NCBI GenBank assembly: GCA_001783805.1
Contig: MFNS01000001.1
Span: 192,649-256,648, forward strand
DNA length: 64,000 bases
Source: Candidatus Levybacteria bacterium RIFCSPHIGHO2_01_FULL_40_16
Lineage (GTDB): Bacteria; Patescibacteriota; Microgenomatia; Levybacterales; UBA12049
Direction of reading: 5' to 3'
Part shown: piece by piece, positions 1 to 64,000 of the stretch
How positions within the stretch are numbered: position 1 is the first letter of the stretch
Layout: each line of letters starts with the position of its first letter
The notes under the pieces: generated by a model
Told to the model about the DNA's origin: nothing
Database searches by the model: none
The model's input: only the letters and a program-made list of their open reading frames with translations
Translations under genes and position numbers: made by a program

Positions 1-521
1 CAAATCTCATTTTAGGTGCAATTGTTGTTTTAATTGCAGGAATTTTATTTATTTCTTTTGCAAGAGTAAATAGAAATACGCAAACAAGTTCGACAAAAGA
101 TGTATCAAAAGCAGAACAAAATTCAAATACTTCGTCAACGTACACTGTAAATGCTGGCGATGACCTCTGGAGCATTTCAGAAAATGTTTATAAAGATGGT
201 TACAAATGGGTTGATATTGCCAAGGCAAATAAATTGGAAAATCCCGGATTAATTTATTCGGGAGATAAATTGATAATTCCCTCTCTTGACCGAAAGGAAA
301 TTACGCAAAAGCAAGACTCAAATCTGCAAGCACAAAATTCTGTTATTCAAAATGGCTCAATCACCGGAGGTACTTATGCCGTGGTTGCAGGAGATAATTT
401 ATGGGACATTGCAGTCAGAGCCTATGGCGACGGATTCAGATGGCCGGAAATTGCGAAAGCGAATGAACTCGTAAATCCGAATTTAATTCACCCCGGAAAC
501 TTCTTTAAAATTCCGCGGTAA
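1..521 (+). CDS. LysM-domain protein, 5'-truncated by the window edge (TM segment then two LysM repeats)
   Basis: The frame is open from position 3; two repeats match LysM (YTVNAGDDLWSISENVY...DIAKAN, YAVVAGDNLWDIAVRAYGDG...EIAKANEL). Confidence 0.6.
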   Translation, partial: NLILGAIVVLIAGILFISFARVNRNTQTSSTKDVSKAEQNSNTSSTYTVNAGDDLWSISENVYKDGYKWVDIAKANKLENPGLIYSGDKLIIPSLDRKEITQKQDSNLQAQNSVIQNGSITGGTYAVVAGDNLWDIAVRAYGDGFRWPEIAKANELVNPNLIHPGNFFKIPR

Positions 522-563
522 AAAAAATTACTAAATCTTTGTGATAAAATAAAGTTAATTATC

Positions 564-638
564 GCGGTGGTAATTCAGCGGTAGAATGTCTCCTTCCCAA
601 GGAGAATGTCGGGGGTTCGATTCCCCTCCACCGCTCCA
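564..638 (+). tRNA. tRNA-Gly (anticodon CCC)
   Basis: Cloverleaf read by eye: acceptor GCGGTGG/CCACCGC, anticodon loop TTCCCAA, T-loop TTCGATT, CCA encoded. Confidence 0.8.
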
Positions 639-682
639 AAAATCCCCATTGACGAGAACCAAACCTTCTGATAAAATAAATC

Positions 683-2350
683 GTGCACCCTACGAAAAGG
701 ACTAAATACATTTTTGTATCCGGTGGTGTAATTTCAGGCATTGGCAAAGGTACAACCGCAGCCTCTATAGCGCTTCTTCTCAAATCAACAGGATATAAAG
801 TCGCCCCAATGAAATTCGAAAATTATCTGAATATTGACGCGGGAACAATTAACCCTATTGAACATGGCGATACCTTCCTGTGTGAAGATGGGACCGAAAC
901 AGACATGGATATTGGCACTTATGAAAAATTTCTCAATGAAGATATGGGAAAAGATAATTTCATAACGATGGGTCAAATTTATAAAACAGTTATTGATCGG
1001 GAAAGACGATTTGAATATCATGGTGAAGATGTGGAAGCAATACCGCATATCACGGATGAAATCATCAGGCGAATTAAGCATTTGGCCCAAAAAACAAAAA
1101 CAGATGTGGTAATCATAGAATTAGGAGGTACAGCAGGAGAATATCAAAATGTTTTTTACTACGAAGCTTCAAGAATAATGACCTTAAAAAATCCGGGCGA
1201 CGTTATTCATATTCATGTAACCTATGTACCAACCCCAATTCATTTGGGGGAACCGAAAACCAAGCCGGCTCAACTTTCGGTTAGAACTCTTAACTCAATG
1301 GGAATTCAACCCGATTTTATAATTGCCAGATCGGAAAAATATTTAGATCAAAGAAGACGAGATAGATTTGCACTCTTTTGCAATATGCGTCCTGAAGATA
1401 TTATTTCTAACCCTGATATGAAATCCGCATATGAAATTCCGTTGATGCTGCATGATCAGGAATTGGATAAAAAAATCTTGGAGAAATTAAAAATGTCTAC
1501 GAAAAGTACAAAACTAATAGAATGGAAAGAATTCTTAAAGAAAGTAAATTCCAAAAAGACTAAGGATATAGAAATTGCGATTGTCGGAAAATATTTTGGA
1601 ACAGGGGATTATCAGCTGAAAGATTCTTACGCGGCATTATTTGACGCCATTGACCATGCGGCATATTACCTAGGTGTAAAAGCAAAAACTCGCTGGGTTA
1701 ACGCCGAAAAAGTGGAACAGGAAGGGGCGGAAAAATTAATCGGAAGCCCAGTCGGAATAATCGTGCCGATTGGCTGGGGAGAAAGAGGGTCGGAAGGAAT
1801 GATTGCAGCTGCTTCTTATGCCCGAAAAAACAAAATTCCCTATCTTGGCCTTTGTTATGGAATGCAATTGGCAGCTATTGCTTATGCTCGGGATGTTTTG
1901 GGATTTAAGGATGCAAATACTACAGAAAATGATCCAAAAACAAAACATCCGGTTATCCATTTAATCCCAAGCCAAAAAGAGCTGATGAAAAGACGGGCTT
2001 ATGGAGGAACAATGAGGCTTGGTGGTTGGGATGCGAAAGTCAAAGAAGGAACCCGCGCTTACGAGCTATATGCTAAATATAATGATTTTATTAACAAAGC
2101 AAAAAACTTAACTTCGGAAAGACACCGGCACAGGTATGAATTTAACGATAAATATACTAAAGATTTTGAAAAATCAGGACTGGTTATCTCGGCCAGGTCA
2201 GTTGTGGAAAATTTGGTGGAAATAATCGAACTTCCGAAAAATAAACACCCGTTTTATTTCGGAACCCAAGGGCATCCTGAATACAAAAGCCGTCCCTTAA
2301 GACCTCATCCAATTTTCCTCGGCTTCATCGAAGCCTGCGCTGAAATGTAG
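683..2350 (+). CDS. pyrG: CTP synthase
   Basis: N-terminal KYIFVSGGVISGIGKG synthase motif; C-terminal GATase domain (GLCYGMQLAAI). Confidence 0.9.
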   Translation: MHPTKRTKYIFVSGGVISGIGKGTTAASIALLLKSTGYKVAPMKFENYLNIDAGTINPIEHGDTFLCEDGTETDMDIGTYEKFLNEDMGKDNFITMGQIYKTVIDRERRFEYHGEDVEAIPHITDEIIRRIKHLAQKTKTDVVIIELGGTAGEYQNVFYYEASRIMTLKNPGDVIHIHVTYVPTPIHLGEPKTKPAQLSVRTLNSMGIQPDFIIARSEKYLDQRRRDRFALFCNMRPEDIISNPDMKSAYEIPLMLHDQELDKKILEKLKMSTKSTKLIEWKEFLKKVNSKKTKDIEIAIVGKYFGTGDYQLKDSYAALFDAIDHAAYYLGVKAKTRWVNAEKVEQEGAEKLIGSPVGIIVPIGWGERGSEGMIAAASYARKNKIPYLGLCYGMQLAAIAYARDVLGFKDANTTENDPKTKHPVIHLIPSQKELMKRRAYGGTMRLGGWDAKVKEGTRAYELYAKYNDFINKAKNLTSERHRHRYEFNDKYTKDFEKSGLVISARSVVENLVEIIELPKNKHPFYFGTQGHPEYKSRPLRPHPIFLGFIEACAEM

Positions 2351-2379
2351 TAATGACACCGATATAAATATTTGGTATA

Positions 2380-2676
2380 ATGTCGTTTATGATTAAAGAT
2401 GTAGATTTTGTTCCGGGAGATATTATCCGCGTTCACGAAAGAATCAAAGAGGGAGACAAATCCAGAATTCAGATTTTTGAAGGCACGGTTTTGGCATTTA
2501 AAGGCAGAGGGGAAAACCAAAGCTTTACGGTAATGAAAATTGTCGGAGGCATAAGTGTTGAGAAAATCTTTCCGGTTAAATCCCCAAACATCGAAAAAGT
2601 TGAAGTTAAAGAGCATTCCAAAAAGAAAATCAGACGCGCCAAACTTTACTACTTAAGATTACCCAAACCGGCTTAA
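2380..2676 (+). CDS. rplS: 50S ribosomal protein L19 (start may be the ATG at 2389)
   Basis: GDIIRVHERIKEGDKSRIQIFEGTVLAFKGRG...KLYYLR matches the L19 family; tgGTATAAT -10 just upstream. Confidence 0.85.
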   Translation: MSFMIKDVDFVPGDIIRVHERIKEGDKSRIQIFEGTVLAFKGRGENQSFTVMKIVGGISVEKIFPVKSPNIEKVEVKEHSKKKIRRAKLYYLRLPKPA

Positions 2677-2677
2677 A

Positions 2678-3052
2678 GTGAGAATAGTAAATCCTACTGC
2701 AATACTCGGAGAAAATATAGCCTGCGATTACATCAAGAAATTAGGCTTCAAAATTATTGAAAGGAATTTCAGAAAAGGATACGGGGAAATCGATATTATA
2801 GCAACTGAAAAAACAAAAGACGGAGACGTTTTGACATTTATTGAGGTCAAAACGCGGACTTCCAGTCTGTTTGGGTCGCCGTTAGAATCAATTACTCCTT
2901 GGAAGTTAAGATTTTTAATTAGAACTGCGCAATACTACAAAATGACTCATCCCAAACTCCCTGAAAGTTTAAGAATAGACGCGGTATCGGTAATTTTAAA
3001 CGGAAATAAAGCTGAAAATATCGAACTCACCCGCAACATCAGCGGATTTTGA
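2678..3052 (+). CDS. YraN/UPF0102 family endonuclease-like protein (GTG start)
   Basis: GEIDIIA...LTFIEVKTR motif typical of the UPF0102/YraN family. Confidence 0.55.
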   Translation: MRIVNPTAILGENIACDYIKKLGFKIIERNFRKGYGEIDIIATEKTKDGDVLTFIEVKTRTSSLFGSPLESITPWKLRFLIRTAQYYKMTHPKLPESLRIDAVSVILNGNKAENIELTRNISGF

Positions 3053-3099
3053 AATTTTGAATTGCATTTCTGAAGATATAATGTTAGTATTGTATTGAA

Positions 3100-3387
3100 A
3101 TGGGCGAACTTGAAACATTCACTGACGTAAAAACGGTGAGAGCAATAATCGGGGACACCATTGTTGGTGTTTTTCAGCGTCCTGTTGTATTAGCAACGGA
3201 TTGGAAGGTCTATCTTAAGTCTGATGATCCCATTGAAGAAAAACGAAGAGAGGATATTAGGCAAGAATTGTGCAATAAATCGGCGGCAGGCGCAACTGAG
3301 GAAGCAACCTTTTTAGAGTTTCATAATAAGATTGGTAGTAAAATAGACATTACTATCGGCGATGTTGGGCTATTTCCTCACGGGTAA
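3100..3387 (+). CDS. hypothetical protein
   Basis: 95-aa ORF with a TTGAAT-16-TATAAT promoter upstream; no recognisable domain. Confidence 0.3.
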   Translation: MGELETFTDVKTVRAIIGDTIVGVFQRPVVLATDWKVYLKSDDPIEEKRREDIRQELCNKSAAGATEEATFLEFHNKIGSKIDITIGDVGLFPHG

Positions 3388-3403
3388 GTTGCAAGATTGA
3401 AGT

Positions 3404-5419
3404 TTAAGATAATTTTAAAGATTTGATTTGGTCGCGGAGAAATGCGGCTTTTTCGAAATTCAAAGTCTGGGCGGCAATTTTCATTTCTTTTCGTAACTTT
3501 TTAATCAAATCTTCCCTTTCGTCAGGAAGCAAAACTTCTTTTTTGGCAAGGTCAAGATAAAAATTCAAACTGCCTTTGTAATTTTTACTTTCCGTAATTT
3601 CTTCGTCAATTAATTTTTCTCTAATTTGTTTTTGTATTCCGATTGGTTTTTTGTGATATTTTTTGTTGTATTTCAGCTGGATATTCCTGCGTCTTTCAAC
3701 CTCATTAATTGCATTTTTCATCGAACCTGTGACATTGTCAGCATACATAATTACCTCCGCATCAACATGTCTGGCCGCTCTTCCCATAGTTTGAATAAGC
3801 GATGTTCTACTGCGCAGAAATCCTTCTTTGTCCGCATCCAAAATCGCAACCAAAGAAACTTCGGGTAGATCCAATCCTTCACGCAGCAAATTAATTCCAA
3901 CCAGGACATCGTATTCGCCTTTTCTCAATCTATCCAAAATATCTTGTCTCTCTAGCGTTTGAATGTCGGAGTGCAGATACGCGACTTTAACATTTTGTTC
4001 TTCCAAATAACTGGAAAGCTCTTCCGCCATTCGTTTGGTTAAGGTAGTTACCAAAATTCTTTGTTTTTTGGCAACTCTTTTATTAATTTCATCAATCAGA
4101 TCTATAATTTGTCCTTTGGTTGGTTTGATAATTACTTTCGGATCAACCAAATTGGTTGGGCGAATCAATTGTTCGACAACCGCTCCGTCAGCTGACGGAT
4201 TGTCTTTGGCTAAAGATAACTCGTACTCGTCAGGAGTGGCGCTGACATAAGTAATTTGGTTAACTCTTTGCATAAATTCAGTAAATTTGAGCGGACGGTT
4301 GTCCAATGCGGAGGGAAGACGGAAACCATAATCAATTAAAGTGTTCTTTCTTGATTGATCTCCGTTGTACATTCCTCTTATTTGTGGAATTGTAATATGT
4401 GATTCATCAATAATTGTCAGGAAGTTTTTTGATGCATGCTTAAAATAGTCTAGTAAGGTATAGGGCGGCTGGCCGGGCGCTCTACCGTCAAAATAACGCG
4501 AATAATTTTCAATTCCATTGACGTAGCCTACTTCTTTGATCATTTCCAAATCAAAATTCGTCCGTTGTTCCAGCCTGTGGGCTTCCAAATTTTTACCAAC
4601 GCTTTTTAAAAATTTAACTTGTGTTTCCATGTCTTTTCTGATTATCGGAAACACATTATTGTAAGTATGCGGATCAGTCATATAATGTTTGGCAGGATAA
4701 ATCACCGTACCCTTCAAAATTGCAATTGTGTCGCCGGTTAAAGAATTAAACTCAGAAAGTTTATAGAGCTTATTCTTTTTAAGCTCAATTCTAATTCCTG
4801 TGTCTTTATAAGCCGGAAAAAGATCAATTGATTCGCCTCTAACCCGAAAACCGCCTCTGGCGAAAGCATATTCATTGCGTTCGTATTGCAGGTCGGTCAG
4901 ACGGATCATGATAGATTTTAAATCAGTCTTCATTCCGGGGACTAGCTCCATGACAAATTTTCCGTATTCAACCGGGGAGCCTAAATTGTAAATACAGGAG
5001 ACCGAAGCAACAACAATTACATCTTTTCTAGTTAATAAATTGGTTGTTGCGGAAAGCCGTAATTTATCAATTTCCTCATTAATTTCCGCCTCTTTTTCGA
5101 TGTAGGTGTCGCTTTGCGGGATATAAGCTTCGGGCTGGTAATAATCGTAGTAGGAGACAAAATAGGAAACGGCATTTTGCGGGAAAAAATCCCTGAATTC
5201 CTGATAAAGTTGTGCGGCCAGAGTTTTATTATGCGAAATTACCAGTGTTGGTTTTTGAACTTTTTGAATTACATTAGCCATGGTGAAAGTTTTACCAGAT
5301 CCGGTCACGCCTAGCAGAACCTGATTCCGGACATTGTTTTCAATGTTTTTCACCAGTTTTTCGATTGCCTGCGGCTGATCTCCGGTCGGTTTAAAATCCG
5401 ACTTCAGCTTAAATTTCAT
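3404..5419 (-). CDS. uvrB: excinuclease ABC subunit B
   Basis: GDQPQAI...GVTGSGKT Walker A, YYDYYQPEAYIP, and the DGRAPGQPP motif. Confidence 0.9.
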   Translation of the reverse strand: MKFKLKSDFKPTGDQPQAIEKLVKNIENNVRNQVLLGVTGSGKTFTMANVIQKVQKPTLVISHNKTLAAQLYQEFRDFFPQNAVSYFVSYYDYYQPEAYIPQSDTYIEKEAEINEEIDKLRLSATTNLLTRKDVIVVASVSCIYNLGSPVEYGKFVMELVPGMKTDLKSIMIRLTDLQYERNEYAFARGGFRVRGESIDLFPAYKDTGIRIELKKNKLYKLSEFNSLTGDTIAILKGTVIYPAKHYMTDPHTYNNVFPIIRKDMETQVKFLKSVGKNLEAHRLEQRTNFDLEMIKEVGYVNGIENYSRYFDGRAPGQPPYTLLDYFKHASKNFLTIIDESHITIPQIRGMYNGDQSRKNTLIDYGFRLPSALDNRPLKFTEFMQRVNQITYVSATPDEYELSLAKDNPSADGAVVEQLIRPTNLVDPKVIIKPTKGQIIDLIDEINKRVAKKQRILVTTLTKRMAEELSSYLEEQNVKVAYLHSDIQTLERQDILDRLRKGEYDVLVGINLLREGLDLPEVSLVAILDADKEGFLRSRTSLIQTMGRAARHVDAEVIMYADNVTGSMKNAINEVERRRNIQLKYNKKYHKKPIGIQKQIREKLIDEEITESKNYKGSLNFYLDLAKKEVLLPDEREDLIKKLRKEMKIAAQTLNFEKAAFLRDQIKSLKLS

Positions 5420-5451
5420 AGTGATCTATTTTACCATACGTTTGTATACCT

Positions 5452-5489
5452 TTGACATCTTGACAAAATACTCGAATATTTCGTATAAA
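5452..5489 (+). promoter_or_regulatory. lexA promoter (TTGACA-18-TATAAA) with candidate LexA operator CGAATATTTCG (5473-5483) in the spacer
   Basis: A near-palindrome CGAA-TAT-TTCG lies between -35 and -10 in the divergent uvrB-lexA intergenic region. Confidence 0.4.
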
Positions 5490-5526
5490 ATAGTAGATGC
5501 TGAAATAAATTCAACATGACAATATT

Positions 5527-6156
5527 ATGCCGGGAGTAATTTACAAAAAAGAAAGAGAAGTTTTGGAATACCTTGCCCAATTTCAAAGACAATTTGGCTA
5601 TTCTCCAACGCTTAAGGAGATAGCGGGAGCTACAGGACACAGAAGCAATTCTACGGTTCATTCGTTAATTAAGTCTTTGGTTGATAAGGGCTATATCCAA
5701 AAAGTTGATGGGAATAACAGAGTGCTTAAAATTGTTGATCAGAAAGTTACATTCTCTCTGTTAGGAAGTACCGCTTCAATAGAGCTTCCTCTGATGGGCT
5801 ATATTGCCGCAGGAAAGCCCCTGGAGCCTCACAGCGACCCCAATGCTACATTTCATGTATCGGCATCAATGATATCCGGCAAAAAAACCGCTTATGTTTT
5901 GCAGGTCAAAGGCAATTCCATGATTGAGGATGGGATATTTGACGGAGATTTTGTGGTTATTGAAAAAGCAGAAACGGCGACAAATGGAGATATTGTGGTT
6001 GCTTTAGTTGATAATAATATGGCGACTTTAAAAAGATTTTTTAATGAAAATGGAAAGATTGTTTTGAAACCTGCTAATGCAGAAATGGCACCGATTTACC
6101 CGAATACCCTTTTAATTCAGGGAAAAGCTGTGGGAATTGTCCGCAAATTCTCCTAA
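5527..6156 (+). CDS. lexA: LexA repressor (S24 peptidase)
   Basis: N-terminal wHTH (YSPTLKEIAGATGHRSNSTVHSLIKSL); C-terminal S24 domain (VKGNSMIEDGIFDGDFVVI...LKRF). Confidence 0.85.
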   Translation: MPGVIYKKEREVLEYLAQFQRQFGYSPTLKEIAGATGHRSNSTVHSLIKSLVDKGYIQKVDGNNRVLKIVDQKVTFSLLGSTASIELPLMGYIAAGKPLEPHSDPNATFHVSASMISGKKTAYVLQVKGNSMIEDGIFDGDFVVIEKAETATNGDIVVALVDNNMATLKRFFNENGKIVLKPANAEMAPIYPNTLLIQGKAVGIVRKFS

Positions 6157-6158
6157 AA

Positions 6159-6785
6159 TTACTGCTTTTTGAATTTTATTATTTTGAGTTTGTGGTTGAC
6201 GTAAAATAATATAGCGAAGATCAGCAAAATCGCTAAGATTAAGTCGAATCGATGAAAATATACACCAATTGTATTCCATTTATTCCCAAGATAAACTCCG
6301 ATATAAGTTAAAAATGCTGACCAAATTAAAGAGCCAAGAAATGTGTAAATTGAAAATTTCCAAAAATTCATCTCAGCTAACCCGCAAGGCAAGGAGATAA
6401 ATGTCCTGACTGCAGGAAGCATACGGCTGAAAAAAGCAATTTTATCACCATATTTATTAAACCATTTCAGAGAGCGTTCGTATTCGTGGATAGTGATTAA
6501 AATAAATTTGCCATATTTTTTAATTAAGCTGACGATTATTGTCTCCTCCAAAAAATATCCAACTGCATAGGCAAGCCAAGATCCTACTAAATTCGCTAAG
6601 GCTCCGACGACGATAACAGCTATAAAAGAAAATTGACCTGTAGTTACCAAATATCCCGCAAAAGGCATTGTTACCTCGGATGGGATAGGTATTAAAGCCG
6701 ATTCTAAAGCCATGAGTAGGAATACGCCAAGATAGCCTGAGGATTGGATAAGTTGTATAATAAAGCCTGACAACAATTCAATCAT
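6159..6785 (-). CDS. DedA/TVP38-family membrane protein (start trimmed to MIELLSG to avoid overlap with rsmI)
   Basis: GYLGVFLLMALESALIPIPSEV DedA motif; multiple TM helices. Confidence 0.65.
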   Translation of the reverse strand: MIELLSGFIIQLIQSSGYLGVFLLMALESALIPIPSEVTMPFAGYLVTTGQFSFIAVIVVGALANLVGSWLAYAVGYFLEETIIVSLIKKYGKFILITIHEYERSLKWFNKYGDKIAFFSRMLPAVRTFISLPCGLAEMNFWKFSIYTFLGSLIWSAFLTYIGVYLGNKWNTIGVYFHRFDLILAILLIFAILFYVNHKLKIIKFKKQ

Positions 6786-7491
6786 GGGAATTCTATACAT
6801 TGTAGCAACACCAATCGGCAACATGCAAGACATCACTCTGCGTGCAATTAAAATTTTGCAAAGCGTAGATGCAGTTGTCTGTGAAGATACACGTAAAACC
6901 GGTTTACTTCTGCAAAATCTAGCCTCGAAAGGGGACGCCTTGCAAAAAAAAATACCTAAACCTAGGCTGATTTCTTATTATGAGCAAAATGAATTGCAGA
7001 GAATTCCGGAAGTGATTAACGCCTTAAGAAATGGACTAAGCATTGCTTTGGTATCAGACGCGGGAACTCCGACAATTTCCGATCCGGGATTCAAACTTGT
7101 TCGCGAATGCATTAAGGAGGGGATTAAAGTTGAATCAATTCCCGGGTCTTCCTCGGCAATTGCAGCTCTGACCGTTTCAGGTTTACCAACAGATAAATTT
7201 TTATTTATCGGATATCCCCCGAAAAAACCCGGCCACAGAAAAACATTATTTGAAAATCTCATAAAATTACCAATCAAAACCACCATTATTCTTTTCGAAG
7301 GACCGCATCACTTAATTAGAACTCTTGAAGGAATGACAGAAATCTTCGGCGACATCGATATTGTCATTTGCAGAGAGCTAACTAAAATTTATGAAGAAAT
7401 CCGCCGCGAAAGAATCTCATTCTCGGTTGAACACTTTACCAAAACCATTCCAAGAGGCGAGTTTGTTATTTTATTTAATCTTAATAATTAG
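6784..7491 (+). CDS. rsmI: 16S rRNA (cytidine1402-2'-O)-methyltransferase
   Basis: LYIVATPIGNMQDITLRAIKIL...VVCEDTRKTG tetrapyrrole-methylase fold typical of RsmI. Confidence 0.8.
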   Translation: MGILYIVATPIGNMQDITLRAIKILQSVDAVVCEDTRKTGLLLQNLASKGDALQKKIPKPRLISYYEQNELQRIPEVINALRNGLSIALVSDAGTPTISDPGFKLVRECIKEGIKVESIPGSSSAIAALTVSGLPTDKFLFIGYPPKKPGHRKTLFENLIKLPIKTTIILFEGPHHLIRTLEGMTEIFGDIDIVICRELTKIYEEIRRERISFSVEHFTKTIPRGEFVILFNLNN

Positions 7492-8090
7492 AGGATTTTT
7501 TTGGAGATGACGTTGCCATTATTGTCAATTTCAAATAAATCAACTTCACCGACTTCAATTTCCAATTCTGATACACCTTCATCGTTAATGTTTTCAAGAT
7601 ATTTGATTAGAGCTCTTAGGGAATTTCCGTGGGCAATGATAAGAACATTTTTACCTTTTTTCAATTCTGGCAAAATTTCAGCTTGATAATAGGGGATTGT
7701 CCGATCATATACGTCTTTCAAGCTTTCTCCATTTTCAATTGGTGAATCCCAGCTTCTGCGAATTTTTAAAAATTGTTCGTTTCCGACTTCTTTTTGAATT
7801 TCCCACTTATTTTTTCCCGTATAAATTCCGTAATCGCGTTCGTTTAAAGCTTTGTCTTCGAAAGTAGGAATATCTATTTTTAAAACATTTTTTATCTCAT
7901 CAAGTGTTTGCTTTGCACGTATCAATACGGACGCAAAAGCAAGATCAATAGACATGCCTTTTAACTTTTCTCCGGCAAACCTGGACTGCTGTATTCCTTT
8001 TTCACTTAAACCAATATCGGTTAACCCTGTCCACAGGCCCTTTGCGTTCCATTCCGATTCTCCGTGTCTGACCAAAATTAAATTCGCCAC
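7488..8090 (-). CDS. gpmA: histidine-phosphatase family phosphoglycerate mutase
   Basis: LILVRHGESEWNAKGLWTG catalytic His motif. Confidence 0.75.
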   Translation of the reverse strand: MANLILVRHGESEWNAKGLWTGLTDIGLSEKGIQQSRFAGEKLKGMSIDLAFASVLIRAKQTLDEIKNVLKIDIPTFEDKALNERDYGIYTGKNKWEIQKEVGNEQFLKIRRSWDSPIENGESLKDVYDRTIPYYQAEILPELKKGKNVLIIAHGNSLRALIKYLENINDEGVSELEIEVGEVDLFEIDNNGNVISKKIL

Positions 8091-8097
8091 ACTTTCT

Positions 8098-9351
8098 TTA
8101 TAAAATTTTTAACTGATTTTCTATTTGCAAAAGTCTATTGTATTTCGCAATATTCTCACCCCTGGCTAAACTGCCTATTTTAATGTAATCTGCCGAAACC
8201 GAAACTGAAAAATCAGACAAAAAATCATCATTCGTCTCACTCTCTCTATGGGAAACAGTTACTTTTAAGCCTGTTTCTTTAGCTGCTTCCGCGACCGCCA
8301 AAGACTCGATGACCGTACCTATCTGGCTTGGTTTCACCACAATGGCGTTGACGGCTTTTTTGTCAATAGCCATTTGCAGCCTATATGGGTTGGTTGCGAT
8401 AAGGTCGCCCCCGGCAACTATAGTTGTGCCGGACAATTTTTCAAAAAGTGATGTCCATCCCTCCCAATCATCCTGATACAAAGGATCCTCTAAATATAAA
8501 AGATGAATATTCCGATTTAGTTCTTCGTAATAACTTATGAGATCTTTTGAGGATAGAGCCGTAGCACTATCTTTAAGATGATAATTTCCATTCTTGAAAA
8601 AGCTTGAAGCCCGGCTATTTAATCCAAAGAAAACATCAAAGCCAAGCTTGACATAGGTATTTCCGATTGCCTGCTCAATTAAAGAAAATGCTTCTTTATT
8701 TGTTGTCAGATCGGGAGTGAATCCTTCTTCGTATTCATCCAGCATCCTGGCATATTTTGTTTCAATAACCTGTTTGAGCGATTTCCGGACTGCTTCTCCG
8801 ATTTGGATAGATTCCAAATAAGATTTTGACGAGGCAGGAACAATCAGAAATTCATGAAAATCCGCTGAATGGCCTCTTGCTCCATCAATAAGATTAAAAA
8901 TTGGGGTAGGAATCTTAAGCGCTTCGCGATCTTTTTTTATAAATTGCCTAAGATACAGAAAAAGAGGAAGTACGGAGCTTTCTGCACCGGCTTTTGCAAC
9001 CGCCATCGACACTGCCAAAGTAGCATTCGTTCCAAGGCGTGATTTGTTTTGCGTACCGTCAAGATCAATCATAATCTTGTCTATTTCCGGCTGACGTTCC
9101 GCCTCTTTTCCTATTAGGGCAGGGGCAATAACATTTTTAATATTGCTTATTGCTTTGCTTACTCCCTGGCCTTCAAAAGTATTTTGGTCATTATCTTTTA
9201 AGGCAACTGCTTCATAGTTACTTATTTTTTCTCCAGTCGGACATGAAGCTACTCCAATTTTTCCATCATTGAGTATAATTGTTGCCTCAATTGTCGGAAG
9301 TCCTTTGGCATTAAGGATTTCCCGTGCATCAACTGCTTTTATTTTTGTCAT
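8098..9351 (-). CDS. eno: enolase
   Basis: N-terminal ARE(I)LNAKGLPTIEA; full-length enolase architecture. Confidence 0.85.
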   Translation of the reverse strand: MTKIKAVDAREILNAKGLPTIEATIILNDGKIGVASCPTGEKISNYEAVALKDNDQNTFEGQGVSKAISNIKNVIAPALIGKEAERQPEIDKIMIDLDGTQNKSRLGTNATLAVSMAVAKAGAESSVLPLFLYLRQFIKKDREALKIPTPIFNLIDGARGHSADFHEFLIVPASSKSYLESIQIGEAVRKSLKQVIETKYARMLDEYEEGFTPDLTTNKEAFSLIEQAIGNTYVKLGFDVFFGLNSRASSFFKNGNYHLKDSATALSSKDLISYYEELNRNIHLLYLEDPLYQDDWEGWTSLFEKLSGTTIVAGGDLIATNPYRLQMAIDKKAVNAIVVKPSQIGTVIESLAVAEAAKETGLKVTVSHRESETNDDFLSDFSVSVSADYIKIGSLARGENIAKYNRLLQIENQLKIL

Positions 9352-9364
9352 ACTTCAGCTATTA

Positions 9365-10465
9365 TTAATATATTAGTCCACCGGAATATATTTCTCCACT
9401 CACTCCATTAACAGTAACAATATTGCCGTTTTGAAACACCCGGGTCGCATTTTTGACTCCCTCTACTGTGGGAATATGAAAATCTTTTCTGTAAAGAAAT
9501 TTTTCATAGGAGTTTGGCAAGAATGAATCAACAACTACAGCTTTCGCATTTTTCATCATACCAAACAATGAGTGATCGAGATTATGAAGTACAATTACAT
9601 CGCCATTTTTTATTTTCGGGTCATAATTGAAATTATTTAAAATTTTAACACGTCCCGTAACTATTCCCGGATTAATTGAGACTCCTTTAGCGATGATTTT
9701 GGGGGTTTTATAAGACGTGGCTTTATTGTCAAATTTGTTTACTATTCCTGTAAAAGGATTGACTTTTGTGATGATAATTTTGTCTTTTATTACAATATAT
9801 TCAATTTCTTTTGGGAAATAAGAGTGTTTTTGGATTATTTTGCAGTAATCGTTTAATTTATCCATTTGCACCTTAGTTAATCTCTTATCGAAGACAGGAT
9901 TGCCTGTTACAATCTTTCCTTTTACTCCGGCTTTAATTTCTTCTTGTACTACAATTGCAACAGGGTTTTTGAAAGATGAAGCCCAAATCGTTTTTATTTT
10001 TAGAATTAAATTCGTATCGCCTTTTATATTTGTAAAAACAATAGATTTATTGTCGGAAGATGATGAAAAAATATTTAAGGGGCGGTTCTTAAATAATCCC
10101 GATAGATTTTTATAGTAATTATGTAATTCCGAAACCAATATTTGCGGAATATGGCTATGCATTATATGTCTTTGAAGCAAATTATCGGTTGAATTAGATA
10201 GCGCAGGGTGTTTTAGGAACGGAGTTTTATATATATTTTTATCAATATCGATTAGCCGTAAGAATTCTTTAAAGAAATTGATCGTAATTACAAATCCTTT
10301 CGGAAGCGGAATTCCTAATTTCCAGAGCATTCCGAGTTCTTGTGCTTTTTTGCCGACCAGATCTTCATCCGTTTTAAAAACTTGCGATAAATCTACGATG
10401 TGATGATTTAACCTCATACTATTTATTATGCGGAATTTCCCAAAATTATCAAGGGGAGTTAGCAA
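9365..10465 (-). CDS. PEP-utilising enzyme fragment: PPDK_N-like ATP-binding domain plus PEP-utiliser mobile domain, no PEP/pyruvate-binding TIM-barrel domain
   Basis: VGKKAQELG...GIPLPKGFVIT (PPDK_N); the C-terminal ...KDFHIPTVEG resembles the phosphohistidine domain, with the usual TSH possibly replaced (PNSY). Confidence 0.55.
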   Translation of the reverse strand: MLTPLDNFGKFRIINSMRLNHHIVDLSQVFKTDEDLVGKKAQELGMLWKLGIPLPKGFVITINFFKEFLRLIDIDKNIYKTPFLKHPALSNSTDNLLQRHIMHSHIPQILVSELHNYYKNLSGLFKNRPLNIFSSSSDNKSIVFTNIKGDTNLILKIKTIWASSFKNPVAIVVQEEIKAGVKGKIVTGNPVFDKRLTKVQMDKLNDYCKIIQKHSYFPKEIEYIVIKDKIIITKVNPFTGIVNKFDNKATSYKTPKIIAKGVSINPGIVTGRVKILNNFNYDPKIKNGDVIVLHNLDHSLFGMMKNAKAVVVDSFLPNSYEKFLYRKDFHIPTVEGVKNATRVFQNGNIVTVNGVSGEIYSGGLIY

Positions 10466-10468
10466 TTC

Positions 10469-11848
10469 CTATGAGAGTCTTTTGATAAGCCTTATTAATT
10501 CTGATTTTTTTCGTTCGGTTTCTTTTTTGGAATATGACTCAACATTTAATCTCAATAATGGCTCTGTGTTTGAAGTTCTGACGGAAAATCTCCAGGTTGG
10601 ATAATTTACTGCGATTCCATCCATTTCGTCCAAAACACCGTCTTTGTATTTCTCCTTCACGGCTGCAATTATAGCTTTTCCATCTTTTACTTTAAAATTA
10701 AATTCTCCCGATTCATAGGACCTCGTATAATCTTTTACAATTTTTGAAAATGGTTTATTCTTACTAGATAAAACCTTCAGTACGGTAAGTATCATGGGAA
10801 TTTGAGATTCGGAATTTCCTGTTTCCCTAAAAAAATAGTGCCCGGATGATTCACCGGCAAAAATTCCGCCATATTTATTCATAGCTTCGGTAATATATGC
10901 GTGTCCAACTCTTGTAATCATCATTTTTCCGCCATTTTCTTGAATTATTTTTTTTGGAGTGAAGATATAACGTATATCTATAAGAATTTGGGCGCCTTTG
11001 TTTTTTTTAAGCAAATCTTTCGCAACGATAGAGGTAATAATTGTCGGCGGCACAATATTTCCTTTCTCATCAATGAAAAATAAACGATCTCCATCTCCAT
11101 CAGGGGCAAGGCCTAAATCTGCTTTTTCCTGAACGACTCTTTTCTGTAAATCAACTAACGTTTCTTTTTGAAGGGGATCCGGCTGATGGGCGGGGAATGT
11201 TCCATCTAATTTAAAGTTCATCCTGACTAGATCCATTGGAATTTTCCTTGCGACAGCGTTAATATATTGAGACCCCATGGCATTAGCAGCATCGGCCACA
11301 ATCTTAAACATCTTTATCTTAGGATTGCCGGCGATTCTTAGCGAATTAACAAATTCATCATCTAAAATTCCTCTTTTTTGCGAGACAGTTCCTTTACCTT
11401 TGGGTTGAATAAATTTTCCTCCAAGCGCTATTTGCTTAATCTCCTCAAGCCCTGTAGGCTTACCTATCTTTATAAGACCTTTTTCGCCTTTCTGAACAAT
11501 TTTTAGACCGTTCCATTCTTTTGGATTGTGAGACGCTGTAATTTGAATTCCGGCATCATATCCATAATGAGAAACAGAAAAATAAAATGTTGGCGTAGAA
11601 ACAATTCCAACATCAACTATGTTTGCGCCCAAACCTTCCAAGGTTTCTATCACGACTTTTGTAAGGGAGGGGGATGAGGTACGCATATCTGTCCCCACAA
11701 CCAACGTAAAAGGCTTCTTTTCCCCGTAGTCTTTGACAAGGAAAGTATAAATTGCCTTAACAATCAAAACTATATTTTCCTCATTGATATCTTTTGGATA
11801 AATTGCTCGGATATCGTAACCCTTGAATATTCCGGGGTTTATATTCAT
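10469..11848 (-). CDS. phosphoglucomutase/phosphomannomutase (alpha-D-phosphohexomutase)
   Basis: GIQITASHNPKEWNGLK active-site Ser motif; four-domain length. Confidence 0.8.
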   Translation of the reverse strand: MNINPGIFKGYDIRAIYPKDINEENIVLIVKAIYTFLVKDYGEKKPFTLVVGTDMRTSSPSLTKVVIETLEGLGANIVDVGIVSTPTFYFSVSHYGYDAGIQITASHNPKEWNGLKIVQKGEKGLIKIGKPTGLEEIKQIALGGKFIQPKGKGTVSQKRGILDDEFVNSLRIAGNPKIKMFKIVADAANAMGSQYINAVARKIPMDLVRMNFKLDGTFPAHQPDPLQKETLVDLQKRVVQEKADLGLAPDGDGDRLFFIDEKGNIVPPTIITSIVAKDLLKKNKGAQILIDIRYIFTPKKIIQENGGKMMITRVGHAYITEAMNKYGGIFAGESSGHYFFRETGNSESQIPMILTVLKVLSSKNKPFSKIVKDYTRSYESGEFNFKVKDGKAIIAAVKEKYKDGVLDEMDGIAVNYPTWRFSVRTSNTEPLLRLNVESYSKKETERKKSELIRLIKRLS

Positions 11849-11857
11849 TTTTTTATG

Positions 11858-12559
11858 TTACATTTCCAAGAGTAAAAAGTCAATGGATTGGGATAGAGAC
11901 AGAGGTAGGCCTCCGGTTTTTGAGCCGATTTCGATTTCGTACAATTTTTTATATATTTTTTTCAAACTTAATTGATCAAAAAACCTCGCCTGTTTTTCCA
12001 ATTTACCCATTTGCCAGGGGGCAAGGCGGGTTATTTCGTCAATGGGTTCATTATCGGATGGCTCGGATAACCCCAAGAGTATCCTGAATTGTCTTTGCAG
12101 CATAAATAGAATTAATTCTTCTTTTATTCCGCTAGAAATTGCCTGATGAAAAAAATTAAGAAGACTTCTTGAGCTATTGGGTTTTAGATTATCTAAAAAT
12201 AAAAATATATTCTTGGGTAACTTAAAATAATTAACGATAGCGCCCTTAAATGAAGATAAATTTCTTTTTGCTATTTCTTTCGATTCCCATAAGACAAAAA
12301 CAGAAGATTTAACGTTTTTGGATATGAAATCATGAATTTCCTTGGACTCTCTGTTCGTTTTTTTTAATTTTGTTAAAAATTCTTCAATAAAAATAACTTT
12401 TGAGTTGCCAAAAAGAGATGACCCTTCAATATTCTGTACCAGATCTGCAATCGTTAGCTTACCTCCGTCAAACAAAATAAAATCTTTATACTTCTGTTTT
12501 AATTCATTAAAATATTCTCGTGACTTGGAGATATCGTCTCCGTGGATAATTGTAATCAT
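11858..12559 (-). CDS. holA: DNA polymerase III delta subunit-like
   Basis: N-terminal IIHGDD...ADL motif and C-terminal helical domain typical of HolA. Confidence 0.55.
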   Translation of the reverse strand: MITIIHGDDISKSREYFNELKQKYKDFILFDGGKLTIADLVQNIEGSSLFGNSKVIFIEEFLTKLKKTNRESKEIHDFISKNVKSSVFVLWESKEIAKRNLSSFKGAIVNYFKLPKNIFLFLDNLKPNSSRSLLNFFHQAISSGIKEELILFMLQRQFRILLGLSEPSDNEPIDEITRLAPWQMGKLEKQARFFDQLSLKKIYKKLYEIEIGSKTGGLPLSLSQSIDFLLLEM

Positions 12560-12606
12560 AATTTAATTTTCAATTTTAAATTTTTAATCAATTTCTAATG
12601 ACTAAA

Positions 12607-13047
12607 TTATCTAAATTTTTTGTACTGCGTGAACAACTTGTTTACCTCTGATTGCAAATGACGATGCCGGCTGCGGTGCGGCAAGAGAGCGCCTGAAAAG
12701 TTTTTTGGGATATGCAAGAGCTCATGAATCAATACTTTCTTCTTTTCGTCCGGAGATAGCTTATCATAATAACGAGATAAAACTTCTATAATATATGCTG
12801 GTTTAATATTCAAGGCTCTTTGAAATATTTTAGGCATTGCCCAAATTCTTGCATAGGATCTGGATTTCGATCCAAAGGTCCGGAAACAAAAAATCCTTGA
12901 AGGGTCAATATTGGAAAAATCTAAAACTTTCAACATTTTATCAATATCTTTCTTAACTTCTCCGGCATCTTCCCATTCCAAGGTTTTAGCAGTTTTGACT
13001 TTTGCGTTTTGACTTTTTCGTTTTTTAGGTATGCTTATCCGCCACAT
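12607..13047 (-). CDS. HExxH-motif protein (putative Zn-dependent hydrolase)
   Basis: VLIHELLHIP motif; the C-terminal tail is encoded by a GC-rich patch. Confidence 0.3.
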   Translation of the reverse strand: MWRISIPKKRKSQNAKVKTAKTLEWEDAGEVKKDIDKMLKVLDFSNIDPSRIFCFRTFGSKSRSYARIWAMPKIFQRALNIKPAYIIEVLSRYYDKLSPDEKKKVLIHELLHIPKNFSGALLPHRSRHRHLQSEVNKLFTQYKKFR

Positions 13048-13561
13048 AAGAAGCTCCGTATGCGTGAGGTTTTGTTTTTGCTACGAAGCCATTGCCCGTA
13101 ACCATGCCCACAACTTCCTTGATCATATCTCTTGTATCCCCATGCTCTCCGACGTCAATATGAATTTCCAAGTTATAAAGGGGAGAGTTACCATTAAGTG
13201 CTTTCCGTAGCATTGGAACAAAAAATAAGGCAAAATTAAGCGATTCAAGTGTCTCGGCATAAATTTTCTCCCGAAGAGAATGAATATTTGCCATATTTTT
13301 TCTTCTCCAGAAGTATTTGCCCCCATATCCCCGTCTATGGATTAATACAGCAGTAACCAAATTTATAGTTTTAGAATCCCCATTATTTTCTTTTTCATGA
13401 GAATCTGTACCGATAACCAGACTGTACTCTGCAGATGGTTTTTCCTCCAAAAAATCTCTGATAAGCATTATTGATTCTTGAATTTTTATTTCCCCATGCG
13501 TAAGACTGTTTAATAACTCGTTTGAGGTGTCTTTTCCTACTGCTAGTATATTTTTGACCAT
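13025..13561 (-). CDS. hypothetical protein, possibly YkuK/DUF458 RNase H-like family
   Basis: LVIGTDSHEK motif; weak call. Confidence 0.3.
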   Translation of the reverse strand: MVKNILAVGKDTSNELLNSLTHGEIKIQESIMLIRDFLEEKPSAEYSLVIGTDSHEKENNGDSKTINLVTAVLIHRRGYGGKYFWRRKNMANIHSLREKIYAETLESLNFALFFVPMLRKALNGNSPLYNLEIHIDVGEHGDTRDMIKEVVGMVTGNGFVAKTKPHAYGASYVADKHT

Positions 13562-13581
13562 GTCGTATTATACCATAAATG

Positions 13582-14754
13582 CTAGATAGATAGCCTCAGG
13601 AGCCATTTGAAAAAATCGGAGATAATATTGTTTTTTTCCAAAGGTATATTTTTATATTGTAATGTTTTGGGAAAAGTTTTTAGAGGAAGTTTTTTAGATA
13701 TACTGTTTGAAGAAACATCCGTATTGTAATTTACCGTAGGATTGCCTTTTGTTTTTGGAATTTTGGCAAGGGCAAGAAAAATTTTACTTTTTTCTCCATT
13801 CTCATTGATTAGAGAAAATTGAGAAAAGTGTCCTTGCCCCCCTTGAAGCAGAAAAGGGGTTACAGCGACAATATAATTGTCAGACCAGACATGCTTGAAT
13901 GCGTATTTAAAATATTCTGCAATTTGATTTTCCGCCAATTCTTCTTTTGACCAACCGGTTTCCGTGATAAAAACAGGTAAATTCTTACCGCTTAATCTAT
14001 AGGCTAAATTTCTCTCAAAATTAAAACTATAGATGCTTTGACTGGTCAAAATATACGGCATCTGCCTGAACCCGGGATTCGGATATGAATGACTTCCCAA
14101 TCCATCTACTAAATCAAAAATACCAGGAACCGCATCATTCATTGCAAGCATATAATCATATTCATTCATATATTTTCCGTTAATATTTGGCGCTGCATTG
14201 TCAAGCCCCGCAGAAATTATAAAAAAATCATCATTTAAAGATTTAAAGGCTGAAACAGCATATCCTAGTATGTTTGCATATTCTGCGGGATTTAAATTTC
14301 CTTCCCATTCGTCACTTCTGTTAACCTCGTTAAAAACTACTATATACCTGTTTTTTACCGGCCATTCTAAGGAGTTCAGGAAATTGGCAAAATCTAAAAT
14401 ATCGTCGTAATGTGATTTTCGCCAAACTTTCGTATCAAAATAATAATTCTCAGACGCCAAACGAATTATCGGAATAACGTGTAGCTCTCTTGCGTCATCC
14501 ATGAATCTTTGCCATTTTTCAAGATCTCTGTCTCCGGCCTGGATAGGAATTGTTACGTAACCCCAGTCTCCGCCATTTGAATTAAACAGTCTTGAAGCGT
14601 CAGATAGCTCTGTGGTAAAAAGTATGTGAACACCGAATTTATTGTTAGGAATAGAAAGCGGATCTTCAATTGCATAAGCATTTTTGCAACATTGCGTAGT
14701 AATAAGAATTGCGATTACTAGAAAATTTATTATTCCTATCATAAGATTAATCAA
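13582..14754 (-). CDS. secreted clan GH-A glycoside hydrolase-like protein (N-terminal TM/signal)
   Basis: FNEVNRSDEW (NEP-like acid/base) and PVFITETGW (TE nucleophile) spaced as in GH5-like TIM barrels. Confidence 0.45.
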   Translation of the reverse strand: MINLMIGIINFLVIAILITTQCCKNAYAIEDPLSIPNNKFGVHILFTTELSDASRLFNSNGGDWGYVTIPIQAGDRDLEKWQRFMDDARELHVIPIIRLASENYYFDTKVWRKSHYDDILDFANFLNSLEWPVKNRYIVVFNEVNRSDEWEGNLNPAEYANILGYAVSAFKSLNDDFFIISAGLDNAAPNINGKYMNEYDYMLAMNDAVPGIFDLVDGLGSHSYPNPGFRQMPYILTSQSIYSFNFERNLAYRLSGKNLPVFITETGWSKEELAENQIAEYFKYAFKHVWSDNYIVAVTPFLLQGGQGHFSQFSLINENGEKSKIFLALAKIPKTKGNPTVNYNTDVSSNSISKKLPLKTFPKTLQYKNIPLEKNNIISDFFKWLLRLSI

Positions 14755-15637
14755 ATTTTATTTTATCAATAGTCAATTCTGCGGTAAAGATATGGCCTGC
14801 AACTGATGGATGAATACCATCATCCGTGTTTACTAAATATGGATCACCATATGCTCCATCAATCCTAGAATTGTAATATACGTTAATAAGGGAAATCTTT
14901 TCGGCAACGGATAAATTAATAACGTTATCTAATTGTTCAATAATGTGCTTGGCTTGTTCAAGCGCTGTCCCTTCCGGCATGTTGACCCCATTTTTTCCTT
15001 TTCCAAAGCCTGTTTCTAAAGGGGCTATTTCTGCCAAAAGATAGATACGGGAAGATAAACTTTTCGTTTTCGCAATCAGTTCCTTGAGAAGTGAATAATG
15101 TCGGTTTCTATCATGAGTTGAAAAAGGATTATAAGCAAAAGACCCAATAATCAATACATCGGGATTAAGCGTCGGAATTGGAGGGAAATTGCGTTCTCTA
15201 TTCACAAATGAACTTTCGAAACGAGCAAGCCCTTGCTCCACATTTTGGCCTCCTATCCCATAATTATATAATTTAAACGTAGTTTTAGGGTACTTATTTA
15301 CCAAGGCTTTTTGTAAATATTCGAGATTCTCCCCCATGGTATCTACCATAGAATCCCCAAAAATTGCAACTGTATACAATTTTTTTTTGAGAATAACTGC
15401 TGGATTAGTCGAGGGCGATAGGGACGGAGATGGAGTTGGGGATAAGGTTGTTGTGGGTGTAGAAGTAGGAATAAATTTTAAGGAAATGGATTCGCTTTTC
15501 ACTGCTTTTTTTTCCATATTATGAAAAAAGTTTTGAATTACATGACCGGTTACAACTGATAAGAATAATATTGCAATAAAAATTATTGCAAAAAAACCTC
15601 TCATGGAGACCTTATTATACACCCTATCCGCTAGCAT
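14747..15637 (-). CDS. SGNH/GDSL hydrolase with N-terminal TM and Pro/Thr/Ser linker
   Basis: FGDSMV (block I), GIGGQN (block II), DGIHPS (block V). Confidence 0.6.
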   Translation of the reverse strand: MLADRVYNKVSMRGFFAIIFIAILFLSVVTGHVIQNFFHNMEKKAVKSESISLKFIPTSTPTTTLSPTPSPSLSPSTNPAVILKKKLYTVAIFGDSMVDTMGENLEYLQKALVNKYPKTTFKLYNYGIGGQNVEQGLARFESSFVNRERNFPPIPTLNPDVLIIGSFAYNPFSTHDRNRHYSLLKELIAKTKSLSSRIYLLAEIAPLETGFGKGKNGVNMPEGTALEQAKHIIEQLDNVINLSVAEKISLINVYYNSRIDGAYGDPYLVNTDDGIHPSVAGHIFTAELTIDKIKFD

Positions 15638-16815
15638 CAGACCAAGAACCCGAGGAGAGAGAGGGATTTTTTTAACGTCGAGACTGAACCTTTATTTTTA
15701 ACAGTTTCAGTAATAATTTGAAGCGCTATGGGAGTATTCAAATCATCTTCAAGAGCGTTGATAAATTTATTGAAAATATTTTCATCAATTTCGGTATTTG
15801 AACTTTGATGGTTAATATATTTTTGAATTTTTAAACAATCATTTTCGGATTTTTTTAAATCCTTATCAAAAAATTCAAACGGCTGCCGGTAATGATGTAA
15901 TAAGAGGTACCAACGAATCGCATTAGGCGAATAATTCTTGAGAAGATCGGAAACCATAATTAAATTGCCCAAAGACTTAGACATTTTCTCATCTTTGTAT
16001 GAAACAGGCGCATTATGCATCCAAAATCTGGAAAAAGGTGTTTTTAAGGTTGCGCCTTCACTTTGAGCAATTTCCGCTTCATGATGGGGGTAAATTAAAT
16101 CAATTCCTCCCCCATGAATATCAATCTGCTCACCAAGCGTGGAAATTGCCATTGCGGAGCATTCAATATGCCAGCCCGGCCTGCCTCGCCCGAATGGGGA
16201 TTCAAAAGAAGGGATGTGGGAAGGCTGATTTGTTTCTTCTGCTCTCCAAAGGGTAAAGTCCAAAGGATCAACTTTATCCGGATTCTCTATATTTTCGTCG
16301 AAGTCTTTGGAAATTTTTAACATTTCGTTTCTGGTTAATTTTGATAATTTGCCGAAATCCTTTTTTTTGGAAATGTCAAAATATACGCTTCCGTTCTTTT
16401 GATAAGCTAAACCGTTTTGCAAAAGTTTATTAATTAAAATAATCATTGGACCGATATATTCGGAGGCTTTAATGTAATTGTTGGGCTTTAGCCAGTTTAG
16501 GGAGGACATATCTTGTAAAAATTTACCAGTCCAAAAGTCGGAAAGTTCTACCCAGGAAGTATTCTGCTCTCTTGCCTTTTTCAAAATATCATTGTCCCGG
16601 TCGTTAATATCTGTTACGTTTTGCGTGTAATTAACTTTGAAACCGTTGTGTCTTAACACTCTTACCAAAATATCAAACGAGATGTAGGTAAAAGCATGGC
16701 CTAAATGAGTGGTGTCATAAGGAGTAATGCCACAAACATACAAGCTGACATTTTTGGACATTAAGGAAGCAAAAGGCTCCTTCTTTTTGGAAAGTGAATT
16801 ATATAACCTAAGCAT
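15637..16815 (-). CDS. cysS: cysteinyl-tRNA synthetase (short form, 392 aa)
   Basis: CGITPYDTTHLGHA (HIGH) and KMSKSLGN motifs; the C-terminal anticodon-binding region is shortened. Confidence 0.85.
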   Translation of the reverse strand: MLRLYNSLSKKKEPFASLMSKNVSLYVCGITPYDTTHLGHAFTYISFDILVRVLRHNGFKVNYTQNVTDINDRDNDILKKAREQNTSWVELSDFWTGKFLQDMSSLNWLKPNNYIKASEYIGPMIILINKLLQNGLAYQKNGSVYFDISKKKDFGKLSKLTRNEMLKISKDFDENIENPDKVDPLDFTLWRAEETNQPSHIPSFESPFGRGRPGWHIECSAMAISTLGEQIDIHGGGIDLIYPHHEAEIAQSEGATLKTPFSRFWMHNAPVSYKDEKMSKSLGNLIMVSDLLKNYSPNAIRWYLLLHHYRQPFEFFDKDLKKSENDCLKIQKYINHQSSNTEIDENIFNKFINALEDDLNTPIALQIITETVKNKGSVSTLKKSLSLLGFLV

Positions 16816-16828
16816 TCTTTATATTTTA

Positions 16829-18061
16829 TCATTTTTCCCCGGCGTATTTTCGAAGAATGGGAACTTTAAGCGCGACTGCTCCGGCGATTATTACTGTTGC
16901 CACTCCCCCTACAACAACAGATAAGGGAGCCCCGATTGCTCCGGCCAGAAGTCCCGCTTCAAATTCTCCAAGCTGAGGCCCTCCCATAAAAAAGATCATG
17001 TTAATTGATGTCATTCTCCCCCTAATGTAATCCGGCGTCATGAGTTGACGAATAGTGTTCCTGATGACGGTGCTAATACTGTCCCCTGCGCCAACCAAGA
17101 AAAGGGCTAAAAATGACAGCCAAACATATCTGGATAATCCGAACATTATAGTAGCCAAAGCATAAATGAAAACGCCCAAAAGAAGAAGTTTTCCCTGATT
17201 TTTAATTTTTCCAATAAATGCCATGACGTATCCGGTCAAAACAGCGCCAATTGATTGTGCAGCGTATAAAATACCAAAACCAATTGGTCCGACATGGAGA
17301 ATTGTTTCTGCAAAAATGGGCAAAAGAGAATTTGCCGATGAGAAGAAAGTGCTAAAAAAGTCCAGAACCATTGTCGACCAGATAATAGTTTTTGATTTAA
17401 TGAAAATCAGACCTTCGAGAATTGCACCAAAAGAAACCTTGGACGGTTTTCCTTCAATTTCTCCCGATGTTTTCATCATAATTAATGCCGTAATTACTGC
17501 CAGAAAAGAAATAGCGTTAATCAGATATATACTTCCGACCCCATATTGCTTGATAACAAAACCGCTTAACGCAGGGCCAATAACCATTGACATTTGAAAC
17601 ATAATTACATTTAAACTCATTGCATTAGCCAAGTGGTCTTTATGGACAAGGCTGGGAATAATGGCTTGTCTTGGAGGCGCGTCAAAAGCAACCGCTACGG
17701 CAGATAGACTAGTAACAATGTAAATTATCAGTGGATTCACGGTGTTATTAAGGGTGGCAAAAGCAAGAATGAAAGAGAGTATTGTTAAGGTAATTTGGGT
17801 AATAAAAAGGATTTTGCGTCGATTATGGGCATCGGCAACCGCTCCTGCAAGAAGTGCAAAAATTGCGATTGGCAGAAATCTGGCAAGTCCAATTAGTCCA
17901 AGCGAAATAGCGGAGTGAGTAATTATGTAAATATGCCAATTGATCGCGGCAAACTGCATTTGAGAGCCAATAGTGGAAATCAACAGCGCAATCCATAACA
18001 GCCGGAAATCCCGATATTTTAAGGCCGCAAACCTACCATGCTTAACGCTAGGCATACTCAT
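16829..18061 (-). CDS. MFS transporter
   Basis: About 12 TM helices; MFS motif around GAVADAHNRRK. Confidence 0.7.
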   Translation of the reverse strand: MSMPSVKHGRFAALKYRDFRLLWIALLISTIGSQMQFAAINWHIYIITHSAISLGLIGLARFLPIAIFALLAGAVADAHNRRKILFITQITLTILSFILAFATLNNTVNPLIIYIVTSLSAVAVAFDAPPRQAIIPSLVHKDHLANAMSLNVIMFQMSMVIGPALSGFVIKQYGVGSIYLINAISFLAVITALIMMKTSGEIEGKPSKVSFGAILEGLIFIKSKTIIWSTMVLDFFSTFFSSANSLLPIFAETILHVGPIGFGILYAAQSIGAVLTGYVMAFIGKIKNQGKLLLLGVFIYALATIMFGLSRYVWLSFLALFLVGAGDSISTVIRNTIRQLMTPDYIRGRMTSINMIFFMGGPQLGEFEAGLLAGAIGAPLSVVVGGVATVIIAGAVALKVPILRKYAGEK

Positions 18062-18348
18062 GATTGCTTAGTATATCAGAAAAATCTTTTAGTAAAATTA
18101 GTTATTGACAACCAATGTTATTTTTTGCATAGTATATTTATGGCAAAGAAAAAAGTCACTAGAAGATCTTCAAAGAGTCTCTTTCAAACAAACCCAAATT
18201 TAAAGTGGTTGCTTCCCTTGTTTATTCTAGCCTACTGGCTAACTACAGTTATAAAATAATATCTCAAGAGTACTTCCGTTCCCAATATTGATTAAATTAT
18301 TCCGCAGAATTAGAGTTTTCTCTCGAATAGGATTTTGTATGCCCGTTG

Positions 18349-18440
18349 TGTACCGCCATGGGGATTCGAACCCCCTCCCAATTTTAGCGCTCGGCTTTTC
18401 AGAACTATTCGTTTACGCTTCGTGCTGCCCGGAACGTTAA
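18349..18440 (-). ncRNA. tRNA-like fragment (canonical T-arm GGGGG-TTCGAAT-CCCC, no matching 5' acceptor strand) downstream of tRNA-Glu
   Basis: The T-arm and a 3'-acceptor-like TGGCGGT-A are present, but no complementary 5' strand is found; it also shares a TTCGTTTAC motif with the tRNA-Val outer half. Confidence 0.3.
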
Positions 18441-18453
18441 TTTTGGCCTTTTG

Positions 18454-18527
18454 TACCTCCGACCGGATTCGAACCGGTGATTCTCTGGCTGAAAACCAGA
18501 TGTCCTAGGCCGCTAGACGACGGAGGC
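18454..18527 (-). tRNA. tRNA-Glu (anticodon TTC)
   Basis: GCCTCCG acceptor, D-arm TCGTCTAGCGGCCTAGGACA, loop TTTTCAG, T-loop TTCGAAT; no encoded CCA. Confidence 0.8.
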
Positions 18528-18770
18528 TTGATGTTTAATTAAATTTTCAATTGCAACCCTGCTTTTAAGCGATTTTAAATAAAATTCTCTTTTTCGAGCT
18601 TCTGATAACGTTTCATATTCTTCTTTGTAAATAAGTTTAAACGGTCCCCGATTTTTTGTATACTTTGAACGTCCTTTATTGTGATCTGTAAGCCGGCGAT
18701 TAATGTCAGTCGTACTGCCAATGTAATGTCTACCGTCAATATCACTTCTTAATATATAAGTCGTAAACAT
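18513..18770 (-). CDS. small GIY-YIG nuclease-family protein (start trimmed to MFTTYILRS); 3' end overlaps tRNA-Glu by about 15 nt
   Basis: YILRS...RHYIGSTTDINRRLTDHN...YTKNRGPFKLIY...REFYLKS: GIY-YIG core. Confidence 0.6.
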   Translation of the reverse strand: MFTTYILRSDIDGRHYIGSTTDINRRLTDHNKGRSKYTKNRGPFKLIYKEEYETLSEARKREFYLKSLKSRVAIENLIKHQASVV

Positions 18771-18969
18771 TTTGGTCCTAGGTTCCGATTTAATCGCGAA
18801 TGCTCGATGGATAAATCCATCGGCACCGCTAGCCCCGATGATCGGTGTCATCGGGATCCCGCACGAATGAAATTCGTCGGGAACGATGGCGGCAAGCATT
18901 ATTGATTATACCAACTTTCCTAAAAAAACCCAAGACTCACTTAAGAGCCTCGGGAGAATAAACTTTAAT

Positions 18970-19632
18970 TTATTCTAACTTCCTGCGAAGTCCCTCAACT
19001 ATTTCTTTAGCGCTATTTTGTCCGCCCAGTCCGAAAGCAATACCTCCTGCAATAGCCAACATTGCTACAAAACCTGTAAATAATATCCTGATCAAGTCTG
19101 TAGCAACACCCAACTGATTAAGCACTGCCAAGATTACGAATACATTTACCGCCCAGCGGGTAACAGATGCAATCCTATTGGCCGTATTTGAAGATATTCC
19201 TTTGACTGATGCCAAAATCAGGTTGTGAGCCAGACTTCCTAACACAAAGCCGACAACTGCAATGATGGCTGCAACAAAAACATTTGGGAGATAGAGTAAG
19301 AATTCATTAAGAATCGTTACAACTCTGGGAAGTCCCCAAATGTCTGCTGTTGGAAGTAAGAAAATAATAATTATAAACCATCTGACAATTTCGGCAAAGA
19401 TGTTCGACCAGGAAAACTCTTCATTTGCTTCGGGCACACCGTACTTCCTCAACAAAGCCTCCACCCTGAGAGCTTTGAAAATTCCTAAAACTATTTGCTT
19501 GAGAATGGAAGCAATGATGATACCGATAAGAAGAACTACCGTTCCGGCGATTAAGTTTGGCACAAAACTTCCTACCACTGCAACACCGTTATTCAGAGAA
19601 GCAAGGAGTGTTTGACCAATATCTTGTGTCAT
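18970..19632 (-). CDS. membrane protein with repeated TM-helix modules
   Basis: Six or so TM segments; no confident family assignment. Confidence 0.45.
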   Translation of the reverse strand: MTQDIGQTLLASLNNGVAVVGSFVPNLIAGTVVLLIGIIIASILKQIVLGIFKALRVEALLRKYGVPEANEEFSWSNIFAEIVRWFIIIIFLLPTADIWGLPRVVTILNEFLLYLPNVFVAAIIAVVGFVLGSLAHNLILASVKGISSNTANRIASVTRWAVNVFVILAVLNQLGVATDLIRILFTGFVAMLAIAGGIAFGLGGQNSAKEIVEGLRRKLE

Positions 19633-19809
19633 GTTTTATTTCACCTCCTTTTTACCCGCCGCTCAAGTGCCCTTTGCGACGTGTTCGAATAGAACTGAAA
19701 AGTCGCAAAGTAAACTTAGGCGGGCCTTTGATCTTATATTATGCAGTTTAACTTCCCTTGTCAAGAGATTAGAGTATTGTTATAATTAGACATTGCACAG
19801 CATCCTTAA

Positions 19810-19824
19810 TTCTGCTTTGCAGAA
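19810..19824 (+). repeat. 15-nt hairpin TTCTGC-TTT-GCAGAA directly abutting the tRNA-Lys(TTT) 5' end
   Basis: The same stem recurs at 45589-45603, 47199-47213 and 61195-61209; variants at 45900-45914 and 47479-47493. Confidence 0.6.
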
Positions 19825-19896
19825 GGGTCGGTAGCTCAGTGGTAGAGCAGGAGCCTTTTAAGCTCTTGGTCCTGGGTTCGAATCCCAGCCGGCTCA
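19825..19896 (+). tRNA. tRNA-Lys (anticodon TTT)
   Basis: GGGTCGG acceptor, TAGCTCAGTGGTAGAGC D-arm, loop CTTTTAA, TTCGAAT T-loop. Confidence 0.85.
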
Positions 19897-19953
19897 CAAA
19901 GTTTTTAAGCAGAAAATCAGCTTCACAACTTGTCATTAAAATGACACACCCCG

Positions 19954-20403
19954 ATGCGATTCAAACCAGACGACCACTACTTGAAAATATTTCTTAATAA
20001 GTTATACTACGACATCATGATAGGAATAGAAATCAAAGGAAATATTAGGGATCAGTTTTGCCTAAAAAATGGTCATTGTGATCTGCAAAGACTATTTATA
20101 GATGGCCAGCAAAAAGATCAAGCAGAGGGAGGCATGTCATTGCAGGAAATAAAAGAACTTTGTTCTAAAGAGGGTTTAAAACCAAGCAATGATTACTATG
20201 GCTCTGCTATACCAAACGAGATGAGAAAAAAAATCAGTAATGTCATTTTCACTGCTGATTGTACCGCAGGAAAAATTAAAGGGACAAACTATACAAATTG
20301 TGGGAGCGTTTGCGCTTATTTAACGACATATGAACCAGAATCTAAGCTCGAAGAGCTTGCAGTTAAAGTGATAAAAGCTCAGTGGCTTCTAAATAATAGA
20401 TAA
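19954..20403 (+). CDS. hypothetical protein (first cassette after tRNA-Lys; real start probably downstream of the annotated ATG)
   Basis: The ORF begins inside a roughly 120-nt leader that is repeated non-coding at 20491-20600. Confidence 0.3.
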   Translation: MRFKPDDHYLKIFLNKLYYDIMIGIEIKGNIRDQFCLKNGHCDLQRLFIDGQQKDQAEGGMSLQEIKELCSKEGLKPSNDYYGSAIPNEMRKKISNVIFTADCTAGKIKGTNYTNCGSVCAYLTTYEPESKLEELAVKVIKAQWLLNNR

Positions 20404-20460
20404 TCTTTTAAAGACATATTGTCTTAACTTCTGGTAAATCTTCAGATATTCATATAAAAT

Positions 20461-20490
20461 TGGTTCGAAGGTCGGGATTTCGGTCTCACA
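20461..20490 (+). repeat. direct repeat TGGTTCGAAGGTCGGGATTTCGGTCTCACA, resembling the tRNA-Lys 3' end (copy A)
   Basis: It shares GGTTCGAA...CTCACA with the tRNA-Lys T-loop/acceptor 3' strand; copies B and C follow. Confidence 0.6.
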
Positions 20491-20584
20491 CAGTTTTTAA
20501 CATAAAACTAGCCTCTGAATGTGTTCAGAAAATGGAATACCCCGATGAGATTTGAACCATTTGTGCAGGTTAATAAATACAGGA

Positions 20585-21331
20585 CTATTTCTTAATACAA
20601 TCAAATATTATATATGAAGGGTAACTGCTCCTATCTTTATACCATTTTCTATCCAACCCCTTACTTATATCAAGCGGTCGAGGTTCGATTATCTTATCGA
20701 TCTGAAAATTGTTATTAACAATAGCAGAATAATAATCTTGTAATGTCCAGTGATATGCAATTGAACTTAGCTTTTTTCCATCTATATTCATCGTGAAATC
20801 ATAAGGCAGCCCACTTCTGAAATATTCAAAATCGCCAATTCTTAACTTATTTCTCATATAAAAATCAAAAGCCGGATGTGGTTCACTTATAATTAGTCTG
20901 CCTCCTTTATGTAATAAAAGTGCGCATTGTTTAATTACAGATTCAATATCTGCTTTACTTGATAAGTGAGGGAGAAGTAGGGAAATTACTATTAAATCAA
21001 GTACTTCATTTCTTATTGCTTCCATATTTCTTGCATCCATTACCTTGAAGTTTATAGATAATCCTAATTCTTTTGCTTTATTCTTACCGATATCAATTAA
21101 CTTAGAAGAGTAATCTATACCAGTGCATATTGCTCCCTTTTTTGCCAAAAATACTGTGATTGCACCATCTCCACAAGCAATATCTAATACTTTCTTCCCT
21201 TCTACATTTCCAATAATTTCAAAAAGTGCTGGATCTAATATATATTTCCTACCTTTAGTTCGTCCACCAGCATAATCCGAAGCTGTCTGATCCCAAAATT
21301 TTTGACCTTTCACATATACTTTATAACACAT
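20585..21331 (-). CDS. class I SAM-dependent methyltransferase
   Basis: VLDIACGDG motif I; Rossmann-fold spacing. Confidence 0.7.
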   Translation of the reverse strand: MCYKVYVKGQKFWDQTASDYAGGRTKGRKYILDPALFEIIGNVEGKKVLDIACGDGAITVFLAKKGAICTGIDYSSKLIDIGKNKAKELGLSINFKVMDARNMEAIRNEVLDLIVISLLLPHLSSKADIESVIKQCALLLHKGGRLIISEPHPAFDFYMRNKLRIGDFEYFRSGLPYDFTMNIDGKKLSSIAYHWTLQDYYSAIVNNNFQIDKIIEPRPLDISKGLDRKWYKDRSSYPSYIIFDCIKK

Positions 21332-21406
21332 TTAATATTAATATTCGAATACAGCTTTAACATATTGCTGTAAGGAGTAGTAAATTTGTTGGTATTTTGA
21401 TAAAAT

Positions 21407-21436
21407 TGGTTCGAAGGTCGGGATTTCGGGCTCACA
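21407..21436 (+). repeat. tRNA-Lys-3'-end-like direct repeat (copy B)
   Basis: TGGTTCGAAGGTCGGGATTTCGGGCTCACA: 29/30 identical to copy A. Confidence 0.6.
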
Positions 21437-21463
21437 AAATCTTAACAAAATTATCTTCGTAAT

Positions 21464-21754
21464 TTATTTATATTCCCTGTGCGTTCCAGTATGGGTTACT
21501 ATTGCAAATAGGATGATTCTCATTTTTCCTTCCGGATCAAAATCCCAAATAATTCGTAAGTCTCCGCTGATCCAACTACTCCATCGTTCCCCAAAGATTC
21601 TCGTATTGACTTTATGTGATTTAAGCGAAGGGTAAAAAGGTTTTCGCCTTAAGAAATTTAAGGCTTTTTTTGTCCTTTTCTCTTTTTCTTGATTTCCTTT
21701 TACTATTGCGTTATAAGTATGTTTAAAGGAGTCTAGGAAACGGAGGATATACAT
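21464..21754 (-). CDS. RelE/YafQ-family type II toxin
   Basis: LKSHKVNTRIFGERWSSWISGDLRIIWDFD...IILFAIVTHTGTHREYK matches the RelE/ParE fold signature. Confidence 0.6.
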   Translation of the reverse strand: MYILRFLDSFKHTYNAIVKGNQEKEKRTKKALNFLRRKPFYPSLKSHKVNTRIFGERWSSWISGDLRIIWDFDPEGKMRIILFAIVTHTGTHREYK

Positions 21755-21762
21755 ACAATCGT

Positions 21763-22020
21763 TTAAATAGTTCTAAGATAGTTATCAAGTTCTTCTTCAG
21801 TTTTGACGTCAGTATATTCTCCCTCTTTTATATTTTGAAGGCCTTTTGCAATCAATTTTTCCGTCGCCTCATCTACAAGTGGAATATTTACCTCTTTTAA
21901 ATATTTCTCAGCGAGAGATATCTTGATAATCTCAGCTTCAGACAATAAACGGTACTTGTTTCGTAGAAAAGCTAAAACACCTTCTAGTTCCGGTGTTTTG
22001 GTTAATCTAATTTGCGACAT
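21763..22020 (-). CDS. putative antitoxin partner (upstream of and adjacent to the RelE-like gene)
   Basis: 85-aa acidic protein immediately upstream of the toxin, 8-nt gap. Confidence 0.4.
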   Translation of the reverse strand: MSQIRLTKTPELEGVLAFLRNKYRLLSEAEIIKISLAEKYLKEVNIPLVDEATEKLIAKGLQNIKEGEYTDVKTEEELDNYLRTI

Positions 22021-22090
22021 ATAGTGCCTATATTACTACATAAAATACCCACAGTCAAGTAGTAATTACATATCGTTGAGAAATTCAAAC

Positions 22091-22119
22091 CGGTTCGAAG
22101 TTCGGGATTTCGGTCTCAC
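22091..22119 (+). repeat. tRNA-Lys-3'-end-like direct repeat (copy C)
   Basis: CGGTTCGAAGTTCGGGATTTCGGTCTCAC. Confidence 0.55.
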
Positions 22120-22349
22120 TGTTTTTTCTTATCCTTGTTGGTTTTTGTAACACAGATCCCCAGATGTCCCTTATCAACGATAACCGGACCGGAATGAGTT
22201 TTGAACCGCTCTCCTTCCCTTGCCTTTATCCCCACTTGATATGATAATCCTTTATATAATCCTATGTTTTCCTCTGGAATGACAAATCTATTATGATTCT
22301 TTCCATTTTTCCTTTTTTCAACCATAACGGACATAATATAATATTTCAC
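22116..22349 (-). CDS. hypothetical small protein
   Basis: 77-aa ORF; no domain recognised. Confidence 0.3.
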   Translation of the reverse strand: MKYYIMSVMVEKRKNGKNHNRFVIPEENIGLYKGLSYQVGIKAREGERFKTHSGPVIVDKGHLGICVTKTNKDKKKQ

Positions 22350-22392
22350 AGAGTCTTGTCAATTCTTCCGAAATATTTTATAATTACATCTT

Positions 22393-22947
22393 ATGATTCC
22401 AGTCACGTCTTTAAGGCCGGGGATAACTTATGAGGAACACGGAGATATTTTTGAAGTTTTAACCTATAACAACATGCATCTTCGGAAAACCAGCTCCGTG
22501 GTACAGGTAAAAGTCAGAAGTTTGAGAAAAGGCTCAACTTTAGAAAAAACTTATGGGAGCAACGGACAGGTGGAGCCGGTCACAATCCAAAAAAAAGAAC
22601 TCCAATATCTGTACAAAGACAATGATTCCTGTTATTTTATGGACCCGCAAACTTTTGAACAGATTAGCGTTTTAACCAAGAATTTATACGGCAGCAATTA
22701 TTTAAAAGAAGGGGAGACAGTAATAATTAGCTTTAATAAGGAGGAGGCCTTGAGCATGGCGCTTCCCCCGAAAATGAAATTCCGGGTTACGGATACCAAT
22801 CCCGGCGTCAAAGGCAATTCCGCCACCAATGTTTATAAAGATGCTACTCTGGAAAACGGCTTAACTACCAAAGTTCCTTTGTTTATCGACATCGGAGACG
22901 AAATTATTGTTGACACCCGCGACGGCTCCTACACTGCCCGCGCATAA
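22393..22947 (+). CDS. efp: elongation factor P
   Basis: EF-P length and the KOW-like N-domain; conserved loop region around KTSSVVQVKVRSLRKG. Confidence 0.85.
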   Translation: MIPVTSLRPGITYEEHGDIFEVLTYNNMHLRKTSSVVQVKVRSLRKGSTLEKTYGSNGQVEPVTIQKKELQYLYKDNDSCYFMDPQTFEQISVLTKNLYGSNYLKEGETVIISFNKEEALSMALPPKMKFRVTDTNPGVKGNSATNVYKDATLENGLTTKVPLFIDIGDEIIVDTRDGSYTARA

Positions 22948-22971
22948 CAACTACTTATTAAATTCGAAGCA

Positions 22972-23059
22972 CGAATATCGAAAATCGAAACACTTTTGAA
23001 AATTTGGATTTTGAGAATTATAATTTGTTTCGGATTTCGGATTTTGATATTCGGATTTG
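22972..23059 (+). promoter_or_regulatory. uvrA promoter (TTGAAA 22996-23001, 17-nt spacer, TATAAT 23019-23024) embedded in an imperfect palindrome of CGAA / TTCGG repeats
   Basis: Left arm CGAATATCGAAAATCGAAAC, right arm GTTTCGGATTTCGGATTTTGATATTCGGATTTG; CGAATAT(C/T) is shared with the lexA operator candidate. Confidence 0.45.
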
Positions 23060-23118
23060 CACCCCGTATGGTTGCTACATTATTTTTTTTTCAGTATAAT
23101 ATTAAATCGCTTTAAAGT

Positions 23119-26001
23119 ATGAATGACAAGATAATTATCAAAGGTGCCAGAGAACATAACCTCAAGAATATTGATTTGGAAATTCCCAAAAATAAATTAG
23201 TAGTATTCACCGGTTTATCGGGGTCAGGTAAATCTTCTTTGGCTTTTGACACAATTTATGCCGAAGGACAAAGACGTTATGTAGAAAGTCTGTCTTCTTA
23301 CGCCAGACAGTTTTTAGGTGTGATGAAAAAGCCGGACGTTGACCTGATTGAAGGGCTTTCTCCGGCAATTTCCATTGACCAAAAATCAGCCTCCCATAAT
23401 CCCAGATCAACAGTCGGCACAGTTACGGAAATTTACGACTACTTAAGACTGCTCTTTGCCCGAGTCGGACATCCGCATTGTCCGAAATGCGGCCGGGAAA
23501 TTACCCACCTGACACCTGAACAAATAATTAATGCAGTTTTTGCCTTAATCAATAATGAGGCTTCCAAAAGGATAAAAATATTAATTTTGGCACCGCTTGT
23601 CAAAGACAGAAAAGGCGAATACAAAGAACTTTTTGTTGATCTGAAAAAAAGAGGTTATAGGAAAGTCCGCATTGACAAGCAAATCTTCAGTCTTGAGGAA
23701 AACTTTATTTTAATCAAAACCAATAAACATACTATCGAAGTTATTATCGATGAGGTTGTTTTAACAAAGGACACGGACAGATTGAGGATTGCCGAAGATG
23801 TTGAAAAGGCGCTGAAACTCGGAAACAGTGAGCTAATTGTTTCAATAGTTAAGGATGCGGGATTCAATCTTCCTGCTAAGCCCAAAAAAATGCAGGACGA
23901 ACTCTTTTCGGAGAAATTCGCCTGTCCGGCATGTGGAATTTCGATGTCCGAAATTGAGCCGAGAATTTTCTCTTTTAACACTCCGCATGGCGCCTGTCCG
24001 ACTTGTAACGGATTGGGAACACTGTTAACGGTTGACAGAGACTTGGTCTTCAATAACAATCTTTCAATTAGCGAGGGCGGTATTTTGCCCTATTCAAACC
24101 TTTTTGAAAATGATACTTGGTTTTCCCGCACTTTAATCAAATTTTGCGAAGAAAATGATATTCCGATGAAAGAAAGGCTTCAGGAGGTTTCCGAAAAGAA
24201 AAAAGACCTTTTGCTTTTTGGAACAGGCGAAAAAATCTATGAAGTTGAGGGACAAAACCGTTGGGGGAGAGCGACGGAAATTCATGAACCTTTTCATGGG
24301 ATCCTCGGGGATTTGCGGGAAAAATATTTATCAACAGACTCGATGTTTCTCAAATCCCGGATTGAAAAATTTATGCGCTACGAAGTTTGTCCGGAATGCA
24401 ATGGCGCAAGACTGAAAAAAGAATCTCTATCGATAACTATTGGGAAAAAATCAATTATTGAAGTCTGTAATATGTCTATAGTTGACGCTTTTAAATTTAT
24501 AAAACAGCTCACTGAAATCTTGAGCTCCAGAGAAATTGAGATATCTAAGTTAATTCTTAAAGAAATAAAAGAAAGACTACTGTTTTTAGTTGATGTGGGT
24601 TTGGATTATCTAACTCTGTCGCGGGGAGCACAGACCTTGGCGGGAGGAGAGGCACAAAGGATCAGACTAGCCAGTCAAATAGGCAGCGGGTTGACCGGAG
24701 TTTTATATGTCTTAGACGAACCGTCAATCGGACTGCATCAGAAAGATAACAAAAAATTAATTGAGACGCTTAAGAAGCTCCGGGATCTGGGCAATACGGT
24801 TTTGGTAGTCGAACATGATCAGGAAACAATGAATGAGTCCGATTACATTGTTGATTTCGGTCCGGGCGCCGGCCTTGGCGGGGGACAAATTATTGCCAAA
24901 GGCAACATTTCCGAGATAAAAAAGGATCCCAATTCTATCACGGGTTTATATCTGTCAGGCAAAAGAAAAATAAACGTCGAAACAATGAAGCAATCCAGCA
25001 ATGAAACAATTAAGTATCTGTCAATTTTAGGCGCTAAGGAACATAATTTAAAAAATATTGATGTTAATTTCCCTCTGAATAAATTTATAGTAGTCACCGG
25101 AGTTTCCGGATCGGGAAAATCAACCTTAATCAACGATATTTTATATCATGCTTTAATGCAAATGCAAAATCCTTTCCACCGCGAGAAACCGGGAAAATTT
25201 CAAACCCTTAACGGATATCAAAATATTAAAAGGGTTTATATGATAGATCAATCACCAATCGGTAGGACTCCACGGAGTAATCCTGCCACTTACACAGGCG
25301 CATTTACCTACATCAGGGACATTTTCGCCAGAACAAAAGATGCGAAATTACGGGGTTATGGCCCGGGGAGATTTTCTTTCAATGTCAAAGGCGGACGTTG
25401 TGAGGCTTGCGAAGGGGAAGGGCAAATTAGAATTGAAATGCAATTTTTACCTGATGTTTATGTAACTTGTGAGGTTTGCAACGGTAAGCAATATAATAAA
25501 GAAGCTTTGGAAATTTTTTTGAACGGAAAAAATATTGCAGACATTTTAGCGATGAGCGTTAAAGAAGCTTTGCAGTTCTTTTCTTTTGTCCCGGTACTTT
25601 CCCACAAACTGCAGACTCTCAATGATGTTGGACTTTCTTACATTAAACTGGGCCAACCGGCTCCGACTTTATCGGGAGGAGAAGCGCAGAGAGTGAAATT
25701 ATCCGACGAATTGTCCAAAAAAGGACAAAATTGTTTGTATTTGCTGGATGAGCCAACCACCGGATTGCATTTTGCCGATTTGGAAAAATTATTAATTGTT
25801 TTGCGAAATCTGGTTAATAGGGGTAATACGGTGATTGTTATCGAACATAATCTGGATGTGGTTAAAAATGCGGATTATATTATTGACTTGGGACCTGATG
25901 GAGGAGAAAAAGGCGGGGAAATTGTCGCCTTTGGTACTCCCGAAGAAGTCGCCCGCAGCCCCCGCTCCTACACCGGAGCCTTCCTGAAAAAAATCCTCTA
26001 A
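23119..26001 (+). CDS. uvrA: excinuclease ABC subunit A
   Basis: Two ABC modules (GLSGSGKSSLAF, GVSGSGKSTLIN), zinc-finger Cys clusters, 960 aa. Confidence 0.9.
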   Translation: MNDKIIIKGAREHNLKNIDLEIPKNKLVVFTGLSGSGKSSLAFDTIYAEGQRRYVESLSSYARQFLGVMKKPDVDLIEGLSPAISIDQKSASHNPRSTVGTVTEIYDYLRLLFARVGHPHCPKCGREITHLTPEQIINAVFALINNEASKRIKILILAPLVKDRKGEYKELFVDLKKRGYRKVRIDKQIFSLEENFILIKTNKHTIEVIIDEVVLTKDTDRLRIAEDVEKALKLGNSELIVSIVKDAGFNLPAKPKKMQDELFSEKFACPACGISMSEIEPRIFSFNTPHGACPTCNGLGTLLTVDRDLVFNNNLSISEGGILPYSNLFENDTWFSRTLIKFCEENDIPMKERLQEVSEKKKDLLLFGTGEKIYEVEGQNRWGRATEIHEPFHGILGDLREKYLSTDSMFLKSRIEKFMRYEVCPECNGARLKKESLSITIGKKSIIEVCNMSIVDAFKFIKQLTEILSSREIEISKLILKEIKERLLFLVDVGLDYLTLSRGAQTLAGGEAQRIRLASQIGSGLTGVLYVLDEPSIGLHQKDNKKLIETLKKLRDLGNTVLVVEHDQETMNESDYIVDFGPGAGLGGGQIIAKGNISEIKKDPNSITGLYLSGKRKINVETMKQSSNETIKYLSILGAKEHNLKNIDVNFPLNKFIVVTGVSGSGKSTLINDILYHALMQMQNPFHREKPGKFQTLNGYQNIKRVYMIDQSPIGRTPRSNPATYTGAFTYIRDIFARTKDAKLRGYGPGRFSFNVKGGRCEACEGEGQIRIEMQFLPDVYVTCEVCNGKQYNKEALEIFLNGKNIADILAMSVKEALQFFSFVPVLSHKLQTLNDVGLSYIKLGQPAPTLSGGEAQRVKLSDELSKKGQNCLYLLDEPTTGLHFADLEKLLIVLRNLVNRGNTVIVIEHNLDVVKNADYIIDLGPDGGEKGGEIVAFGTPEEVARSPRSYTGAFLKKIL

Positions 26002-26004
26002 CTC

Positions 26005-26553
26005 TCACTCATCTTTCGGCAATTTGTATTTTCCTTTTATTTCCTCAACAGTTCGCTTTAAGTCTTTAGAGTTAATTTTATGAAATTCATGTTTAATAAC
26101 AACAGCTGACGTAAGTTTAGCAGCATCTTCAATCTGCGGTACTGATAAGTTATATTTTTCATTTTCTGGAATAGTTCTATCGATAATAACTATATTCCTT
26201 TTATTTTGCATATGATGCTTGGTAGCTTTCTCCAATATTTCTGCTGACTTTTGTGCTACAGAAATAAACTCTTCATTGTCCCTATCTATCTTCTTCATCC
26301 ACTTGCCAATAAGGGGAATCTTCTTTAAAGAATCCCCTTCTGGCAGATCCATTACTCGTTTTATTTCATCCCTTCTTCCTTGAATATAATAAAGCGCAAA
26401 ATATTCACAAAAATGAGCCTCTTTATATGGATCAAAATCTAATATTCCGTCCATTTTAAATTGCTTAAAAATTTTTGCGGCATGAAATGACGCATTTAAG
26501 ACCATAACAGCTTCCTTACTAAGTTTTCCTACTGCTTGTTCAGTATCCTTCAT
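26005..26553 (-). CDS. hypothetical protein
   Basis: 182-aa ORF convergent with uvrA. Confidence 0.35.
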   Translation of the reverse strand: MKDTEQAVGKLSKEAVMVLNASFHAAKIFKQFKMDGILDFDPYKEAHFCEYFALYYIQGRRDEIKRVMDLPEGDSLKKIPLIGKWMKKIDRDNEEFISVAQKSAEILEKATKHHMQNKRNIVIIDRTIPENEKYNLSVPQIEDAAKLTSAVVIKHEFHKINSKDLKRTVEEIKGKYKLPKDE

Positions 26554-26616
26554 ACATCCGGGATTATATCAAAACACTACCTGATTTACTATAAACTTGT
26601 GTTAGAATCAGAGAAG

Positions 26617-28488
26617 ATGAGAAAAGTTCTTGGATTGATCTTTGGTTTTATTTTTTGTTTAATTTTCTTTTTTACTCCTCAATCAGCTTTTGCAGATTCG
26701 AATTTTACCACAGATTACAACGTTACTTACAATGTACTGGAAAATGCGCTAACACACGTGACTTTTGATATCACGCTGACCAATAAAACCAGCCAATATT
26801 ATGCATCTTCCTACGGTGTTCAGGTTGGATTTAAAGATATTGAAAATGTTTTTGCCCGCGACGGCGGAGGAAAAATAACGCCTCAAATCTCAAAAAATAA
26901 TGACGAGAACAATATCGAAGTTACTTTTAATGACCGGGTTGTCGGACTAGGTAAAAACCTCTATTTTTCAATATCTTTTGACACCAAAGATATCGCGCAA
27001 AAATCCGGACAGATTTGGGACATAAATATTCCCGGGTTAGCCGAACAAAAAGCTTACAACTCTTTTAATGTTAAAGTTATCGTTCCTAGTTTCTTAGGAA
27101 GCCCTTCGTATATCAAGCCCGATAGCGGAAAACTTATCAATAATAATTTGATCTTTACGAAAGACGAACTTGGGGAATCGGGAATATCAATATCTTTTGG
27201 CAAAGAACAAATTTATAACTTTAATCTTTTGTATCATTTAAAAAATTCAAATTTATTTCCGATCAAAACAGAAATTGCGCTTCCTCCGTCAACCAATTAC
27301 CAAGATATTCAGATATCGAATATTGAACCAAGACCTCAAAATGTGACACGGGATATTGATGGTAACTGGCTTGCTCAATATATTCTAGCACCCGGCAAAA
27401 AAGTCGATATTAGCGTTGAGGGAGTTGCGAAAATAATGCTTAGTCCAAAAAAAGAAGCATTGTCGGACACCGAACTTAAGGAATATTTAAAATCGGAGCC
27501 CTATTGGGAGACTAACGATAAAGAAATAAAAGATTTGGCAAACCTGCTTAAAACTCCTTATGCTATTTACCGATATGTCGTAAATAATTTAAAATATGAT
27601 TTTGACAGAGTGCAGAATAACAAGCCTAGGGTTGGGGCATCCGAAGTGCTCAAGAATTCAACTTCTGCTGTTTGTCTTGAATTTACAGATCTATTTATTG
27701 CCATTGCCAGAGCCGCAAATATTCCGGCCAGGGAAGTAAACGGTTTTGCCTTTACTTCGAATACAAAAGAAAGACCGCTCTCCTTAGTTAAAGATATTTT
27801 GCATGCCTGGCCGGAATATTATGATTATGAATTGCAAACCTGGGTAATGATTGACCCGACCTGGAGCAATACTACCGGAGGCGTAGATTATTTTTACAAA
27901 CTGGATTTCGATCATTTTGCTTTCGTTATCAAAGGCATTAGCAGTACCTATCCTGTGCCGGCAGGCGGTTACAAAGTTTCCGAAAACGACAATTCCAAGG
28001 ATATCAATGTCGAATTTGGAGAAGAATTTGCACCGAAAATCCAAACTCTAACTTTAGGTTCGGACTTTAAGCCTAGTTATTTTTCGGGAGCAAGAGTGAA
28101 AGGGAATGTTTTAATTAGTAACACAGGATATGTTATGTCTTCTCCGCAAGAAGTTACAATCAATACGGATTTCCTGCTGCCTCTCTCTCAAAAAATATCC
28201 GTAGGTCCAATTCCTCCTTTTGGATATGTAAAAATTCCGGTCAGTTTCCAGAAGCCCTCGCTTTTGACAAACAAGTCAGACGTGATTAAAATAGCAATCA
28301 ATGAAAGCTACATTACCAAAGAAATTAAAATTTCTCCATTCGTTTTAAATATATGGACAATTTTAGGAGGGTTCACAATTGTTAGTATTGCAATCGGAAT
28401 ATCGTTTGTTATCTACGGAATCAGGCATTTACCTTTTTCTAGACAAAAAGGGAAAGATCCTTTACGTGGGCAAAGCGAAAAACCTTAA
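26617..28488 (+). CDS. secreted transglutaminase-like (Cys-His-Asp) domain protein with C-terminal TM anchor
   Basis: Signal peptide MRKVLGLIFGFIF...; core SAVCLEFTDLF...HAWPEYY...DPTW. Confidence 0.55.
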   Translation: MRKVLGLIFGFIFCLIFFFTPQSAFADSNFTTDYNVTYNVLENALTHVTFDITLTNKTSQYYASSYGVQVGFKDIENVFARDGGGKITPQISKNNDENNIEVTFNDRVVGLGKNLYFSISFDTKDIAQKSGQIWDINIPGLAEQKAYNSFNVKVIVPSFLGSPSYIKPDSGKLINNNLIFTKDELGESGISISFGKEQIYNFNLLYHLKNSNLFPIKTEIALPPSTNYQDIQISNIEPRPQNVTRDIDGNWLAQYILAPGKKVDISVEGVAKIMLSPKKEALSDTELKEYLKSEPYWETNDKEIKDLANLLKTPYAIYRYVVNNLKYDFDRVQNNKPRVGASEVLKNSTSAVCLEFTDLFIAIARAANIPAREVNGFAFTSNTKERPLSLVKDILHAWPEYYDYELQTWVMIDPTWSNTTGGVDYFYKLDFDHFAFVIKGISSTYPVPAGGYKVSENDNSKDINVEFGEEFAPKIQTLTLGSDFKPSYFSGARVKGNVLISNTGYVMSSPQEVTINTDFLLPLSQKISVGPIPPFGYVKIPVSFQKPSLLTNKSDVIKIAINESYITKEIKISPFVLNIWTILGGFTIVSIAIGISFVIYGIRHLPFSRQKGKDPLRGQSEKP

Positions 28489-29662
28489 AAAAAGGGTTTC
28501 CTCATATTTTCAAAAATCCTCCGATCTGGACGCAAAAACCAACATTTTGGTATCTCAAATTGACAAAATTAAAACAATTACTGCCGATTCTGAAATTGAA
28601 GCATTTCTTCTGGAAAGTAAGCTTATTAAAGAGTTTAAGCCTAAATACAACGTAAAGCTGACAGACGACAAAGCTTACCCGATGATCAAGATTACAATTA
28701 AAGATAAAATCCCAAAAGTTTTAGTCGTCAGGCGTTCGGATGATAAATCCGTCTATTTCGGCCCCTTTCCCAATGGCGCTCAAGCTTTAAGAACTGTTCT
28801 AAAAACGATCCGAAAAATCTTTCACTACCAATCTGTTCCAAATCATCCTAATAAAATCTGTTTGTATTATCACCTCGGATTATGTCCTTGCCCGCCTGTT
28901 TTTGATTCTCCCGAATTTAGGAAAGAATACAAAAAAGATATCAGGCATATTATTAATTTCCTGAGAGGGAATACTAAAAAAGTTGTCAATGATCTTAAAA
29001 AAGAAAGGGATTTATTAAGTAGCAACGAACAGTTCGAAAAAGCAAATACCCTGCAAAACAAAATAAACGCGATCGAATTAATTACCGGACCGTTTTACAA
29101 AACGAAATTAGACCTAGATGACAATCCAATTTTTACGGTTGGCCTGCGAAAGAAAGAAATAACCGACTTAATTGATATTTTAAACAAAAATAATTACAAA
29201 TTAAAAAAAGCAGAAAGGATTGAATGTTTTGATATCTCCAATATTTCCGGGACATATGCCGCCGGCTCAATGGTGGTTTTCGTCAACGGGCGGAAAGACG
29301 GAAATTGGTACAGAAAATTCAAAATAAGAACCTTGAACACTCCAAATGACTTTGCCATGATGCAAGAAGTTTTACAAAGAAGATTTAGACATAAAGAGTG
29401 GCCATTTCCAGATTTGCTAATTGTTGACGGAGGAAAAGGACAGATTTCAATTGCCTTAAAAGTTTTAAAAAGCATGAATTTAAATATTCCAATTGTTGGT
29501 CTTGCCAAACGGGAGGAAACAATTGTTACTTCTGATTTTAAAGAAATAGTTTTACCAAAAAATTCTGATGCCTTGAAACTGATAATGCGGATCCGTGATG
29601 AAGCACATCGCTTCGCCATCACCTATCACAAATTACTCCGCTCCAAGTCATTGCTTTCTTGA
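28379..29662 (+). CDS. uvrC: excinuclease ABC subunit C, compact form (GIY-YIG plus RNase H-like endonuclease domain, no C-terminal HhH)
   Basis: [29 protein letters not shown]; ...LAKREE...[11 protein letters not shown]. The annotated start overlaps the upstream CDS by about 110 nt. Confidence 0.75.
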   Translation: [427 protein letters not shown]

Positions 29663-31009
29663 AACTTCGTAGTAATAGGGAAAGAAGAGGAAAGAAGCGG
29701 GGGGATCGGAAAGTAAATATTTTTGAAAATCAGAATATATCAATATCCGTTTTTGAATGTCCAACTCTTTCCTTCCGTCCTCTAATAATTTGTCTATTCT
29801 CTTATTATCATAATATGTGATGTTGTTTACTTGGGATGAATGCCAGAGGGTATACTGATCCGGATCCGAGGAAAGATTGATTTCCCCTAAAAAAATTTGA
29901 AAATTCGAAGGGACTTGAGAAGTTACTTTAATTTTAGTTTCAATGTTTAATTTTTTCCAAGTCTCAGCGATAGTTTTGGCCGTACTTTCATATTTAGGCA
30001 GAGTATCCATTGTCAAGGATATTTTTCCGCTTTCGGTTGCCGTTTCCGATTTATCTATTAATAATTTTGCATGTTCTAAATCTTGTTGATAGGCATTGAA
30101 TCTTCCCTGATTTGCATAAGAAAAATACGGCAGGGGACTGGAATTTCTTTCTCCCGATTCAAAATTATCCGGCATTGTGTAACTCAAGCCCTCCCGCAGT
30201 GTTTTTGATGAAACAACCTTGTCCCTAGTATTGTAAAAAAGAGTAACGAGTTTAGTCCGGTTTATCTTTTTCTCAACTTTTACATTTTTAAAAGACCCGA
30301 AATTGGAATTTTTAAATTCTAAGTCAGGCAAATTCGTAATAATTGAAACTTCCCCAAGGAGAAAGGCTGTTTTCAAGGCAAATGTTGTTGGATAAAATAG
30401 CTGATAAGTTATGTTCTTATGATATTTTTCAGAATATAGCTCTATGGATTCAATGAAATTGCCGTTAAGCCGTATCTTTTTGACTTTATAATCTCCCACC
30501 CCTACAAAGCCATTTTTGAAAATAGGCCGGGTAACGGTTGTAAGAAAAGGCGAATAGTTGTCCCTTAAATCAAAAACGATTGTATATTTATCGGGCCTTC
30601 TTACGGTAACATCGGCAAAATCGTAGTTAATATTATCAGAAGTTAAATTTGTGCCGTCGGAAAAGAATCTATCTTTGTGAAGAATAAAGGCATAACTTTT
30701 TCCATTCGGAGCGATCTTCCATTTCTCTGCAATATCAGGTTTAACAGTTCCATCTATCTCCGTTCTTGTCAGCCCTTTGGATATTTTGCTTAAAATTTCT
30801 CTAGGCAAAGAATCGATGGTGTAGGATCCCACCATTCCTATCGTCTCTTTTTCTATAAATGGCAAACGTGTTATCGAATAGGATAAAACTTTATTAAGAA
30901 GGAAGAAAACAACGAGACCAAGTCCAAAATAAATCAGAATATTCTTCCCCCATTTCTTGAAGTACGCTTTTATCAGCCAAAATAGGAGTCTTTTTCTTAA
31001 GACTATCAT
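29648..31009 (-). CDS. extracellular solute-binding protein (family 5-like), membrane-anchored
   Basis: N-terminal TM; overall SBP_bac_5-like layout; weak. Confidence 0.4.
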   Translation of the reverse strand: MIVLRKRLLFWLIKAYFKKWGKNILIYFGLGLVVFFLLNKVLSYSITRLPFIEKETIGMVGSYTIDSLPREILSKISKGLTRTEIDGTVKPDIAEKWKIAPNGKSYAFILHKDRFFSDGTNLTSDNINYDFADVTVRRPDKYTIVFDLRDNYSPFLTTVTRPIFKNGFVGVGDYKVKKIRLNGNFIESIELYSEKYHKNITYQLFYPTTFALKTAFLLGEVSIITNLPDLEFKNSNFGSFKNVKVEKKINRTKLVTLFYNTRDKVVSSKTLREGLSYTMPDNFESGERNSSPLPYFSYANQGRFNAYQQDLEHAKLLIDKSETATESGKISLTMDTLPKYESTAKTIAETWKKLNIETKIKVTSQVPSNFQIFLGEINLSSDPDQYTLWHSSQVNNITYYDNKRIDKLLEDGRKELDIQKRILIYSDFQKYLLSDPPASFLFFPYYYEVSRKQ

Positions 31010-31012
31010 AAA

Positions 31013-31225
31013 TTATCGAGGTATGAGAAGAATTATCGATAAAATTCCAAAGATAGTTGTTAGGATTACCGTTACCCAAATAAGCAACTTATCGATGCTT
31101 TGGCGACTGCGGTAGAACTCTCCGCCTCCTCCAAAAGAGCTGGATAACCCGGTTCCCTGCATCTGAAGCATGATTACGCCAATTAAGAGTACTGCAACGA
31201 CAATCGCAATTACATTCAGGAGCAT
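31013..31225 (-). CDS. secG: preprotein translocase subunit SecG
   Basis: Two TM helices flanking a G-rich loop (GTGLSSSFGGGGEF). Confidence 0.7.
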   Translation of the reverse strand: MLLNVIAIVVAVLLIGVIMLQMQGTGLSSSFGGGGEFYRSRQSIDKLLIWVTVILTTIFGILSIILLIPR

Positions 31226-31365
31226 ATTCTCAATTATACCACTCCGCTTTAATATTTTACAAATTGGTATGACTCCGTAGCTTCAGGCTAATCTTAAACC
31301 AAAATTTGCAAACCGAGACTAAAGCTTCGCAGGTATTTCCCTTTTTATATTTTAAAAGCGAAGGG

Positions 31366-32316
31366 TCATATATTTTCCATGATTACTTTTGCAAGTTTAA
31401 CGGAATCATGGTAAATCGGAAATCCTGTATTTACGATGTCGTGGGCTGAAACGTCGTAATTCTTGTTTTTTTTGTAATCTAGCGGAACAAATTTGTATTG
31501 GCGTTTATATTTGTCTGGAATAATAGGCGTAGTGTTATTGTTCATGAGTACATGTTTGAAAATATTAGCTCCGCAATGAGATGTAATCGCTTTTATGTAG
31601 TCATTAACTTTATAATTTGGAGTTTCAAATAATTTATTTGCAACATTTACAATATAAAGTTTTTTCGCCTCTGATTTCTTAATCGCTTCTAAAATTCCGG
31701 GTATGAGGAGAGCAGGAAGAATGGTTGAGTACAAATCTCCGGGACCGGCAACAATTAAATGTGCCTGCATAATTGCGTCAATTACTTCTTTTGAGGTTTT
31801 AGGGCTCTTTGGCTGTAAATGAAGTTTTTCGATAGTCCCCGTGAACCTTCCCAAATCGATATTTTCTTCACGGTCTACTCTTTCTCCAACACTTGTTTGC
31901 GCCCAAATAGAGACTGTTTCTGTTGTTGCCGGCAAAATTTTTCCTCGGGTTTTGAAGATTGCCTGCATTTGATACAGCGCTTTAGAAAAGTCACCCATGA
32001 TCGAAGTGAATGCCACCATCATTAGATTTCCCAGCTTATGACCGCCCAAAGATTCGTCCTGACCATATCTTTCTCCGGCAAACCGATAAGTAAGCAGTTT
32101 TTTCATTGTTTCGTCGGCAGTAGACATTGCAGCAATGCAACTGACTAAATCACCGGGAGGAGGAATGCTGTAAAGCCGGCGAAGTCTCCCTGTCGAGCCT
32201 CCGTCATCCGCCATTGAAACAATAACAGCAATGCCGTCCGTATACTTAATTAGACCTTTAATTAAATTAACCGTGCCGATTCCGCCACCAAGACAGACTA
32301 TTTTTTTATTAACCAT
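31366..32316 (-). CDS. yvcK: gluconeogenesis factor YvcK / CofD-like (UPF0052)
   Basis: IVCLGGGIGT...SMADDGGSTGRLR motifs. Confidence 0.8.
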   Translation of the reverse strand: MVNKKIVCLGGGIGTVNLIKGLIKYTDGIAVIVSMADDGGSTGRLRRLYSIPPPGDLVSCIAAMSTADETMKKLLTYRFAGERYGQDESLGGHKLGNLMMVAFTSIMGDFSKALYQMQAIFKTRGKILPATTETVSIWAQTSVGERVDREENIDLGRFTGTIEKLHLQPKSPKTSKEVIDAIMQAHLIVAGPGDLYSTILPALLIPGILEAIKKSEAKKLYIVNVANKLFETPNYKVNDYIKAITSHCGANIFKHVLMNNNTTPIIPDKYKRQYKFVPLDYKKNKNYDVSAHDIVNTGFPIYHDSVKLAKVIMENI

Positions 32317-32702
32317 TTTAAAAAACCGACTATAAAAGATAGCAGGAGAGATGCAAGAATATAGGCAAAGAAATTGTTAACTGGAAAAGATGGAATCACA
32401 AAACCTAAAAATGCAAAACCGTTAAATTTAAAGGCTGTAATTGCGATATTCGCATCAATAATTGTCAAAAGATAGAGGATAATTGCATTGGTTAGAAAAG
32501 AAAATAAACCAAGCGTAATTATATTTAATGGAAGTGTCACAATATTTAAAATCGGCTTAATTATGAGAAAAAGAATTGAAAGAATAATTCCCCCTGCAAT
32601 ATAAGCTGTGATTCCTCCGCTCACCCTGACGCCTGCCAAGGCCTGGCTTACCAGAAAAAGAGCGACTGAATAGAACACTATTCTGCGTAGAATTGACTTC
32701 AT
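32298..32702 (-). CDS. four-TM membrane protein (DUF360/YvlD-like)
   Basis: 134 aa, four TM helices, adjacent to yvcK. Confidence 0.35.
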   Translation of the reverse strand: MKSILRRIVFYSVALFLVSQALAGVRVSGGITAYIAGGIILSILFLIIKPILNIVTLPLNIITLGLFSFLTNAIILYLLTIIDANIAITAFKFNGFAFLGFVIPSFPVNNFFAYILASLLLSFIVGFLKWLIKK

Positions 32703-32757
32703 CCTTGAATGCTATCAAACAAAGACCCTTGTGTCAACGAATTATGAGTGATATAGT

Positions 32758-33801
32758 ATGGAAATTATGGATACGATTCCTTGCCCTAAGTGCGGTAAGC
32801 AAATTCAGATTACCGAGGCTCTACGCCACCAGCTGGAAGAAAAGATAAAAGTTGCGCAAAAAGAAAAACACAAAGAGGAATTGGAAAGAGTTAAAGTCCT
32901 AATCACGGCCCAAACGGAAAAAAGACTCAAGGAACAATCTCAAAAAGAGCTGGAAAAATCGGAAAAAGAAAAAGAACTTCTAGAAAAAAAGCTTGCCAAA
33001 GAGCAAGACGAACGAGCTGTGTTTGAAAAGAAAATAAAGGAAGACGCTTCCAGAAATGCTCAAGAAGAACAAAGATTGAAGCTTAAAGAAAAAGATTTGC
33101 AATTGGATGAAATTAGACGTGTAAATGAGGACCTCAAAAGAAAATTGGAACAAGGATCACAGCAAAGGCAAGGCGAAGTTTTGGAACTTGATCTGGAGGA
33201 GAAACTGCACTTGCAATTTCCAAATGATGAATTTCTTCCAATTCCAAAAGGAGTAGAAGGAGGAGACATTTGGCAAAAGGTGATTTATCAGGAAAAACTT
33301 GTTGGCTCTGTACTTTGGGAAACTAAAAGGACAAAAGCCTGGAGCAATGGGTGGACGGTCAAACTCAAAGAAGATTTGGGAAAAATTAATGCTTCGGAAG
33401 CAATTCTAATTTCCCAAGTTTTGCCAAACGATTCCAACAGTTTTGACAGAAAAGATGGGGTCTGGATAGCCAATTACGAACACGCAATCAGTCTTGGTAG
33501 ATTCGTCAGGTTTTTGCTGACCAATGTGGCCATAATTAAATCTTCAACTTCGCATACCGAAGAGGAATGGGGGAAAATTCGGGACTATATGATGAGTGAT
33601 GCCTTCAAACATAGGATGCAAGCACATTTTGAAGGGATAAAAAGCCTAAAAGATACTTTGGATTCGGAAAAGAGAGCAACTATTTTAAGATGGAAAAAAC
33701 AAGAATCGGTAATTAATAAGATGGATGCAAATACCGTTAACTTTTACGGTGAACTAAAGTCAATTGTTTCACAACTTCCTCAAATAGAAGGTGTGGATTA
33801 A
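32758..33801 (+). CDS. zinc-ribbon plus coiled-coil protein (DUF2130-like)
   Basis: N-terminal CPKCGKQ; long K/E-rich coiled coil; conserved C-terminal domain. Confidence 0.4.
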   Translation: MEIMDTIPCPKCGKQIQITEALRHQLEEKIKVAQKEKHKEELERVKVLITAQTEKRLKEQSQKELEKSEKEKELLEKKLAKEQDERAVFEKKIKEDASRNAQEEQRLKLKEKDLQLDEIRRVNEDLKRKLEQGSQQRQGEVLELDLEEKLHLQFPNDEFLPIPKGVEGGDIWQKVIYQEKLVGSVLWETKRTKAWSNGWTVKLKEDLGKINASEAILISQVLPNDSNSFDRKDGVWIANYEHAISLGRFVRFLLTNVAIIKSSTSHTEEEWGKIRDYMMSDAFKHRMQAHFEGIKSLKDTLDSEKRATILRWKKQESVINKMDANTVNFYGELKSIVSQLPQIEGVD

Positions 33802-33850
33802 TCTTCCGACACTACTTGACAAGGAGGAAAATTGTTATTAACATAGATTA

Positions 33851-34510
33851 ATGACTCGAAAACTGCTCATACTATTGCTTCCCCTGTTATTATTAATTTT
33901 TGTTGCTTCAGTAAATGCGGAAAATGCAACTACCGGAAGCGCCCAAACCGCAACTGATGCCGCAACAAAGCTAAAACTGCAAATGCAGCTACTGCAAGAA
34001 CAGAAGAAAACAACAATTACACAAATCAGAGATGATGCGAAAGCTTTAATTCAGGCGAAAAGAGATGAATTCAAGGCTAAGCTTAAGGCAATCAAAGACC
34101 AAAAGAAAAAAGCCTTGGTTGATCGCATAGATGCCAAGCTCGTAGAAGTCAACAAAAAGCATACAGCCAGATTCCTTGAAGTTCTCACCAGATTGCAATT
34201 ATTTCTGGAGAAATTTATACAGTCGGCAACGGGAAGCACATCGGCAAAGACTCTGACAGATATTACTGCGGCGCAAATAGCGATCGATACTGCAAAGTCA
34301 GCAGTTGAAGCTCAAGCTACAAAAGACTATACTATGAATATTGCCGATGACACTACCTTAAAATTAAATGCAGGGACAACCGTCAGTCAATTAAGGCTTG
34401 ACTTGATGGCAGTTTACAAGCTGGTTATAGACGCTAAACAAGCAGTTCAAAAATTGAATACAGACAGATCGACGATTAAGAAGGAGGCAACAGGTTCAGC
34501 CAATTTATAA
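33851..34510 (+). CDS. secreted coiled-coil protein, hypothetical
   Basis: Signal peptide plus K/A/Q-rich helical repeats. Confidence 0.35.
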   Translation: MTRKLLILLLPLLLLIFVASVNAENATTGSAQTATDAATKLKLQMQLLQEQKKTTITQIRDDAKALIQAKRDEFKAKLKAIKDQKKKALVDRIDAKLVEVNKKHTARFLEVLTRLQLFLEKFIQSATGSTSAKTLTDITAAQIAIDTAKSAVEAQATKDYTMNIADDTTLKLNAGTTVSQLRLDLMAVYKLVIDAKQAVQKLNTDRSTIKKEATGSANL

Positions 34511-34514
34511 AATT

Positions 34515-34883
34515 ATGGATCCAAATAACAATCAGCCAATAAATACGAATCCGTTAGAACAGCCGGCTGTACCCCAACCAGTTGCTCAACCTGCTCCTGC
34601 GCCCGTTCAGCCTGCTAGCTATCAAGCCTCTCCGACGCCACCAAAAAAGAATAAGAAAATCTTGAGTTTATTACTAATTCTGTTTTTGTTAATTCTCGGA
34701 ATGGTGGGATATGTATTTTTTGCAAAAAATCAACTAAATAATAAACAAAATCTATCAACCAGCAATACTACTGCTCCAACTACAACAGTACTCACTCCAA
34801 CTCCTGTTACTGTAGATCAAGTAAATGTGGAGAGTCCCGCTGCCGATCTAAATGGAATAGATCGGGACGTACAAGCCTTATAA
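34515..34883 (+). CDS. Pro/Ala-rich single-pass membrane protein, hypothetical
   Basis: PAVPQPVAQPAPAPVQP region followed by a TM helix. Confidence 0.35.
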   Translation: MDPNNNQPINTNPLEQPAVPQPVAQPAPAPVQPASYQASPTPPKKNKKILSLLLILFLLILGMVGYVFFAKNQLNNKQNLSTSNTTAPTTTVLTPTPVTVDQVNVESPAADLNGIDRDVQAL

Positions 34884-35010
34884 AATTTCCTCAAAGGCCA
34901 GCGAATTGGGACCTAAAAACCCTGCGGAGGATAGCACCCGTCGCGAATTTCCCCTTTTTCTCTTCCTGGAAGCTGTAAAAGTTTAATAATTGTAGTATAC
35001 TAACATTCAA

Positions 35011-35083
35011 GGGTCGCTAGCTCAATTGGTAGAGCAATTCCCTCTTAAGGAATAGGTTCCGGGTTCGATTCCCGGGCGGCTCA
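35011..35083 (+). tRNA. tRNA-Lys (anticodon CTT)
   Basis: GGGTCGC acceptor, loop CTCTTAA, T-loop TTCGATT. Confidence 0.85.
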
Positions 35084-35143
35084 CAAAGTTGATAATTAGA
35101 TAATTGCCTTACTTGGAATTATAAGCTAATCTTTGTTAAGAAT

Positions 35144-35542
35144 TTATTGGGGTTCTGCATTTTGTTCTGGCTTTTCCAAAATTTCCCTTATCTTTTCAAG
35201 TACATCCTCAAACTTGGTGCTTGCTTTTATCAAATAATAGGTTGGATTATCCTTAACAACCCCCTGCAAAATTGTGCCGAGGGGATCCAGATTGGTCAGG
35301 ATGATCACTTTCGCATCTTTTCCCCAGGGATCTTGACGTAAAAGCTTAAGCATAGTCATACCATCCATTTTTGGCATTCGGATATCCAGCAATATCAAAT
35401 CGGGATGCTCTGCCAAGGATTTTTTTAATCCTTCTTCTCCGTCCATTGCCGTATGGACATCATATCCATGATTAACCAGAAGTTTTTGGTACATGTTCAG
35501 AAGAATTTTGTCATCCTCGATTAGTAATAATGTCTTTGCCAT
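35144..35542 (-). CDS. response-regulator receiver domain protein (CheY-like, no output domain)
   Basis: LLIEDD...DLILLDIRMPKMDG phospho-acceptor region. Confidence 0.7.
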   Translation of the reverse strand: MAKTLLLIEDDKILLNMYQKLLVNHGYDVHTAMDGEEGLKKSLAEHPDLILLDIRMPKMDGMTMLKLLRQDPWGKDAKVIILTNLDPLGTILQGVVKDNPTYYLIKASTKFEDVLEKIREILEKPEQNAEPQ

Positions 35543-35572
35543 ATCATAATGTACTTTATCAACTTTTTATTA

Positions 35573-36874
35573 CTAAATCAACTGCCTTTTTACTTTTTGA
35601 GCTAGTTGAGATTTGGCAATGGGCAAGGAAAAGGCAAATGTGCTCCCAACGCCTACCTCCGATTTATCAATCCACAATTCTCCTCGCATTTTACGGATCA
35701 TCTCTTGGGATATGTGCAGCCCAAGCCCCGTACTTGCCGGTTTGTCTTTAGCTGATTCAAGCTGTTCAAACATCCCAAAAAGCTTGCCTTGGTCTTCTTT
35801 CGTAATGCCAATGCCGGTGTCCGTAATATAAACGCTTACTTTATCTTGTTCACTTTTGGTTGAAATAGTAATGCTGCCTTGATCCGTAAATTTAAGTGAA
35901 TTGCCAATGAGATTATTTAAAACTTCTTTTACCTTCTCCGAATCACCTTGAACGATAATAGGCTCAAGTTTTGCGATTTCAAGCCGCAGCCCTTTTTGTC
36001 CGGATAGCGGCTGCAATAGATGGACTGCCTGATTAACAACATCTGCAATAGAAAATTCTGATAGATTATAGCTCATCTTTCCTGCCTGAATCCGCGAAAG
36101 GCTTAACAGATCGTTTACCAGATTAATCAACCGCTGACTGGAAGTATTTACATCCTGAAGGGGTTGTTTCAAATTTGCGTTTACCTCCCCGTATTCTCCG
36201 CTAAGAATCATTGAAACCAAACCATCAATAGCGGTAAGTGGTGTTCTAAGTTCGTGTGAAGCAATCGACAAAAACTCATCCTTAAGCTTATCCAAGCTCT
36301 CCAATTTTTTATTGGCCTTTTGTAGATTGGCTTTTTCTTTGATTAAATCTTGCTCACTTCTCTTACGCTCCGAAAGAGCCAAACTCAAGTTGTGCGAATT
36401 AACCTCAAGCTCTGCCCAAGCGGCTAATCCCAAAAGAATTTCTTGATTAGCTTTTGCAAATTCTCTTGGTTTTGTATCTTTAATGCAGAAAACGCCCACC
36501 CGTTGTCCGTCGGCATTTGAAATCGGTACGCCTGCATAAAAACGGATGTATGGCTTGCCAACTACCATCGGGTTATCGGAAAACCTCACATCTTTTTTTG
36601 TATCCGGTATTACCAACATTTCCGGAGCCAAAAGTGCGTGCCCGCAAAATGAAATAGCGCGACTGCCTTCTTTACTCGAAAGACCCTGACAGGATTTAAA
36701 CCATTCTCTTTTCTCGTCGACCAGAGTTAAGGTTGAAATGGGGACATGAAAAATTTGGGTTGCGGTACGGGTGATTATGTCAAACCGTTCCTCAGGATGA
36801 GTATCAAGAAGCCCTAATTTATGCAAAGACAGAAGGCGTTCTTGTTCATTGTCGGGAATTGGCGCATGTTTCAT
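35573..36874 (-). CDS. GAF-domain sensor histidine kinase
   Basis: H-box LSIASHELRTPLTAI; HATPase N/G boxes (LIGNSLKFT, DTGIGI, GLGL). Confidence 0.8.
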   Translation of the reverse strand: MKHAPIPDNEQERLLSLHKLGLLDTHPEERFDIITRTATQIFHVPISTLTLVDEKREWFKSCQGLSSKEGSRAISFCGHALLAPEMLVIPDTKKDVRFSDNPMVVGKPYIRFYAGVPISNADGQRVGVFCIKDTKPREFAKANQEILLGLAAWAELEVNSHNLSLALSERKRSEQDLIKEKANLQKANKKLESLDKLKDEFLSIASHELRTPLTAIDGLVSMILSGEYGEVNANLKQPLQDVNTSSQRLINLVNDLLSLSRIQAGKMSYNLSEFSIADVVNQAVHLLQPLSGQKGLRLEIAKLEPIIVQGDSEKVKEVLNNLIGNSLKFTDQGSITISTKSEQDKVSVYITDTGIGITKEDQGKLFGMFEQLESAKDKPASTGLGLHISQEMIRKMRGELWIDKSEVGVGSTFAFSLPIAKSQLAQKVKRQLI

Positions 36875-37018
36875 AATTAAAACTCAGTTGAAGCTGGATA
36901 ACTGCCTTGCTTGGAATTTTTATGATCCATATTGTTAATAATATACGAATCATTATCTCTTTGGCAATATTCAATGCAATCAGTCATTCTTCAGGATATC
37001 TGGTATAATTTAATTTAC

Positions 37019-37090
37019 GCCCTTGTAGCTTAACGGATAAAGCACTGGTCTTCGGAACCAGTAATGGGGGTTCGATTCCCTCCAGGGGCA
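37019..37090 (+). tRNA. tRNA-Arg (anticodon TCG); TATAAT -10 at 37003-37008
   Basis: GCCCTTG acceptor, loop CTTCGGA, T-loop TTCGATT. Confidence 0.8.
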
Positions 37091-37106
37091 CACCTCGCTT
37101 TGCTCG

Positions 37107-38555
37107 GTGCAAGCTATAAATATGGAAAATTTATTCAAGAGATACCAGCATGAATTTATTCTGGGCATTTTTATTTGTATTTATATCGCTTATTTTACAA
37201 TTGCCAGCTTTCTTAGATACGATAATTTTTACGCCGGGCGCTACGATTTAGGCAACATGGACCAGACAGTCTGGAATACAATCAACGGAAGAATCTTCCA
37301 AACATCAAATGAGAATGGAGTGATAATTTCCAGATTGTCTGCGCATGCGGATTTTCTGCTTATTTTAATCTCCCCATTTTATCTTTTGTGGTCAAGTCCT
37401 AAGACTTTATTATTATTACAAACTGCTGTTTTGGGACTTGGAGCTATATTTATTTTTCTAATCGCCAAAGAAATACTTAAAAACAAAAATCTCGCCTTAA
37501 TTTTTGGCTTTTTGTTTCTCATGAATCCTCTGATGCAATTTTCCAACCTATACGACTTCCACGCGGTCACTTTCGCAACCACACTCTTACTCTCGTCTTT
37601 CTATTTCTTAATCAAGAAAAAATATTTCTTACTGACTATTTTGTTAGCACTGTCGGGTATTGCCAAAGAGGAAATATGGATTATTACTTCTTTTTTTGGC
37701 TTTCCTTTATTGCTTCAAAAAACAAAAATTAAATTATTGGGGTTAGGGATAATAGTTTTTTCTCTGGCAATTTTTGTTTATCTGGTAAATTATGCCATTC
37801 CTCAAAACTTAAGGGGACAACATTTTGCTTTAGCCTATTTTTCTGATTTTGGAGACACTTCAACTCAGGTTGTCTTAAATATTTTATTGTCACCTCAAAA
37901 ACTTTTTTTAACTATTTTTAATGTAAACGGCCTTAGTTACTTATTCAAATTATTTCTGCCTCTTGGTTTTATTTCTTTTCTAAACCCTTTTACACTTATC
38001 TTTAGCGTTCCTAGCTTACTGATTAATCTCTTAAGCAATAATTCGCAATTGCGTGAAATTTACTACCAATATACCTCAACGATTACTCCATTCATATTCA
38101 TCTCCGGAATCCACGGAGTAAAACAATTTTTAAAGTGGTTTCCGAAAATTTCTAAATTTTATGTGGCCGCATATCTGCTTTTTTTTATGCTCTCATATGC
38201 TTATTTTTTAGGTCCCTTACCTGGAACAAAAAATCCTAGCGTTGATATGTTTACTAAGCCATACTCCAACAAAAAAATTATCGAAGATTTCCTGACACGG
38301 ATTCCGGAAAATTATACAGTTGCCGCAACCAATAATCTGGGCGCACATCTTTCCCACAGAAAAAGCGTTGCAACAATTCCGGCCGGAATTGACCAGGCAC
38401 AGGTTATCCTCTTTTTATTAAACGATGTCTCCGCTCAACCCTCCCTATTATCCCAAAAGGAAATGGTTTATAGTTTAAAACATAATCGTAATTACGTTGA
38501 GGTTTTTGAAAAAGATGATTTCGTAGTCTTTAAAAAACAAGGGTTTTTGTTGTAA
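37107..38555 (+). CDS. polytopic membrane protein (DUF2079-like)
   Basis: YDLGNMDQTVWNT motif plus more than 10 TM helices. Confidence 0.45.
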   Translation: MQAINMENLFKRYQHEFILGIFICIYIAYFTIASFLRYDNFYAGRYDLGNMDQTVWNTINGRIFQTSNENGVIISRLSAHADFLLILISPFYLLWSSPKTLLLLQTAVLGLGAIFIFLIAKEILKNKNLALIFGFLFLMNPLMQFSNLYDFHAVTFATTLLLSSFYFLIKKKYFLLTILLALSGIAKEEIWIITSFFGFPLLLQKTKIKLLGLGIIVFSLAIFVYLVNYAIPQNLRGQHFALAYFSDFGDTSTQVVLNILLSPQKLFLTIFNVNGLSYLFKLFLPLGFISFLNPFTLIFSVPSLLINLLSNNSQLREIYYQYTSTITPFIFISGIHGVKQFLKWFPKISKFYVAAYLLFFMLSYAYFLGPLPGTKNPSVDMFTKPYSNKKIIEDFLTRIPENYTVAATNNLGAHLSHRKSVATIPAGIDQAQVILFLLNDVSAQPSLLSQKEMVYSLKHNRNYVEVFEKDDFVVFKKQGFLL

Positions 38556-38575
38556 GATATAAATGTAATATAAAT

Positions 38576-39382
38576 ATGCCCAATGTCTTAAAAGCGTCAG
38601 GTCAAATTGAACCATTTAACGAAGCCAAGCTTCGGGTCTCTGTCCAGCGGGCAGGCATAGATCCAATACTTGTTGAAAATGTCATTATCCATATCAAATC
38701 CAAATTGTACGAGAACATTCCCACAAAAGAAATTTATAAACACATTCTTGAATTTCTGCAAAAATCTCCATATCCCTTTAGTCATGCAAAATACGGACTG
38801 AAACAGTCGATTATGGATCTGGGGCCCACGGGATACCCATTTGAAGATTATATTTCGGAAATTTTGAAAATGGAAGGATATGCTACTCAAGTTAGGCAAA
38901 TTTTGCAAGGTAAATGCATCTCTCACGAAATAGATATTGTGGTTGAGAAAAACAAGACAAGATCAATGGTCGAATGTAAATTTCACAATGCTCCTGGAAC
39001 CAGATCTCAAGTGCACGTTTCATTGTATACAAAAGCCAGATTTGACGATATTAAAGAAAAAAATAATTTAGGTGAAGTTTGGCTGGTAACTAATACCAAA
39101 ATTACTCCGGATGCCTTAAATTATGCATTATGTAGTAATATGAAAGTTATCAGCTGGGATTATCCGGAAAAGGAAAGTTTTAGAGATCTCATTGAAAAAC
39201 ACAAACTCTATCCTGTTACAACCCTTACCAGTCTGACGCAAAACCAAAAACAATTACTTGCAGAAAAGCATGTGGTTCTGGCAAGAGATATTTGTAAGAA
39301 CCCAGCTTCTTTGGATATCTTGGGGCTCCCGAATGATAAAAAAAATTCAGTCTTTTCCGAATGCCAATTTATCTACAAGTAA
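38576..39382 (+). CDS. ATP-cone domain plus restriction-endonuclease-like (Mrr-cat) domain protein
   Basis: N-terminal ATP-cone (VLKASGQIEPFNEAKL); C-terminal ...IDIVVEK...ECKFH nuclease-like core. Confidence 0.55.
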   Translation: MPNVLKASGQIEPFNEAKLRVSVQRAGIDPILVENVIIHIKSKLYENIPTKEIYKHILEFLQKSPYPFSHAKYGLKQSIMDLGPTGYPFEDYISEILKMEGYATQVRQILQGKCISHEIDIVVEKNKTRSMVECKFHNAPGTRSQVHVSLYTKARFDDIKEKNNLGEVWLVTNTKITPDALNYALCSNMKVISWDYPEKESFRDLIEKHKLYPVTTLTSLTQNQKQLLAEKHVVLARDICKNPASLDILGLPNDKKNSVFSECQFIYK

Positions 39383-39435
39383 ATATTTTTATTAGTTTGA
39401 CAATACCTTTCCCTATCTATATAATCTGCTAAATT

Positions 39436-39807
39436 ATGGGGATTCATGAAAAGTTTTTTCTGATTGAAGACGACCACAGGGATGCGCAAGATATTTTTAG
39501 CGAGATGGCAAGAGCGGGACATGAAGTTGTAGGATATGCTGACAATTTACAAGACGCTACTGAACTTGTTTCCAAAATAGAGGAGTCTGGGGCATCTGTT
39601 ATAGTTCTAGATGGCAATCTTAGTCCTCGTCGGTCAGATTGCGAAGAAGGAAAAGAAATTGCCAAATTAATAAAAAGTAAAAATCCAGATATGTCAATTA
39701 TCGCTCATTCAGGATCAAGCAAGGAAGCAGCATGTTATGGTGATATTTACATAAAAAAACCATCCTTTGGGGAGCTTGCAAAAGCAGTCACCGCAATTCC
39801 ACGATAA
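39436..39807 (+). CDS. receiver-domain-like protein
   Basis: LIEDDHRDA...VIVLDGNLSP CheY-like fold. Confidence 0.45.
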   Translation: MGIHEKFFLIEDDHRDAQDIFSEMARAGHEVVGYADNLQDATELVSKIEESGASVIVLDGNLSPRRSDCEEGKEIAKLIKSKNPDMSIIAHSGSSKEAACYGDIYIKKPSFGELAKAVTAIPR

Positions 39808-39851
39808 TTGCCCAGCCTTGCAAGAGCCTTGCAAGGTCTGACCTTGCGAGA

Positions 39852-41129
39852 CTAAATAGATTCAGCAGCCAATTTGGTGCGTTCGTATTTGTCTGCCATG
39901 TAGCCGTTGGGAACCGTGGTAAGTTTGTCTGAATATAATAAAAATCCATTGCGGATGGTATGATCGCCAAAACGCTCATTAATAAAATCTACTGTTTGTT
40001 GCAAAGAATTCTGCTTTGCAGAAGAATCAAATAAAGATAGGGGAGTATTGCTTGAGTCCTCTAAACCTGATGCCGTAATTCCAATTTGCCTGACATATTT
40101 AAAATTATTGACATTAACTAAATTGGTTAATAAATCAAACATTTCTTTACCTGTATCAAAATATTTCGTATAAGTTTTTCTTTGATGTAAATTTATGTTT
40201 CCGCCAAAATAATATCCGACAGTCCTGGCTTTTTTATTTAAGCGCCTTAATTTGATGCAAACTTCTTCGCACAATTCATAAATGTTTTGCAGAACAACTT
40301 TTTTATTATATTCGTTTTGGGGCAAACAATAATTCCGTCCCACCGATTTCACTTCCGGAGTCTTAGTGTAGGAACTTAGAACATCTGTGCTTAAGCCTAA
40401 GCCTACTTGATGTAAAAACTCTGCCTCTGCAGAGCCAAATTCCTGAATTAATAATGATAAATTCGCATCCCGTAATTGCAATAGATTGTAAATGCCGATC
40501 TTATTAAGTCTTAATTTTATTCTTTCTCCGATTCCGCAGACATCGGTTAATTTTGCTTTTGCATAAACTGCTCCTAAATTATCCTTGGTAATTTCGAACA
40601 CCCCGTCCGGTTTGTTAATGCTCGATGCCAATTTTGCCAAAAGTTTATTGTGCGAAATGCCAACCGAAACCGTAATATGTTCGCCGATTTTTTCTCTGAT
40701 TTCTTTTTTAAGAAGTTTTATCGTGCTATAAACTCCGCCGAATAAATGATTCGTCAAAGTAATATCCATAAAAACTTCGTCAATTGAGAAAAGTTCGACT
40801 TCCGGAGAAAAGCTTTGACAAATCTTCAAAAACTTCTTTGACACTTCCAGATATTTAACAAAATTAGCCGGAGCAAGATTCAGTGTGGGACAAATTTTCA
40901 GAGCTTCATAAGTTCGGGCTCCTGTTTTAATTCCTAATCTTTTCGCTTCGCGGCTGGAGGCAATAATACAAGTCCTGCCGTTGGTTGCGGTCACTCCGAG
41001 AGGCTTATTGCGCAAAAGGGGATTAAACTGCTGTTCGCAGCTGGCAAAAAAACTGTCAAAATCAATATGTAAAACCCGCCTGCCATCGGCTTTTGCCGAA
41101 GGTAAATGCGGGCAGGTTATTTTTTGCAT
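39852..41129 (-). CDS. dinB: DNA polymerase IV (Y-family)
   Basis: VLHIDFDSFFASCEQ catalytic motif; full UmuC/DinB architecture. Confidence 0.85.
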   Translation of the reverse strand: MQKITCPHLPSAKADGRRVLHIDFDSFFASCEQQFNPLLRNKPLGVTATNGRTCIIASSREAKRLGIKTGARTYEALKICPTLNLAPANFVKYLEVSKKFLKICQSFSPEVELFSIDEVFMDITLTNHLFGGVYSTIKLLKKEIREKIGEHITVSVGISHNKLLAKLASSINKPDGVFEITKDNLGAVYAKAKLTDVCGIGERIKLRLNKIGIYNLLQLRDANLSLLIQEFGSAEAEFLHQVGLGLSTDVLSSYTKTPEVKSVGRNYCLPQNEYNKKVVLQNIYELCEEVCIKLRRLNKKARTVGYYFGGNINLHQRKTYTKYFDTGKEMFDLLTNLVNVNNFKYVRQIGITASGLEDSSNTPLSLFDSSAKQNSLQQTVDFINERFGDHTIRNGFLLYSDKLTTVPNGYMADKYERTKLAAESI

Positions 41130-41284
41130 ATCTTAATCGTATGGGAAAAATACCCGAAAAACAATAGAACAAAACTAGAACAAAAATAGACTTTTGATAT
41201 CAACTTTTATGGTTAGAAGCCATAGGCAGAGGTAGGCCTTAAGAATTAAAAGCGTGAAGATAAATTACAATAAATAAATTAAAA

Positions 41285-41791
41285 TTATCGCCGGGGAAGA
41301 CTTGTTTTAATCTTTCTGTAGGTTTCTTCGTAAATATTTGGCTTACCGGCTAAATAATACCTCTCAACTAAATCTTCTATCGAATCTATATGGAATTTAA
41401 AACCAAACATGGGAACTCTTTCTGATGCATCTACATAGTACCCGAATTTCCTTTCGTCTCCTCTTTCGCGTTCTAATTTTATTTTTCCGCTAACCATGGA
41501 TTTTTTAATATCTATTGCCGGTCCTAATATAATTCCCACGTTCATAGTCAATACTATTCTGGTTAAGTATTCTGCCACCTCGTGACGCCTGAACCTATTA
41601 TTTAAGCTGTTTCCAGTTAAATTATTGAACCAAACAAAGGGTTTTTCTTTGCCGTCAATCGGGGATTTTGTGATAACCCCAATTGGTTTATTTCCTGATT
41701 CAAAAGGACTCGGAATGTCTAAGAATTGAGGTGTGGGCATTTGCCTATTTATGTCTGGCGATTTATTTAGCTCTTTACTCATGACGACCAT
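41285..41791 (-). CDS. hypothetical protein
   Basis: 168-aa ORF; no domain recognised. Confidence 0.3.
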   Translation of the reverse strand: MVVMSKELNKSPDINRQMPTPQFLDIPSPFESGNKPIGVITKSPIDGKEKPFVWFNNLTGNSLNNRFRRHEVAEYLTRIVLTMNVGIILGPAIDIKKSMVSGKIKLERERGDERKFGYYVDASERVPMFGFKFHIDSIEDLVERYYLAGKPNIYEETYRKIKTSLPRR

Positions 41792-41830
41792 ATACTACAT
41801 AAATAACAAACTAATGTCAAATAAAACCAT

Positions 41831-41958
41831 TAATTATAATCCGTATGCAGACAGGGGAGCATTGCCGATGCCGATTGTACTTCCACCTCTAAGGCGGAAA
41901 GTCGCAAGCTAGAATTATAATTATAATCCGTAGGCGGAGAGGGGAGCGTTGCCGATGC
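41831..41958 (+). repeat. two tandem 41-nt direct repeats (TAATTATAATCCGTAKGCRGASAGGGGAGCRTTGCCGATGC; 41831-41871 and 41918-41958) upstream of typA/bipA
   Basis: 37/41 identity with an 87-bp period; each begins with a TATAAT-like box and contains a GCAT-TGCCG-ATGC hairpin. Confidence 0.6.
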
Positions 41959-42039
41959 AGGCATTGAGTTAATTGTGGTATAATTATAAATGAGAATTTA
42001 AGGTCTGGCTGCTTACACTTCCGGAACTTTTTCATCCCT

Positions 42040-43941
42040 ATGAACAATTTAACATCGGATAAAATTAGAAATATCGCGGTTATTGCGCACGTTGACCACG
42101 GAAAAACTACGCTTGTAGATTTCATGCTCAAGCAGTCCCATACCTTCCGCGAAAATGAAGCGGAAATGACTCAAACTACTATTCTTGATTCAAATCCCCT
42201 GGAAAGAGAGCGGGGCATTACTATTTTGGCCAAAAATACCGCAATAAATTACAAACCTGCCCGCAATGCTTCGCCCGCCGGCATGCCTTCGGCAAAGCCG
42301 ATGGCGGCCAGGCAACACGATGCAGGCGGGGACTACAAAATTAATATTATAGATACTCCGGGGCACGCGGATTTTTCAGGGGAGGTTGAAAGGACTCTCA
42401 ATATGGCAGACGGAGCGCTTTTGATTATTGATGCGTTGGAAGGACCGATGCCGCAAACTAAATTTGTGCTTAAAAAAGCCCTTGGAATAGGTTTAAAAGT
42501 GATTGTTATCATCAATAAAATTGATAAAAAACTCGCAGATATTGCAGATTCTTTTGAAAAAACCAATGATTTATTTCTGGAATTGGCAACCGATTCGGAA
42601 CAATTGAACTTTCCCGTTCTCTATGCCGTAGGCCGCGAAGGAAAAGCAGCGGTAAAACTGGAAGATGTACAGGGAAGCAAAGATTTAGACCCAATTATGC
42701 AAACAATTATCAATTATATTCCGGCTCCAAAAGTTGACGCCGGCCCGTTTAGAATGCTGGCGACTGCTTTAGATTACGATACCCACAAAGGCAAACACGT
42801 CATCGGCAGAATCAGAAGCGGTACTCTGGAAAAAGGACAAACAGTGGTTTTAATTAATGCTAAAAATGAAAAAATTCCTGCCAAAATAGAAAATATTTAT
42901 ATAAACCGCGGTCTTAAAAAAGACGAGGTTGAAAAAGTGAGGGCCGGGGAAATAGTTGACATTACCGGAGTTGACAATGTGACTATCGGAGATACGATCG
43001 CAGATTCCAGCAATCCGGTTGCGCTTCCGCGAATTTCAATTGAAGATCCTACAATCAAAATTGCTATTTTTGCCAACACCAGCCCTTTTGCAGGCAAAGA
43101 GGGGAAATATTCAAATTCCCGCCAAGTCTATGAAAGGTTAGTTAAGGAATTGGAAACGAATATCAGTATGAAGTTAGAGGTTATGGAAGATAAATTTGTA
43201 GTTTCCGGAAGAGGGGAATTGCATTTGTCGGTTTTAATTGAAACCATGAGGCGCGAGGGTTATGAGTTCCAAGTTGAAAAACCGGAAGTAATTACAAAAA
43301 TTATCAACGGCGTAGAGATGGAGCCGGTTGAAGATTTAATTATTGATGTTCCGGACGAATTTCAAGGAATAATTTCAAGAGAGTTAGGAGAAAGAAGGGG
43401 ACAAATGACCAATATGGATGCTGACGGAAAAGGTAACACGCGTTTTGAATACAAAATTCCTTCCAAAAATCTTCTGGGACTGCGGAATACTTTATTAACC
43501 AACACTAAGGGTACAGCGGTAATCAATACTATGTTTGATAAATACGAGCCGTTGACGCCTGTACTTCCTAAAATCAGAAACGGTGTCTTGATTGCATCGG
43601 AACCGGGAACTGCCTTAACTTTTGGCCTGCAAAACGCGCAAGGAAGAGGCATAACTTTTATTGACCCCGGAACATCGGTTTATGAGGGAATGATTGTCGG
43701 TCTAAATACGAGAAGCGATGATATTGAAATAAATGTTGCTAAAGGAAAACACTTAACCAATATGCGGTCCGCAAATGCGGACATTGCAATTGCTTTAACT
43801 CCGCCCCTCAAAATGAGTTTAGAACAATATTTGGATTTTTTGGAAGACGACGAGCTTTTGGAGGTAACACCGAAAAGTTTAAGGCTGCGTAAAAAACTTT
43901 TGACCCGTCTTGACCGTGTTAGGGCTGCAAGAGTACAATAA
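42040..43941 (+). CDS. typA: translational GTPase TypA/BipA carrying a 25-aa in-frame insertion (PARNASPAGMPSAKPMAARQHDAGG) in the G domain
   Basis: AIIAHVDHGKTTL, DTPGHADF and NKID motifs; the insertion is encoded by a 76-nt GC-rich element at 42256-42331. Confidence 0.85.
   Translation: MNNLTSDKIRNIAVIAHVDHGKTTLVDFMLKQSHTFRENEAEMTQTTILDSNPLERERGITILAKNTAINYKPARNASPAGMPSAKPMAARQHDAGGDYKINIIDTPGHADFSGEVERTLNMADGALLIIDALEGPMPQTKFVLKKALGIGLKVIVIINKIDKKLADIADSFEKTNDLFLELATDSEQLNFPVLYAVGREGKAAVKLEDVQGSKDLDPIMQTIINYIPAPKVDAGPFRMLATALDYDTHKGKHVIGRIRSGTLEKGQTVVLINAKNEKIPAKIENIYINRGLKKDEVEKVRAGEIVDITGVDNVTIGDTIADSSNPVALPRISIEDPTIKIAIFANTSPFAGKEGKYSNSRQVYERLVKELETNISMKLEVMEDKFVVSGRGELHLSVLIETMRREGYEFQVEKPEVITKIINGVEMEPVEDLIIDVPDEFQGIISRELGERRGQMTNMDADGKGNTRFEYKIPSKNLLGLRNTLLTNTKGTAVINTMFDKYEPLTPVLPKIRNGVLIASEPGTALTFGLQNAQGRGITFIDPGTSVYEGMIVGLNTRSDDIEINVAKGKHLTNMRSANADIAIALTPPLKMSLEQYLDFLEDDELLEVTPKSLRLRKKLLTRLDRVRAARVQ
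42256..42331 (+). repeat. GC-rich miniature repeat element (CCTGCCCGC...GCAGGCGGGG), in-frame inside typA
   Basis: About 68% GC in a roughly 37% GC context; the same termini occur at 47517-47560 and 60157-60199. Confidence 0.6.
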
Positions 43942-43949
43942 TTTCAATC

Positions 43950-44765
43950 ATGAAAAATGTCAATCAAATGTTAATTTTTGATGTCGACGGAGTAATAACG
44001 GATATCGAAAAAGAAATAGTAACCGAACCACTCATCCTAGATTACATAATAAAAATTTTAGAAAAAGGAGAGCCGGTTGCGCTTAATACAGGCAGGGGAA
44101 TTGACTGGACACAAGACGCCGTACTAATTCCACTCAAAGATAAAATAATTAACAGAAATATCCTGGAATATTTATTTGTGGTTGCGGAAAGCGGGGGAGT
44201 TACTGCAACATTTGATCAGAATGGCTTTCTAAATATTAAAGTTGATGAAAATCTCAAAATGCCAACCGATTTAGATCAAAAAGTCCGAGAATTAGTTAAA
44301 GAAAAGTATTCTCAAAGTATGCGTTATGAAAATAAAAAAACTATGATTACAACAAAAATTAAAGAAGGAACGCCAGTAGATACATATCATAAAGATCAAC
44401 TAAAAATCGTTGAAGACTTACAAAAGCTCATTGACAATTTTGGCGCAAACGACAGAATGAAAACGGATGCCAGTACTATCGGTACAAATATCATGTACAA
44501 AACCACCGGAAAAGATAAAGGAATGGAATTGATTTTAAACTGGATTTTGCAAAAAGGAATAAAACCGCAAAAATTTATAACATTCGGCGATAGCTTACCC
44601 GACATAGAAATGGCAGAGAAACTTGGCGAAGAAGGGCGCAATGTGGAGTTTGTATACGTTGGTAAAAATCATCTTAAAAAAAAATATCCTTTTCCTATAA
44701 TAATCCCAAAAGAAAAATACGGAAAGGGGACATTAGAGTTCTTAAAATCCCAATATCCTCAATAG
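43950..44765 (+). CDS. HAD-superfamily hydrolase
   Basis: LIFDVDGVIT (motif I) and FGDSLPDIEMA (motif IV). Confidence 0.6.
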   Translation: MKNVNQMLIFDVDGVITDIEKEIVTEPLILDYIIKILEKGEPVALNTGRGIDWTQDAVLIPLKDKIINRNILEYLFVVAESGGVTATFDQNGFLNIKVDENLKMPTDLDQKVRELVKEKYSQSMRYENKKTMITTKIKEGTPVDTYHKDQLKIVEDLQKLIDNFGANDRMKTDASTIGTNIMYKTTGKDKGMELILNWILQKGIKPQKFITFGDSLPDIEMAEKLGEEGRNVEFVYVGKNHLKKKYPFPIIIPKEKYGKGTLEFLKSQYPQ

Positions 44766-44792
44766 CATTGACAGGCATGATTTGTTTGTGCG

Positions 44793-45491
44793 ATGATTTT
44801 ACTAATGGATAATCTGCCCGATTTACAGCAGCTAACAAGTTATCAGCAAAATCCGCCTTCAAGCTTTAAACTTTTTCTGTCAAAAAATAAATTCACAATT
44901 ATATTTATTTCGATATTAGGCATTGTTTCTCTTGGTATGACAGGGTATTTATTGGCGTCAAACAGCAAGCCGCCTCTTCCTGATCAAGTTTCTCAAGAGA
45001 GCATTGCTCAAAATTTTACCATCGCTCCTGCTCCGGAAAATGAAATTCCTACCCAGCCGCCGCTAACGCCCGCACCAACAATTGCACCAATAAATCCTAC
45101 AGCATCCTGGAGTGCTTTTGTCAGCTCGGCATATTCATATTCGATTAAATATCCGCCTAACTGGACAGCGCAAACAATCGCTCAAACAGATCCGAAGATC
45201 TTAGAATACGTTGTGTTTAATCCGGTGGCAACCAAGTCGGGAACTTTATCAATCACTCTTTCCTATGGCACGCGGACTTATCAGCAGGCTCTGGCTTTGG
45301 ATCCGCAGACCGGAGAAATTATTACTGTGGCATCAGCCAGTGCTACGAAAAAAAATAGTAAGGACTCCAACGAATTTAAGGCCGTAAACGTCATTGTGCC
45401 TTTCGGATCAAATACGATTATTTTCAACGCTAAGGAAGTGCATTTAAATCTCTTCAACCAAATGCTAACTACCCTCAAGCTTACGAGATGA
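44793..45491 (+). CDS. Pro-rich membrane-anchored hypothetical protein
   Basis: TM helix then a P/T/A-rich linker. Confidence 0.3.
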   Translation: MILLMDNLPDLQQLTSYQQNPPSSFKLFLSKNKFTIIFISILGIVSLGMTGYLLASNSKPPLPDQVSQESIAQNFTIAPAPENEIPTQPPLTPAPTIAPINPTASWSAFVSSAYSYSIKYPPNWTAQTIAQTDPKILEYVVFNPVATKSGTLSITLSYGTRTYQQALALDPQTGEIITVASASATKKNSKDSNEFKAVNVIVPFGSNTIIFNAKEVHLNLFNQMLTTLKLTR

Positions 45492-45510
45492 ATCATTGCC
45501 CAAAAGTTCT

Positions 45511-45587
45511 TGGGGTGGGCAACGGGACTCGAACCCGCAACCGTCAGGTCCACAACCTGATGCTCTAGCCATTGAGCTACGCCCACC
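45511..45587 (-). tRNA. tRNA-His (anticodon GTG) with G-1 and encoded CCA
   Basis: G-GTGGGCG...loop TTGTGGA...TTCGAGT...TGCCCAC-C-CCA. Confidence 0.85.
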
Positions 45588-45588
45588 A

Positions 45589-45603
45589 TTCTGCAGAGCA
45601 GAA
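45589..45603. repeat. 15-nt hairpin TTCTGC-AGA-GCAGAA between the GIY-YIG stop and the tRNA-His 5' end
   Basis: Identical to the hairpin at 47199-47213. Confidence 0.6.
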
Positions 45604-45605
45604 TT

Positions 45606-45869
45606 CTATTCTAGCTTATCATAGTTTTCGAAAATGATTTTTCTCAATCTATGTCCAAAACCAGACTTTAAAAATTGTTTTCTTTTATCTGCGCACAATC
45701 TGCAATAAAAGTTTTCGAAATAAACTAAACGCCATGGCCGATTTGTCTTCGTATATCTAGAAAGTCCATCATTATGTTCCTTCAATCTAGATTCAATATC
45801 TTTTATTGTTAATCCTATATATGTCTTGCTTTTGTTGTGTAAACTTTTCAAAAAGTAAACTTTATACAT
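45606..45869 (-). CDS. small GIY-YIG nuclease-family protein
   Basis: MYKVYFLKS...TYIGLTIKDIESRLKEHNDG...WRLVYFE: GIY-YIG core; close paralog of the 47227 gene. Confidence 0.65.
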   Translation of the reverse strand: MYKVYFLKSLHNKSKTYIGLTIKDIESRLKEHNDGLSRYTKTNRPWRLVYFENFYCRLCADKRKQFLKSGFGHRLRKIIFENYDKLE

Positions 45870-45899
45870 TAGGTCAAGTTAAAATCAAGACATAAAGAA

Positions 45900-45914
45900 A
45901 TCTGCTTTGCAGAT
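45900..45914. repeat. hairpin variant ATCTGC-TTT-GCAGAT abutting the tRNA-Arg(TCT) 3' end
   Basis: Same stem family as TTCTGC-NNN-GCAGAA. Confidence 0.5.
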
Positions 45915-45915
45915 G

Positions 45916-45988
45916 TGCCCCCGGAGGGAATCGAACCCCCAACCTTGTCGTTAGAACCGACCTGCTCTATCCGTTGAGCTACGAGGGC
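45916..45988 (-). tRNA. tRNA-Arg (anticodon TCT)
   Basis: GCCCTCG acceptor, D-arm GCTCAACGGATAGAGC, loop GTTCTAA, T-loop TTCGATT; one G-A mismatch at the base of the anticodon stem. Confidence 0.7.
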
Positions 45989-46063
45989 AGTATGTGTATT
46001 TTACAGTATTTCTTCTCTCTTTGACAATACTATCATCCTTACGTATACTACAAATGTTGGTTT

Positions 46064-47056
46064 ATGAACAATCCGATTGTTAAATATTTGATTAACAACC
46101 ATTTTCTGACGGCGCTTATCGTTATAGCGCTTTTTTGGCTGGCAATTGACCTAAGTAACATCTTAATTATTATCTTTATTTCCTACATAATCATGGCTGC
46201 CTTATCTCCTTTTTCGGATTATTTAACTCAAAAACGCATTCCCAGAATCTTAGCCGCATTGATTCCTTACACAATAGCTATTGCGATATTGGTACTTTTG
46301 ATCCTTCCATTAGTGCCCCTCTTTATCTCTCAGATAGAGCTTCTTTTTAGTAATTTTCCAAAATACATTAATCAAATAGCAAATGCCCTTAATCTCAATA
46401 TTGATGCAGCCAGCGTTAAAAATGTTTTCGAATCAGATGCCAATACTCTAAGCAAAAATGTTTTGAACGTCACGGGTAAATTTTTAAGCGGTTTTTTCTC
46501 TACATTTACAGTCCTGGTCATAAGTTTTTATCTGATGCTTCAAAGAGAGATGCTTAAGAAACAATTTGTAGGCCTTTGGCCTAAAAAGAGTCAGGATCAG
46601 GTTCAAGAAACGATTGCCAGAGTTGAAGATAAGATTGGCCGGTGGCTGCGTGGACAGCTGGTTCTTTCCTTTACAATTGGTTTTTTCACCTGGGGAGGTC
46701 TAACGCTCTTCGGCTTACCCTTCGCTCTTCCTTTAAGTTTGCTGGCGGGAATACTGGAAATTGTACCGACAATCGGACCGATTATTGCCGCTATTCCGGC
46801 TGTTATTGTCGCTTTAACTATTTCTCCCGGACTTGCAATATCGGTTATATTTTTCTATATTTTAGTACAAATGCTTGAGAATCATATTCTCGTTCCGAAA
46901 ATAATGCAAAAAGCGGTCGGATTAAATCCCATTGTCATCATCATTGGAGTTTTAATAGGCAGTCATTTCATGGGAATTCTGGGAGCTCTGCTCTCTGTAC
47001 CGTTTATAGCAATGACCTTAATTATCGTTAAAAGCTTCAGGTCTTCCAATCAATAG
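46064..47056 (+). CDS. AI-2E family transporter (PerM/UPF0118-like permease)
   Basis: About 8 TM helices with the typical AI-2E N-terminal layout. Confidence 0.65.
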   Translation: MNNPIVKYLINNHFLTALIVIALFWLAIDLSNILIIIFISYIIMAALSPFSDYLTQKRIPRILAALIPYTIAIAILVLLILPLVPLFISQIELLFSNFPKYINQIANALNLNIDAASVKNVFESDANTLSKNVLNVTGKFLSGFFSTFTVLVISFYLMLQREMLKKQFVGLWPKKSQDQVQETIARVEDKIGRWLRGQLVLSFTIGFFTWGGLTLFGLPFALPLSLLAGILEIVPTIGPIIAAIPAVIVALTISPGLAISVIFFYILVQMLENHILVPKIMQKAVGLNPIVIIIGVLIGSHFMGILGALLSVPFIAMTLIIVKSFRSSNQ

Positions 47057-47114
47057 CCCTTAGTTCCTCTTCCACCCTCAAGCTTGATATGCTAAAATAC
47101 TATTTAGTATCCAG

Positions 47115-47197
47115 GCTGCGGTGGTGGAATGGTATACACGGAGGCCTTAAGAGCCTCTATCCGTAAGGGTGTGTGGGTTCGACTCCCTCCCGCAGCA
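47115..47197 (+). tRNA. tRNA-Leu (anticodon TAA), class II with long variable arm
   Basis: GCTGCGG acceptor, loop CTTAAGA, variable arm TATCCGTAAGGGTGTG, T-loop TTCGACT. Confidence 0.8.
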
Positions 47198-47198
47198 C

Positions 47199-47213
47199 TT
47201 CTGCAGAGCAGAA
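47199..47213. repeat. 15-nt hairpin TTCTGC-AGA-GCAGAA abutting the tRNA-Leu(TAA) 3' end
   Basis: Same sequence as 45589-45603. Confidence 0.6.
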
Positions 47214-47226
47214 TCTAAAGGCGTAA

Positions 47227-47502
47227 ATGTATAAAGTTTATTTATTGCATAGCCTAAAAGACACAGGGATGTCTTACGTTGGATTAACAATTAAGGAAAT
47301 AGACAAGAGAGTTGAAGAACATAATAAAGGACTATCACAATATACAAAAACATTTAAGCCGTGGAGATTAGTTTATTACGAACTTTTCTATTGCAGAACA
47401 TGTGCCGAAAAAAGAGAACAATTCTTGAAAAGTGGAGTAGGATATCAATTAAGAAAACATCTGCTTACATTTAAGAATTCTTCTTTGAAGAACGGGGGTT
47501 AG
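47227..47502 (+). CDS. small GIY-YIG nuclease-family protein; 3' end runs through a hairpin variant (TTCTTCTTTGAAGAA) into the split-tRNA locus
   Basis: MYKVYLLHS...YVGLTIKEIDKRVEEHNKG...WRLVYYE. Confidence 0.65.
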   Translation: MYKVYLLHSLKDTGMSYVGLTIKEIDKRVEEHNKGLSQYTKTFKPWRLVYYELFYCRTCAEKREQFLKSGVGYQLRKHLLTFKNSSLKNGG

Positions 47503-47721
47503 CTCAGTTGGCTAGACCTGCCCGCAATTGCCTGGAGCCGATAGCGACTGGCAGGCGGGGCGCGCGGTTTGGCCCGCCTGACTTGAAATGACGGGGTGTA
47601 GTTCATCGGTAGAACGCTCGGTTTGGGACCGAGAAGCAACAGGTCCAATTCCTGTCACCCCGACAAGTCATTTCGGGCAGGGACCGTGAGGTCGGAGGTT
47701 CAAATCCTCTACCCCCGACCA
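47493..47721 (+). ncRNA. split tRNA-like gene: 5' half (acceptor CGGGGGT plus D-arm, 47493-47518) and 3' half (47675-47721: variable region, canonical T-arm GGAGG-TTCAAAT-CCTCT, acceptor ACCCCCG-A-CCA) separated by about 155 nt that contain a GC-rich repeat and a complete tRNA-Pro
   Basis: The outer 5' and 3' acceptor strands are perfectly complementary (7 bp) and a 7-bp CCTGCCC/GGGCAGG helix closes the insert; the 3' half resembles the tRNA-Pro 3' end (…GGTCGGAGGTTCAAATCCTCT…ACCA). Confidence 0.4.
47592..47663 (+). tRNA. tRNA-Pro (anticodon TGG) nested in the split tRNA-like locus; atypical T-loop TCCAATT
   Basis: CGGGGTG/CACCCCG acceptor (C1-G72), loop TTTGGGA; flanked by inverted repeat GAAATGA / TCATTTC. 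Confidence 0.65.
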
Positions 47722-47807
47722 AGTTGAGTTTTTATGTGCTAAAATTGAAGTAGTTTACTTCGGATAATTAAAGCGGGCCTGCCCGCCGAAGTTCCGAAGG
47801 AACGTAG

Positions 47808-47878
47808 GCGGGTGTAGTTTAATGGCAGAACACGACTTTTCCAAAGTCGATACGAGGGTTCGATTCCCTTCACCCGCT
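47808..47878 (+). tRNA. tRNA-Gly (anticodon TCC)
   Basis: GCGGGTG acceptor, loop TTTCCAA, T-loop TTCGATT; preceded by a compound GC-rich hairpin (47757-47803). Confidence 0.85.
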
Positions 47879-47931
47879 CAGACACGAAAGGTATTGACAT
47901 ACTCCGATATATATGTCTTACTAGTATAAAG

Positions 47932-48001
47932 ACCCGCCAACGCTCGCGTTTCGGCCTTCGGCTCGACGAAGTTAGTCTACGGCCAGACGAAGTCGGCGGG
48001 C
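47932..48001 (+). promoter_or_regulatory. structured GC-rich 5' leader (ACCCGCC...GGCGGG closing helix) immediately upstream of the RBS of the DUF378 gene
   Basis: About 70 nt with internal hairpins, followed by AAGGAGGTGA-N5-ATG; same termini and about the same length as the leader at 61212-61283. Confidence 0.4.
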
Positions 48002-48018
48002 AAGAAGGAGGTGATAAC

Positions 48019-48204
48019 ATGAAAACGCTTCAGCAAATAGCAAATGTACTCGTCATCGTAGGAGCACTCAATTGGGGATTGGTCGGACTTTTTAGTTATA
48101 ATTTGGTCGAATCTCTTTTGGGTGGACTTGGACTTGCCCAAATAACATACATTTTGGTCGGTTTATCCGGCGTATTGGCATTGGTAAACTGGGGAAAAAA
48201 GTAA
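48019..48204 (+). CDS. DUF378-family small membrane protein
   Basis: VGALNWGLVGLF signature, two TM helices, strong RBS. Confidence 0.6.
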   Translation: MKTLQQIANVLVIVGALNWGLVGLFSYNLVESLLGGLGLAQITYILVGLSGVLALVNWGKK

Positions 48205-48285
48205 ATCCGAAAGGTTTTACTGATATTGATAAGGTTTTATTCATCCCGGGATGAGATAGTTTAAACATATAGAAAGCTAGGGTAA

Positions 48286-49254
48286 TTGAAAGATGAAAAT
48301 CTTGTGTTTTTTTTGTTTTATATTAGGTATATGAGCATAATGAATTTAGATGAAGATGTCCTCCTTACTTTAGATTTTTTTACTAAAAATAAGCCACCGA
48401 CATTAGACATAAATAGATTTAAATTGCCTTTCGTTGTTGGTTCTGGAAACGCATACAACGCAGGAACAATTATATTCTCCAATATCGCTGCGACATTTGC
48501 CGATGAAAGCAATTTTAGAAAAACCGTAACTTCATTTGGAAACGCTATAAAAAAAGGCCTTATGAAAGATACCGTTGTAATATCTGCATCCGGAGGAAAA
48601 GATTCTGTTTGGGAAATTGAACTGTCCAGACAACACGGCCTTAAAACAACTTTATTAACTACAAAAGCAGAATCCGGAGCAGCCAAGATAGCCGATGAGG
48701 TCATCACCTACAAGTCGATTGCAGAACCTTATACTTATAACACTTCTACATACATGGGCATGGTGCTTGGATCAACGTGCGAAAACCCCTTAAAAATTAA
48801 AGAATTTATAGGAGAACTTAAATTTCCTGACGCTTTTGCTGATTATAAGGGATATACTTTCGTTCTTCCGGATAAGTATATGCAAATTTGCCCAATGCTG
48901 GAAATTAAAAAGAGCGAATTATTTGGACCTCACGTTTCCTTAAGAGCGTTTAGTCAAGGACACGCCAGACATGCTAAATTCGTAGTGAGATCTTCCGAAG
49001 AGTTAGTTATTTCCTTAGATCAAAAGAATGAGTATTTTGGAGATCCGAGCCATAGATGGGACATTGATCTGCCTGAAAATTCAAATTTCGCAATGATAAT
49101 GGCTCTTACTTATTATATTATAGGCAAAATCCAAGCTTCAAAGCCGCCATACTTTAAAGAAAATATAGGTAGGTACGTTAGCGAAGACGGCCCACAAGCA
49201 TACGGACAGAATACGAAACCTTTTGAAATAATTGTTCCGGGATCTGAAGCCTAG
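48286..49254 (+). CDS. hypothetical protein, possibly SIS-domain sugar-phosphate isomerase-like
   Basis: Weak similarity only (VISASGGKDS...); start probably at an internal Met. Confidence 0.3.
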   Translation: MKDENLVFFLFYIRYMSIMNLDEDVLLTLDFFTKNKPPTLDINRFKLPFVVGSGNAYNAGTIIFSNIAATFADESNFRKTVTSFGNAIKKGLMKDTVVISASGGKDSVWEIELSRQHGLKTTLLTTKAESGAAKIADEVITYKSIAEPYTYNTSTYMGMVLGSTCENPLKIKEFIGELKFPDAFADYKGYTFVLPDKYMQICPMLEIKKSELFGPHVSLRAFSQGHARHAKFVVRSSEELVISLDQKNEYFGDPSHRWDIDLPENSNFAMIMALTYYIIGKIQASKPPYFKENIGRYVSEDGPQAYGQNTKPFEIIVPGSEA

Positions 49255-49445
49255 CGGAGGATTTTGCGTTTGTTTAGCCTCATTTTTGATTTCACCCGGG
49301 CTTTTTTAGCTGAATCCTGTTCTTTCTGAAGCTTAATTCTGGCTTTGGTTCTTTTATCGATCGCTTTTTGACAAATCTCGTCCGGACATCTGTAAATTGT
49401 AGTCACTACCTTGGAAAAAGTATCCTTGGTTTCGGTTTTACCCAC
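49251..49445 (-). CDS. small basic protein, hypothetical
   Basis: 64 aa, K/R-rich C-terminus. Confidence 0.3.
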   Translation of the reverse strand: MGKTETKDTFSKVVTTIYRCPDEICQKAIDKRTKARIKLQKEQDSAKKARVKSKMRLNKRKILR

Positions 49446-49550
49446 AAAAATTAATCTTTTTCCACATTGACTACATTGGGGTAATTGTTTTTTTGAATTA
49501 GATATTCTCAGAGGCTACTATTATACCATATTTAGGCATATAATGTTTAA

Positions 49551-49859
49551 ATGATCAAATTTTTTGTGAAAGAAGCTGTAAATCTAAATGAAAAGATGCG
49601 GGGACTCATTGGCAAGGAACAGCCCTCCGCAATACTCATTAAAACTCATTACGGAATTCACACTTTTGGAGTAAAATTCCCAATTGATGTTTTAATTTTG
49701 AACAATGAAAATAAAGTTGTTTCAATGAAAAAAAATCTAAAACCTAACCGGATTTTCTTATGGAATCCGATGCATGAAAAAGTACTCGAATTGCCCGCTG
49801 GGACGATTGAAAAAGAACAAATAAAGATAAATATCCCTATTGACATCTCTATTTTATAA
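49551..49859 (+). CDS. DUF192 (COG1430) family protein
   Basis: GLIGKEQ...GIHTFGVKFPIDVLILNNENKVV family pattern. Confidence 0.5.
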   Translation: MIKFFVKEAVNLNEKMRGLIGKEQPSAILIKTHYGIHTFGVKFPIDVLILNNENKVVSMKKNLKPNRIFLWNPMHEKVLELPAGTIEKEQIKINIPIDISIL

Positions 49860-49877
49860 GCGCTACTATATTAGTTC

Positions 49878-50438
49878 ATGACGAAAGATACTAAATCAAC
49901 CGAAAAAGATGTCTGCCCTAAATGCGGAAGTTCACTGGCTGAAATAACCACTACCAGAACAGGGAAACAACTGCAAAGATGCTCAACCGGCTCATGGGAT
50001 CCCGACACTAGATCGAATGTTGGGTGTGATTATGTAAAATGGATTGAAGCCGAACCGCAAACTCTAGATGAAAAATGCCCAAAATGCGAAGCAAATCTTG
50101 TCCTTTCGGTTACCCGGTTTGGGAAGAAGATGAAAAAATGCTCTAAAGGCGGTTGGGACAGAGAAAAAAGAGTTGCCACAGGCTGTGATTATATCGAGTG
50201 GATTAATGGCACCAAAGAACCCCTTGATGAAGAATGTCCCCAATGCCAAAGCAAGCTGGTTTTATTCACTACCAATGCCGGGAAGAAGATGAAAAAATGC
50301 TCTACAGCCGGTTGGGACAGCAAAACCAGAACAGCCAGCGGATGCCCATATATCCAATGGCTTAAAGTCAGTGATTATCCTCAAATAAACAATAATGGAG
50401 GCGAGGAATTTTTACCACCGGAGCCGCAAGGAGAATGA
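49878..50438 (+). CDS. protein made of three tandem topoisomerase-type zinc-ribbon repeats
   Basis: Three repeats of CPKC(G/E)...L...T..GK.(L/M).(R/K)CS..(G/W)WD...R...GCDY..WI. Confidence 0.5.
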   Translation: MTKDTKSTEKDVCPKCGSSLAEITTTRTGKQLQRCSTGSWDPDTRSNVGCDYVKWIEAEPQTLDEKCPKCEANLVLSVTRFGKKMKKCSKGGWDREKRVATGCDYIEWINGTKEPLDEECPQCQSKLVLFTTNAGKKMKKCSTAGWDSKTRTASGCPYIQWLKVSDYPQINNNGGEEFLPPEPQGE

Positions 50439-50852
50439 TTAATTAGCCAGTAATTCTTCCACAATGTTTTTATTTTGTGTGAAAAAAAGATCCGTAGAAG
50501 TAGCCAATTGGAGCTTATTTAATTCTTTTAAATCAAAAAATTGTAATTCTTGTCCTTCCGCCCGTTCAATAAGATTCACATTGTTATCCGTTAATTTCCC
50601 ATGATAAAAATAGGTATTTTTATTATCGGAGGGAGCAATCAATAGAAGCTTAACGTCGTTAATTTTTATATTCATATCCTCTTTTATGCACCTTGCAATT
50701 GTCTTTTCGCAGGACTCGTTACTGCCTTTTTCTCCTCCGATCATGCACCATGTTTTTTGTAGCCCCGAATTAAAAACATAATTTCTGATCATTAATAATA
50801 TTTTTTCTTTATAGGTTAAGAGGATTAAACTTTCATTGAGTTTGCGGATCAT
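50439..50852 (-). CDS. Nudix hydrolase
   Basis: Nudix box GGEKGSNESCEKTIARCIKEDMNI (GX5EX7REUXEEXGU). Confidence 0.6.
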   Translation of the reverse strand: MIRKLNESLILLTYKEKILLMIRNYVFNSGLQKTWCMIGGEKGSNESCEKTIARCIKEDMNIKINDVKLLLIAPSDNKNTYFYHGKLTDNNVNLIERAEGQELQFFDLKELNKLQLATSTDLFFTQNKNIVEELLAN

Positions 50853-50926
50853 ATTTTAATTATACCACTTTTATCTCTGCAACAGTGGTTAAAGAATTAA
50901 AATTCTACCAAACTGCTTGACGCGGT

Positions 50927-51415
50927 TTATTTTTTTCGGGCTCCCGACAAATTTTCTAAGGCTTTTAGAACGCCGTCTGCGCCGGGATTTATACCGATAG
51001 GCGAGATGTATCCCCAAGCGATTTTTCCAGCTTTGTCAATTAAATAAAGCGACCGTTCGGACACTCCGTCTTCCTCATGATATGAATTGTAAAGTTTGGA
51101 AACTCTTCCCTTAGGATTAAAATCCGAAAGTAAAGGGAAGTGCAAATTTCTTTCTTTGGCAAAAGCCAAATGACTCCAAACATTATCAACTGAAATTCCC
51201 AGCATGACTGCCTTGTATTTTTTGAGCTCGGACAGGATCTCATTGAAAAGCATCATTTCGCCGCCGCACACGGGACTGAAATCTGCAGGATAAAAAGCTA
51301 AAATTACCGGTTTACCCGCAAAATCGGACAGGGAAACGGTTTGGTCCGGTGTTACTTTCAAACTGAAATCAGGCGCTTTTGTACCTTTTTTTAATGGTTC
51401 CTTATGTTCTTTCAT
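50927..51415 (-). CDS. peroxiredoxin (AhpC/TSA family)
   Basis: FYPADFSPVCGGE peroxidatic Cys motif. Confidence 0.8.
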   Translation of the reverse strand: MKEHKEPLKKGTKAPDFSLKVTPDQTVSLSDFAGKPVILAFYPADFSPVCGGEMMLFNEILSELKKYKAVMLGISVDNVWSHLAFAKERNLHFPLLSDFNPKGRVSKLYNSYHEEDGVSERSLYLIDKAGKIAWGYISPIGINPGADGVLKALENLSGARKK

Positions 51416-51954
51416 TCCTTAATCACCTCCCTCGCCCACAATGTTTCCTTTATTGCCCTAAGTAACAAATCCAATTCATATGACTCATCAAAACGCGCGC
51501 CGTTAATATAAAAAGTGGGCGTACCGTTGACCCCGCTTCTGACTCCTGACATAAAATCATTTTTTACTTTTTTTATTATTTCTTCCGATTCGATGTCTTT
51601 ATTAAATTGCGCAATATCTAATTTTAGATTCTTTGCATAAGAAAGTAAATCCTGATTATCTAATCTCTCCTGATTTTCAAAAATCAAATCATGCATTTCC
51701 CAAAATTTTCCCTGTTTTCCTGCCGCTTCCGCAGCAGAAGCCGCGCGGAAAGCATGCGGGTGAATTTCGGAAAGGGGAAAGTTGCGGAAAACAAATTTCA
51801 GCTTGTTTCCCTCTATTTTTTGAAGTTCATTAATTATCGAATATGCTTCTTGACAATCCGGACACTCAAAATCTCCATATTCCACCAATGTAACCGGCGC
51901 ATTTTCTTTTCCCTTAGCGTGATCCTTCTTACTTACCGGAATAGTTAGTTTCAT
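51412..51954 (-). CDS. DsbA-like thiol-disulfide oxidoreductase
   Basis: DFECPDC CxxC motif in a thioredoxin fold. Confidence 0.7.
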   Translation of the reverse strand: MKLTIPVSKKDHAKGKENAPVTLVEYGDFECPDCQEAYSIINELQKIEGNKLKFVFRNFPLSEIHPHAFRAASAAEAAGKQGKFWEMHDLIFENQERLDNQDLLSYAKNLKLDIAQFNKDIESEEIIKKVKNDFMSGVRSGVNGTPTFYINGARFDESYELDLLLRAIKETLWAREVIKE

Positions 51955-51966
51955 ATAATTAATAAT

Positions 51967-52281
51967 CTATCGGGCAAGAAAGACTAAAAGGATAATTGCG
52001 GCAAAAGTAATTATTGAAAGGAAAACTAGGGTATAAGTTAGCAATGATAAAGCTTCTTTTTTACGGCCGTCAATGTACATTTGCGCGGGCTTGCCAAAAA
52101 TCAAAAATCCGGTCATTGCTGCTGAAAATACAAAAAGCAAAAGTAAGGTGATAGGAGCAAGAAAAGTATTTACTCTTCCTATTTTTATGGCAGAGCCGTA
52201 ATACATAAAACTCCCAACCGCAATCACATATAAAGCCGTAAAAATGGAATTAACTAAAGCGGTTTTCTTAATCTCCTTCAT
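51967..52281 (-). CDS. small membrane protein, hypothetical
   Basis: Three TM helices. Confidence 0.3.
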   Translation of the reverse strand: MKEIKKTALVNSIFTALYVIAVGSFMYYGSAIKIGRVNTFLAPITLLLLFVFSAAMTGFLIFGKPAQMYIDGRKKEALSLLTYTLVFLSIITFAAIILLVFLAR

Positions 52282-52289
52282 AAAATTAT

Positions 52290-52714
52290 GATAGCAAATT
52301 TATGCCCTCTTAATCCTTCCTTTGTTTTTAATTCTGTAAACGATATCTACTTCTGCTTTCAAATTTTCTACCACATCTCTTACAATTGGAGACATCATAC
52401 CAAAACGTACTTCGCCAACTGTAAATTGTCTTCCCACATAATCTATCCTATTTCTTACGTCTTCTGCTGAAAACGAGTGTCGGCGTAACTTTCTCGTTGA
52501 TTTTTTTTATTTTTTCAAGTAGGTCGCCAGCCGATTTTACCGGGGTAGCATTGGTAGTATCGCTTTCTATTCCCGGATTCATACTCGTGAGCTTTACGGG
52601 AATATAATCCTTAAGTAAATCCGTAAAATCCGCTGTTAATCTGCGCCGCTCGTCAGCAAGCGGTTTCCGGTTTTCAACCACACTACTTAGACGAGCTACC
52701 TGTTCCTTTGTCAT
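52290..52714 (-). pseudogene. possible frameshifted gene: ORF 52448-52714 continues in another frame to 52290 across a T8/T6 homopolymer (about 52505-52520)
   Basis: Two adjacent same-strand reading-frame segments separated at a homopolymer run. Confidence 0.25.
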
Positions 52715-52864
52715 ATTTTCGCCCTTATTATACCAAATCTGTCAATTTCTGCAATTTCAACCTAAAAAATATTATTTTTACACCTATTCTCCTATATGTT
52801 ATAATCCGTTTTAGCTATACTAAATTGAGATAATTAGAGAAATTGATTTAAAGTGTGAATTATT

Positions 52865-53704
52865 ATGAATCAAATCGAAAATGGTGTATCAGTAAGGAGA
52901 GGGAGATTAAATACTCTAGAATTTGTAGATAGAAAAACAGTTCGTAAAACTAGTATTCTTCAAGAGACAACCAGACCACACCGCTTAAAAATAGAAGCTT
53001 GGGCTATTTCTGAAGCAAAATCCCGCGGCGTTAATGCACCAACTATTGTAGATTTTTATCAGAACAATAGGGGACAAGAAGTTCTTATTTTGGAAAGGAT
53101 TGACGGTAAGACTCTTTCACATTGTTCACTCCGAGAAAATGCTTCAAGCATGATAAGTGTGGGGGAACAAATGAGCCTGCTTGAGAATATTTCAAGCAAC
53201 TATGGCTGGATTGATCCCCAGACAATGACGGGGAAGAGCAAGGATTGGAAAATATTTCTACTATCGTATGCCCAAACATATGGGAATAGACTTGTCAATG
53301 AGGGCATAATTAGCAAAAAACATCTACAACACATATCTAGTGGAATTCAGGACACCGATTTAAGCACCTCTCCCTATTTAGTTCATAGAGATATAAAATT
53401 GGACAATCTTATAAAAGATAAGGATGGAAAAACATGGATCCTTGATTGGGAAAATGTAATACTAGGAGATCCCCTCTATGACCTTGCAATTTTTGGATTG
53501 ACTCATAAAGATATCCTGTGGGAAAATCTTGCTATCACCAAAAGGACTACGTACGATCCTCAAAAATATTCTATTTATGAAGCAGTTGCATTGATAGGAT
53601 TGATTGATTTTTGTCGAAAAAATAAAATTGACTTTATCGGAAGACAAAGACAATTCCATGATGCAGTTAATCGATTCGCTTTTTCTTCAAAACTGCATGA
53701 TTAA
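52865..53704 (+). CDS. aminoglycoside/choline-kinase-like phosphotransferase (APH family)
   Basis: VHRDIKLDN catalytic loop and ILDWE motif. Confidence 0.6.
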   Translation: MNQIENGVSVRRGRLNTLEFVDRKTVRKTSILQETTRPHRLKIEAWAISEAKSRGVNAPTIVDFYQNNRGQEVLILERIDGKTLSHCSLRENASSMISVGEQMSLLENISSNYGWIDPQTMTGKSKDWKIFLLSYAQTYGNRLVNEGIISKKHLQHISSGIQDTDLSTSPYLVHRDIKLDNLIKDKDGKTWILDWENVILGDPLYDLAIFGLTHKDILWENLAITKRTTYDPQKYSIYEAVALIGLIDFCRKNKIDFIGRQRQFHDAVNRFAFSSKLHD

Positions 53705-53724
53705 TAAAATTAAAAAGATCAATT

Positions 53725-55887
53725 ATGATAAAAGTCTCAGTAATTATAATTTCTTATAACAACCTTCATTGCCTAAAAAAAAACTTAGATAGTTTAACTA
53801 ATCAAACCTACGATCATAATGACATCAAAGTAGAATCTATGATAGTAGATAGTGGCTCGAAGACAGATTCGTTAAGAGCTCTACAAAAATATAAGGATAG
53901 GATAAAAATAATTTTAAAACCGCAATTTCTCTCTCGTCTTAGCCCCGCTGAAGCTAGAAATATGGGCGTTCGGAATTCAACTGGAGACATCCTAATCTTT
54001 AGTGATGCAGATTGCATTTTACCCCCTGCTTGGATACAAGACATAGCTGAATGTTTTAAAAACCCAGAGATTGACTGCGTTATGGGATCCCGAGAACCAG
54101 ATAAAGGACAAGGGCTGGGAACTATTATTAGGCGATTCAGCTTCATTCTGTATTCAAACAAATTTAGCATCCAGGAGTCCACGATAATTAACCAGAAGAA
54201 CCTAGATAAAGGCGAACCGCTTATTTTATTAAGTGGAAATAACTTTGCGATTAAAAAGAAAATATGGCTTAAGCTCGGTGGTATGAAAACCATTTTTAAA
54301 AACCCGGCAGGAGAAGATGTAATGCTGGAAAATGATCTGATTAAAAATAGCTATACAATTCTGTTCAATCCATTTATCAAAATTATTCACTTCCACCCAA
54401 TTTCTTTAGTAAATTTATTTAAAAAATGCATATATGGCGGAGAAGCAAGTTACGTTATTAGCAGATATCCAGATAGCTTAATTAGCTACAAATATTTTAT
54501 AGAACGTGGTCACCTTTTATCGTTTGGCACTTTCATTTTTATCATATTATTCATAATTTTTGCTACGTCAATGATTGTTTTAGATAAAATATCTTTTCTT
54601 TTTATATTATTTATTTTGTTTCTACTGACATCCACAGTCACATTTAGACTGATTAAACTTAAAAAAAAATTATCAGCAATTTTAATTACAAAAGGAAAGC
54701 AATATGAAACCAAATATAGTCTATCTACATTCCAATTGTCTTATTTTGGCTTAATTCATTTTATTGCAAAAACTATAACCCTCATAAGCTTCTTGAGATG
54801 CTATCTGTTTGACGGTCTATCTACACTTGATCTTCTTTTGAAAAACAAAAGCAATGACTATACGAGAGAAGCAAGGCGATTTCACAAAAAAACAGGACTA
54901 GACCTTCTTAGGGGACATGATAAGAATGTGCGAATTACTACGAGTTGCAGCATAATAATCCCTTTTTGCAATAATTATTTTTTCTTAAAAAAAAGTTTAC
55001 GCGCACTTTGCAATCAAATATTTCCAGTCAATTTTAAATTAAGCAAGATAGAAATAATTATTATCAACGACGGATCGCCTATTTGTTTAGAAAAACTCGT
55101 GACGCAGGCTGCAAAAGTTTATTCAACGACTTATTTGAAGCTGAAAAAGAATTACGGCGCTGCTACTGCTAGGAACTTAGGTTTACTTTATGCAAAAAAC
55201 GAGGTAGTCTTTTTTTTAGATGAAGATATGGTAGTCCCTAATGACTTCATTGTCAGCCATCTATTGAGACATATTTTCTTAAAAGATTGCATAATAGTCG
55301 GCTTCCGCCAAAACATTAGTTTAAGGAATCTTAATTTACGCACAAATCGTCTGGATAAAATTATTGCCGTTACCCCTAATTACAAAAATGATTTTAGATA
55401 TAAAAGATTTGTTCCTCAAGAATGGTCTGGCATTTATAGAAATGTCCCTGTCGATAATTTCAACAAAGAATATTATCCTTTAATAAATAGTAGATTTTTT
55501 AGAGACTATGGGAAAGGGAAGCTTATTGGGGTTTGGGATCTCCCATCAATGTTTTTGTCATGCAATGTTAGCGTACGAAGGAGACATATTACAGAATTAG
55601 GAGGATTTGACATGAGGTTTAAGAATTGCGGAATGGAAGATGTCCACTTGGGGGCAAAATTAATCGCTAAGGGTTTATATCTTATACCAAACCTCCATGC
55701 TACAGCTTATCACCTAGTTGATGTTGATTCTAATAGTAAGCAGAGAACGTCAATTGCAGACTATGAGAGAAAACTTGACTTATATTACAACCTGAGAAAT
55801 GAGGCATTGATTATCTTTAAGCGCAATCAGTGGCTAAAGCAAATGAGAAATTATTTTGCAAATAAGTTTGACGTTATTTACTCGTAA
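53725..55887 (+). CDS. tandem family-2 glycosyltransferase (two GT-A domains separated by TM helices)
   Basis: VSVIIISYNN...DSGS and CSIIIPFCNN...INDGS DXD-type motifs. Confidence 0.75.
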   Translation: MIKVSVIIISYNNLHCLKKNLDSLTNQTYDHNDIKVESMIVDSGSKTDSLRALQKYKDRIKIILKPQFLSRLSPAEARNMGVRNSTGDILIFSDADCILPPAWIQDIAECFKNPEIDCVMGSREPDKGQGLGTIIRRFSFILYSNKFSIQESTIINQKNLDKGEPLILLSGNNFAIKKKIWLKLGGMKTIFKNPAGEDVMLENDLIKNSYTILFNPFIKIIHFHPISLVNLFKKCIYGGEASYVISRYPDSLISYKYFIERGHLLSFGTFIFIILFIIFATSMIVLDKISFLFILFILFLLTSTVTFRLIKLKKKLSAILITKGKQYETKYSLSTFQLSYFGLIHFIAKTITLISFLRCYLFDGLSTLDLLLKNKSNDYTREARRFHKKTGLDLLRGHDKNVRITTSCSIIIPFCNNYFFLKKSLRALCNQIFPVNFKLSKIEIIIINDGSPICLEKLVTQAAKVYSTTYLKLKKNYGAATARNLGLLYAKNEVVFFLDEDMVVPNDFIVSHLLRHIFLKDCIIVGFRQNISLRNLNLRTNRLDKIIAVTPNYKNDFRYKRFVPQEWSGIYRNVPVDNFNKEYYPLINSRFFRDYGKGKLIGVWDLPSMFLSCNVSVRRRHITELGGFDMRFKNCGMEDVHLGAKLIAKGLYLIPNLHATAYHLVDVDSNSKQRTSIADYERKLDLYYNLRNEALIIFKRNQWLKQMRNYFANKFDVIYS

Positions 55888-55926
55888 TCCTACTTAGATT
55901 CGCCAAATTTTACTTTTTAGTTAGTG

Positions 55927-55997
55927 CTGCGGGACTAGGAATCGGACCTAGATTAGAGGATCCAAAGTCCTCCGTCCTACCATTAAACGATCCCGCA
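55927..55997 (-). tRNA. tRNA-Gln (anticodon TTG) with U1-A72 and G73; atypical T-loop TCCGATT
   Basis: TGCGGGA/TCCCGCA acceptor, loop CTTTGGA. Confidence 0.7.
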
Positions 55998-56089
55998 ACG
56001 TAAAATTTGCACCCGCAAATCACGTTGCTGGCCAAGTCAGGCTTGGCCGCAATATTCAAAATTATATCATAAAGTCGAATTTTGATATA

Positions 56090-56482
56090 ATGAACAGTAT
56101 GACTGAAATATTAAGGAATCAAAATCTTGTCAAAATAGATCTTGAATTAATAGATGAATTAAATGTTTTCTATCTGGAATATTCAAGAAAAAGAGGCTTT
56201 CCTGATGCATTTTGTACCCAAATTAGTCACGACGTAGCTAACAATTTAAAATTAGACTATCAAGAAGGTACCTTCCGACTAGACAAACCAAACAGAAGTG
56301 GAATCACTAATCCAACATATGCATGGTGTACGGACGCGGATAAAATTATTATAGATCTAACACTCCATCAATTTAAGCCTTATTTAAATCCTGATGTTAA
56401 AATTTTTATTGGAGGTCCTCATATTATACGTCCCAACCAACCTCTTTATAAAAGATATTCACCCCTTAATAAACTTCATTAA
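56090..56482 (+). CDS. hypothetical protein
   Basis: 130-aa ORF. Confidence 0.3.
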   Translation: MNSMTEILRNQNLVKIDLELIDELNVFYLEYSRKRGFPDAFCTQISHDVANNLKLDYQEGTFRLDKPNRSGITNPTYAWCTDADKIIIDLTLHQFKPYLNPDVKIFIGGPHIIRPNQPLYKRYSPLNKLH

Positions 56483-56483
56483 G

Positions 56484-56957
56484 TTATCTGCTGTAGAGAC
56501 CGATTAATTCTGATTTGTCAATAATATGGCCTTGCATTTCTTTTTCCAAGGTCTCCTTGCCTGGATTGTTTAAATTTAAAACTACATCCAAAGAGTAGAG
56601 CTTGAAGAAATATCGGTGGGTGCCGGATGGCTCGCCCGCTAACGCCTGAGCGTAGCGATGGCGAACGGGGGGACAGGGTCCGCCATAACTCTTTTTACCA
56701 AAACTTGTTGTCGCTTCAATTCCGCCTTTTGGAACACTATTTTCCGCAATTTCCACGGTATTTGGGTCAATATTAAATACAATCCAATGGATCCATGTTC
56801 CGCCCGGCGCATCCGGATCATCCATGATTAAGACTAAACTTTTGGCATTTGTGGGAATTTCAAGAAAAGACAGCGGGGGATTTATATTCTCCCCATCGCA
56901 GGTATATTTGGAAGGTATTTTGGAATTATTTTCAAAAACAGAACTTATTATTTTCAC
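56484..56957 (-). CDS. YbhB/YbcL (PEBP) family protein carrying a 15-aa in-frame insertion (VRHRYAQALAGEPSG) that duplicates the HRY motif
   Basis: DPDAPGGTWIHW and GGPCPP...THRYFFKLY PEBP motifs; the insertion is encoded by the GC-rich 45-mer at 56622-56666. Confidence 0.75.
   Translation of the reverse strand: MKIISSVFENNSKIPSKYTCDGENINPPLSFLEIPTNAKSLVLIMDDPDAPGGTWIHWIVFNIDPNTVEIAENSVPKGGIEATTSFGKKSYGGPCPPVRHRYAQALAGEPSGTHRYFFKLYSLDVVLNLNNPGKETLEKEMQGHIIDKSELIGLYSR
56622..56666. repeat. GC-rich repeat-family insert inside the PEBP gene (GCCGGATGGCTCGCCCGCTAACGCCTGAGCGTAGCGATGGCGAAC)
   Basis: Shares CGCCTGAG..GATGGCG..CAGGG with the element at 60157-60199 (opposite strand). Confidence 0.5.
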
Positions 56958-56960
56958 GTG

Positions 56961-57031
56961 AGCGGGGTACGAGAATTGAACTCGCTTCTCTACCTTGGCA
57001 AGGTAGCATACTACCGGTGTACTAACCCCGC
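56961..57031 (-). tRNA. tRNA-Gly (anticodon GCC)
   Basis: GCGGGGT acceptor, loop TTGCCAA, T-loop TTCAATT. Confidence 0.85.
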
Positions 57032-57036
57032 TTGTG

Positions 57037-57109
57037 TGCCGAGAGCAGGAATCGAACCCGCATAACCGCTTCTTCAGAGCGGCGCCTTGACCTCGTTGGC
57101 AATCTCGGC
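57037..57109 (-). tRNA. tRNA-Phe (anticodon GAA)
   Basis: GCCGAGA acceptor, loop CTGAAGA, T-loop TTCGATT. Confidence 0.8.
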
Positions 57110-57547
57110 CTATTTAATTTTTTGCAATCTCCTGTATGTCCTGTCCCTATGACAATTAGCGCATACCAAGTCGCATTTTGCTATTTCTTCCTTTATTTTA
57201 TCAAATTTTACTAATTTTCGAAAGGTGAGAAACGAAATGCTTGCCACCTTTTTCTTTCCATCACGATGATCGAAATCCATCACCCATGCAGGGTATTTCT
57301 TCCCGCAGTCAAAGCATGGCTTGTTTTTAATTTTTCCCAAAAACTCCTTACGCTCTACTATGTATTTTAGTTTTCTTTTTTTGGCTAGATATAGCTGTCG
57401 CTCTCTGTTTTGATGATAATAATTTTTTCCGCGGATTTTATAACAATCTTTGCATTTTTCGTAATACTCACCAGCCCTTAAACCGCTTTTTCTTCTATAA
57501 AAATCTTTCAATTCCTTACTCAATCCACACTTCGAACATTTTTTCAT
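57110..57547 (-). CDS. HNH endonuclease; its stop codon directly abuts the tRNA-Phe 5' end
   Basis: Cys pairs (CSKCG, CFDCG) and DFDHRDG...CANCH HNH motif. Confidence 0.7.
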   Translation of the reverse strand: MKKCSKCGLSKELKDFYRRKSGLRAGEYYEKCKDCYKIRGKNYYHQNRERQLYLAKKRKLKYIVERKEFLGKIKNKPCFDCGKKYPAWVMDFDHRDGKKKVASISFLTFRKLVKFDKIKEEIAKCDLVCANCHRDRTYRRLQKIK

Positions 57548-57729
57548 TTATAATTTATAATAAACCGTAGTGAGTCGAAATGCAACTTTTTTCTTCAGAC
57601 GGAGAGGAAATCATTGACCGACTTGGCTACCTCGGCATGTATAAATGCTGTTGCTAGAATAATGTTAACTACCCAATGTCCTATTATTTACTAAAGCATG
57701 TATCTTTTACAAAAATTATTTATACATGC

Positions 57730-57987
57730 CTAGGCATGATCATTCCAGTCTTTTAATCTTTTCCGCAAATAACTTTTGCCCAAACGAGTTTTGAGATATT
57801 TTTCTCTACGATAAGCATCAATTTCGCTTAGGCTGGCTTCGTAGTATATTATATCAAATGGAGCATATGGGCTGGTAGACTTAACCATTTTCTCATTATG
57901 CTCTCTAAATCTTCCTCTTAAATCATTAGTACATCCTGTATACAGAAATTTTCTGGACGTACTTTTTAAAACATAAACGTAAAACAT
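57730..57987 (-). CDS. small GIY-YIG nuclease-family protein, 5 nt downstream of the tRNA-Val locus
   Basis: MFYVYVLKS...LYTGCTNDLRGRFREHN...FDIIYYE. Confidence 0.65.
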   Translation of the reverse strand: MFYVYVLKSTSRKFLYTGCTNDLRGRFREHNEKMVKSTSPYAPFDIIYYEASLSEIDAYRREKYLKTRLGKSYLRKRLKDWNDHA

Positions 57988-57991
57988 CTTG

Positions 57992-58172
57992 TGGACTCTA
58001 GAGGATTTGAACCTCTGACATCTTCGATGTAAACGAAGCGCCCGGCCTGACTGGACTTTGTGGACCCGAGAGGATTCGAACCTCTGACCTTCTCAGTGTA
58101 AATGAGACGCTCTACCAACTGAGCCACGGGTCCATTCAAAGTCGGGCAGGTCTACCGCTGAGCTAAGAGTCC
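57992..58172 (-). ncRNA. split tRNA-Val-like gene: 5' half (acceptor GGACTCT plus D-arm, 58146-58172) and 3' half (57992-58060: anticodon arm with TAC, T-arm AGAGG-TTCAAAT-CCTCT, acceptor AGAGTCC-A), with a complete tRNA-Val nested between
   Basis: The outer acceptor strands pair 7/7 (one G-U); the 5' half matches the Pro-locus 5' half over TAGCTCAG..GGTAGACCTGCCCG; the nested tRNA is flanked by GACTTTG / CAAAGTC. Confidence 0.4.
58061..58133 (-). tRNA. tRNA-Val (anticodon TAC), intact, nested in the split locus
   Basis: GGACCCG acceptor, TGGCTCAGTTGGTAGAGC D-arm, loop TTTACAC, T-loop TTCGAAT. Confidence 0.85.
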
Positions 58173-58186
58173 AGGGTGGACTTAAT

Positions 58187-58245
58187 GATGTCCAGATTGA
58201 ACCAATTATAGCAGATTTTGAGAGGCTAAGGTTAGCTTTTCAACT
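58187..58245. repeat. about 58-nt direct repeat, copy 1 (core TTGAACCAATTATAGCAGATTTTGAGAGGCTAAGGTTAGC)
   Basis: 40-nt identical core with copy 2 at 59271-59329; together they flank ORF 58293-59192. Confidence 0.65.
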
Positions 58246-58292
58246 TAATTACCATTAGAGAATAGAAATTCAGTAATCCTGGTTTGGGATAT

Positions 58293-59192
58293 TTATACCT
58301 TATCAACGGGTTTAGGATTTATTATTATAACCTGTAATTTGTCGAATAAGTTTGTTAGTGAGGGGTCTTCCGGGCCATTACCTTCAATAAAGGAGCTATA
58401 CGTTTGTGATTTTTCGTCCCATTCTATATTTCCATGGGGCAAGTCACGACCTAGAATTGAATAGAAAATATATAATTTTTTTTGAGTATCTGGTCTAGAA
58501 ATCGTTTCGAGCCACCTTTCATCCCTGTCATCCGACGATTCATATCCAGAGTGATACGTAGATGTATTTTCATGTTTAAATTTGTAGTCAGGATGACCTT
58601 TTAGAAATTTTTCAACTGCCGTTTTAATCCTATCTCCTACCGGTTTTGTCGGATCATCTTCGGGGTCGTCTTTTTCTGCATTCAGTTTCAATTTTTCTGG
58701 GCTCATCCGTCTAACTTCGTCAAGTGTAAATTTTTGGTTTGGTGCAGCGTAAGCTTCCAGAATTTTGTTAGCACACATCTCATCTAGAGCAAATGGACCA
58801 TCAAAAGACTCATCATTTAAATATGAGCCTTCTATCCATGTTCTATGTGAAATAACTGCCCATTCATTTCTATTTTTAACCCAAATAAAGATCAATTCAT
58901 AATCCTCATTCATTACTGCTAATCGTTCTCTTTTTATTGAGATAGCAGAATGACCTAAAACGGCCGTTTCTTGAGCGGGTAATCTCATTAAGGAATCGTA
59001 TTCCTTGGTTACCCATGGCGGGAGAGTGGAAAAGGTTGCATTTTCAGAAATTTGGATAATATTATCTCCATAAGAGCTGGTGTCTGGTCTACTTCTTACC
59101 CAATCACTCTTGCCAAAATTAATTTCAATTATCTTTTCTCGCTCTTCAGTCATTTCTGGGGGAATTATATTACCATAAGTTTTGAAAGTCAA
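58293..59192 (-). CDS. hypothetical protein (299 aa) bounded by the 58-nt direct repeats
   Basis: Long ORF; no domain recognised. Confidence 0.35.
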   Translation of the reverse strand: MTFKTYGNIIPPEMTEEREKIIEINFGKSDWVRSRPDTSSYGDNIIQISENATFSTLPPWVTKEYDSLMRLPAQETAVLGHSAISIKRERLAVMNEDYELIFIWVKNRNEWAVISHRTWIEGSYLNDESFDGPFALDEMCANKILEAYAAPNQKFTLDEVRRMSPEKLKLNAEKDDPEDDPTKPVGDRIKTAVEKFLKGHPDYKFKHENTSTYHSGYESSDDRDERWLETISRPDTQKKLYIFYSILGRDLPHGNIEWDEKSQTYSSFIEGNGPEDPSLTNLFDKLQVIIINPKPVDKV

Positions 59193-59270
59193 ATCATTCC
59201 TTGTCGCACAAGCTTTATTGAGACGTGGTTTTAAAGCTAAACAGCGTCATATACATACTGGTGGGCTTAG

Positions 59271-59329
59271 CGATGCTCAACTTGAACCAATTATAGCAGA
59301 TTTTGAGAGGCTAAGGTTAGCATTTGACA
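59271..59329. repeat. about 58-nt direct repeat, copy 2
   Basis: See copy 1; the track ORF 59182-59367 spanning it is probably not coding. Confidence 0.65.
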
Positions 59330-59350
59330 AGATAACTTGCATGAATTCAT

Positions 59351-59713
59351 TTATAAATTATCTATAATCTCACCTAGTCTATCCATTTCTCTTTTGGAAA
59401 CATTTGCATCGGCGCCATCAATACCTTCAATTGAGTTCGATAAGCCAACTGTCTTTATTTTTGGTTTTCTTTTACGTATCTCATCAGCCAAAAGCTGACC
59501 TTCGCCGCCTACCCAGCTTAATTTCCCATCAAGTGTAATTACTTGGATTCCTAATTTGTCTACTTCGCCTCCACGAATCTTTCCTAGAGCATCAAAGAAC
59601 TCGTTGCTTGTCAGAACCACCTTATGACCCGCTTTTTCTAATACCTGTTTAATTCCATCCTGATAATATTTGTCGTCTTCAACGACAAATATTCTTGCTT
59701 CTTTTGGCGACAT
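59351..59713 (-). CDS. receiver-domain-like protein
   Basis: IFVVEDDKYYQD...VITLDGKL CheY-like fold. Confidence 0.5.
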   Translation of the reverse strand: MSPKEARIFVVEDDKYYQDGIKQVLEKAGHKVVLTSNEFFDALGKIRGGEVDKLGIQVITLDGKLSWVGGEGQLLADEIRKRKPKIKTVGLSNSIEGIDGADANVSKREMDRLGEIIDNL

Positions 59714-59733
59714 ACTATTTTTTAAAAAAAGAT

Positions 59734-59818
59734 TGGTGGGCCCGAGAGGACTTGAACCTCCACTCCTTTCGGAATACGCACCTCAAGCGTACGCGTATAC
59801 CAATTCCGCCACGAGCCC
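59734..59818 (-). tRNA. tRNA-Leu (anticodon GAG), class II, CCA encoded
   Basis: GGGCTCG acceptor, loop TTGAGGT, long variable arm, T-loop TTCAAGT. Confidence 0.85.
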
Positions 59819-59835
59819 AAACTTGTCTAATTATA

Positions 59836-60123
59836 TCATTTATCGATCTTGACTTCGGGATATATCAAGCTAACATTAGTTATTTGTCTTTTGGGATGAT
59901 CCAAATATTCTCTCCAAAATTCTTCTCCGAATATCAGAACTTTTGAGCAAGGACCAACATGAATCGTTTCCTCTGCCATTCCTGTTTTAGCTTTCACAAC
60001 CCCACCCATTCCTTGCGTATAGCCAATAACTTCAAGATTGACTAAGCCACAACCCCTATCTTCTATTTGAAATGTTTTTGAATTCAAATAAAGGCTTCCT
60101 GTTTTCTCAGAAGAAATAGTCAT
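59836..60123 (-). CDS. hypothetical protein
   Basis: 95-aa ORF starting 17 nt after the tRNA-Leu(CAG) outer locus. Confidence 0.3.
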   Translation of the reverse strand: MTISSEKTGSLYLNSKTFQIEDRGCGLVNLEVIGYTQGMGGVVKAKTGMAEETIHVGPCSKVLIFGEEFWREYLDHPKRQITNVSLIYPEVKIDK

Positions 60124-60139
60124 AAGTATAAATTCTTAG

Positions 60140-60373
60140 TGCCCAGGGGGAGATTCCCTGCCCGCCATCAGCTGTCGCCTCAGGCGACTGCAGGCGGGGA
60201 ACTCCCAAGCCCTTGCGGACACAGCGTTCTGAACACTGCATGCCCGCCTGCCAGAGTGCCCCAAGAGGGACTCGAACCCTCACGTCCTTGCGGACACAGC
60301 GTTCTGAACACTGCATGTCTACCATTCCATCATCGGGGCACGGCGGACAGGTCTACCATTTCATCACCTGGGC
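60140..60373 (-). ncRNA. composite tRNA-Leu(CAG) locus: outer 5' half (acceptor GCCCAGG plus D-arm-like GATGAAATGGTAGAC) and outer 3' part (duplicate anticodon and variable arms, GC-rich repeat 60157-60199, acceptor CCTGGGC-A) flanking the intact tRNA
   Basis: The outer acceptor strands pair 7/7; a 32-nt duplicate of the anticodon/variable arm (CCTTGCGGACACAGCGTTCTGAACACTGCATG) is present twice; the 5' half ends GACCTGTCCGCC, like the other split loci. Confidence 0.35.
60257..60339 (-). tRNA. tRNA-Leu (anticodon CAG), class II
   Basis: GCCCCGA/TTGGGGC acceptor, loop TTCAGAA, variable arm TGTCCGCAAGGACGT, T-arm GAGGG-TTCGAGT-CCCTC. Confidence 0.8.
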
Positions 60374-60440
60374 GCATGTTGATTTTACCAGAAGCAGTTT
60401 TACTTGACAACAATGACAAAAAATGCGATTATGATAGACA

Positions 60441-61019
60441 ATGAGAAAGATACTTCTGTCTACCTCTTTCTTTATACTTACACCCATCTTACTTTTCGCA
60501 AGTATAATTTATTTCCTCTTTTTGTCCTATGATTCCAAGCTTCACAATAACTTAACTGGTCAAAGCTCAAACCGCGGTGTAGCATTTGCGGCCTTGCCCT
60601 CGGTTGAAAATGTGCTGGGAGACAGCATTGTCTTCAAGGACATAAGAGTAGAAATAGTCAAGCAATTTTTTGCAAAATATAAATCCCCACTTGAGTCATT
60701 TGCTCAAAATGTTGTTGAAGATGCGGATAAATATGATCTTGATTATAGGCTCTTACCGGCAATAGCCATGCAGGAATCGAATCTATGCAAAAAAATTGTC
60801 ACAGATTCATATAATTGCTGGGGGTTTGGAATCTATGGCAAGAAGGTAACCAGATTCGAAAGCTATCCTGAAGCAATTAGTACAGTGACCAAGACCCTAG
60901 CGAACAATTATATGGCAGGAGGCTTAAATACGCCTGAAGAAATTATGAAAAAATACACTCCCTCCAATAACGGAGCGTGGGCCGAGAGTGTCAACTACTT
61001 CATGAGCCTGCTTCAATAA
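60441..61019 (+). CDS. secreted protein, paralog 1 (tentatively peptidoglycan-hydrolase-like)
   Basis: Signal/TM; conserved block KY.SPL...A..KY.LD..L..AI...ES..... shared with the 61289 gene. Confidence 0.4.
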   Translation: MRKILLSTSFFILTPILLFASIIYFLFLSYDSKLHNNLTGQSSNRGVAFAALPSVENVLGDSIVFKDIRVEIVKQFFAKYKSPLESFAQNVVEDADKYDLDYRLLPAIAMQESNLCKKIVTDSYNCWGFGIYGKKVTRFESYPEAISTVTKTLANNYMAGGLNTPEEIMKKYTPSNNGAWAESVNYFMSLLQ

Positions 61020-61151
61020 TATCCTATAGCCAGCACCTCGCTTGATTTCGCCTATGACACCTCTTTATTTAACTGACTAATCGATTGAACAATTCGCCGG
61101 TTGGCGGGACTTGACAAACCTATAGTTCCATGATATACTTCCACCTTAGAT

Positions 61152-61196
61152 CCTAAGGTATGCCTTTCCAAATGCATACGTTAGGATTTTTTTATT
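61152..61196 (+). terminator. rho-independent terminator (12-bp stem CCTAAGGTATGC/GCATACGTTAGG, loop CTTTCCAAAT, T-rich tail)
   Basis: Stem-loop followed by ATTTTTTTATT, downstream of CDS 60441-61019. Confidence 0.6.
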
Positions 61197-61209
61197 CTGC
61201 AAAGCAGAA
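61195..61209. repeat. 15-nt hairpin TTCTGC-AAA-GCAGAA (not adjacent to a tRNA)
   Basis: Same stem as the tRNA-border hairpins. Confidence 0.5.
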
Positions 61210-61211
61210 TA

Positions 61212-61283
61212 ACCCGCCGACCAATCGCACCGTGAGCCGTCTACGAATAGTAGTGGAAAGGCAAACGGAAAGATTAGGCGGGT
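61212..61283 (+). promoter_or_regulatory. structured GC-rich 5' leader (ACCCGCC...GGCGGGT) immediately upstream of the start codon of paralog 2
   Basis: 72 nt; same terminal helix and length as 47932-48001; shares GTCTACG internally. Confidence 0.4.
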
Positions 61284-61288
61284 GCATT

Positions 61289-61840
61289 ATGAACACAATA
61301 TTTGTTTTTATATTTTCATTAATTTTATTTTTTTTATCTAACGGTAAAACTGTTTTTGCGCAGGAAATATTTGCGGGTTCTTCCGCTGCGCTTTTAAAGC
61401 CGGTTGTTCAAAAAGCAACCGACAGTCGCGTAAGAATTTTAAGAGAATATTTAGAAAAATATAATTCTCCTTTGGTTCCATATGCTGCGACTTTCGTAGA
61501 TACCGCAGATAAATATAATTTGGATTGGAAATTGGTCGCTGCAATTTCCGGAGTTGAATCTACTTTTGGCCGCCAGATTCCTCCTGATTCTTTCAATGGA
61601 TGGGGATGGGGAATTTATGGGAACAATATGATCAGATTTTCTTCTTGGAATGAGGGAATTGAAACGATTTCTGAAGGATTAAGAACCAAATACATCGATA
61701 AATGGGGAGCAAGAAATGTATATGAAATCGGCAGATTTTACGCTGCTTCTCCTACCTGGGCTCAAAGAGTTGAATACTTCATGAATTCCATAGGGAATTT
61801 TGAGACTTTAAGCCTGGCGAATCTATCCATTTCTCTGTAA
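61289..61840 (+). CDS. secreted protein, paralog 2 (start moved to MNTIFVF...)
   Basis: Signal peptide; about 35% identity to paralog 1 over the conserved C-terminal domain. Confidence 0.4.
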   Translation: MNTIFVFIFSLILFFLSNGKTVFAQEIFAGSSAALLKPVVQKATDSRVRILREYLEKYNSPLVPYAATFVDTADKYNLDWKLVAAISGVESTFGRQIPPDSFNGWGWGIYGNNMIRFSSWNEGIETISEGLRTKYIDKWGARNVYEIGRFYAASPTWAQRVEYFMNSIGNFETLSLANLSISL

Positions 61841-61927
61841 GCCTCGAACCTTCTTCTCTTAGAATTTCTGAAGCACGCATCGAGTTTGAAGGTGCGGGGT
61901 AAATTGTGTATAATGTCTAAAATATAC

Positions 61928-62010
61928 GCGGATGTGGCGAAATGGTAGACGCGATAGGTTTAGGACCTATTGACCGCAAGGTCTTGGGGGTTCGAGTCCT
62001 CTCATCCGCA
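61928..62010 (+). tRNA. tRNA-Leu (anticodon TAG), class II; TTGAAG-17-TATAAT promoter upstream
   Basis: GCGGATG acceptor, loop TTTAGGA, variable arm TGACCGCAAGGTCT, T-loop TTCGAGT. Confidence 0.85.
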
Positions 62011-62019
62011 CTCTAAATT

Positions 62020-62898
62020 ATGAATAAAAATGTTACTACGGCTCTACAAAAAGAGCCCAACGGAACAATCCGTCTGACAATTACGATTCCGGCTGTTGAC
62101 GTCAAAAAAACCTGGGAAGAGGTAATGCTTGAGGTTGCAAAGAATGCGGAAGTTCAGGGCTTTAGAAAAGGAAAAGCACCCAGAAAATTAGTTGAAGAAA
62201 AAGTTGATAAAGAAAAGATTAGGGAAGAAGTTTTGAAAAAGCTTTTACCAATCGCCTATACGGAAGCTGTTAAGTCCCAAGGAATAAAGCCAATTATAAA
62301 TCCCAAGATTCATGTTGAGAAGATCGACGATCCGTCGACCCTGAGCGAGCAAAGCGAGTCGAAGGGTTGGCAATTTACCGCTTTAACTTGTGAAGCTCCG
62401 ATTATCAAATTGGGTAAATATAAAGAAGCTATTCAAATAATTACGGCAAAAAGTAAAATTATCTTACCTGGAAATCCGCCAGCCGGCGGACCCATACCTG
62501 CCAAATTTGAGGATATCGTGAAAGCTTTATTGGATAACGTCACCGCTGAAATACCTTCAATTCTGATTGACAATGAAACCGACAGGCTTTTATCCCAGAC
62601 CCTGGAAGATGTTAAAAAACTTGGCTTAACGCTTGATCAATATCTGTCTTCAACCGGTAAAAATCCGCAAATCTTAAGAGAAGAGTATAAGAAAAAAGCG
62701 GAAAATGATGTTAAATTGGAATACACGCTTTCCAAAATTGCGGAAGAAGAAAAGATCACAGTTGAAGAAAAAGAAATTGAAGAGGCGGTAAGAGCCAGTA
62801 AGAGCGATGATGAAAGAAAGAATTTGGAAGCTAACCGGTATCTTCTGGCCAGTATCCTAAGGCAACAAAAAACACTTGATTTCCTCAAGAATTTGTGA
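62020..62898 (+). CDS. tig: trigger factor, compact form (N- and C-domains, no PPIase domain), with a possible GC-rich in-frame insert at about 62323-62373
   Basis: GFRKGKAPRKLVEEK N-domain signature; the GC-rich segment encodes DDPSTLSEQSESKGW and resembles the PEBP insert (CTGAGCG.AGC..GCGA..CGAA.GG). Confidence 0.7.
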   Translation: MNKNVTTALQKEPNGTIRLTITIPAVDVKKTWEEVMLEVAKNAEVQGFRKGKAPRKLVEEKVDKEKIREEVLKKLLPIAYTEAVKSQGIKPIINPKIHVEKIDDPSTLSEQSESKGWQFTALTCEAPIIKLGKYKEAIQIITAKSKIILPGNPPAGGPIPAKFEDIVKALLDNVTAEIPSILIDNETDRLLSQTLEDVKKLGLTLDQYLSSTGKNPQILREEYKKKAENDVKLEYTLSKIAEEEKITVEEKEIEEAVRASKSDDERKNLEANRYLLASILRQQKTLDFLKNL

Positions 62899-62913
62899 TA
62901 AGGTAATCCCGCT

Positions 62914-63510
62914 ATGAAAAAGTCAAAAAGCAAGGTAAAACACGTAAAAAACCCGCTGGAGGAATTACTTAATCTGGACGATATCCTTGGATTTTCCAAA
63001 ACTTCGGAAAAACAGAAAAAAAATCAGGAAACAGTGTTGGTTGAGGGCCAAGAGGTAAGTCTCGCAGAGCTTCAAGAGATAAATTCGTCAGCTGTTGAAG
63101 AAAAAAAAGAAGAGAAAATAGTAATAGAACCAGGCATTAATTATTCCGCAGACATAATCCATTCAGAAGAGAAGGCAATCAGCCGTGAAAACCGGGAAAT
63201 TGAAGTGCAGTTGCAGGAAATAATGACCGAAATTAAAAAATTAGCTGACAGCTCCAAGGAATTGCAAATGCAATTTAAAGAAGTTGCAGTCGAGCAATAC
63301 GTAGTAAAACCCGGAAAATATCACAAGAACTTTTTCTCATGGCTTCTCTCCATAGTTAAAGCTGCGAGAATGAAGGTTGAAGATTCCGGCGCATGGCTGG
63401 CGGCAATGCACAGCAAGAAAAAATCAAAAGAGTATTGGGCAATGAGTAAAAAAGCCGGAACATCTTTCAGCCTTTCCAACGAAAGAAATGTTGCCACCCA
63501 AGTTGGATAA
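62914..63510 (+). CDS. hypothetical coiled-coil protein
   Basis: 198-aa K/E-rich ORF. Confidence 0.3.
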   Translation: MKKSKSKVKHVKNPLEELLNLDDILGFSKTSEKQKKNQETVLVEGQEVSLAELQEINSSAVEEKKEEKIVIEPGINYSADIIHSEEKAISRENREIEVQLQEIMTEIKKLADSSKELQMQFKEVAVEQYVVKPGKYHKNFFSWLLSIVKAARMKVEDSGAWLAAMHSKKKSKEYWAMSKKAGTSFSLSNERNVATQVG

Positions 63511-63558
63511 GCAATCTATTGCAAAAAGAAAAAGGATACTATAAAATTTAATTATTAA

Positions 63559-63624
63559 ATGAATAAGCAAAATAGATCGATTATTGAAATTATTGCTTCC
63601 CAAGAGGGAGGTGTGCTTGCGTAA
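63559..63624 (+). CDS. Ile-rich leader peptide (MNKQNRSIIEIIASQEGGVLA) of a transcription attenuator
   Basis: Four ATT Ile codons in six positions (63580-63594), directly upstream of alternative stems 1:2 (63595-600/63606-611), 2:3 (63606-611/63649-654) and 3:4. Confidence 0.45.
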   Translation: MNKQNRSIIEIIASQEGGVLA

Positions 63625-63648
63625 CTTAAATTAATTACGAAACACTAG

Positions 63649-63671
63649 CCTCCCCAACGGGAGGTTTTTTT
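63649..63671 (+). terminator. attenuator terminator hairpin CCTCCC-CAAC-GGGAGG plus T7
   Basis: Perfect 6-bp GC-rich stem followed by 7 T, 13 nt before the downstream start codon. Confidence 0.6.
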
Positions 63672-63683
63672 ATGTCTTAAATT

Positions 63684-64000
63684 ATGAAAGAAAGATTTAT
63701 AAAAATATATGATACAACTCTGAGGGATGGTGCCCAAACGCCTGGCTTAACGCTGACAACAGGCAATAAATTAAAAATCGCTCAAAAACTTGCAGATCTT
63801 GGTTTTCATTATATCGAGGGTGGATGGCCCGGAGCAAATCCGACAGACTCCGAATTTTTTAAACGAATAAAGCAGGAGGTTGACCTTAATAACTCAACTC
63901 TTGCTGCTTTTGGAATGACGGGAAGAATAGGAATAAAAGCAGAGGATGACGAAGGACTTCAAACATTACTAAATAGCCAAACCGGATTGATAACCATTTT
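63684..64000 (+). CDS. citramalate / 2-isopropylmalate synthase family protein (3'-truncated by the window edge)
   Basis: KIYDTTLRDGAQTPG HMGL-like N-terminal motif. Confidence 0.7.
   Translation, partial: MKERFIKIYDTTLRDGAQTPGLTLTTGNKLKIAQKLADLGFHYIEGGWPGANPTDSEFFKRIKQEVDLNNSTLAAFGMTGRIGIKAEDDEGLQTLLNSQTGLITI

Follow-up and report, generated by a model that had tools for sequence, protein, structure and literature searches.

A conserved element shared by the lexA and dinB promoters as a candidate LexA operator core in Levyibacteriota

In the SOS paradigm of E. coli, LexA regulates its own gene at a CTGT-N8-ACAG operator that overlaps the lexA promoter. The presence of a lexA gene among DNA repair genes in the 64,000-nucleotide stretch of Candidatus Levybacteria DNA analyzed here (hereafter, the window; 35-40% G+C), which derives from a Levyibacteriota genome and thus from the Patescibacteria or candidate phyla radiation, raises the question of which sequence serves as LexA operator in this lineage and which of the neighboring repair genes carry it. 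As listed in an earlier note on this DNA, and as borne out by NCBIfam and Pfam matches, lexA and uvrB are divergently oriented, with uvrA, uvrC and dinB also being found in the window. Specifically, lexA (5527-6156, + strand; 209 residues) was recognized by NCBIfam model TIGR00498 (166 bits, cut-off 111), while uvrB (3404-5419, - strand) and uvrA (23119-26001, + strand), the latter next to efp (22393-22947, + strand; NCBIfam and Pfam), were likewise assigned by NCBIfam. A short form of uvrC (28379-29662, + strand) was assigned by Pfam, as was dinB (39852-41129, - strand), encoding a 425-residue Y-family DNA polymerase IV with IMS and IMS_C domains. The 427-residue uvrC product contains only GIY-YIG and UvrC RNase H-like domains at E <= 1e-5, and in the ORFs as listed, the first 110 nt or so of this gene overlap the 3' end of the transglutaminase-like gene before it. 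No recA was found by tblastn in the window or in any of the loci fetched for comparison. The window also holds 17 tRNA genes per 64 kb, often single and dispersed among protein-encoding genes.

The LexA protein encoded in the window looks functional, as predicted from its full-length alignment with the solved LexA structures 3K2Z and 3JSO and from retention of the Ala95-Gly96 cleavage site, Ser131 and Lys169. The features expected of the repressor acting at an SOS operator, namely, a winged helix-turn-helix (HTH) domain joined to an S24 autopeptidase with an Ala-Gly site and a Ser/Lys dyad, are hence all present. The recognition helix of the winged HTH (residues 38-51) reads HRSNSTVHSLIKSL. 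At the positions of helix 3 that contact bases in E. coli LexA, the window protein differs at four of five. The motif S-x-S-T-V-H is common to the recognition helices of the window protein and B. subtilis LexA.

Examination of the region upstream of lexA revealed a promoter (5460-5489, + strand) comprising TTGACA (5460-5465), an 18-nt spacer and TATAAA (5484-5489), with an additional TTGACA (5452-5457) found before the -35 hexamer. The spacer contains the palindrome CGAATATTTCG (5473-5483, + strand; left arm CGAA at 5473-5476), such that promoter and palindrome are both present as the earlier note had described them. The region was compared across 80 lexA loci (49-97% LexA identity), which with few exceptions bear the label Candidatus Levyibacteriota or Patescibacteria, with motifs being counted in 66 non-redundant Levyibacteriota promoters. 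The TTGACA-17/18-TATAAA or TATATT architecture is kept in most of the 80 loci. The invariant part of the 66 promoters proved to be TTTCG followed by TATA (5479-5487 in the window), that is, the right arm of the palindrome together with the start of the -10 hexamer. In the alignment, TTTCG before the -10 is as informative as the promoter hexamers, the remainder of the spacer being clade-dependent. Apart from the promoters, the lexA 5' leaders of five loci (L047, L058, L060, L062 and L080) are made up of short sequences repeated in tandem, e.g., CTAACTTCTAGCT or ACTAGCCACTAGCGACTAG.

The left arm of the palindrome behaves differently. CGAA-N3-TTCG was found in 19 of the 66 lexA promoters (0.4% expected), all belonging to the subclade of the window, within which the spacing between CGAA and TTCG ranges from N2 to N5. 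In other lexA promoters, GTTCTAG or CTTCGTA, both direct-repeat partners, appear to the left of the core instead of CGAA, and loci sharing the recognition helix HRSNSTVH present either CGAA or GTTCTAG at this side. In the window as a whole, CGAA-N3-TTCG matches twice against 1.55 matches expected, which is not above chance. The earlier note had proposed this palindrome as the LexA box and had called for a search for it at other damage genes. Such a search gave the outcome that the note had named as refuting the proposal, given that the motif is absent from all 56 dinB promoters counted, including that of the window, and visual inspection of the uvrA upstream regions of the window and of eight relatives did not reveal it. 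The palindrome CGAATATTTCG thus amounts to the core joined to a partner peculiar to this lineage and not to a regulon-wide box. On the other hand, the broader claim that an SOS-specific conserved element occupies the classical autoregulation position of lexA, here the spacer and -10 region, was upheld.

The core, TTTCGTATA (5479-5487, + strand), proposed here as the main LexA half-site, overlaps the -10 hexamer at 5484-5489, and this overlap is conserved in position among the relatives. The heptamer TTCGTAT was found in 49 of 66 lexA promoters and in 35 of 56 dinB promoters, as compared to an expected 2-3%, and in only seven of 266 other upstream regions of the same loci, which served as controls; as orthologous promoters are not independent of one another, fewer independent events underlie these counts than the numbers suggest. 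Among the 7-mers of the non-redundant dinB set, TTCGTAT ranks first (35/57), and in the non-redundant lexA set is second (50/76) to TCGTATA (57/76), with which it overlaps. The 762 kb of fetched loci contain 246 copies of TTCGTAT, of which 105 fall in the 260-nt upstream regions of lexA and dinB. When the window is taken by itself, TTCGTATA shows no enrichment, its five copies comparing with about four expected from base composition. The combination looked for in an SOS operator, namely, occurrence at another damage gene together with rarity elsewhere, is thus displayed by TTCGTAT and not by CGAA-N3-TTCG. In conservation, in specificity and in position, the core stands out in both promoter sets.

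The dinB promoter of the window (- strand; -35 TTGTTT at 41164-41159, -10 TACGAT at 41141-41136, ATG at 41129) is leaderless, as are those of its relatives, which present TTGnnn, 17 nt, TAnnnT and then 6-7 nt to the start codon. Among the 80 metagenomic dinB loci fetched, 56 promoters of which entered the motif counts, the -35 hexamer is directly followed by TTTCGTATA in most relatives and by TTTCGGGTA (41159-41151, - strand) in the window. The core, accordingly, assumes a different register in the two promoters, overlapping the -10 in lexA yet lying in the spacer next to the -35 in dinB, and so is not itself a promoter hexamer. In dinB, the core forms part of an array (41145-41181, - strand) of four (G/T)TTC units spaced at exactly 11 bp, namely, GTTC (41181-41178), GTTC (41170-41167), TTTC (41159-41156) and TTTC (41148-41145), arranged as GTTC-N7-GTTC-N7-TTTC-N7-TTTC. 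Tandem Repeats Finder likewise reported a period of 11 at 41163-41190, and the only GTTC-N7-GTTC match in the window is the one in this promoter. Among the relatives, KTTC-N7-KTTC was detected in 41 of 56 dinB and 15 of 66 lexA promoters, as opposed to one of 266 control regions, and TTC-N8-TTCG in 24 of 56 and 26 of 66, respectively. As the dinB core lies within an array phased every 11 bp, the dinB site is read as a putative direct-repeat operator. The dinB product itself carries an N-terminal insertion, ITCPHLPSAKADGRR (41076-41120, - strand; residues about 4-18), before the conserved VLHIDFD; this insertion is also found in L095, L107 and L111 and is absent from most relatives, which start with MQKIILHI.

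In lexA, the partner of the core varies among subclades. The spacer of the subclade to which the window belongs reads ATACTCGAAT, and that of another subclade ATACACGAAAAG, with perfect TATACGA-N4-TCGTATA palindromes in L027 and L035. Other subclades present GTTCTAG or GTTCTAC to the left of the core, one presents a clean direct repeat, TTCGTATAT-N2-TTCGTATAT, and outgroup Microgenomates lexA promoters present TTCGGGT/TTTGGTA direct repeats at the same position. In the window, the unit found 11 bp upstream of the lexA core is ATAC (5468-5471) and not KTTC, such that the direct-repeat reading is weak at this promoter. An inverted CGAA/TTCG arm, a 9-bp tandem TCGAATA/TCGTATA and a degenerate 11-bp direct repeat fit the partner in the window equally well.

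The core was also considered using motif models trained only on the lexA and dinB promoters of relatives, with the window being left out. When the whole window (about 128,000 positions) was scored, a 14-column model ranked the window's lexA site at the top (17.3 bits) and a 20-column model ranked dinB first and lexA second. A model trained on dinB alone was replaced, its score having been dominated by T-rich flanks, with the window's lexA site ranking only tenth. The second-best match of the 14-column model, ATTCGTATATT (36937-36950; ATTCGTATATTATT, - strand), overlaps a -10-like TATATT upstream of a gene encoding a GAF-HisKA histidine kinase (35573-36874). This site was tried as a third member of the regulon and set aside; it is probably due to chance, as it has no counterpart in the two orthologous contexts fetched. 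The histidine kinase matches, at 100% identity, a protein from Candidatus Levybacteria bacterium RIFCSPLOWO2_01_FULL_39. The site and the kinase start are separated by a remnant ORF of 17 codons, and a tRNA-Arg (tcg) gene (37019-37091) adjoins the kinase upstream region.

A second block, TTTG(T/A)(C/T)-N3-5-TTG, ending in the -35 hexamer, was observed upstream of the core in both genes (5441-5465, + strand, and 41184-41159, - strand, in the window; lexA and dinB loci L001-L160), as exemplified by TTTGTCCTATTGACA for lexA and TTTGTCCTCTTGTAA for dinB. This block was counted in 30 of 66 lexA and 45 of 56 dinB promoters, as compared to four of 266 other upstream regions, and in many lexA promoters generates a TTTGTC-N5-GACAAA palindrome. 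The block might represent a further operator, the true operator itself or a piece of a longer phased array. Reading the conserved elements as an extracytoplasmic function (ECF)-sigma promoter, with GTC as -35 and CGTA as -10, was rejected, as the two blocks are separated by anything from 10 to 24 nt, depending on the promoter.

The region upstream of uvrA had been linked to the lexA site by the earlier note, which described a promoter bracketed by a sequence and its partial inverse, with CGAATAT(C/T) as a shared element. Both the TTGAAA-17-TATAAT promoter (22996-23024) and an inverted repeat around it, with arms at 22972-22990 and 23035-23053 (19 nt, 84% complementary, 44 nt apart), do exist. 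They lie, however, in a window-specific segment of 114 bp (22948-23061), located between the efp stop codon and a second uvrA promoter, TTGCTA-17-TATAAT (23072-23100, + strand), which contains no SOS motif. In a comparison of eight uvrA loci (77-90% UvrA identity), this downstream promoter was found to be almost identical in L163 and L164, with TTGAAT-17-TATAAT occupying the same place in L161, L165 and L166, whereas the 114-bp segment, including palindrome and TTGAAA promoter, has no counterpart in any of the eight relatives. The best motif-model scores in the segment are 8.5 and 6.6 bits, as compared to 17.3 bits for lexA. CGAATAT, moreover, occurs 13 times in the window and so does not tie uvrA to lexA, and CGAA-N3-TTCG is absent from the uvrA region of the window. 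The bracketing palindrome is thus a window-specific insertion upstream of the conserved promoter, one that on present evidence stands outside the LexA operator system.

As to the nature of this insertion, it is reasonably likely to represent a lineage-specific hairpin of expanded 7-bp repeats in a hypervariable efp-uvrA spacer that, if active, would act as an efp transcript-end or insulator hairpin and not as an operator. Both arms are composed of 7-bp tandem repeats, the palindrome lies upstream of the conserved promoter, the corresponding position, immediately downstream of efp, is taken in L161 and L168 by another, clean hairpin, ATCCTGAA-TTTA-TTTCAGGAT, and in L163 hardly any sequence separates efp from the uvrA promoter. 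Against such a role, no intrinsic terminator was called in 22900-23200, where the long, AT-rich stem encloses a loop of about 44 nt and is not followed by a T-run, and the predicted RNA fold barely exceeds shuffled sequences in stability (z = -1.8; eight of 200 shuffles at least as stable), for which reason a stable RNA structure was rejected. A repeated mobile element was likewise rejected, the segment being single copy in the window. Elsewhere, short GC-containing palindromes, ATCCTGAA...TTCAGGAT or CCTTCGACAAGCTCAGGAT, are found repeatedly in leaders and intergenic regions of various Levyibacteriota genomes, at sites unrelated to one another (L161:1389-1440, L168:1407-1450, the lexA leaders of L003 and L010, and the dinB leaders of L081, L118, L134 and L138). 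In L003 and L010, the insert moves the lexA promoter to 80-105 nt from the gene. These palindromes may constitute a family of REP- or MITE-like elements.

At uvrB, the promoter presents an extended -10, TGGTAAAAT (TGnTAAAAT; 5428-5436, - strand), 8 nt before the start codon, such that the transcript would be leaderless or nearly so. TGnTAAAAT recurs on the opposite strand in the intergenic regions of relatives, and the conserved TTCGTAT core was not found at the uvrB promoter. A CGTATG before this -10 was considered as a core and rejected, since it belongs to the extended -10 (TGn) and its CG is lost in more distant relatives. No separate intergenic region precedes uvrC. For uvrA and uvrB, no evidence of SOS control was seen. 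A -10 hexamer only 6-8 nt before the start codon was noted at dinB (41129-41141, - strand), at uvrB (5419-5436, - strand) and at lexA of many relatives (e.g., L007, L008 and L019), implying leaderless mRNAs without a Shine-Dalgarno sequence.

Two other accounts of the lexA and dinB sites deserve consideration. According to the first of these, CGAA-N3-TTCG is the LexA box, with CGAATAT[C/T] copies bracketing the uvrA promoter and uvrA being SOS-regulated as well. The palindrome at 5473-5483 is real, its enrichment among lexA promoters is well above expectation and extends to 28 of 66 when the looser CGA-N4-6-TCG is allowed, and relatives offer better palindromes, such as TATACGA-N4-TCGTATA in the two loci mentioned above and TCGAA-ATA-TTCGA in L022. 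In addition, the TTCGGAT heptads of the uvrA arms share TTCG with the core and correspond to the variant form that the core takes in two dinB promoters, those of L081 and L088. Still, these heptads arise from tandem expansion and are not conserved, the segment that holds them is missing in relatives with a near-identical downstream promoter, and neither its model scores nor the 13 copies of CGAATAT single it out. At lexA, 47 of the 66 promoters lack the palindrome yet contain TTTCGTATA, the spacing of the arms drifts within one subclade, and the same HRSNSTVH helix is found with CGAA and with GTTCTAG. Together with the lack of the motif at all 56 dinB promoters and, by eye, at uvrA, this makes the account an unlikely one.

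DNA curvature classically arises from T-tracts phased at 10-11 bp, and TTTCGTATA with its phased T-rich repeats might, as such, reflect promoter architecture (an extended -10, curvature or an UP-like element) or be the site of some other regulator shared by the two genes. In keeping with this, the core overlaps the lexA -10, uvrA promoters likewise have a G before TATAAT, TTTCGTATAAT is also found as the -10 region of the rplS promoter in L021, ATTCGTATATT is the -10 region upstream of the window's histidine kinase gene, the T-rich repeats are phased as curvature-causing T-tracts would be, and the second block, TTTGTC.T.TTG, is also common to lexA and dinB. The core is, however, rare in other upstream regions (seven of 266), CG directly precedes the -10 at only five of 128 other promoter-like sites, the dinB core lies in the spacer by the -35 and not at the -10, and the histidine kinase site is not kept in its two orthologous contexts. 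PMC8565304, moreover, names lexA and dinB as the most widely conserved core SOS genes. We accordingly regard promoter architecture or a non-LexA regulator as quite improbable.

The explanation that we consider probable from the sequences compared is that LexA autoregulates through the operator core TTTCGTATA, with dinB sharing this core within a direct-repeat array and the palindrome not being regulon-wide. The lexA promoter of the window thus probably carries a site for LexA self-repression. LexA, rather than another factor, is inferred as the protein binding the core from the pairing of lexA and dinB, and the arrangement of half-sites is likewise a proposal. LexA would bind the core (5479-5487) in its own promoter, a near-consensus sigma-70 promoter in which the core runs from the end of the spacer into the beginning of the -10 hexamer, such that RNA polymerase would be blocked while LexA is bound. 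Repression would be lifted when LexA, stimulated by RecA, cleaves itself at Ala95-Gly96. At dinB, LexA would be directed to the core in the -35/-10 spacer of the leaderless promoter, as part of the (G/T)TTC array phased every 11 bp. At lexA, the partner would vary with subclade. In some, a direct repeat located 11 bp upstream (GTTCTAG or CTTCGTATAT) would serve as partner, and in the subclade of the window, an inverted CGA(A) arm at a distance of 3-5 bp.

When compared to known systems, the window resembles the E. coli SOS response in having a winged-HTH, S24 peptidase LexA with Ala-Gly, Ser and Lys in place, and in having a conserved element over the -10 of a strong lexA promoter that is also found at dinB. 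The core is, nonetheless, unrelated to CTGT-N8-ACAG, for which no match exists in the 64 kb window, and the regulon looks very small, comprising lexA and dinB, with the uvrA and uvrB promoters lacking the element. In B. subtilis, LexA (DinR) binds the Cheo box, CGAAC-N4-GTTCG. The half-site core (G/T)TTCG resembles GTTCG, yet the arms of CGAA-N3-TTCG are 3 bp closer than those of the Cheo box (CGAA-N6-TTCG), and the dinB arrangement of the window is direct where the Cheo box is inverted. GAAC-N4-GTTC is absent from the lexA, dinB and uvrA upstream regions of the window and was not found near repair genes, its single match in the window (19533) being inside coding sequence. The earlier note was therefore right in considering the LexA box of this lineage to be unlike those of E. 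coli and Bacillus.

Direct-repeat LexA boxes are known from Alphaproteobacteria (GTTC-N7-GTTC) and Balneolaeota (TTACACATATTTTWTACATA). As in the former, the units described here are head-to-tail with an 11-bp period, and the window's dinB promoter literally contains GTTC-N7-GTTC; as in the latter, one lexA subclade among the relatives presents TTCGTATAT-N2-TTCGTATAT, with the same 9+2 layout. The differences are that the best-conserved unit is TTTCG(T/G)(A/G)TA and not GTTC alone, and that the lexA promoter of the window has only a degenerate upstream unit, ATAC. A LexA motif for Patescibacteria has reportedly been described by Sanchez-Osuna, Barbe and Erill in 2017 (Environ Microbiol 19:3465). 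The Patescibacteria SOS study is cited in PMC7739468 among cases of LexA evolving direct-repeat recognition, and the dinB array of the window fits a motif of this type. PMC8565304 cites that study as one of its sources on 17 distinct LexA motifs. The site described here is, as such, probably a commonplace operator for autoregulation, of a kind specific to the lineage and already sketched in the literature for the superphylum.

Only the apparent coexistence of inverted-like and direct partner arrangements is potentially unusual. It is conceivable, although doubtful, that one strong half-site, TTTCGTATA, has been kept within a single phylum while its partner switched between direct (GTTCTAG or TTCGTATAT, 11 bp upstream) and inverted (TATACGA-N4-TCGTATA or CGAA-N3-TTCG) forms with the recognition helix almost unchanged, both arrangements coexisting in the genome of the window, i.e., inverted-like at lexA and direct at dinB. 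If true, such partner switching would offer a snapshot of LexA motifs moving between palindromic and direct-repeat forms.

For Levyibacteriota, these observations provide a working definition of the LexA box as TTTCG(T/G)(A/G)TA with (G/T)TTC partners phased at 11 bp, one that is usable for regulon reconstruction in uncultivated, reduced genomes. On the evidence in the window, the detectable regulon comprises lexA and dinB, with uvrA, uvrB and uvrC lacking such a site. This suggests a minimal SOS regulon directed at translesion synthesis, with the nucleotide excision repair genes lying outside it, and fits the view that error-prone polymerases form the conserved core of the SOS response. Should both partner arrangements prove functional, this clade would represent a natural experiment on the evolution of LexA binding motifs.

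Follow-up and report, generated by a model that had tools for sequence, protein, structure and literature searches.

The 15-nt hairpins that recur at tRNA gene borders in the 64-kb stretch of DNA analyzed here (the window) are the two terminal stem-loops of an approximately 300-bp GIY-YIG cassette, which fills the whole spacer between co-oriented tRNAs of one operon. The order tRNA, hairpin, ORF, hairpin, tRNA is present in both cassettes of the window and in about 60 related Microgenomates loci, showing that the hairpin-ORF-hairpin layout is conserved in many Microgenomates (CPR) lineages. The best explanation, to which we assign a probability of about 0.5, would be that tRNA processing frees the nuclease mRNA with insulating, end-capping stem-loops at both ends. 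Our literature search returned no paper describing a module of stem-loop, minimal GIY-YIG nuclease and stem-loop in tRNA operons, and the presence of this compact conserved module in Microgenomates tRNA operons is an unstudied association.

The window contains five exact matches to TTCTGC-N3-GCAGAA, at 19810, 40009, 45589, 47199, and 61195, compared with a mean of 0.00 in 100 dinucleotide-preserving shuffles, which confirms that the predicted recurrent 15-nt hairpin is real. Two compensatory variants are also present, ATCTGC-TTT-GCAGAT at 45900–45914 and TTCTTC-TTT-GAAGAA at 47478–47492. All sites listed in the original prediction were recovered, but the exact copy at 40009 had been missed and the second variant had been placed one base too high, at 47479–47493. 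Five of the seven exact and variant sites adjoin tRNA ends, and four flank two GIY-YIG ORFs at 45606–45869 (minus strand) and 47227–47502 (plus strand), as had been proposed for the four sites between a tRNA and a GIY-YIG gene; the link of the hairpin to tRNA borders and GIY-YIG genes was thus correctly seen and is kept across many genomes. The claim that no T-tract follows the motif is mostly right, except that the hairpin at 45900, the only one in the window with a T-rich tail (TTCTTTATGT), was flagged as terminator-like in a permissive scan. The copy at 40009–40023 (no strand assigned) lies inside dinB on the minus strand, where it forms the codons TCT GCA AAG CAG AAT for the peptide SAKQN, common to many DinB homologues, and it is only a look-alike produced by coding coincidence. 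That this copy is a mobile 15-nt unit which had entered dinB in frame was considered and rejected, as the homologues encode the same S-A-K-Q-N with no 5-residue insertion.

The first cassette lies on the minus strand between tRNA-Arg(tct) (45915–45988) and tRNA-His(gtg) with an encoded G-1 (45511–45587), both identified with ARAGORN and Rfam, and a promoter scan placed a promoter-like TTGTCA-18-TAAAAT at 46027–45998 by the tRNA-Arg gene. Its left (5') hairpin, which reads ATCTGC-AAA-GCAGAT on the minus strand (45900–45914), directly follows the tRNA-Arg 3' end at 45915 and is found as the same hairpin in the same place in L009, L026, L028, L029, L074, and L078. The start codon of ORF 1 follows after 30 nt; this ORF (45606–45869, minus strand) encodes a single-domain protein of 87 residues (Pfam PF01541, E 2.8e-10) that is identical to P0024, a Levybacteria protein. 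The right (3') hairpin, TTCTGC-TCT-GCAGAA on the minus strand (45589–45603), is followed by a single T and then by G-1 of tRNA-His, and folding prediction has it form beside the tRNA-His cloverleaf.

The second cassette lies on the plus strand downstream of tRNA-Leu(taa) (47115–47198, ARAGORN), which has an extended -10 box, TGnTAAAAT, approximately 25 nt upstream that by eye is conserved in the window, L074, L077, and L079. The left hairpin, TTCTGC-AGA-GCAGAA (47199–47213, plus strand), begins one base past the tRNA-Leu discriminator, with the ARAGORN end at 47198, and is predicted to form in its context. ORF 2 (47227–47502, plus strand; 91 residues; PF01541, E 6.9e-11) starts 13 nt further on, and its final codons cross the right hairpin into the 5' end of tRNA-Pro. 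This right hairpin, TTCTTC-TTT-GAAGAA (47478–47492, plus strand), is flush with base 1 of an outer tRNA-Pro(tgg) at 47493, and identical right hairpins occur in L010, L012, and L042. The outer tRNA-Pro (47493–47718, plus strand), compared by eye with the uninterrupted tRNA-Pro of L010, is split by two GC-rich insertions, one of which holds an intact tRNA-Pro at 47592–47664. A separate GC-rich element of the window is inserted in frame in proteins and is found in RNA genes as well. The cassette and its neighbors mislead annotation, with gene callers extending ORFs into tRNAs and tRNA finders missing interrupted tRNA genes.

Related loci were found with an alignment of the 16 closer sequences, as an alignment of 26 had no conserved stretch, and the hairpin counts cover the 64-kb window and loci of at most about 20 kb (up to 10 kb of flank per side). 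The conserved order is an upstream tRNA, a left hairpin with loop AAA or AGA, the GIY-YIG ORF, a right hairpin with loop TTT or TCT, and a downstream tRNA, and this anatomy is shared by 12 of the 15 loci from genomes and by most of the 50 from metagenomes. At least five tRNA-pair contexts are occupied, Leu(taa)-Pro(tgg), Arg(cct)-Pro(cgg), Arg(tcg)-Pro(tgg), Arg(tct)-His, and Leu(gag)-Val(tac), with one further cassette upstream of Lys(ctt), and the hairpins are flush in every tRNA-pair context found. The left hairpin is preceded immediately by "cac" in 20 of 31 cases, tRNA 5' sequence comes directly after the right hairpin in 34 of 35, and all cassettes are co-oriented with both flanking tRNAs. 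The gap from the upstream tRNA to the ORF start codon is 4–53 nt, TT or a T-rich stretch comes after most left hairpins, and in several loci (L027, L030–L035) the left hairpin ends only 4–6 nt before the ATG. In more distant cassettes (L020–L022, L059–L070) the hairpins are located at breakpoints inside truncated tRNA-Pro genes rather than at mature tRNA ends, and double 15-nt hairpins stand beside some of these (L021, L022, L070). Tandem arrays of the right hairpin are found in L038 and L039, and 5' tRNA fragments behind it in L032, L037, and L049.

Sequences for covariation analysis were collected with a filter that required four fixed positions and no fewer than 5 of the 6 pairs, for which the selection bias is small because nearly every anchored locus has a hairpin. 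In this set 97.5% of the cells are paired, with three of the six pairs and 20 cells changed on both sides, and none of 500 shuffles matched the paired percentage, the number of both-side-changed cells or the covariation score; slid registers gave far lower values. The base pairs of the hairpin are thus maintained by compensatory changes, indicating a conserved RNA (or single-strand) hairpin. The left and right stems are the same in only 5 of 30 loci, so that conservation concerns local folding and neither a protein-binding sequence common to both ends nor long-range pairing. A panhandle or RNase III site formed between the two ends was rejected on the grounds that their stems are unlike in 25 of 30 loci and the loops lack covariation, and a palindromic operator for a dimeric DNA-binding protein was rejected as well, the variants always being compensatory within a hairpin and differing between the two ends of a cassette. 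The loops are strictly A-rich on the left (31/31) and pyrimidine-rich on the right (35/35), and this opposite composition makes the two ends inverted copies of each other, as in terminal inverted repeats. As RNA the stems are weak, with stabilities of -2.9 to -7.2 kcal/mol, the 6-bp stem as DNA has -2.5 to -3.9 kcal/mol, and of four precursor contexts folded, three are predicted to form the hairpin beside the cloverleaf. The imperfect cells comprise one G-U versus two C-A, a number of imperfect hairpins too small to separate RNA from DNA. The combination of a stable GC-rich stem and U-tract typical of an intrinsic terminator is not seen, as the stems are weak and the tails are mostly not T-runs.

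The hairpins are closely tied to the ORF: 100 of the 108 hairpins of the family have a GIY-YIG ORF within 260 nt, compared with about one hairpin expected by chance, and most of the remaining eight are chance or coding matches. Comparison of orthologous spacers shows that relatives have either the complete cassette or none of it, the hairpins coming and going with the ORF. A cassette sits at the Arg(tct)-His site of the window, L009, L026, L028, L029, L074, and L078, whereas L073, L075, L076, L079, and L080 have none there; at the Leu-Pro site the window carries one and L074, L075, and L079 do not. In ORF-less relatives the inter-tRNA spacers are approximately 2–25 nt long, with one of 88 nt, and all are without a hairpin; the hairpins must therefore be cassette termini, and not tRNA features or an insertion target. 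A general tRNA leader or trailer element, or an insertion target beside which GIY-YIG genes merely insert, is consequently very improbable and in essence refuted. It would draw support from the window tRNA-Lys(ttt), which has a hairpin without a GIY-YIG gene behind its own promoter-like site, and from the bases before G-1 of tRNA-His, which resemble the 3' arm of the hairpin in empty sites too (ending in GAAT or AGAT before the G). Against it, only this tRNA-Lys has a hairpin among the 75 tRNAs that do not adjoin a GIY-YIG ORF (1/75), which removes the hairpin as a tRNA-border signal, and the suggestion of an insertion target fails on the hairpin-free Arg(tct)-His and Leu(taa)-Pro(tgg) spacers of close relatives (L073, L074, L075, L076, L079, and L080).

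Two copies in the window stand apart from any cassette. The right-type orphan TTCTGC-TTT-GCAGAA (19810–19824, plus strand) is flush with base 1 of tRNA-Lys(ttt) at 19825 and lies within a leader of approximately 30 nt behind a promoter-like TTGTCA-17-TATAAT at 19758–19786; the minimum free energy fold of this leader has an alternative pairing instead of the hairpin. The left-type orphan TTCTGC-AAA-GCAGAA (61195–61209, plus strand) is positioned in a 5' UTR, after a terminator-like stem and before a conserved structured leader (61210–61286), with no tRNA or GIY-YIG gene nearby. The terminator-like element, recognized by eye as a 12-bp imperfect stem with a T7 run, escaped the terminator scan because its loop is 10 nt. 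Searches with tblastn and blastn found no GIY-YIG pseudogene remnants beside either orphan, and Rfam has no family matching the hairpin or the 61210–61286 leader.

The cassette ORFs encode proteins of 85–91 residues that consist of the catalytic domain only. Their membership of the GIY-YIG superfamily follows from the PF01541 match together with Y5, Y17, G19, R28, H32, N33, and E52, which are invariant among 16–26 homologues. The best PDB matches of the 16-homologue profile are SLX1 (PDB ID 4xlg, E 4.7e-4) and the UPF0213 protein EF2693 (PDB ID 1ywl, E 7.9e-4), which are weak but consistent, and the NCBIfam group I intron endonuclease model gave no match in the two hairpin-flanked ORFs of the window. 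Judged from these profiles, the closest solved relatives appear to be the structure-specific SLX1 and UPF0213 proteins and not the sequence-specific homing enzymes. The short length leaves no room for a separate DNA-binding domain, so the union of catalytic and DNA-binding domains that characterizes homing endonucleases such as T4 Seg and I-TevI is not found, whereas their presence or absence at a fixed site between related genomes is. Truncated and duplicated tRNA-Pro fragments beside cassettes were also observed and are only an indirect hint of cleavage at the cassette-free allele.

In the preferred reading, the role of the hairpins in RNA is inferred from their position relative to the predicted cuts. 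Transcription of the ORF presumably starts at the tRNA promoter, because the gap of 4–53 nt leaves little room for one of its own. RNase Z, which matures CCA-less bacterial tRNAs, would cut past the discriminator of the upstream tRNA and RNase P at +1 of the downstream tRNA, which would free both tRNAs and an mRNA with one stem-loop 1 nt from its 5' end and another exactly at its 3' end. The predicted cuts of RNase Z and RNase P would thereby abut the hairpins, a reading close to the processing site that the original prediction had offered among its options. Acting as RNA insulators, they would prevent base pairing between the AT-rich insert and the strands of the acceptor stem, and the maturation of the host tRNAs would therefore be unharmed. 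They may also cap the mRNA against 5'-end-dependent and 3'-exonucleolytic decay: a 5'-terminal stem-loop is known to protect bacterial mRNA only if it is within a few nucleotides of the 5' end, and 3' exonucleases are blocked by 3' stem-loops. A left hairpin only 4–6 nt from the ATG probably also holds down translation of the nuclease. Several observations argue against an RNA role. The flushness could be owed in part to a spacer that was very short before the cassette filled it, as with the Leu-Pro spacer of L074, which is empty and only about 2 nt long, and we have no RNA-level reason for the inverted loop composition of the two ends (31/31 and 35/35). The stems are weak, G-U shows no excess over C-A, the hairpins of the distant cassettes are positioned at DNA breakpoints, and the orphans have no ORF.

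The main rival to processing-derived mRNA caps, considered possible but less likely, is that the hairpins act as DNA termini, forming in single-stranded or extruded DNA as structure-specific recognition or cleavage sites of the encoded SLX1-like nuclease at the borders of a hairpin-bounded mobile unit, whose ends would be functional analogues of those of REP/RAYT or IS200/IS605. The endonuclease recognition site suggested in the original prediction belongs with this rival. This would account for the precise presence or absence of the unit between close relatives, for the occupation of at least five different tRNA pairs whose contexts are interleaved on the (weak) protein tree, and for the left and right loops being reverse complements, which makes the same hairpin possible on opposite strands at the two ends. 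The similarity of the protein to structure-specific SLX1 and UPF0213 and its lack of a separate DNA-binding domain point in the same direction, as do the hairpins exactly at truncated tRNA-Pro breakpoints in L020, L021, and L022, the right-hairpin tandem arrays, the 5' tRNA fragments behind right hairpins, and the two window orphans with the same stem sequence. However, the 6-bp stem is very weak as DNA, and cruciform extrusion needs far more stability than such a stem provides. A symmetric transposon would insert both ways, whereas the cassettes have a single orientation relative to the tRNAs, and flushness with mature tRNA ends in every context marks an RNA rather than a DNA landmark. Dispersal away from the ORF is almost nil (8/108), unlike REP-type elements, and strand transfer is beyond a GIY-YIG nuclease acting alone. 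That the hairpins are DNA substrates of the SLX1-like nuclease and the cassettes a new class of autonomous hairpin-bounded mobile elements colonizing CPR inter-tRNA spacers, a GIY-YIG counterpart of REP/RAYT or IS200/IS605, is unlikely; if it were so, the same DNA machinery might also drive the nearby tRNA-gene truncations, tRNA-in-tRNA replacements and orphan hairpins. An improbable alternative is that the hairpins serve only as expression brakes that keep the nuclease low, the left one as a weak attenuator and/or translation block and the right one as a weak 3' stop. Expression-limiting hairpins are known from phage homing-endonuclease genes, and the terminator-like 45900 hairpin, the T-rich sequence after most left hairpins and the 4–6-nt hairpin-ATG gap in L027 and L030–L035 fit such a role. 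The stems, at only -3 to -7 kcal/mol, and the usually absent or short U-tracts speak against it, a terminator ahead of the downstream tRNA would starve the cell of an essential single-copy tRNA, and such brakes leave unexplained why the right hairpin stops precisely at tRNA position -1 in 34 of the 35 cases.

If the hairpins act in RNA, the cassette would be a selfish or accessory gene riding on tRNA processing with its own insulator and end-cap hairpins, a design also used in synthetic tRNA-flanked expression arrays, and would open a way to study the rules of RNA decay in uncultured CPR bacteria. If they act in DNA, the cassette would be a new kind of hairpin-guided mobile element and would provide a function for the widespread orphan family of approximately 90-residue GIY-YIG (UPF0213-like) proteins.

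Among known systems, phage T4 segB is a free-standing GIY-YIG homing endonuclease gene in a tRNA cluster (PMC2330249). The cassettes resemble it in placing a GIY-YIG gene between tRNA genes as a unit that is present or absent relative to related genomes, with signs of DNA-level turnover in the neighboring tRNA genes. SegB and the I-TevI-type enzymes are proteins of about 200–250 residues with a DNA-binding domain, in contrast to the catalytic-domain-only cassette proteins closest to SLX1/UPF0213; we know of no description of flush terminal hairpins for seg genes, and the host here is a CPR bacterium and not a phage. tRNA punctuation of polycistronic transcripts is familiar from animal mitochondria and from bacterial tRNA-mRNA co-transcripts such as the tufB operon. 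There, as proposed for the cassette, a tRNA-flanked mRNA is freed by the tRNA-maturing RNase P and RNase Z cuts; the cassette mRNA would differ in carrying a dedicated covarying stem-loop flush with each predicted cut and in encoding an accessory, patchily distributed nuclease instead of a core gene. Terminal mRNA stabilizers, including the ompA 5' hairpin and REP and other 3' stem-loops, are likewise short hairpins, and a stem-loop 0–1 nt from an RNA end, the spacing predicted for the cassette, is known to block 5'-end-dependent RNases and 3' exonucleases. Unlike these, the cassette stems are weak and of 6 bp, and their ends would come from tRNA-processing enzymes rather than from the initiation or termination of transcription.

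The REP/RAYT and IS200/IS605 systems are hairpin-bounded prokaryotic elements with an HUH (Y1) transposase and share with the cassette short palindromes associated with a small nuclease gene and the conservation of structure over sequence. Neither an HUH Y1 transposase nor dispersed or same-strand hairpins are found here; the enzyme is a GIY-YIG nuclease, the hairpins are ORF-linked (100/108) and the two ends are mutually inverted. Palindromic mini-elements are also represented by the fungal mitochondrial double-hairpin elements and GC clusters with GIY-YIG ORFs and by the Rickettsia palindromic elements, which similarly pair small palindromes with endonuclease ORFs in AT-rich compact genomes. 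The double hairpins beside distant cassettes (L021, L022, L070) and the separate GC-rich element of the window are further points of similarity. Compared with these, the family-A hairpins are single, 15 nt long, unscattered, and fixed at the ORF ends flush with the tRNAs.

The hairpin TTCTGC-N3-GCAGAA has five matches in the window, at 19810, 40009, 45589, 47199 and 61195, against a mean of 0.00 in 100 dinucleotide-preserving shuffles of the window, and the recurrent 15-nt hairpin of the original prediction is real. A search allowing up to two mismatches gave two perfectly palindromic variants, ATCTGC-TTT-GCAGAT at 45900 and TTCTTC-TTT-GAAGAA at 47478–47492. The sites first listed stand, except that the copy at 40009 had been overlooked and the variant at 47478–47492 had been placed one base too high. 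The window carries 17–18 tRNA genes (ARAGORN and Rfam), and five of the seven hairpins lie 0–2 nt from a tRNA end, which is not explicable by chance with about 40 tRNA ends in 64 kb. The segment is a piece of Microgenomates chromosome (Levybacteria-like, CPR) whose genes include UvrA, UvrB, BipA and DinB, and the region is also present in GCA_001782335.1 and in long metagenome contigs.

Two cassettes in the window share one layout, described here in the direction of the ORF. On the minus strand, tRNA-Arg(tct) (45988–45915) is directly followed by the left hairpin ATCTGC-AAA-GCAGAT, which lies 30 nt before an ORF (45869–45606), and the right hairpin TTCTGC-TCT-GCAGAA is followed by T, G-1 and tRNA-His. 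On the plus strand, tRNA-Leu(taa) (47115–47198) is followed by the left hairpin TTCTGC-AGA-GCAGAA, 13 nt before an ORF (47227–47502) whose last codons read through the right hairpin TTCTTC-TTT-GAAGAA, and this hairpin ends at base -1 of the tRNA-Pro(tgg) gene. Both ORFs match the Pfam GIY-YIG family, and the hairpins thus bracket GIY-YIG ORFs.

A search with the protein alignment gave 15 loci in 185,579 species genomes and 50 in the JGI metagenomes (loci are numbered with the prefix L). The arrangement tRNA-hairpin-ORF-hairpin-tRNA is shared by almost every relative with an identity of about 55% or higher. The cassettes are co-oriented with their tRNAs, in a single orientation throughout, with only 4–53 nt between the upstream tRNA and the start codon. 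The upstream tRNA is Leu-taa, Arg-cct, Arg-tcg, Arg-tct or Leu-gag and the downstream one Pro-tgg, Pro-cgg, His or Val-tac; one cassette lies upstream of Lys-ctt. Over 36 non-redundant cassette configurations, the left loops are AAA (20), AGA (8), ATA (2) and AAG (1), and the right loops TCT (17), TTT (16), CTT (1) and ATT (1). The left hairpin is immediately preceded by "cac" in 20 of 31 cases, which we read as the final base of the acceptor stem, the discriminator and one base more, and the right hairpin is followed by the tRNA 5' sequence in 34 of 35. The stem variants (TTCTGC, ATCTGC, ACCTGC, TACTGC, CTCTGC, CACTGC, TCCTGC, TCCTCC, TTCTCC, TTCTTC and GTCTGC) are all paired. Paired cells make up 97.5% of the hairpin alignment, with double-sided changes in 20 cells and in three of the six pairs. 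In 500 shuffles, the paired percentage, the double-sided cell count and the covariation score never rose to the values observed, and slid registers all scored far lower. Only 5 of 30 loci have the same stem on the left and on the right, so that local folding is what is conserved, and not a shared binding sequence or long-range pairing between left and right.

The window and related loci (545 kb) contain 108 family hairpins, where about one is expected by chance, and 100 of them have a GIY-YIG ORF within 260 nt. Among 75 non-redundant tRNAs without an adjoining GIY-YIG ORF, only tRNA-Lys(ttt) of the window has a family hairpin. By these counts the hairpin is a feature of the cassette, not of the tRNA. 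Neighboring AI-2E transporter homologues were used to retrieve the same region from other Levybacteria. The Arg(tct)-His spacer is 10–22 nt long and hairpin-free in five loci (L073, L075, L076, L079 and L080), holds a different 101-nt insert in L077, and contains the full hairpin-ORF-hairpin cassette in the window and in L074, L078, L009, L026, L028 and L029. Likewise, the Leu(taa)-Pro(tgg) spacer has no hairpin in L074 (about 2 nt), L075 (25 nt) or L079 (88 nt). Hairpins are therefore gained and lost together with the ORF and are, on this comparison of loci, the termini of an inserted unit rather than a pre-existing target. The proposals that the hairpin is a general tRNA-border signal or an insertion target are essentially refuted by the 1 in 75 tRNAs and the hairpin-free empty spacers. 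In L077, the closest relative by transporter identity (79%), the Leu(taa)-Pro(tgg) site (1847–2345) carries a different GIY-YIG ORF of 84 aa, preceded by a region of 155 nt, and of the hairpins just a degenerate right copy, ATTGCTTTGCAGAA, is left directly before CGGGGG, which suggests that this fixed site has exchanged one nuclease gene for another. Among close relatives the sites are occupied patchily, and tRNA contexts are interleaved on the poorly resolved protein tree; together these indicate gain, loss and relocation of the cassette at the DNA level.

The ORFs encode 85–91 aa, the catalytic domain alone, with Y5, Y17, G19, R28, H32, N33 and E52 invariant among homologues. Among proteins of known structure, the best matches to a 16-sequence profile are SLX1, a structure-specific nuclease, and EF2693 and BH0048, both UPF0213 proteins. 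The NCBIfam intron-endonuclease model matches neither hairpin-flanked ORF of the window; a classical two-domain homing endonuclease is ruled out on these grounds. Two further small GIY-YIG genes of the window, 18513–18767(-) and 57748–58005(-), belong to a different subfamily with about 37–50% identity to the hairpin-flanked ones and a weak match to a group I intron endonuclease model. One of them runs into the 5' end of tRNA-Glu and the other begins 4 nt beyond the outer tRNA-Val, so all four GIY-YIG genes of the window are tRNA-adjacent; TTCTGC-type hairpins are absent at both. A leader of about 130 nt (18770–18900(-)) extends from an extended -10 promoter (TGGTATAAT) to the start of the ORF at 18767 and contains many short inverted repeats, e.g. 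CCCGATGACACCGATCATCGGG.

Three copies of the hairpin lie outside the cassettes. The 40009 copy, inside dinB, encodes S-A-K-Q-N, which is common to many DinB homologues; comparison with these revealed no 5-aa insertion at this position, and the copy is a coding coincidence. The 19810 copy is of the right type (loop TTT) and flush with tRNA-Lys(ttt), in a leader of about 30 nt downstream of the promoter-like TTGTCA-17-TATAAT. A search for an ORF remnant upstream of it found none; the copy may be a cassette relic, since a cassette upstream of a tRNA-Lys is known in L037. The 61195 copy is of the left type (loop AAA) and lies in a 5' UTR. A structured 5' leader beside it (61210–61286(+)), ACCCGCC...GAGCCGTcTACGAATAGTA...AAAGGCaAAa.GGAA...GGCGGGT, precedes a secreted-protein-like ORF and is conserved upstream of bipA in L019 (8541–8616), with a compensatory change in the closing helix (ACCCGCC/GGCGGGT versus ACCCTCC/GGGAGGGT). 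Rfam gave no match to it with E up to 1, and it may be an undescribed cis-regulatory RNA.

The reading we favor, with a probability of roughly one-half, is that tRNA processing cuts free an mRNA with an insulating or capping hairpin at each end. The two tRNAs are almost contiguous in the empty state and so presumably form one transcript, and the cassette ORF would be transcribed from the tRNA promoter. RNase Z would cut after the discriminator of the CCA-less upstream tRNA and RNase P at +1 of the downstream tRNA, releasing an mRNA with one stem-loop a single base from its start and another exactly at its end. Such terminal stem-loops block 5'-end-dependent decay and 3' exonucleases in E. coli and B. 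subtilis. A closed hairpin beside the acceptor stem would also prevent mispairing between the AT-rich insert and the tRNA; in three of four precursor contexts, the hairpins are predicted by ViennaRNA to form next to the cloverleaf. The hairpins are flush in five or more different tRNA-pair contexts, an argument for the importance of RNA landmarks. A pure attenuator or translation brake is possible for the left hairpin, but this weaker rival leaves the right hairpin unexplained.

The main rival, which we consider unlikely, is that the hairpins are DNA structures recognized by the SLX1-like nuclease, perhaps as the termini of a mobile unit. In its favor, enzymes of this family are structure-specific, and the strict distinction between A-rich left and pyrimidine-rich right loops means that the two ends are inverted copies of each other, as in terminal inverted repeats. 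The two orphan hairpins of the window also fit, as do right hairpins repeated in tandem between ORF and tRNA-Pro in L038 (5303–5417; six copies, 20-nt period) and L039 (5300–5428; seven copies, 19-nt period), an array being present also in L040. Behind the right hairpin in L032 (829–885), L037 (312–409) and L049 (5282–5336), a 12–40-nt 5' fragment of the downstream tRNA precedes extra sequence and an intact copy of that tRNA, a sign that the DNA of these tRNA genes has repeatedly been broken and repaired. In more distant cassettes (L020–L022 and L059–L070), single or double 15-nt hairpins coincide exactly with the breakpoints where tRNA-Pro genes are truncated. Adjacent pairs occur in L021 (4522–4551), L022 (4850–4879, 5290–5319), L020 (4928–4977) and L070 (486–515, 782–811, 840–869); they lie at breakpoints in tRNA-Pro genes that are truncated or duplicated and keep the 6-3-6 geometry, with loops AGA or AAA and then TTT or TCT, as in TCGCCC-AGA-GGGCGA followed by TCGACC-TTT-GGTCGA. 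Weighing against DNA recognition, however, 6-bp DNA stems reach only -2.5 to -3.9 kcal/mol, the cassettes all have one orientation, and copies dispersed away from the ORF are almost absent.

The same tRNA loci carry a second, GC-rich element with palindromic ends, CCTGCCCG...CAGGCGGG, which may be the more unusual phenomenon of the window. Cargo-less copies of 38–43 or 75 nt occur in the window at 42256–42330(+), 41075–41116(-), 47517–47559(+) and 60157–60198(+), and in L072 (5409–5446) and L077 (2271–2312). The shorter ones interrupt tRNA genes, including the D-arm and T-loop; a 42-nt copy covers codons 5–18 of the dinB ORF, ahead of the point where DinB proteins usually begin, and the 75-nt copy lengthens the GTPase domain of BipA in frame by 25 aa, between E. 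coli BipA residues 99 and 100. These copies recall the palindromic elements of Rickettsia. Longer copies, of about 110 nt, hold a complete tRNA, and the host tRNA gene has the same anticodon in every case seen: 47493–47718(+) (Pro-tgg), 58181–57990(-) (Val-tac) and 60375–60145(-) (Leu-cag) in the window, 9308–9490 and 7740–7930 in L039 (Arg-tct and Gly-tcc), and the Pro cases of L055 and L077 (2247–2470). Insertion is in the D-arm (after TAGA) or anticodon loop of the outer tRNA. Inner and outer sequences differ, the inner Pro resembling an Amesbacteria-type tRNA-Pro (L018) and the outer the Levybacteria type (L010). The "split tRNA" noted in the original prediction is explained by insertion of this element into the tRNA-Pro gene.

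Cassettes of this kind, with a GIY-YIG gene between terminal hairpins at the tRNA genes of CPR bacteria, did not turn up in literature searches. Among known systems, phage T4 segB comes closest, as a gene for a GIY-YIG homing endonuclease that lies within a tRNA cluster (PMC2330249). In contrast to segB, the cassette proteins have no DNA-binding domain. To our knowledge, segB has no flush hairpins. Recognition of the hairpins as DNA would resemble REP/RAYT and IS200/IS605 in logic, without their defining features, whereas the proposed RNA mechanism amounts to tRNA punctuation combined with terminal stabilizer stem-loops, both known ideas.

Follow-up and report, generated by a model that had tools for sequence, protein, structure and literature searches.

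Integrons collect small, mostly single-gene cassettes, which often carry toxin-antitoxin or hypothetical genes and each of which ends in a conserved recombination site. Insertion is polar and takes place at one primary site, and attC arrays without an integrase are known as CALINs. Small modules, including those of toxin-antitoxin genes, are also found as the pdif modules of Acinetobacter plasmids and as IMEX such as the CTX phage at dif, and the recombinase acting on them is not self-encoded. In CTX, two inverted copies of the site fold into a hairpin.

The tycheposon islands of Prochlorococcus are genomic islands seeded at tRNA genes and built by serial integration (10.1101/2020.12.28.424599). 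In streptococci, CIMEs accrete at tRNA-Lys and other genes; they are flanked by att sites yet lack the genes for integration, and were described as the decay products of ICEs or IMEs with a length of several kilobases (PMC5704250). The genomes of CPR bacteria are tiny, and how these organisms acquire accessory genes is little understood.

Comparison of the tRNA-Lys locus with the described systems

We analyzed a 64-kb stretch of DNA (the window) of Candidatus Levybacteria, a tiny groundwater CPR bacterium, in which three small cassettes lie 3' of tRNA-Lys(UUU). With its conserved right end (RE) and left end (LE), the locus is probably a variant of the tRNA-seeded island and of CIME accretion, namely a miniature, enzyme-less, tRNA-anchored genomic island. 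As in the tycheposon islands, the array starts at a tRNA 3' end, older elements would have been pushed outward by successive integrations, remnants and cargo-only pieces occur, the content is strongly variable between close relatives, and inversions are centred on the island. The elements of tycheposon islands are separated by tRNA-derived att repeats, whereas the separator found here is a conserved 77-nt end, which has only 7 nt in common with the tRNA and occurs behind other tRNAs as well. Furthermore, the units are only 0.6-0.95 kb long, hold one gene or gene pair without an integrase or replication module, and reside in a CPR host. The likeness to CIMEs lies in the tandem formed by site-specific accretion at a tRNA 3' end and in the potential to be mobilised by the integrase of a related element. 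Unlike CIMEs, many minimal units retain both conserved ends and one holds a captured chromosomal gene, pointing to a population of dedicated mini-cassettes.

Small single-gene cassettes with conserved end sites, polar insertion and no adjacent integrase recall integrons and CALINs. The preliminary description of this DNA considered an integron-like array, a comparison that holds as an analogy only, because attC motifs and IntI are missing and the cargo orientation is mixed. Neither R''/L''/L'/R' boxes nor GTTRRRY were found at the boundaries, a tRNA 3' end takes the place of attI, at least one cassette has a promoter of its own (predicted), and the crossover is flanked by conserved sequence to its left and right (RE and LE). 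We rejected an integron or CALIN, as the boundary reads GTTTTTA instead of GTTRRRY, no RYYYAAC partner is present, and the window contains no tyrosine recombinase. The pdif modules and IMEX are similar in that small modules bounded by short conserved sites form tandem arrays at one chromosomal site, and the RE core with the inverted LE box is reminiscent of the CTX hairpin, although folding of RE with LE is weakly supported. In contrast to pdif and dif, there is no likeness to dif with its 11-6-11 XerC/XerD arms, the repeats are direct rather than alternating, and the target is a tRNA end.

Structure of the array

The features of the locus are listed in Table 1. The last 7 nt of tRNA-Lys are GGCTCAC (19891-19897), which we propose as its attB-like core. 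From 19898 onward, one base past A73-C74, the DNA is variable. Among relatives, tRNA-Lys is identical through ...GGCTCAC and the flanks diverge immediately thereafter. Every tRNA and every RE ends in CAC, the flanks diverge right after it, and all junctions directly follow CAC. The boundary reads ...GGCTCAC followed by A[A/C]AGTTTTTAA. These junctions, the variable genes in relatives and one near-empty relative support the part of the earlier proposal that places a cassette array at the 3' end of tRNA-Lys.

Table 1. Features of the tRNA-Lys array and its borders (positions in the window)
Feature	Position	Strand	Evidence and remarks
tRNA-Lys(UUU)	19825-19897	+	ARAGORN, anticodon ttt; Rfam gives 19825-19896, 72.3 bits
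LE1-family left end, cassette 1	19898-19968	+	shuffle-tested homology to 20491-20559
Cassette 1 cargo, hypothetical ORF, 149 aa	19954-20403	+	ORF list
RE-A	20413-20489	+	nhmmer E 1e-20; closes cassette 1 (19898-20489, 592 nt)
LE1-family left end, cassette 2	20490-20584	+	pattern search and shuffle-tested homology
Cassette 2 cargo, class I SAM-dependent methyltransferase, 248 aa	20585-21331	-	Pfam Methyltransf_25 E 2e-17
RE-B	21359-21435	+	nhmmer E 3e-17; closes cassette 2 (20490-21435, 946 nt)
Cassette 3 cargo, two co-directional genes 8 nt apart	21464-22020	-	96 aa, 21464-21754; 85 aa, 21763-22020
RE-C	22044-22119	+	nhmmer E 4e-16, 3 mismatches to 30-mer; last array element; closes cassette 3 (21436-22119, 684 nt)
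Distal variable tail	22120-22354	.	77-aa ORF 22116-22349 (-) with own promoter-like site; without LE or RE
Conserved chromosome	22356-22947	+	EF-P promoter 22356-22384; efp 22393-22947

The three cassettes are followed by a variable tail of 235 nt. All three RE copies lie on the tRNA strand, and the same co-orientation was seen in 8 arrays of relatives. The orientation of the cargo is mixed (one ORF on the + strand and four on the - strand in the ORF list), and a promoter scan placed promoter-like sites ahead of the cassette 1 ORF and the distal ORF. No homologue of the distal tail was detected in the sister loci compared, and the tail represents either a remnant of older date or the flank that originally lay distal to the tRNA. 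Sequence conservation does not return before ~22355 (38 nt at 87% with the relative L122), upstream of EF-P, which borders the island in all relatives examined.

The right end

A pattern search of the 64 kb with the 30-mer TGGTTCGAAGGTCGGGATTTCGGTCTCACA recovered the three repeats of the preliminary description at 20461-20490 (exact), 21407-21436 (1 mismatch) and 22091-22120 (3 mismatches), all on the + strand, with 0.00 matches expected by chance (100 shuffles). The 30-mer is only part of the conserved unit, which spans ~77 nt in all three copies (nhmmer E 1e-20 to 4e-16), the homology between RE-A and RE-B extending over 84 nt. In an alignment of 13 RE copies from 8 contigs, RE-A comprises two ATAAAT-like boxes at a distance of ~21 nt as well as an A-rich box, and its core is GGTTCGAAGGTCGGGATTTCGGTCTCAC. 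The core of RE-B, ...GGGCTCAC, is identical to the tRNA-Lys end. The GGCTCAC match to the tRNA end is 7/7 in RE-B and 6/7 in RE-A and RE-C. The three RE and two LE boxes are the total in the window and all of them belong to the tRNA-Lys array, so that the repeat does not recur ahead of many genes.

The resemblance to tRNA-Lys that had been noticed is confined to the GGTTCGAA box and the terminal (G)GCTCAC, which stand 5 nt further apart in RE; in a pairwise test, the similarity is weak (p ~0.07). We rejected RE as a tRNA fragment or pseudogene, as ARAGORN and the Rfam tRNA model (E<=10) detect only the genuine tRNA, and the acceptor-like end of RE, read from the sequence, shows no pairing with the 5' end of tRNA-Lys. 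Since the same ~77-nt element stands behind tRNA-Glu and tRNA-Val elsewhere, RE belongs to the cassettes and is not a displaced tRNA end; the idea that the 30-mer is a partial duplication of tRNA-Lys was thus not upheld. RE is probably the P-arm and core of an attP-like site. The alignment of copies shows conservation between species along the full length of RE. On the + strand only, RE can form a G-U-rich hairpin, for which no covariation support was found. Some RE copies, as read from the alignment, have a -35/-10-like pattern (TTGATA, ~17 nt, TATAAT in L016).

The left end

The stretches behind the tRNA (19899-19968) and behind RE-A (20491-20559) are homologous with a score of 44 versus 16.6 +/- 2.5 in shuffled sequences (0/2000 shuffles). 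This confirms the homology stated in the preliminary description, but its length is ~70 nt rather than ~120 nt, and what matches 'TATTTCTTAATA' distally in the second copy is the 3'-terminal part of the methyltransferase ORF. The LE of cassette 1 begins with AAAGTTTTTAAG and contains a small hairpin (TGTCAT/ATGACA) and, as located by pattern search, the inverted T-loop-like box ACCCCGATGCGATTCAAACC (19948-19967), the reverse complement of which resembles the 3' part of tRNA-Lys (p ~0.01). This LE also follows tRNA-Lys in L003 and one internal junction in L120. The LE of cassette 2 begins with ACAGTTTTTAAC and has the hairpin TCTGAA/TTCAGA and the inverted box ACCCCGATGAGATTTGAACC (20539-20558). 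The hairpins differ in sequence from copy to copy, and the inverted T-loop-like box was found in both LE families. For cassette 3, the interval of 28 nt that separates the first gene from RE-B bore no significant likeness to LE.

Cargo genes

The ORF of cassette 1 is called with 128 or 149 aa in L007-L012; the start of the 128-aa version at 20017 is consistent with a promoter predicted at 19981-20008. It matched no Pfam, NCBIfam, PHROG or PADLOC family, and no homologue was detected at any sister locus compared. The SAM methyltransferase recognized earlier in cassette 2 was borne out by the Pfam search. Its homologues are rare, with only 14 at E<=1e-20 among 5.8 billion proteins. Orthologues with 81% and 76% identity reside at another chromosomal locus, beside Cupin-NUDIX-Zn-ribbon and without LE or RE. 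DNA homology with them is confined to window positions 20586-21367 and ends at the stop codon and ~30 nt upstream of the start codon; these limits coincide with the starts of LE and RE, and against L127 and L128 the homology ends at ~21360-21367, where RE-B begins. The LE at 20490-20584 is absent beside the orthologous genes of L126, L127 and L128.

The gene pair of cassette 3, previously read as a RelE/YafQ toxin with its antitoxin, is a putative toxin-antitoxin pair. The geometry of the pair fits that reading, while the YafQ_toxin match is below threshold (E 0.004, 17.8 bits against a Pfam cut-off of 30). No PDB, NCBIfam, PHROG or PADLOC match was obtained, and an AlphaFold single-sequence model showed a helix-helix-4-strand pattern at low confidence (pLDDT 52). 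The searches run assigned no family to the remaining ORFs of the array.

The locus in relatives

We found the 77-nt RE in 8 further contigs of related low-GC organisms, always 3' of a tRNA and co-oriented with it. RE arrays follow tRNA-Lys in L003, L004, L016, L120 (three copies) and L122, tRNA-Glu in L004, and tRNA-Val in L005. Their cargo is unrelated and in either orientation (GNAT, AbiEii/DUF6922, a 179-aa ORF, a 97-aa ORF, HAD, MsrA/MsrB/Fic and others). At the tRNA-Lys site, the cargo is different in every relative examined, and there is no gene content or order in common with the window. L019 is essentially empty, with tRNA-Glu 6 nt from efp and only a ~115-nt remnant behind tRNA-Lys. 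The arrangement of LE and RE around a single gene recurs in cassettes 1 and 2 of the window, in L003, in L120 and in the L016/L118 types.

Four RE families end in GGCTCAC, namely the 77-nt RE, a 41-nt RE, RE3 and true copies of the tRNA-Lys 3' end of 13-26 nt, the last of which occur in relatives as another kind of cassette boundary. At tRNA-Glu and tRNA-Val, the core in common shrinks to CAC. The RE families combine freely with two LE families, as expected if the junctions are recombinant. The differences in content among relatives contrast with the comparison of six assemblies of the species itself from different samples, in which the island is 100% identical over 2750 nt, with neither gain nor loss of a cassette. 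The array being identical in six independent assemblies, it is no assembly artefact.

Recombinase genes

As the preliminary description stated, the window has no integrase; Pfam scans of 19 ORFs and reading of the remaining translations detected no recombinase of any kind, and none is physically linked to RE in any relative locus examined. In L015/L123/L124 and L125, large serine recombinase genes reach up to the 3' end of tRNA-Lys or overlap it, and the elements of L123 and L125 have neither RE nor LE at either end. L126 carries a RAYT-like Y1 transposase gene flanked by unrelated palindromes, and no Y1 transposase was found in the window.

Four small GIY-YIG genes adjoin tRNA genes in the window and others adjoin tRNA-Lys in relatives. 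Displaced fragments of tRNA-Glu and tRNA-Val were seen beside GIY-YIG genes. The array itself contains no GIY-YIG gene.

Interpretation

We consider it somewhat more likely than not that the array consists of non-autonomous integrative cassettes, which accreted at the tRNA 3' end by the action of a recombinase in trans (probability of roughly 55%). The 30-mers would be the core of the ~77-nt RE of these small cassettes. Each unit would comprise an LE (~70-95 nt, starting with A[A/C]AGTTTTTAA), a cargo of one or two genes, which may face either way, and an RE with GG[C/T]CTCAC at its end, and the units would be stacked head-to-tail directly behind tRNA-Lys(UUU). A circular cassette would join RE to LE, forming an attP-like site of ~150-170 nt. 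A recombinase, presumably site-specific and encoded elsewhere in the genome or on a helper element, would carry out recombination between this site and the tRNA gene at its 3' end, or an RE already in place, and the crossover would fall at or inside the common GGCTCAC core. A newcomer would then insert beside the tRNA and displace older cassettes outward. The circular intermediate, the recombinase in trans with its type, the order of arrival and any present mobility of the cassettes are inferences.

The observations behind this interpretation comprise the anatomy of the array, its precisely located junctions, RE and LE conserved with unrelated cargo between them in other genomes and at three tRNAs, the empty sites, the mixing of RE and LE, and the embedded chromosomal gene. 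The three RE copies and the two homologous LEs are far beyond chance expectation, which supports the cassettes, and so does the use of tRNA-Lys by recombinase-bearing elements (L015/L123/L124, L125). Accretion at tRNA genes has been published, and the pattern of the array matches it (10.1101/2020.12.28.424599; PMC5704250). Several points count against the cassettes: no significant LE was found for cassette 3, and the distal 235 nt lack LE as well as RE; the CAC core at tRNA-Glu and tRNA-Val is short for the overlap of a tyrosine recombinase; no recombinase occurs in the window or in linkage with RE; the island is invariant in the six assemblies; the RE hairpin lacks covariation; and the serine-recombinase elements of L123 and L125 lack RE and LE.

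If such cassettes are mobilised in trans, they amount to a minimal gene-shuffling system with an integron-like logic built on tRNA ends. The compact, repeatable architecture (a tRNA end followed by LE-cargo-RE units) accounts for a hypervariable spot across an entire group of Levybacteria. The methyltransferase, a chromosomal gene met within a cassette as well as away from one, bears on the unsolved origin of gene cassettes, and RE and LE are practical markers to delimit accessory DNA in metagenome bins of CPR bacteria. Should the units be nothing but relics, the locus is an ordinary tRNA-associated islet, the value of which is mainly in annotation.

As a tentative extension, Levybacteria may possess a gene-capture system that is integron-like yet unrelated to integrons, with tRNA 3' ends as sites, bipartite RE-LE sites, packaged chromosomal genes and a recombinase in trans. 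The primary insertion site of this system may be the T-loop box of the tRNA plus the terminal CAC. The families of RE-LE sites may be interchangeable, and ordinary chromosomal genes such as the methyltransferase may be packaged between LE and RE and then moved. The large serine recombinases seen at the same tRNAs may be the enzyme: in RE, the distance between the GGTTCGAA box and the crossover exceeds that in the tRNA by 5 bp, which corresponds to the attP-versus-attB geometry of serine integrases. Another possibility is an enzyme acting on a strand that is folded by pairing of the RE core with the inverted LE box.

Alternative explanations

It is rather doubtful that the units are decayed relics, each the remnant of an integrase-carrying island or prophage at tRNA-Lys of which an att arm and a gene or two were left, as in CIMEs by decay. 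Such units would never have moved as such and would now be inert, which agrees with the absence of an integrase from the array and its vicinity, the invariance in six assemblies, the missing LE of cassette 3 and the tail without both ends. Full-size recombinase-bearing elements do integrate at tRNA-Lys in relatives, and decay followed by accretion is a published route to tandems (PMC5704250; 10.1101/2020.12.28.424599). However, random deletion would have had to spare a ~70-95-nt LE and a ~77-nt RE around a single gene, repeatedly and independently, and the chromosomal methyltransferase abuts LE and RE without other element-derived DNA. Moreover, RE has been kept over its full length across species, which suggests selection on both ends as in non-autonomous elements.

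The junction of RE and LE (~150-170 nt) could also be a non-coding repeat of the REPIN or MITE type, with two inverted T-loop-like boxes able to form a ~110-nt hairpin, which entered a variable region between genes that were already there, so that the genes are not cargo. The junctions do fold into long imperfect hairpins, pairing GGTTCGAA with TTYRAACC (z -1.7 to -3.5), the inverted box occurs within both LE families, and a RAYT-like Y1 transposase exists in L126. We regard this explanation as improbable, since every RE and LE box of the 64 kb is in the array, the palindromes at the L126 gene are unrelated, and the relocation of the methyltransferase is left without explanation. In addition, the two halves are split, with LE alone at the tRNA and RE alone at the end of the array, as predicted by recombination and not by whole-unit insertion. 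The similarity of the arms has p 0.01 for the tRNA against the LE1 box, and p 0.18, which is not significant, for the core of RE against the reverse-complemented LE2 box. Two specific candidates were rejected: REPIN/REP with RAYT, for want of dispersed intergenic copies, and non-autonomous elements of the IS200/IS605 type (PATE), given the variable LE hairpins, the RE hairpin without covariation and the absence of a Y1 transposase from the window.

Exchange of the cassettes by homologous recombination, or by repair stimulated by a homing endonuclease, with tRNA, RE and LE as homology arms and no dedicated site-specific recombinase, appears very improbable. It would suit the frequent GIY-YIG genes beside tRNAs, the displaced tRNA fragments adjoining them and the 100% conserved tRNA flanks, but explains neither the junctions exactly after CAC, nor the RE behind three different tRNAs, nor the unrelated RE families with only the 7-nt GGCTCAC end in common, and GIY-YIG genes are absent from the interior of the array. 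Least credible is that RE functions in cis as a regulatory sequence or as an RNA (for example as an outward promoter, terminator or small RNA) and recurs by chance in a gene cluster: the -35/-10-like pattern of some RE copies and the hairpin on the + strand fit this, but the hairpin lacks covariation, no Rfam family matches, no consistent T-run is present, the promoter and terminator scan does not flag the copies in the window, the linkage to tRNAs and the common GGCTCAC end are left without explanation, and the neighbours are inconstant, the downstream gene being sense or antisense and RE standing between convergent, tandem or divergent genes.

Structure of the array downstream of tRNA-Lys(UUU)

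The window has a GC content of 37.7% and carries 17 tRNA genes. The gene order at the locus is MFS(-), tRNA-Glu(-), GIY-YIG(-), MscS-like(-), tRNA-Lys(+), the array, EF-P(+) and UvrA(+). The three 30-nt repeats placed behind tRNA-Lys in the preliminary description were all recovered on the + strand, with none expected by chance. The conserved unit is nevertheless longer than 30 nt: the similarity between repeats A and B extends over 84 nt, and a profile built from all copies delimited a right end (RE) of ~77 nt at each site, comprising ATAAATTG, ~12 nt, (G)ATAAAT, ~7 nt, TATTC, an A-rich box and then GGTTCGAAG[G/T]TCGGGATTTCGG[G/T]CTCAC. Likewise, the sequences following tRNA-Lys and repeat A are homologous as had been described, but over ~70 nt instead of ~120 nt (score equalled in 0 of 2000 shuffles), and this stretch is termed the left end (LE). 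The distal 'TATTTCTTAATA' match does not belong to LE, as its second copy, in cassette 2, is methyltransferase coding sequence kept in the orthologues. After repeat B, the similarity to LE was not significant.

The triplet CAC closes tRNA-Lys and each RE at 19897, 20489, 21435 and 22119, thus defining cassette units of 592, 946 and 684 nt. Their cargoes are a hypothetical ORF preceded by a promoter-like site of its own (cassette 1), a SAM methyltransferase gene on the opposite strand (cassette 2) and two small co-directional genes (cassette 3). The last pair had been read as a RelE/YafQ toxin with its antitoxin; the two genes are present, but the YafQ/RelE match of the 96-aa gene is sub-threshold, and the single-sequence AlphaFold model of the toxin candidate has a pLDDT of 52. 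Past RE-C, a tail found in this species only leads to ~22355, where conserved sequence restarts with the EF-P promoter, so that the island spans 19898-22354.

The proposed mimicry of the tRNA-Lys 3' end holds only in part. Both RE and the tRNA contain GGTTCGAA and the terminal GGCTCAC, but the likeness is modest (pairwise p ~0.07), and the GGTTCGAA box lies 17 nt from CAC in RE vs 12 nt in the tRNA. No Rfam family matched the repeats, either at the gathering threshold or at E<=10. We reject RE as a tRNA fragment because tRNA-model searches recognized none of the repeats as tRNA.

Coordinates of the features discussed (window positions unless a contig is named)
Feature	Contig	Position	Strand	Remarks
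tRNA-Lys(UUU)	window	19825-19897	+	ends in CAC
LE after tRNA / after repeat A	window	19899-19968 / 20491-20559		
30-mer A, B, C	window	20461-20490, 21407-21436, 22091-22120	+	0, 1, 3 mismatches
RE-A, RE-B, RE-C	window	20413-20489, 21359-21435, 22044-22119	+	
Methyltransferase	window	20585-21331	-	cassette 2
Distal tail past RE-C	window			235 nt, 77-aa ORF
Inverted block	window / L004	~18062-22354 / 1611-5755		
Small conserved ORF	window	18038-18259	+	
Small conserved ORF	L004 / L120	5545-5727 / ~1518-1658		
tRNA-Glu	window	18453-18527	-	
tRNA-Glu fragment	window	18346-18374	-	25 nt
Small GIY-YIG genes	window	18513-18899, 45606-45869, 47227-47502, 57730-57987		85-128 aa
Cupin-NUDIX-Zn-ribbon-DUF192 genes	window	~49.5-50.9 kb		
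Cys-rich ORF	window	57110-57547		145 aa
tRNA-Val(tac)	window	58060-58133	-	
Truncated tRNA-Val	window	58000-58057		
Large serine recombinase	L015/L123	8977-10719		580 aa
Large serine recombinase	L125	1549-3288		579 aa
Recombinase fragment	L125	5118-5402		behind tRNA-Glu
RAYT-like Y1 transposase locus	L126	2620-3400		227 aa
tRNA-Lys 3' part	L129 / L130	1551-1579 / 2932-2960		29 nt, no full tRNA

Arrays in related genomes

A scan of metagenomes with the RE core gave five low-GC contigs with genuine copies, and look-ups of MscS-like orthologues (84-90% identity) gave the syntenic locus of seven further species. In the loci mapped for both tRNA and RE, RE always lay downstream of the tRNA on the same strand. 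The layouts were tRNA-Lys, LE, GNAT and RE in L003; tRNA-Lys, an HTH/PIN pair, an 18-26-nt copy of the tRNA-Lys end, AbiEii/DUF6922 and RE in L004 and L013; tRNA-Lys, a 174-aa ORF, RE and further genes in L016; tRNA-Lys and three REs bounding multi-gene segments in L120; and tRNA-Lys, a HAD hydrolase and a degenerate RE in L122. Other tRNA genes were also occupied, namely tRNA-Glu (followed by a 179-aa ORF and a divergent RE in L004) and tRNA-Val (followed by a 97-aa ORF and RE in L005). Content at the tRNA differs between species, but not among six same-species assemblies, in which the island is identical. The locus of L019 is essentially empty: efp lies 6 nt from tRNA-Glu, and all that stands behind tRNA-Lys is a remnant of ~115 nt, which terminates in a 13-nt copy of the tRNA end. 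In all compared genomes, tRNA-Lys is identical as far as GGCTCAC and each flank diverges from the next base, the encoded CCA being kept in L019 and L003 only.

The matches of two other scans were discarded. The single contig obtained from the representative genomes (L001) matched within coding sequence of an Anaerolineales MAG with high GC and was treated as a chance match, with neither CTCAC after the match nor a tRNA present. Nearly all of the 97 matches of a relaxed RE-core scan of viral contigs fell in one conserved high-GC phage coding sequence and the few others in unrelated high-GC (55-68%) sequence; all were irrelevant.

The block of tRNA-Lys, MscS-like gene, tRNA-Glu and cassettes has one orientation with respect to the MFS and EF-P genes at its flanks in the window and L016, and the opposite one in L004, L013 and L019. 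In L004, two RE copies that point in opposite directions bound the block, and they could conceivably have served as sites for the inversion. A small ORF travels with the tRNA-Glu side; its core of ~41 aa (MAKKKV.R.SSK.LF.T.PN.KWLLP...) has no Pfam family and is probably a membrane peptide.

Right-end and left-end families

Scanning the islands for junctions ending in CAC and for repeats revealed further right-end families besides RE. These comprise true copies, 13-26 nt long, of the end of tRNA-Lys (L002, L004 and L019), a 41-nt element (three copies in L120) and RE3, GCAGTCTGTTTAGGGTACTAGCCGGCTCAC (L016, and three times in L118), the last of which was not found in viral contigs. The terminal (C)GGCTCAC of tRNA-Lys closes every family. 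There are two left-end families as well. LE1, A[A/C]AGTTTTTAA...ACCCCGATGNGATTYRAACC, stands behind the tRNA (window and L003; in L120 its opening motif only), behind RE (window and L120) and behind the 41-nt element (L120). LE2, CCAATGATATTTG...GGATTCGAAC, follows RE in L016 and RE3 in L118. Thus, right-end and left-end types combine freely, as predicted for recombinant junctions between independent cassettes.

An inverted T-loop-like box is present in LE1 as well as in LE2 and is predicted to form an imperfect hairpin of ~110 nt with the tRNA or the RE core. Such pairing is suggestive, since the similarity of the arms is only marginally significant (p 0.01 and 0.18). An RNA or ssDNA hairpin within RE is also predicted, but was rejected, since compensatory pairs numbered 0 and shuffled sequences were not exceeded.

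Possible capture of the methyltransferase gene

The methyltransferase of cassette 2 is rare, with 14 homologues at E<=1e-20. Its orthologues (81% and 76%; contigs L126, L127 and L128) adjoin Cupin-NUDIX-Zn-ribbon-DUF192 genes, a neighbourhood that is present in the window without the methyltransferase. DNA homology to the orthologous loci is confined to window positions 20586-21367 (84%); its two limits, at the stop codon and ~30 nt upstream of the start codon, coincide exactly with the borders of LE and RE-B, so that neither LE nor RE counts as sequence associated with the gene. As judged from this alignment, one lineage has the gene without these ends, and another has it enclosed by LE and RE. 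The methyltransferase also matches the PADLOC model 'mad2' (mads_2; E 5e-23); the match is limited to the methyltransferase domain (profile positions 282-402 of 492) and probably reflects general similarity among such domains, not a part in a defence system.

Proposed serial integration and alternative explanations

We propose, with a probability of roughly 0.55, that the array arose by serial site-specific integration of non-autonomous cassettes. A circular cassette would carry RE|LE as an attP-like site, the target would be the tRNA 3' end or a resident RE, crossover would occur at or within GGCTCAC, and the newest unit would adjoin the tRNA. The same logic of accretion is known from tRNA-seeded islands (10.1101/2020.12.28.424599) and CIMEs (PMC5704250). 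Compared with the accretion of CIME-like elements, the Levybacteria units are unusually small, integrase-less and modular, and their ends belong to interchangeable families that occur also at tRNA-Glu and tRNA-Val.

The main rival, that the units are inert decay products, agrees with the 100% identity of the island (2750 nt) across six assemblies from different samples. We consider it unlikely and rank it below serial integration, because both ends are repeatedly kept around single genes, RE is conserved in full length between species and the methyltransferase directly abuts LE and RE. Three further readings explain fewer facts than serial integration: RE|LE as a REPIN/MITE-like repeat is improbable, the swapping of cassettes by homologous exchange slightly more so, and RE as a regulatory motif the least probable of all. 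Against them stand the restriction of copies to the array, the half-sites at the array ends, the inconstant relation to genes and a hairpin without covariation. A promoter or terminator scan does not flag RE, and its inconsistent relation to genes led us to reject both roles.

The locus is not a REPIN, an IS200-type element or a tRNA fragment. It is not an integron either, and the integron-like array initially suggested holds by analogy only: the junctions contain no attC boxes, IntI is absent and cargo orientation is mixed. In the literature on integrons or cassette arrays in CPR we found nothing specific, and no description of such cassettes. A RAYT-like gene lies directly upstream of tRNA-Gly in L126 (Pfam Y1_Tnp; NCBIfam REP_Tyr_transpos E 4e-7, below cut-off). 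Its flanks carry their own palindrome, AAGGATCAACCTT...AAGGTTGATCCTT, unrelated to RE and LE, and a RAYT/REPIN link was discarded.

Candidate recombinases

As the preliminary description had stated, no integrase is visible in the window: neither Pfam searches of 19 ORFs nor a reading of every other translation revealed a tyrosine recombinase, a serine recombinase or a transposase. In two other Levybacteria (L015/L123/L124 and L125), the 3' part of tRNA-Lys is overlapped by the 3' end of a gene for a large serine recombinase, the two recombinases being 58% identical. The element in L123 (at least 7 kb) also carries HTH_17, HTH_3 and FtsK-like genes. The link between serine recombinase and cassettes is only circumstantial, because the far ends of the full L123 and L125 elements bear no RE, LE or tRNA-Lys repeat. 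No tyrosine integrase was found in any fetched locus.

The architecture of the ends permits two analogies. Conserved sequence flanks the core on both sides (~77 and ~70-95 nt) and includes a pair of ATAAAT boxes 21 nt apart, a layout that looks more like the complex attP of a tyrosine integrase. In serine integrases, attP differs in geometry from attB by an outward-shifted box, and the position of the GGTTCGAA box, 5 bp further out in RE than in the tRNA, recalls this arrangement. Two IMG/VR viral contigs with the tRNA-Lys 3' end (L129 and L130; 68% GC, unrelated to the Levybacteria lineage) contain a stretch identical to the 3' part of the tRNA, presumably an attP that belongs to unrelated actinophage-like elements. 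As such, it shows that the same tRNA-Lys end may serve as an attachment site elsewhere.

Displaced tRNA pieces and GIY-YIG genes

The tRNA-Glu fragment lies ~80 nt behind the tRNA-Glu gene and matches, at 100% identity, the 3' end of the tRNA-Glu allele found in four relatives (L019, L020, L118 and L119), from which the acceptor stem of the window tRNA-Glu differs on both strands. Apparently the complete tRNA-Glu gene was exchanged together with the neighbouring GIY-YIG gene, while the former 3' end stayed in place. Directly behind tRNA-Val(tac), likewise on the minus strand, comes another tRNA-Val that is truncated at its 5' side (Rfam 32 bits, model positions 9-63) and resembles the allele of L005; a GIY-YIG gene follows. 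The Cys-rich ORF next to tRNA-Phe, with no Pfam match, looks HNH-like by eye. All four small GIY-YIG genes of the window sit beside tRNA genes. Relatives carry a single GIY-YIG gene in the interval from tRNA-Lys to the MscS-like gene, or lack one altogether. The genes thus vary in their own right, as free-standing homing endonucleases do.
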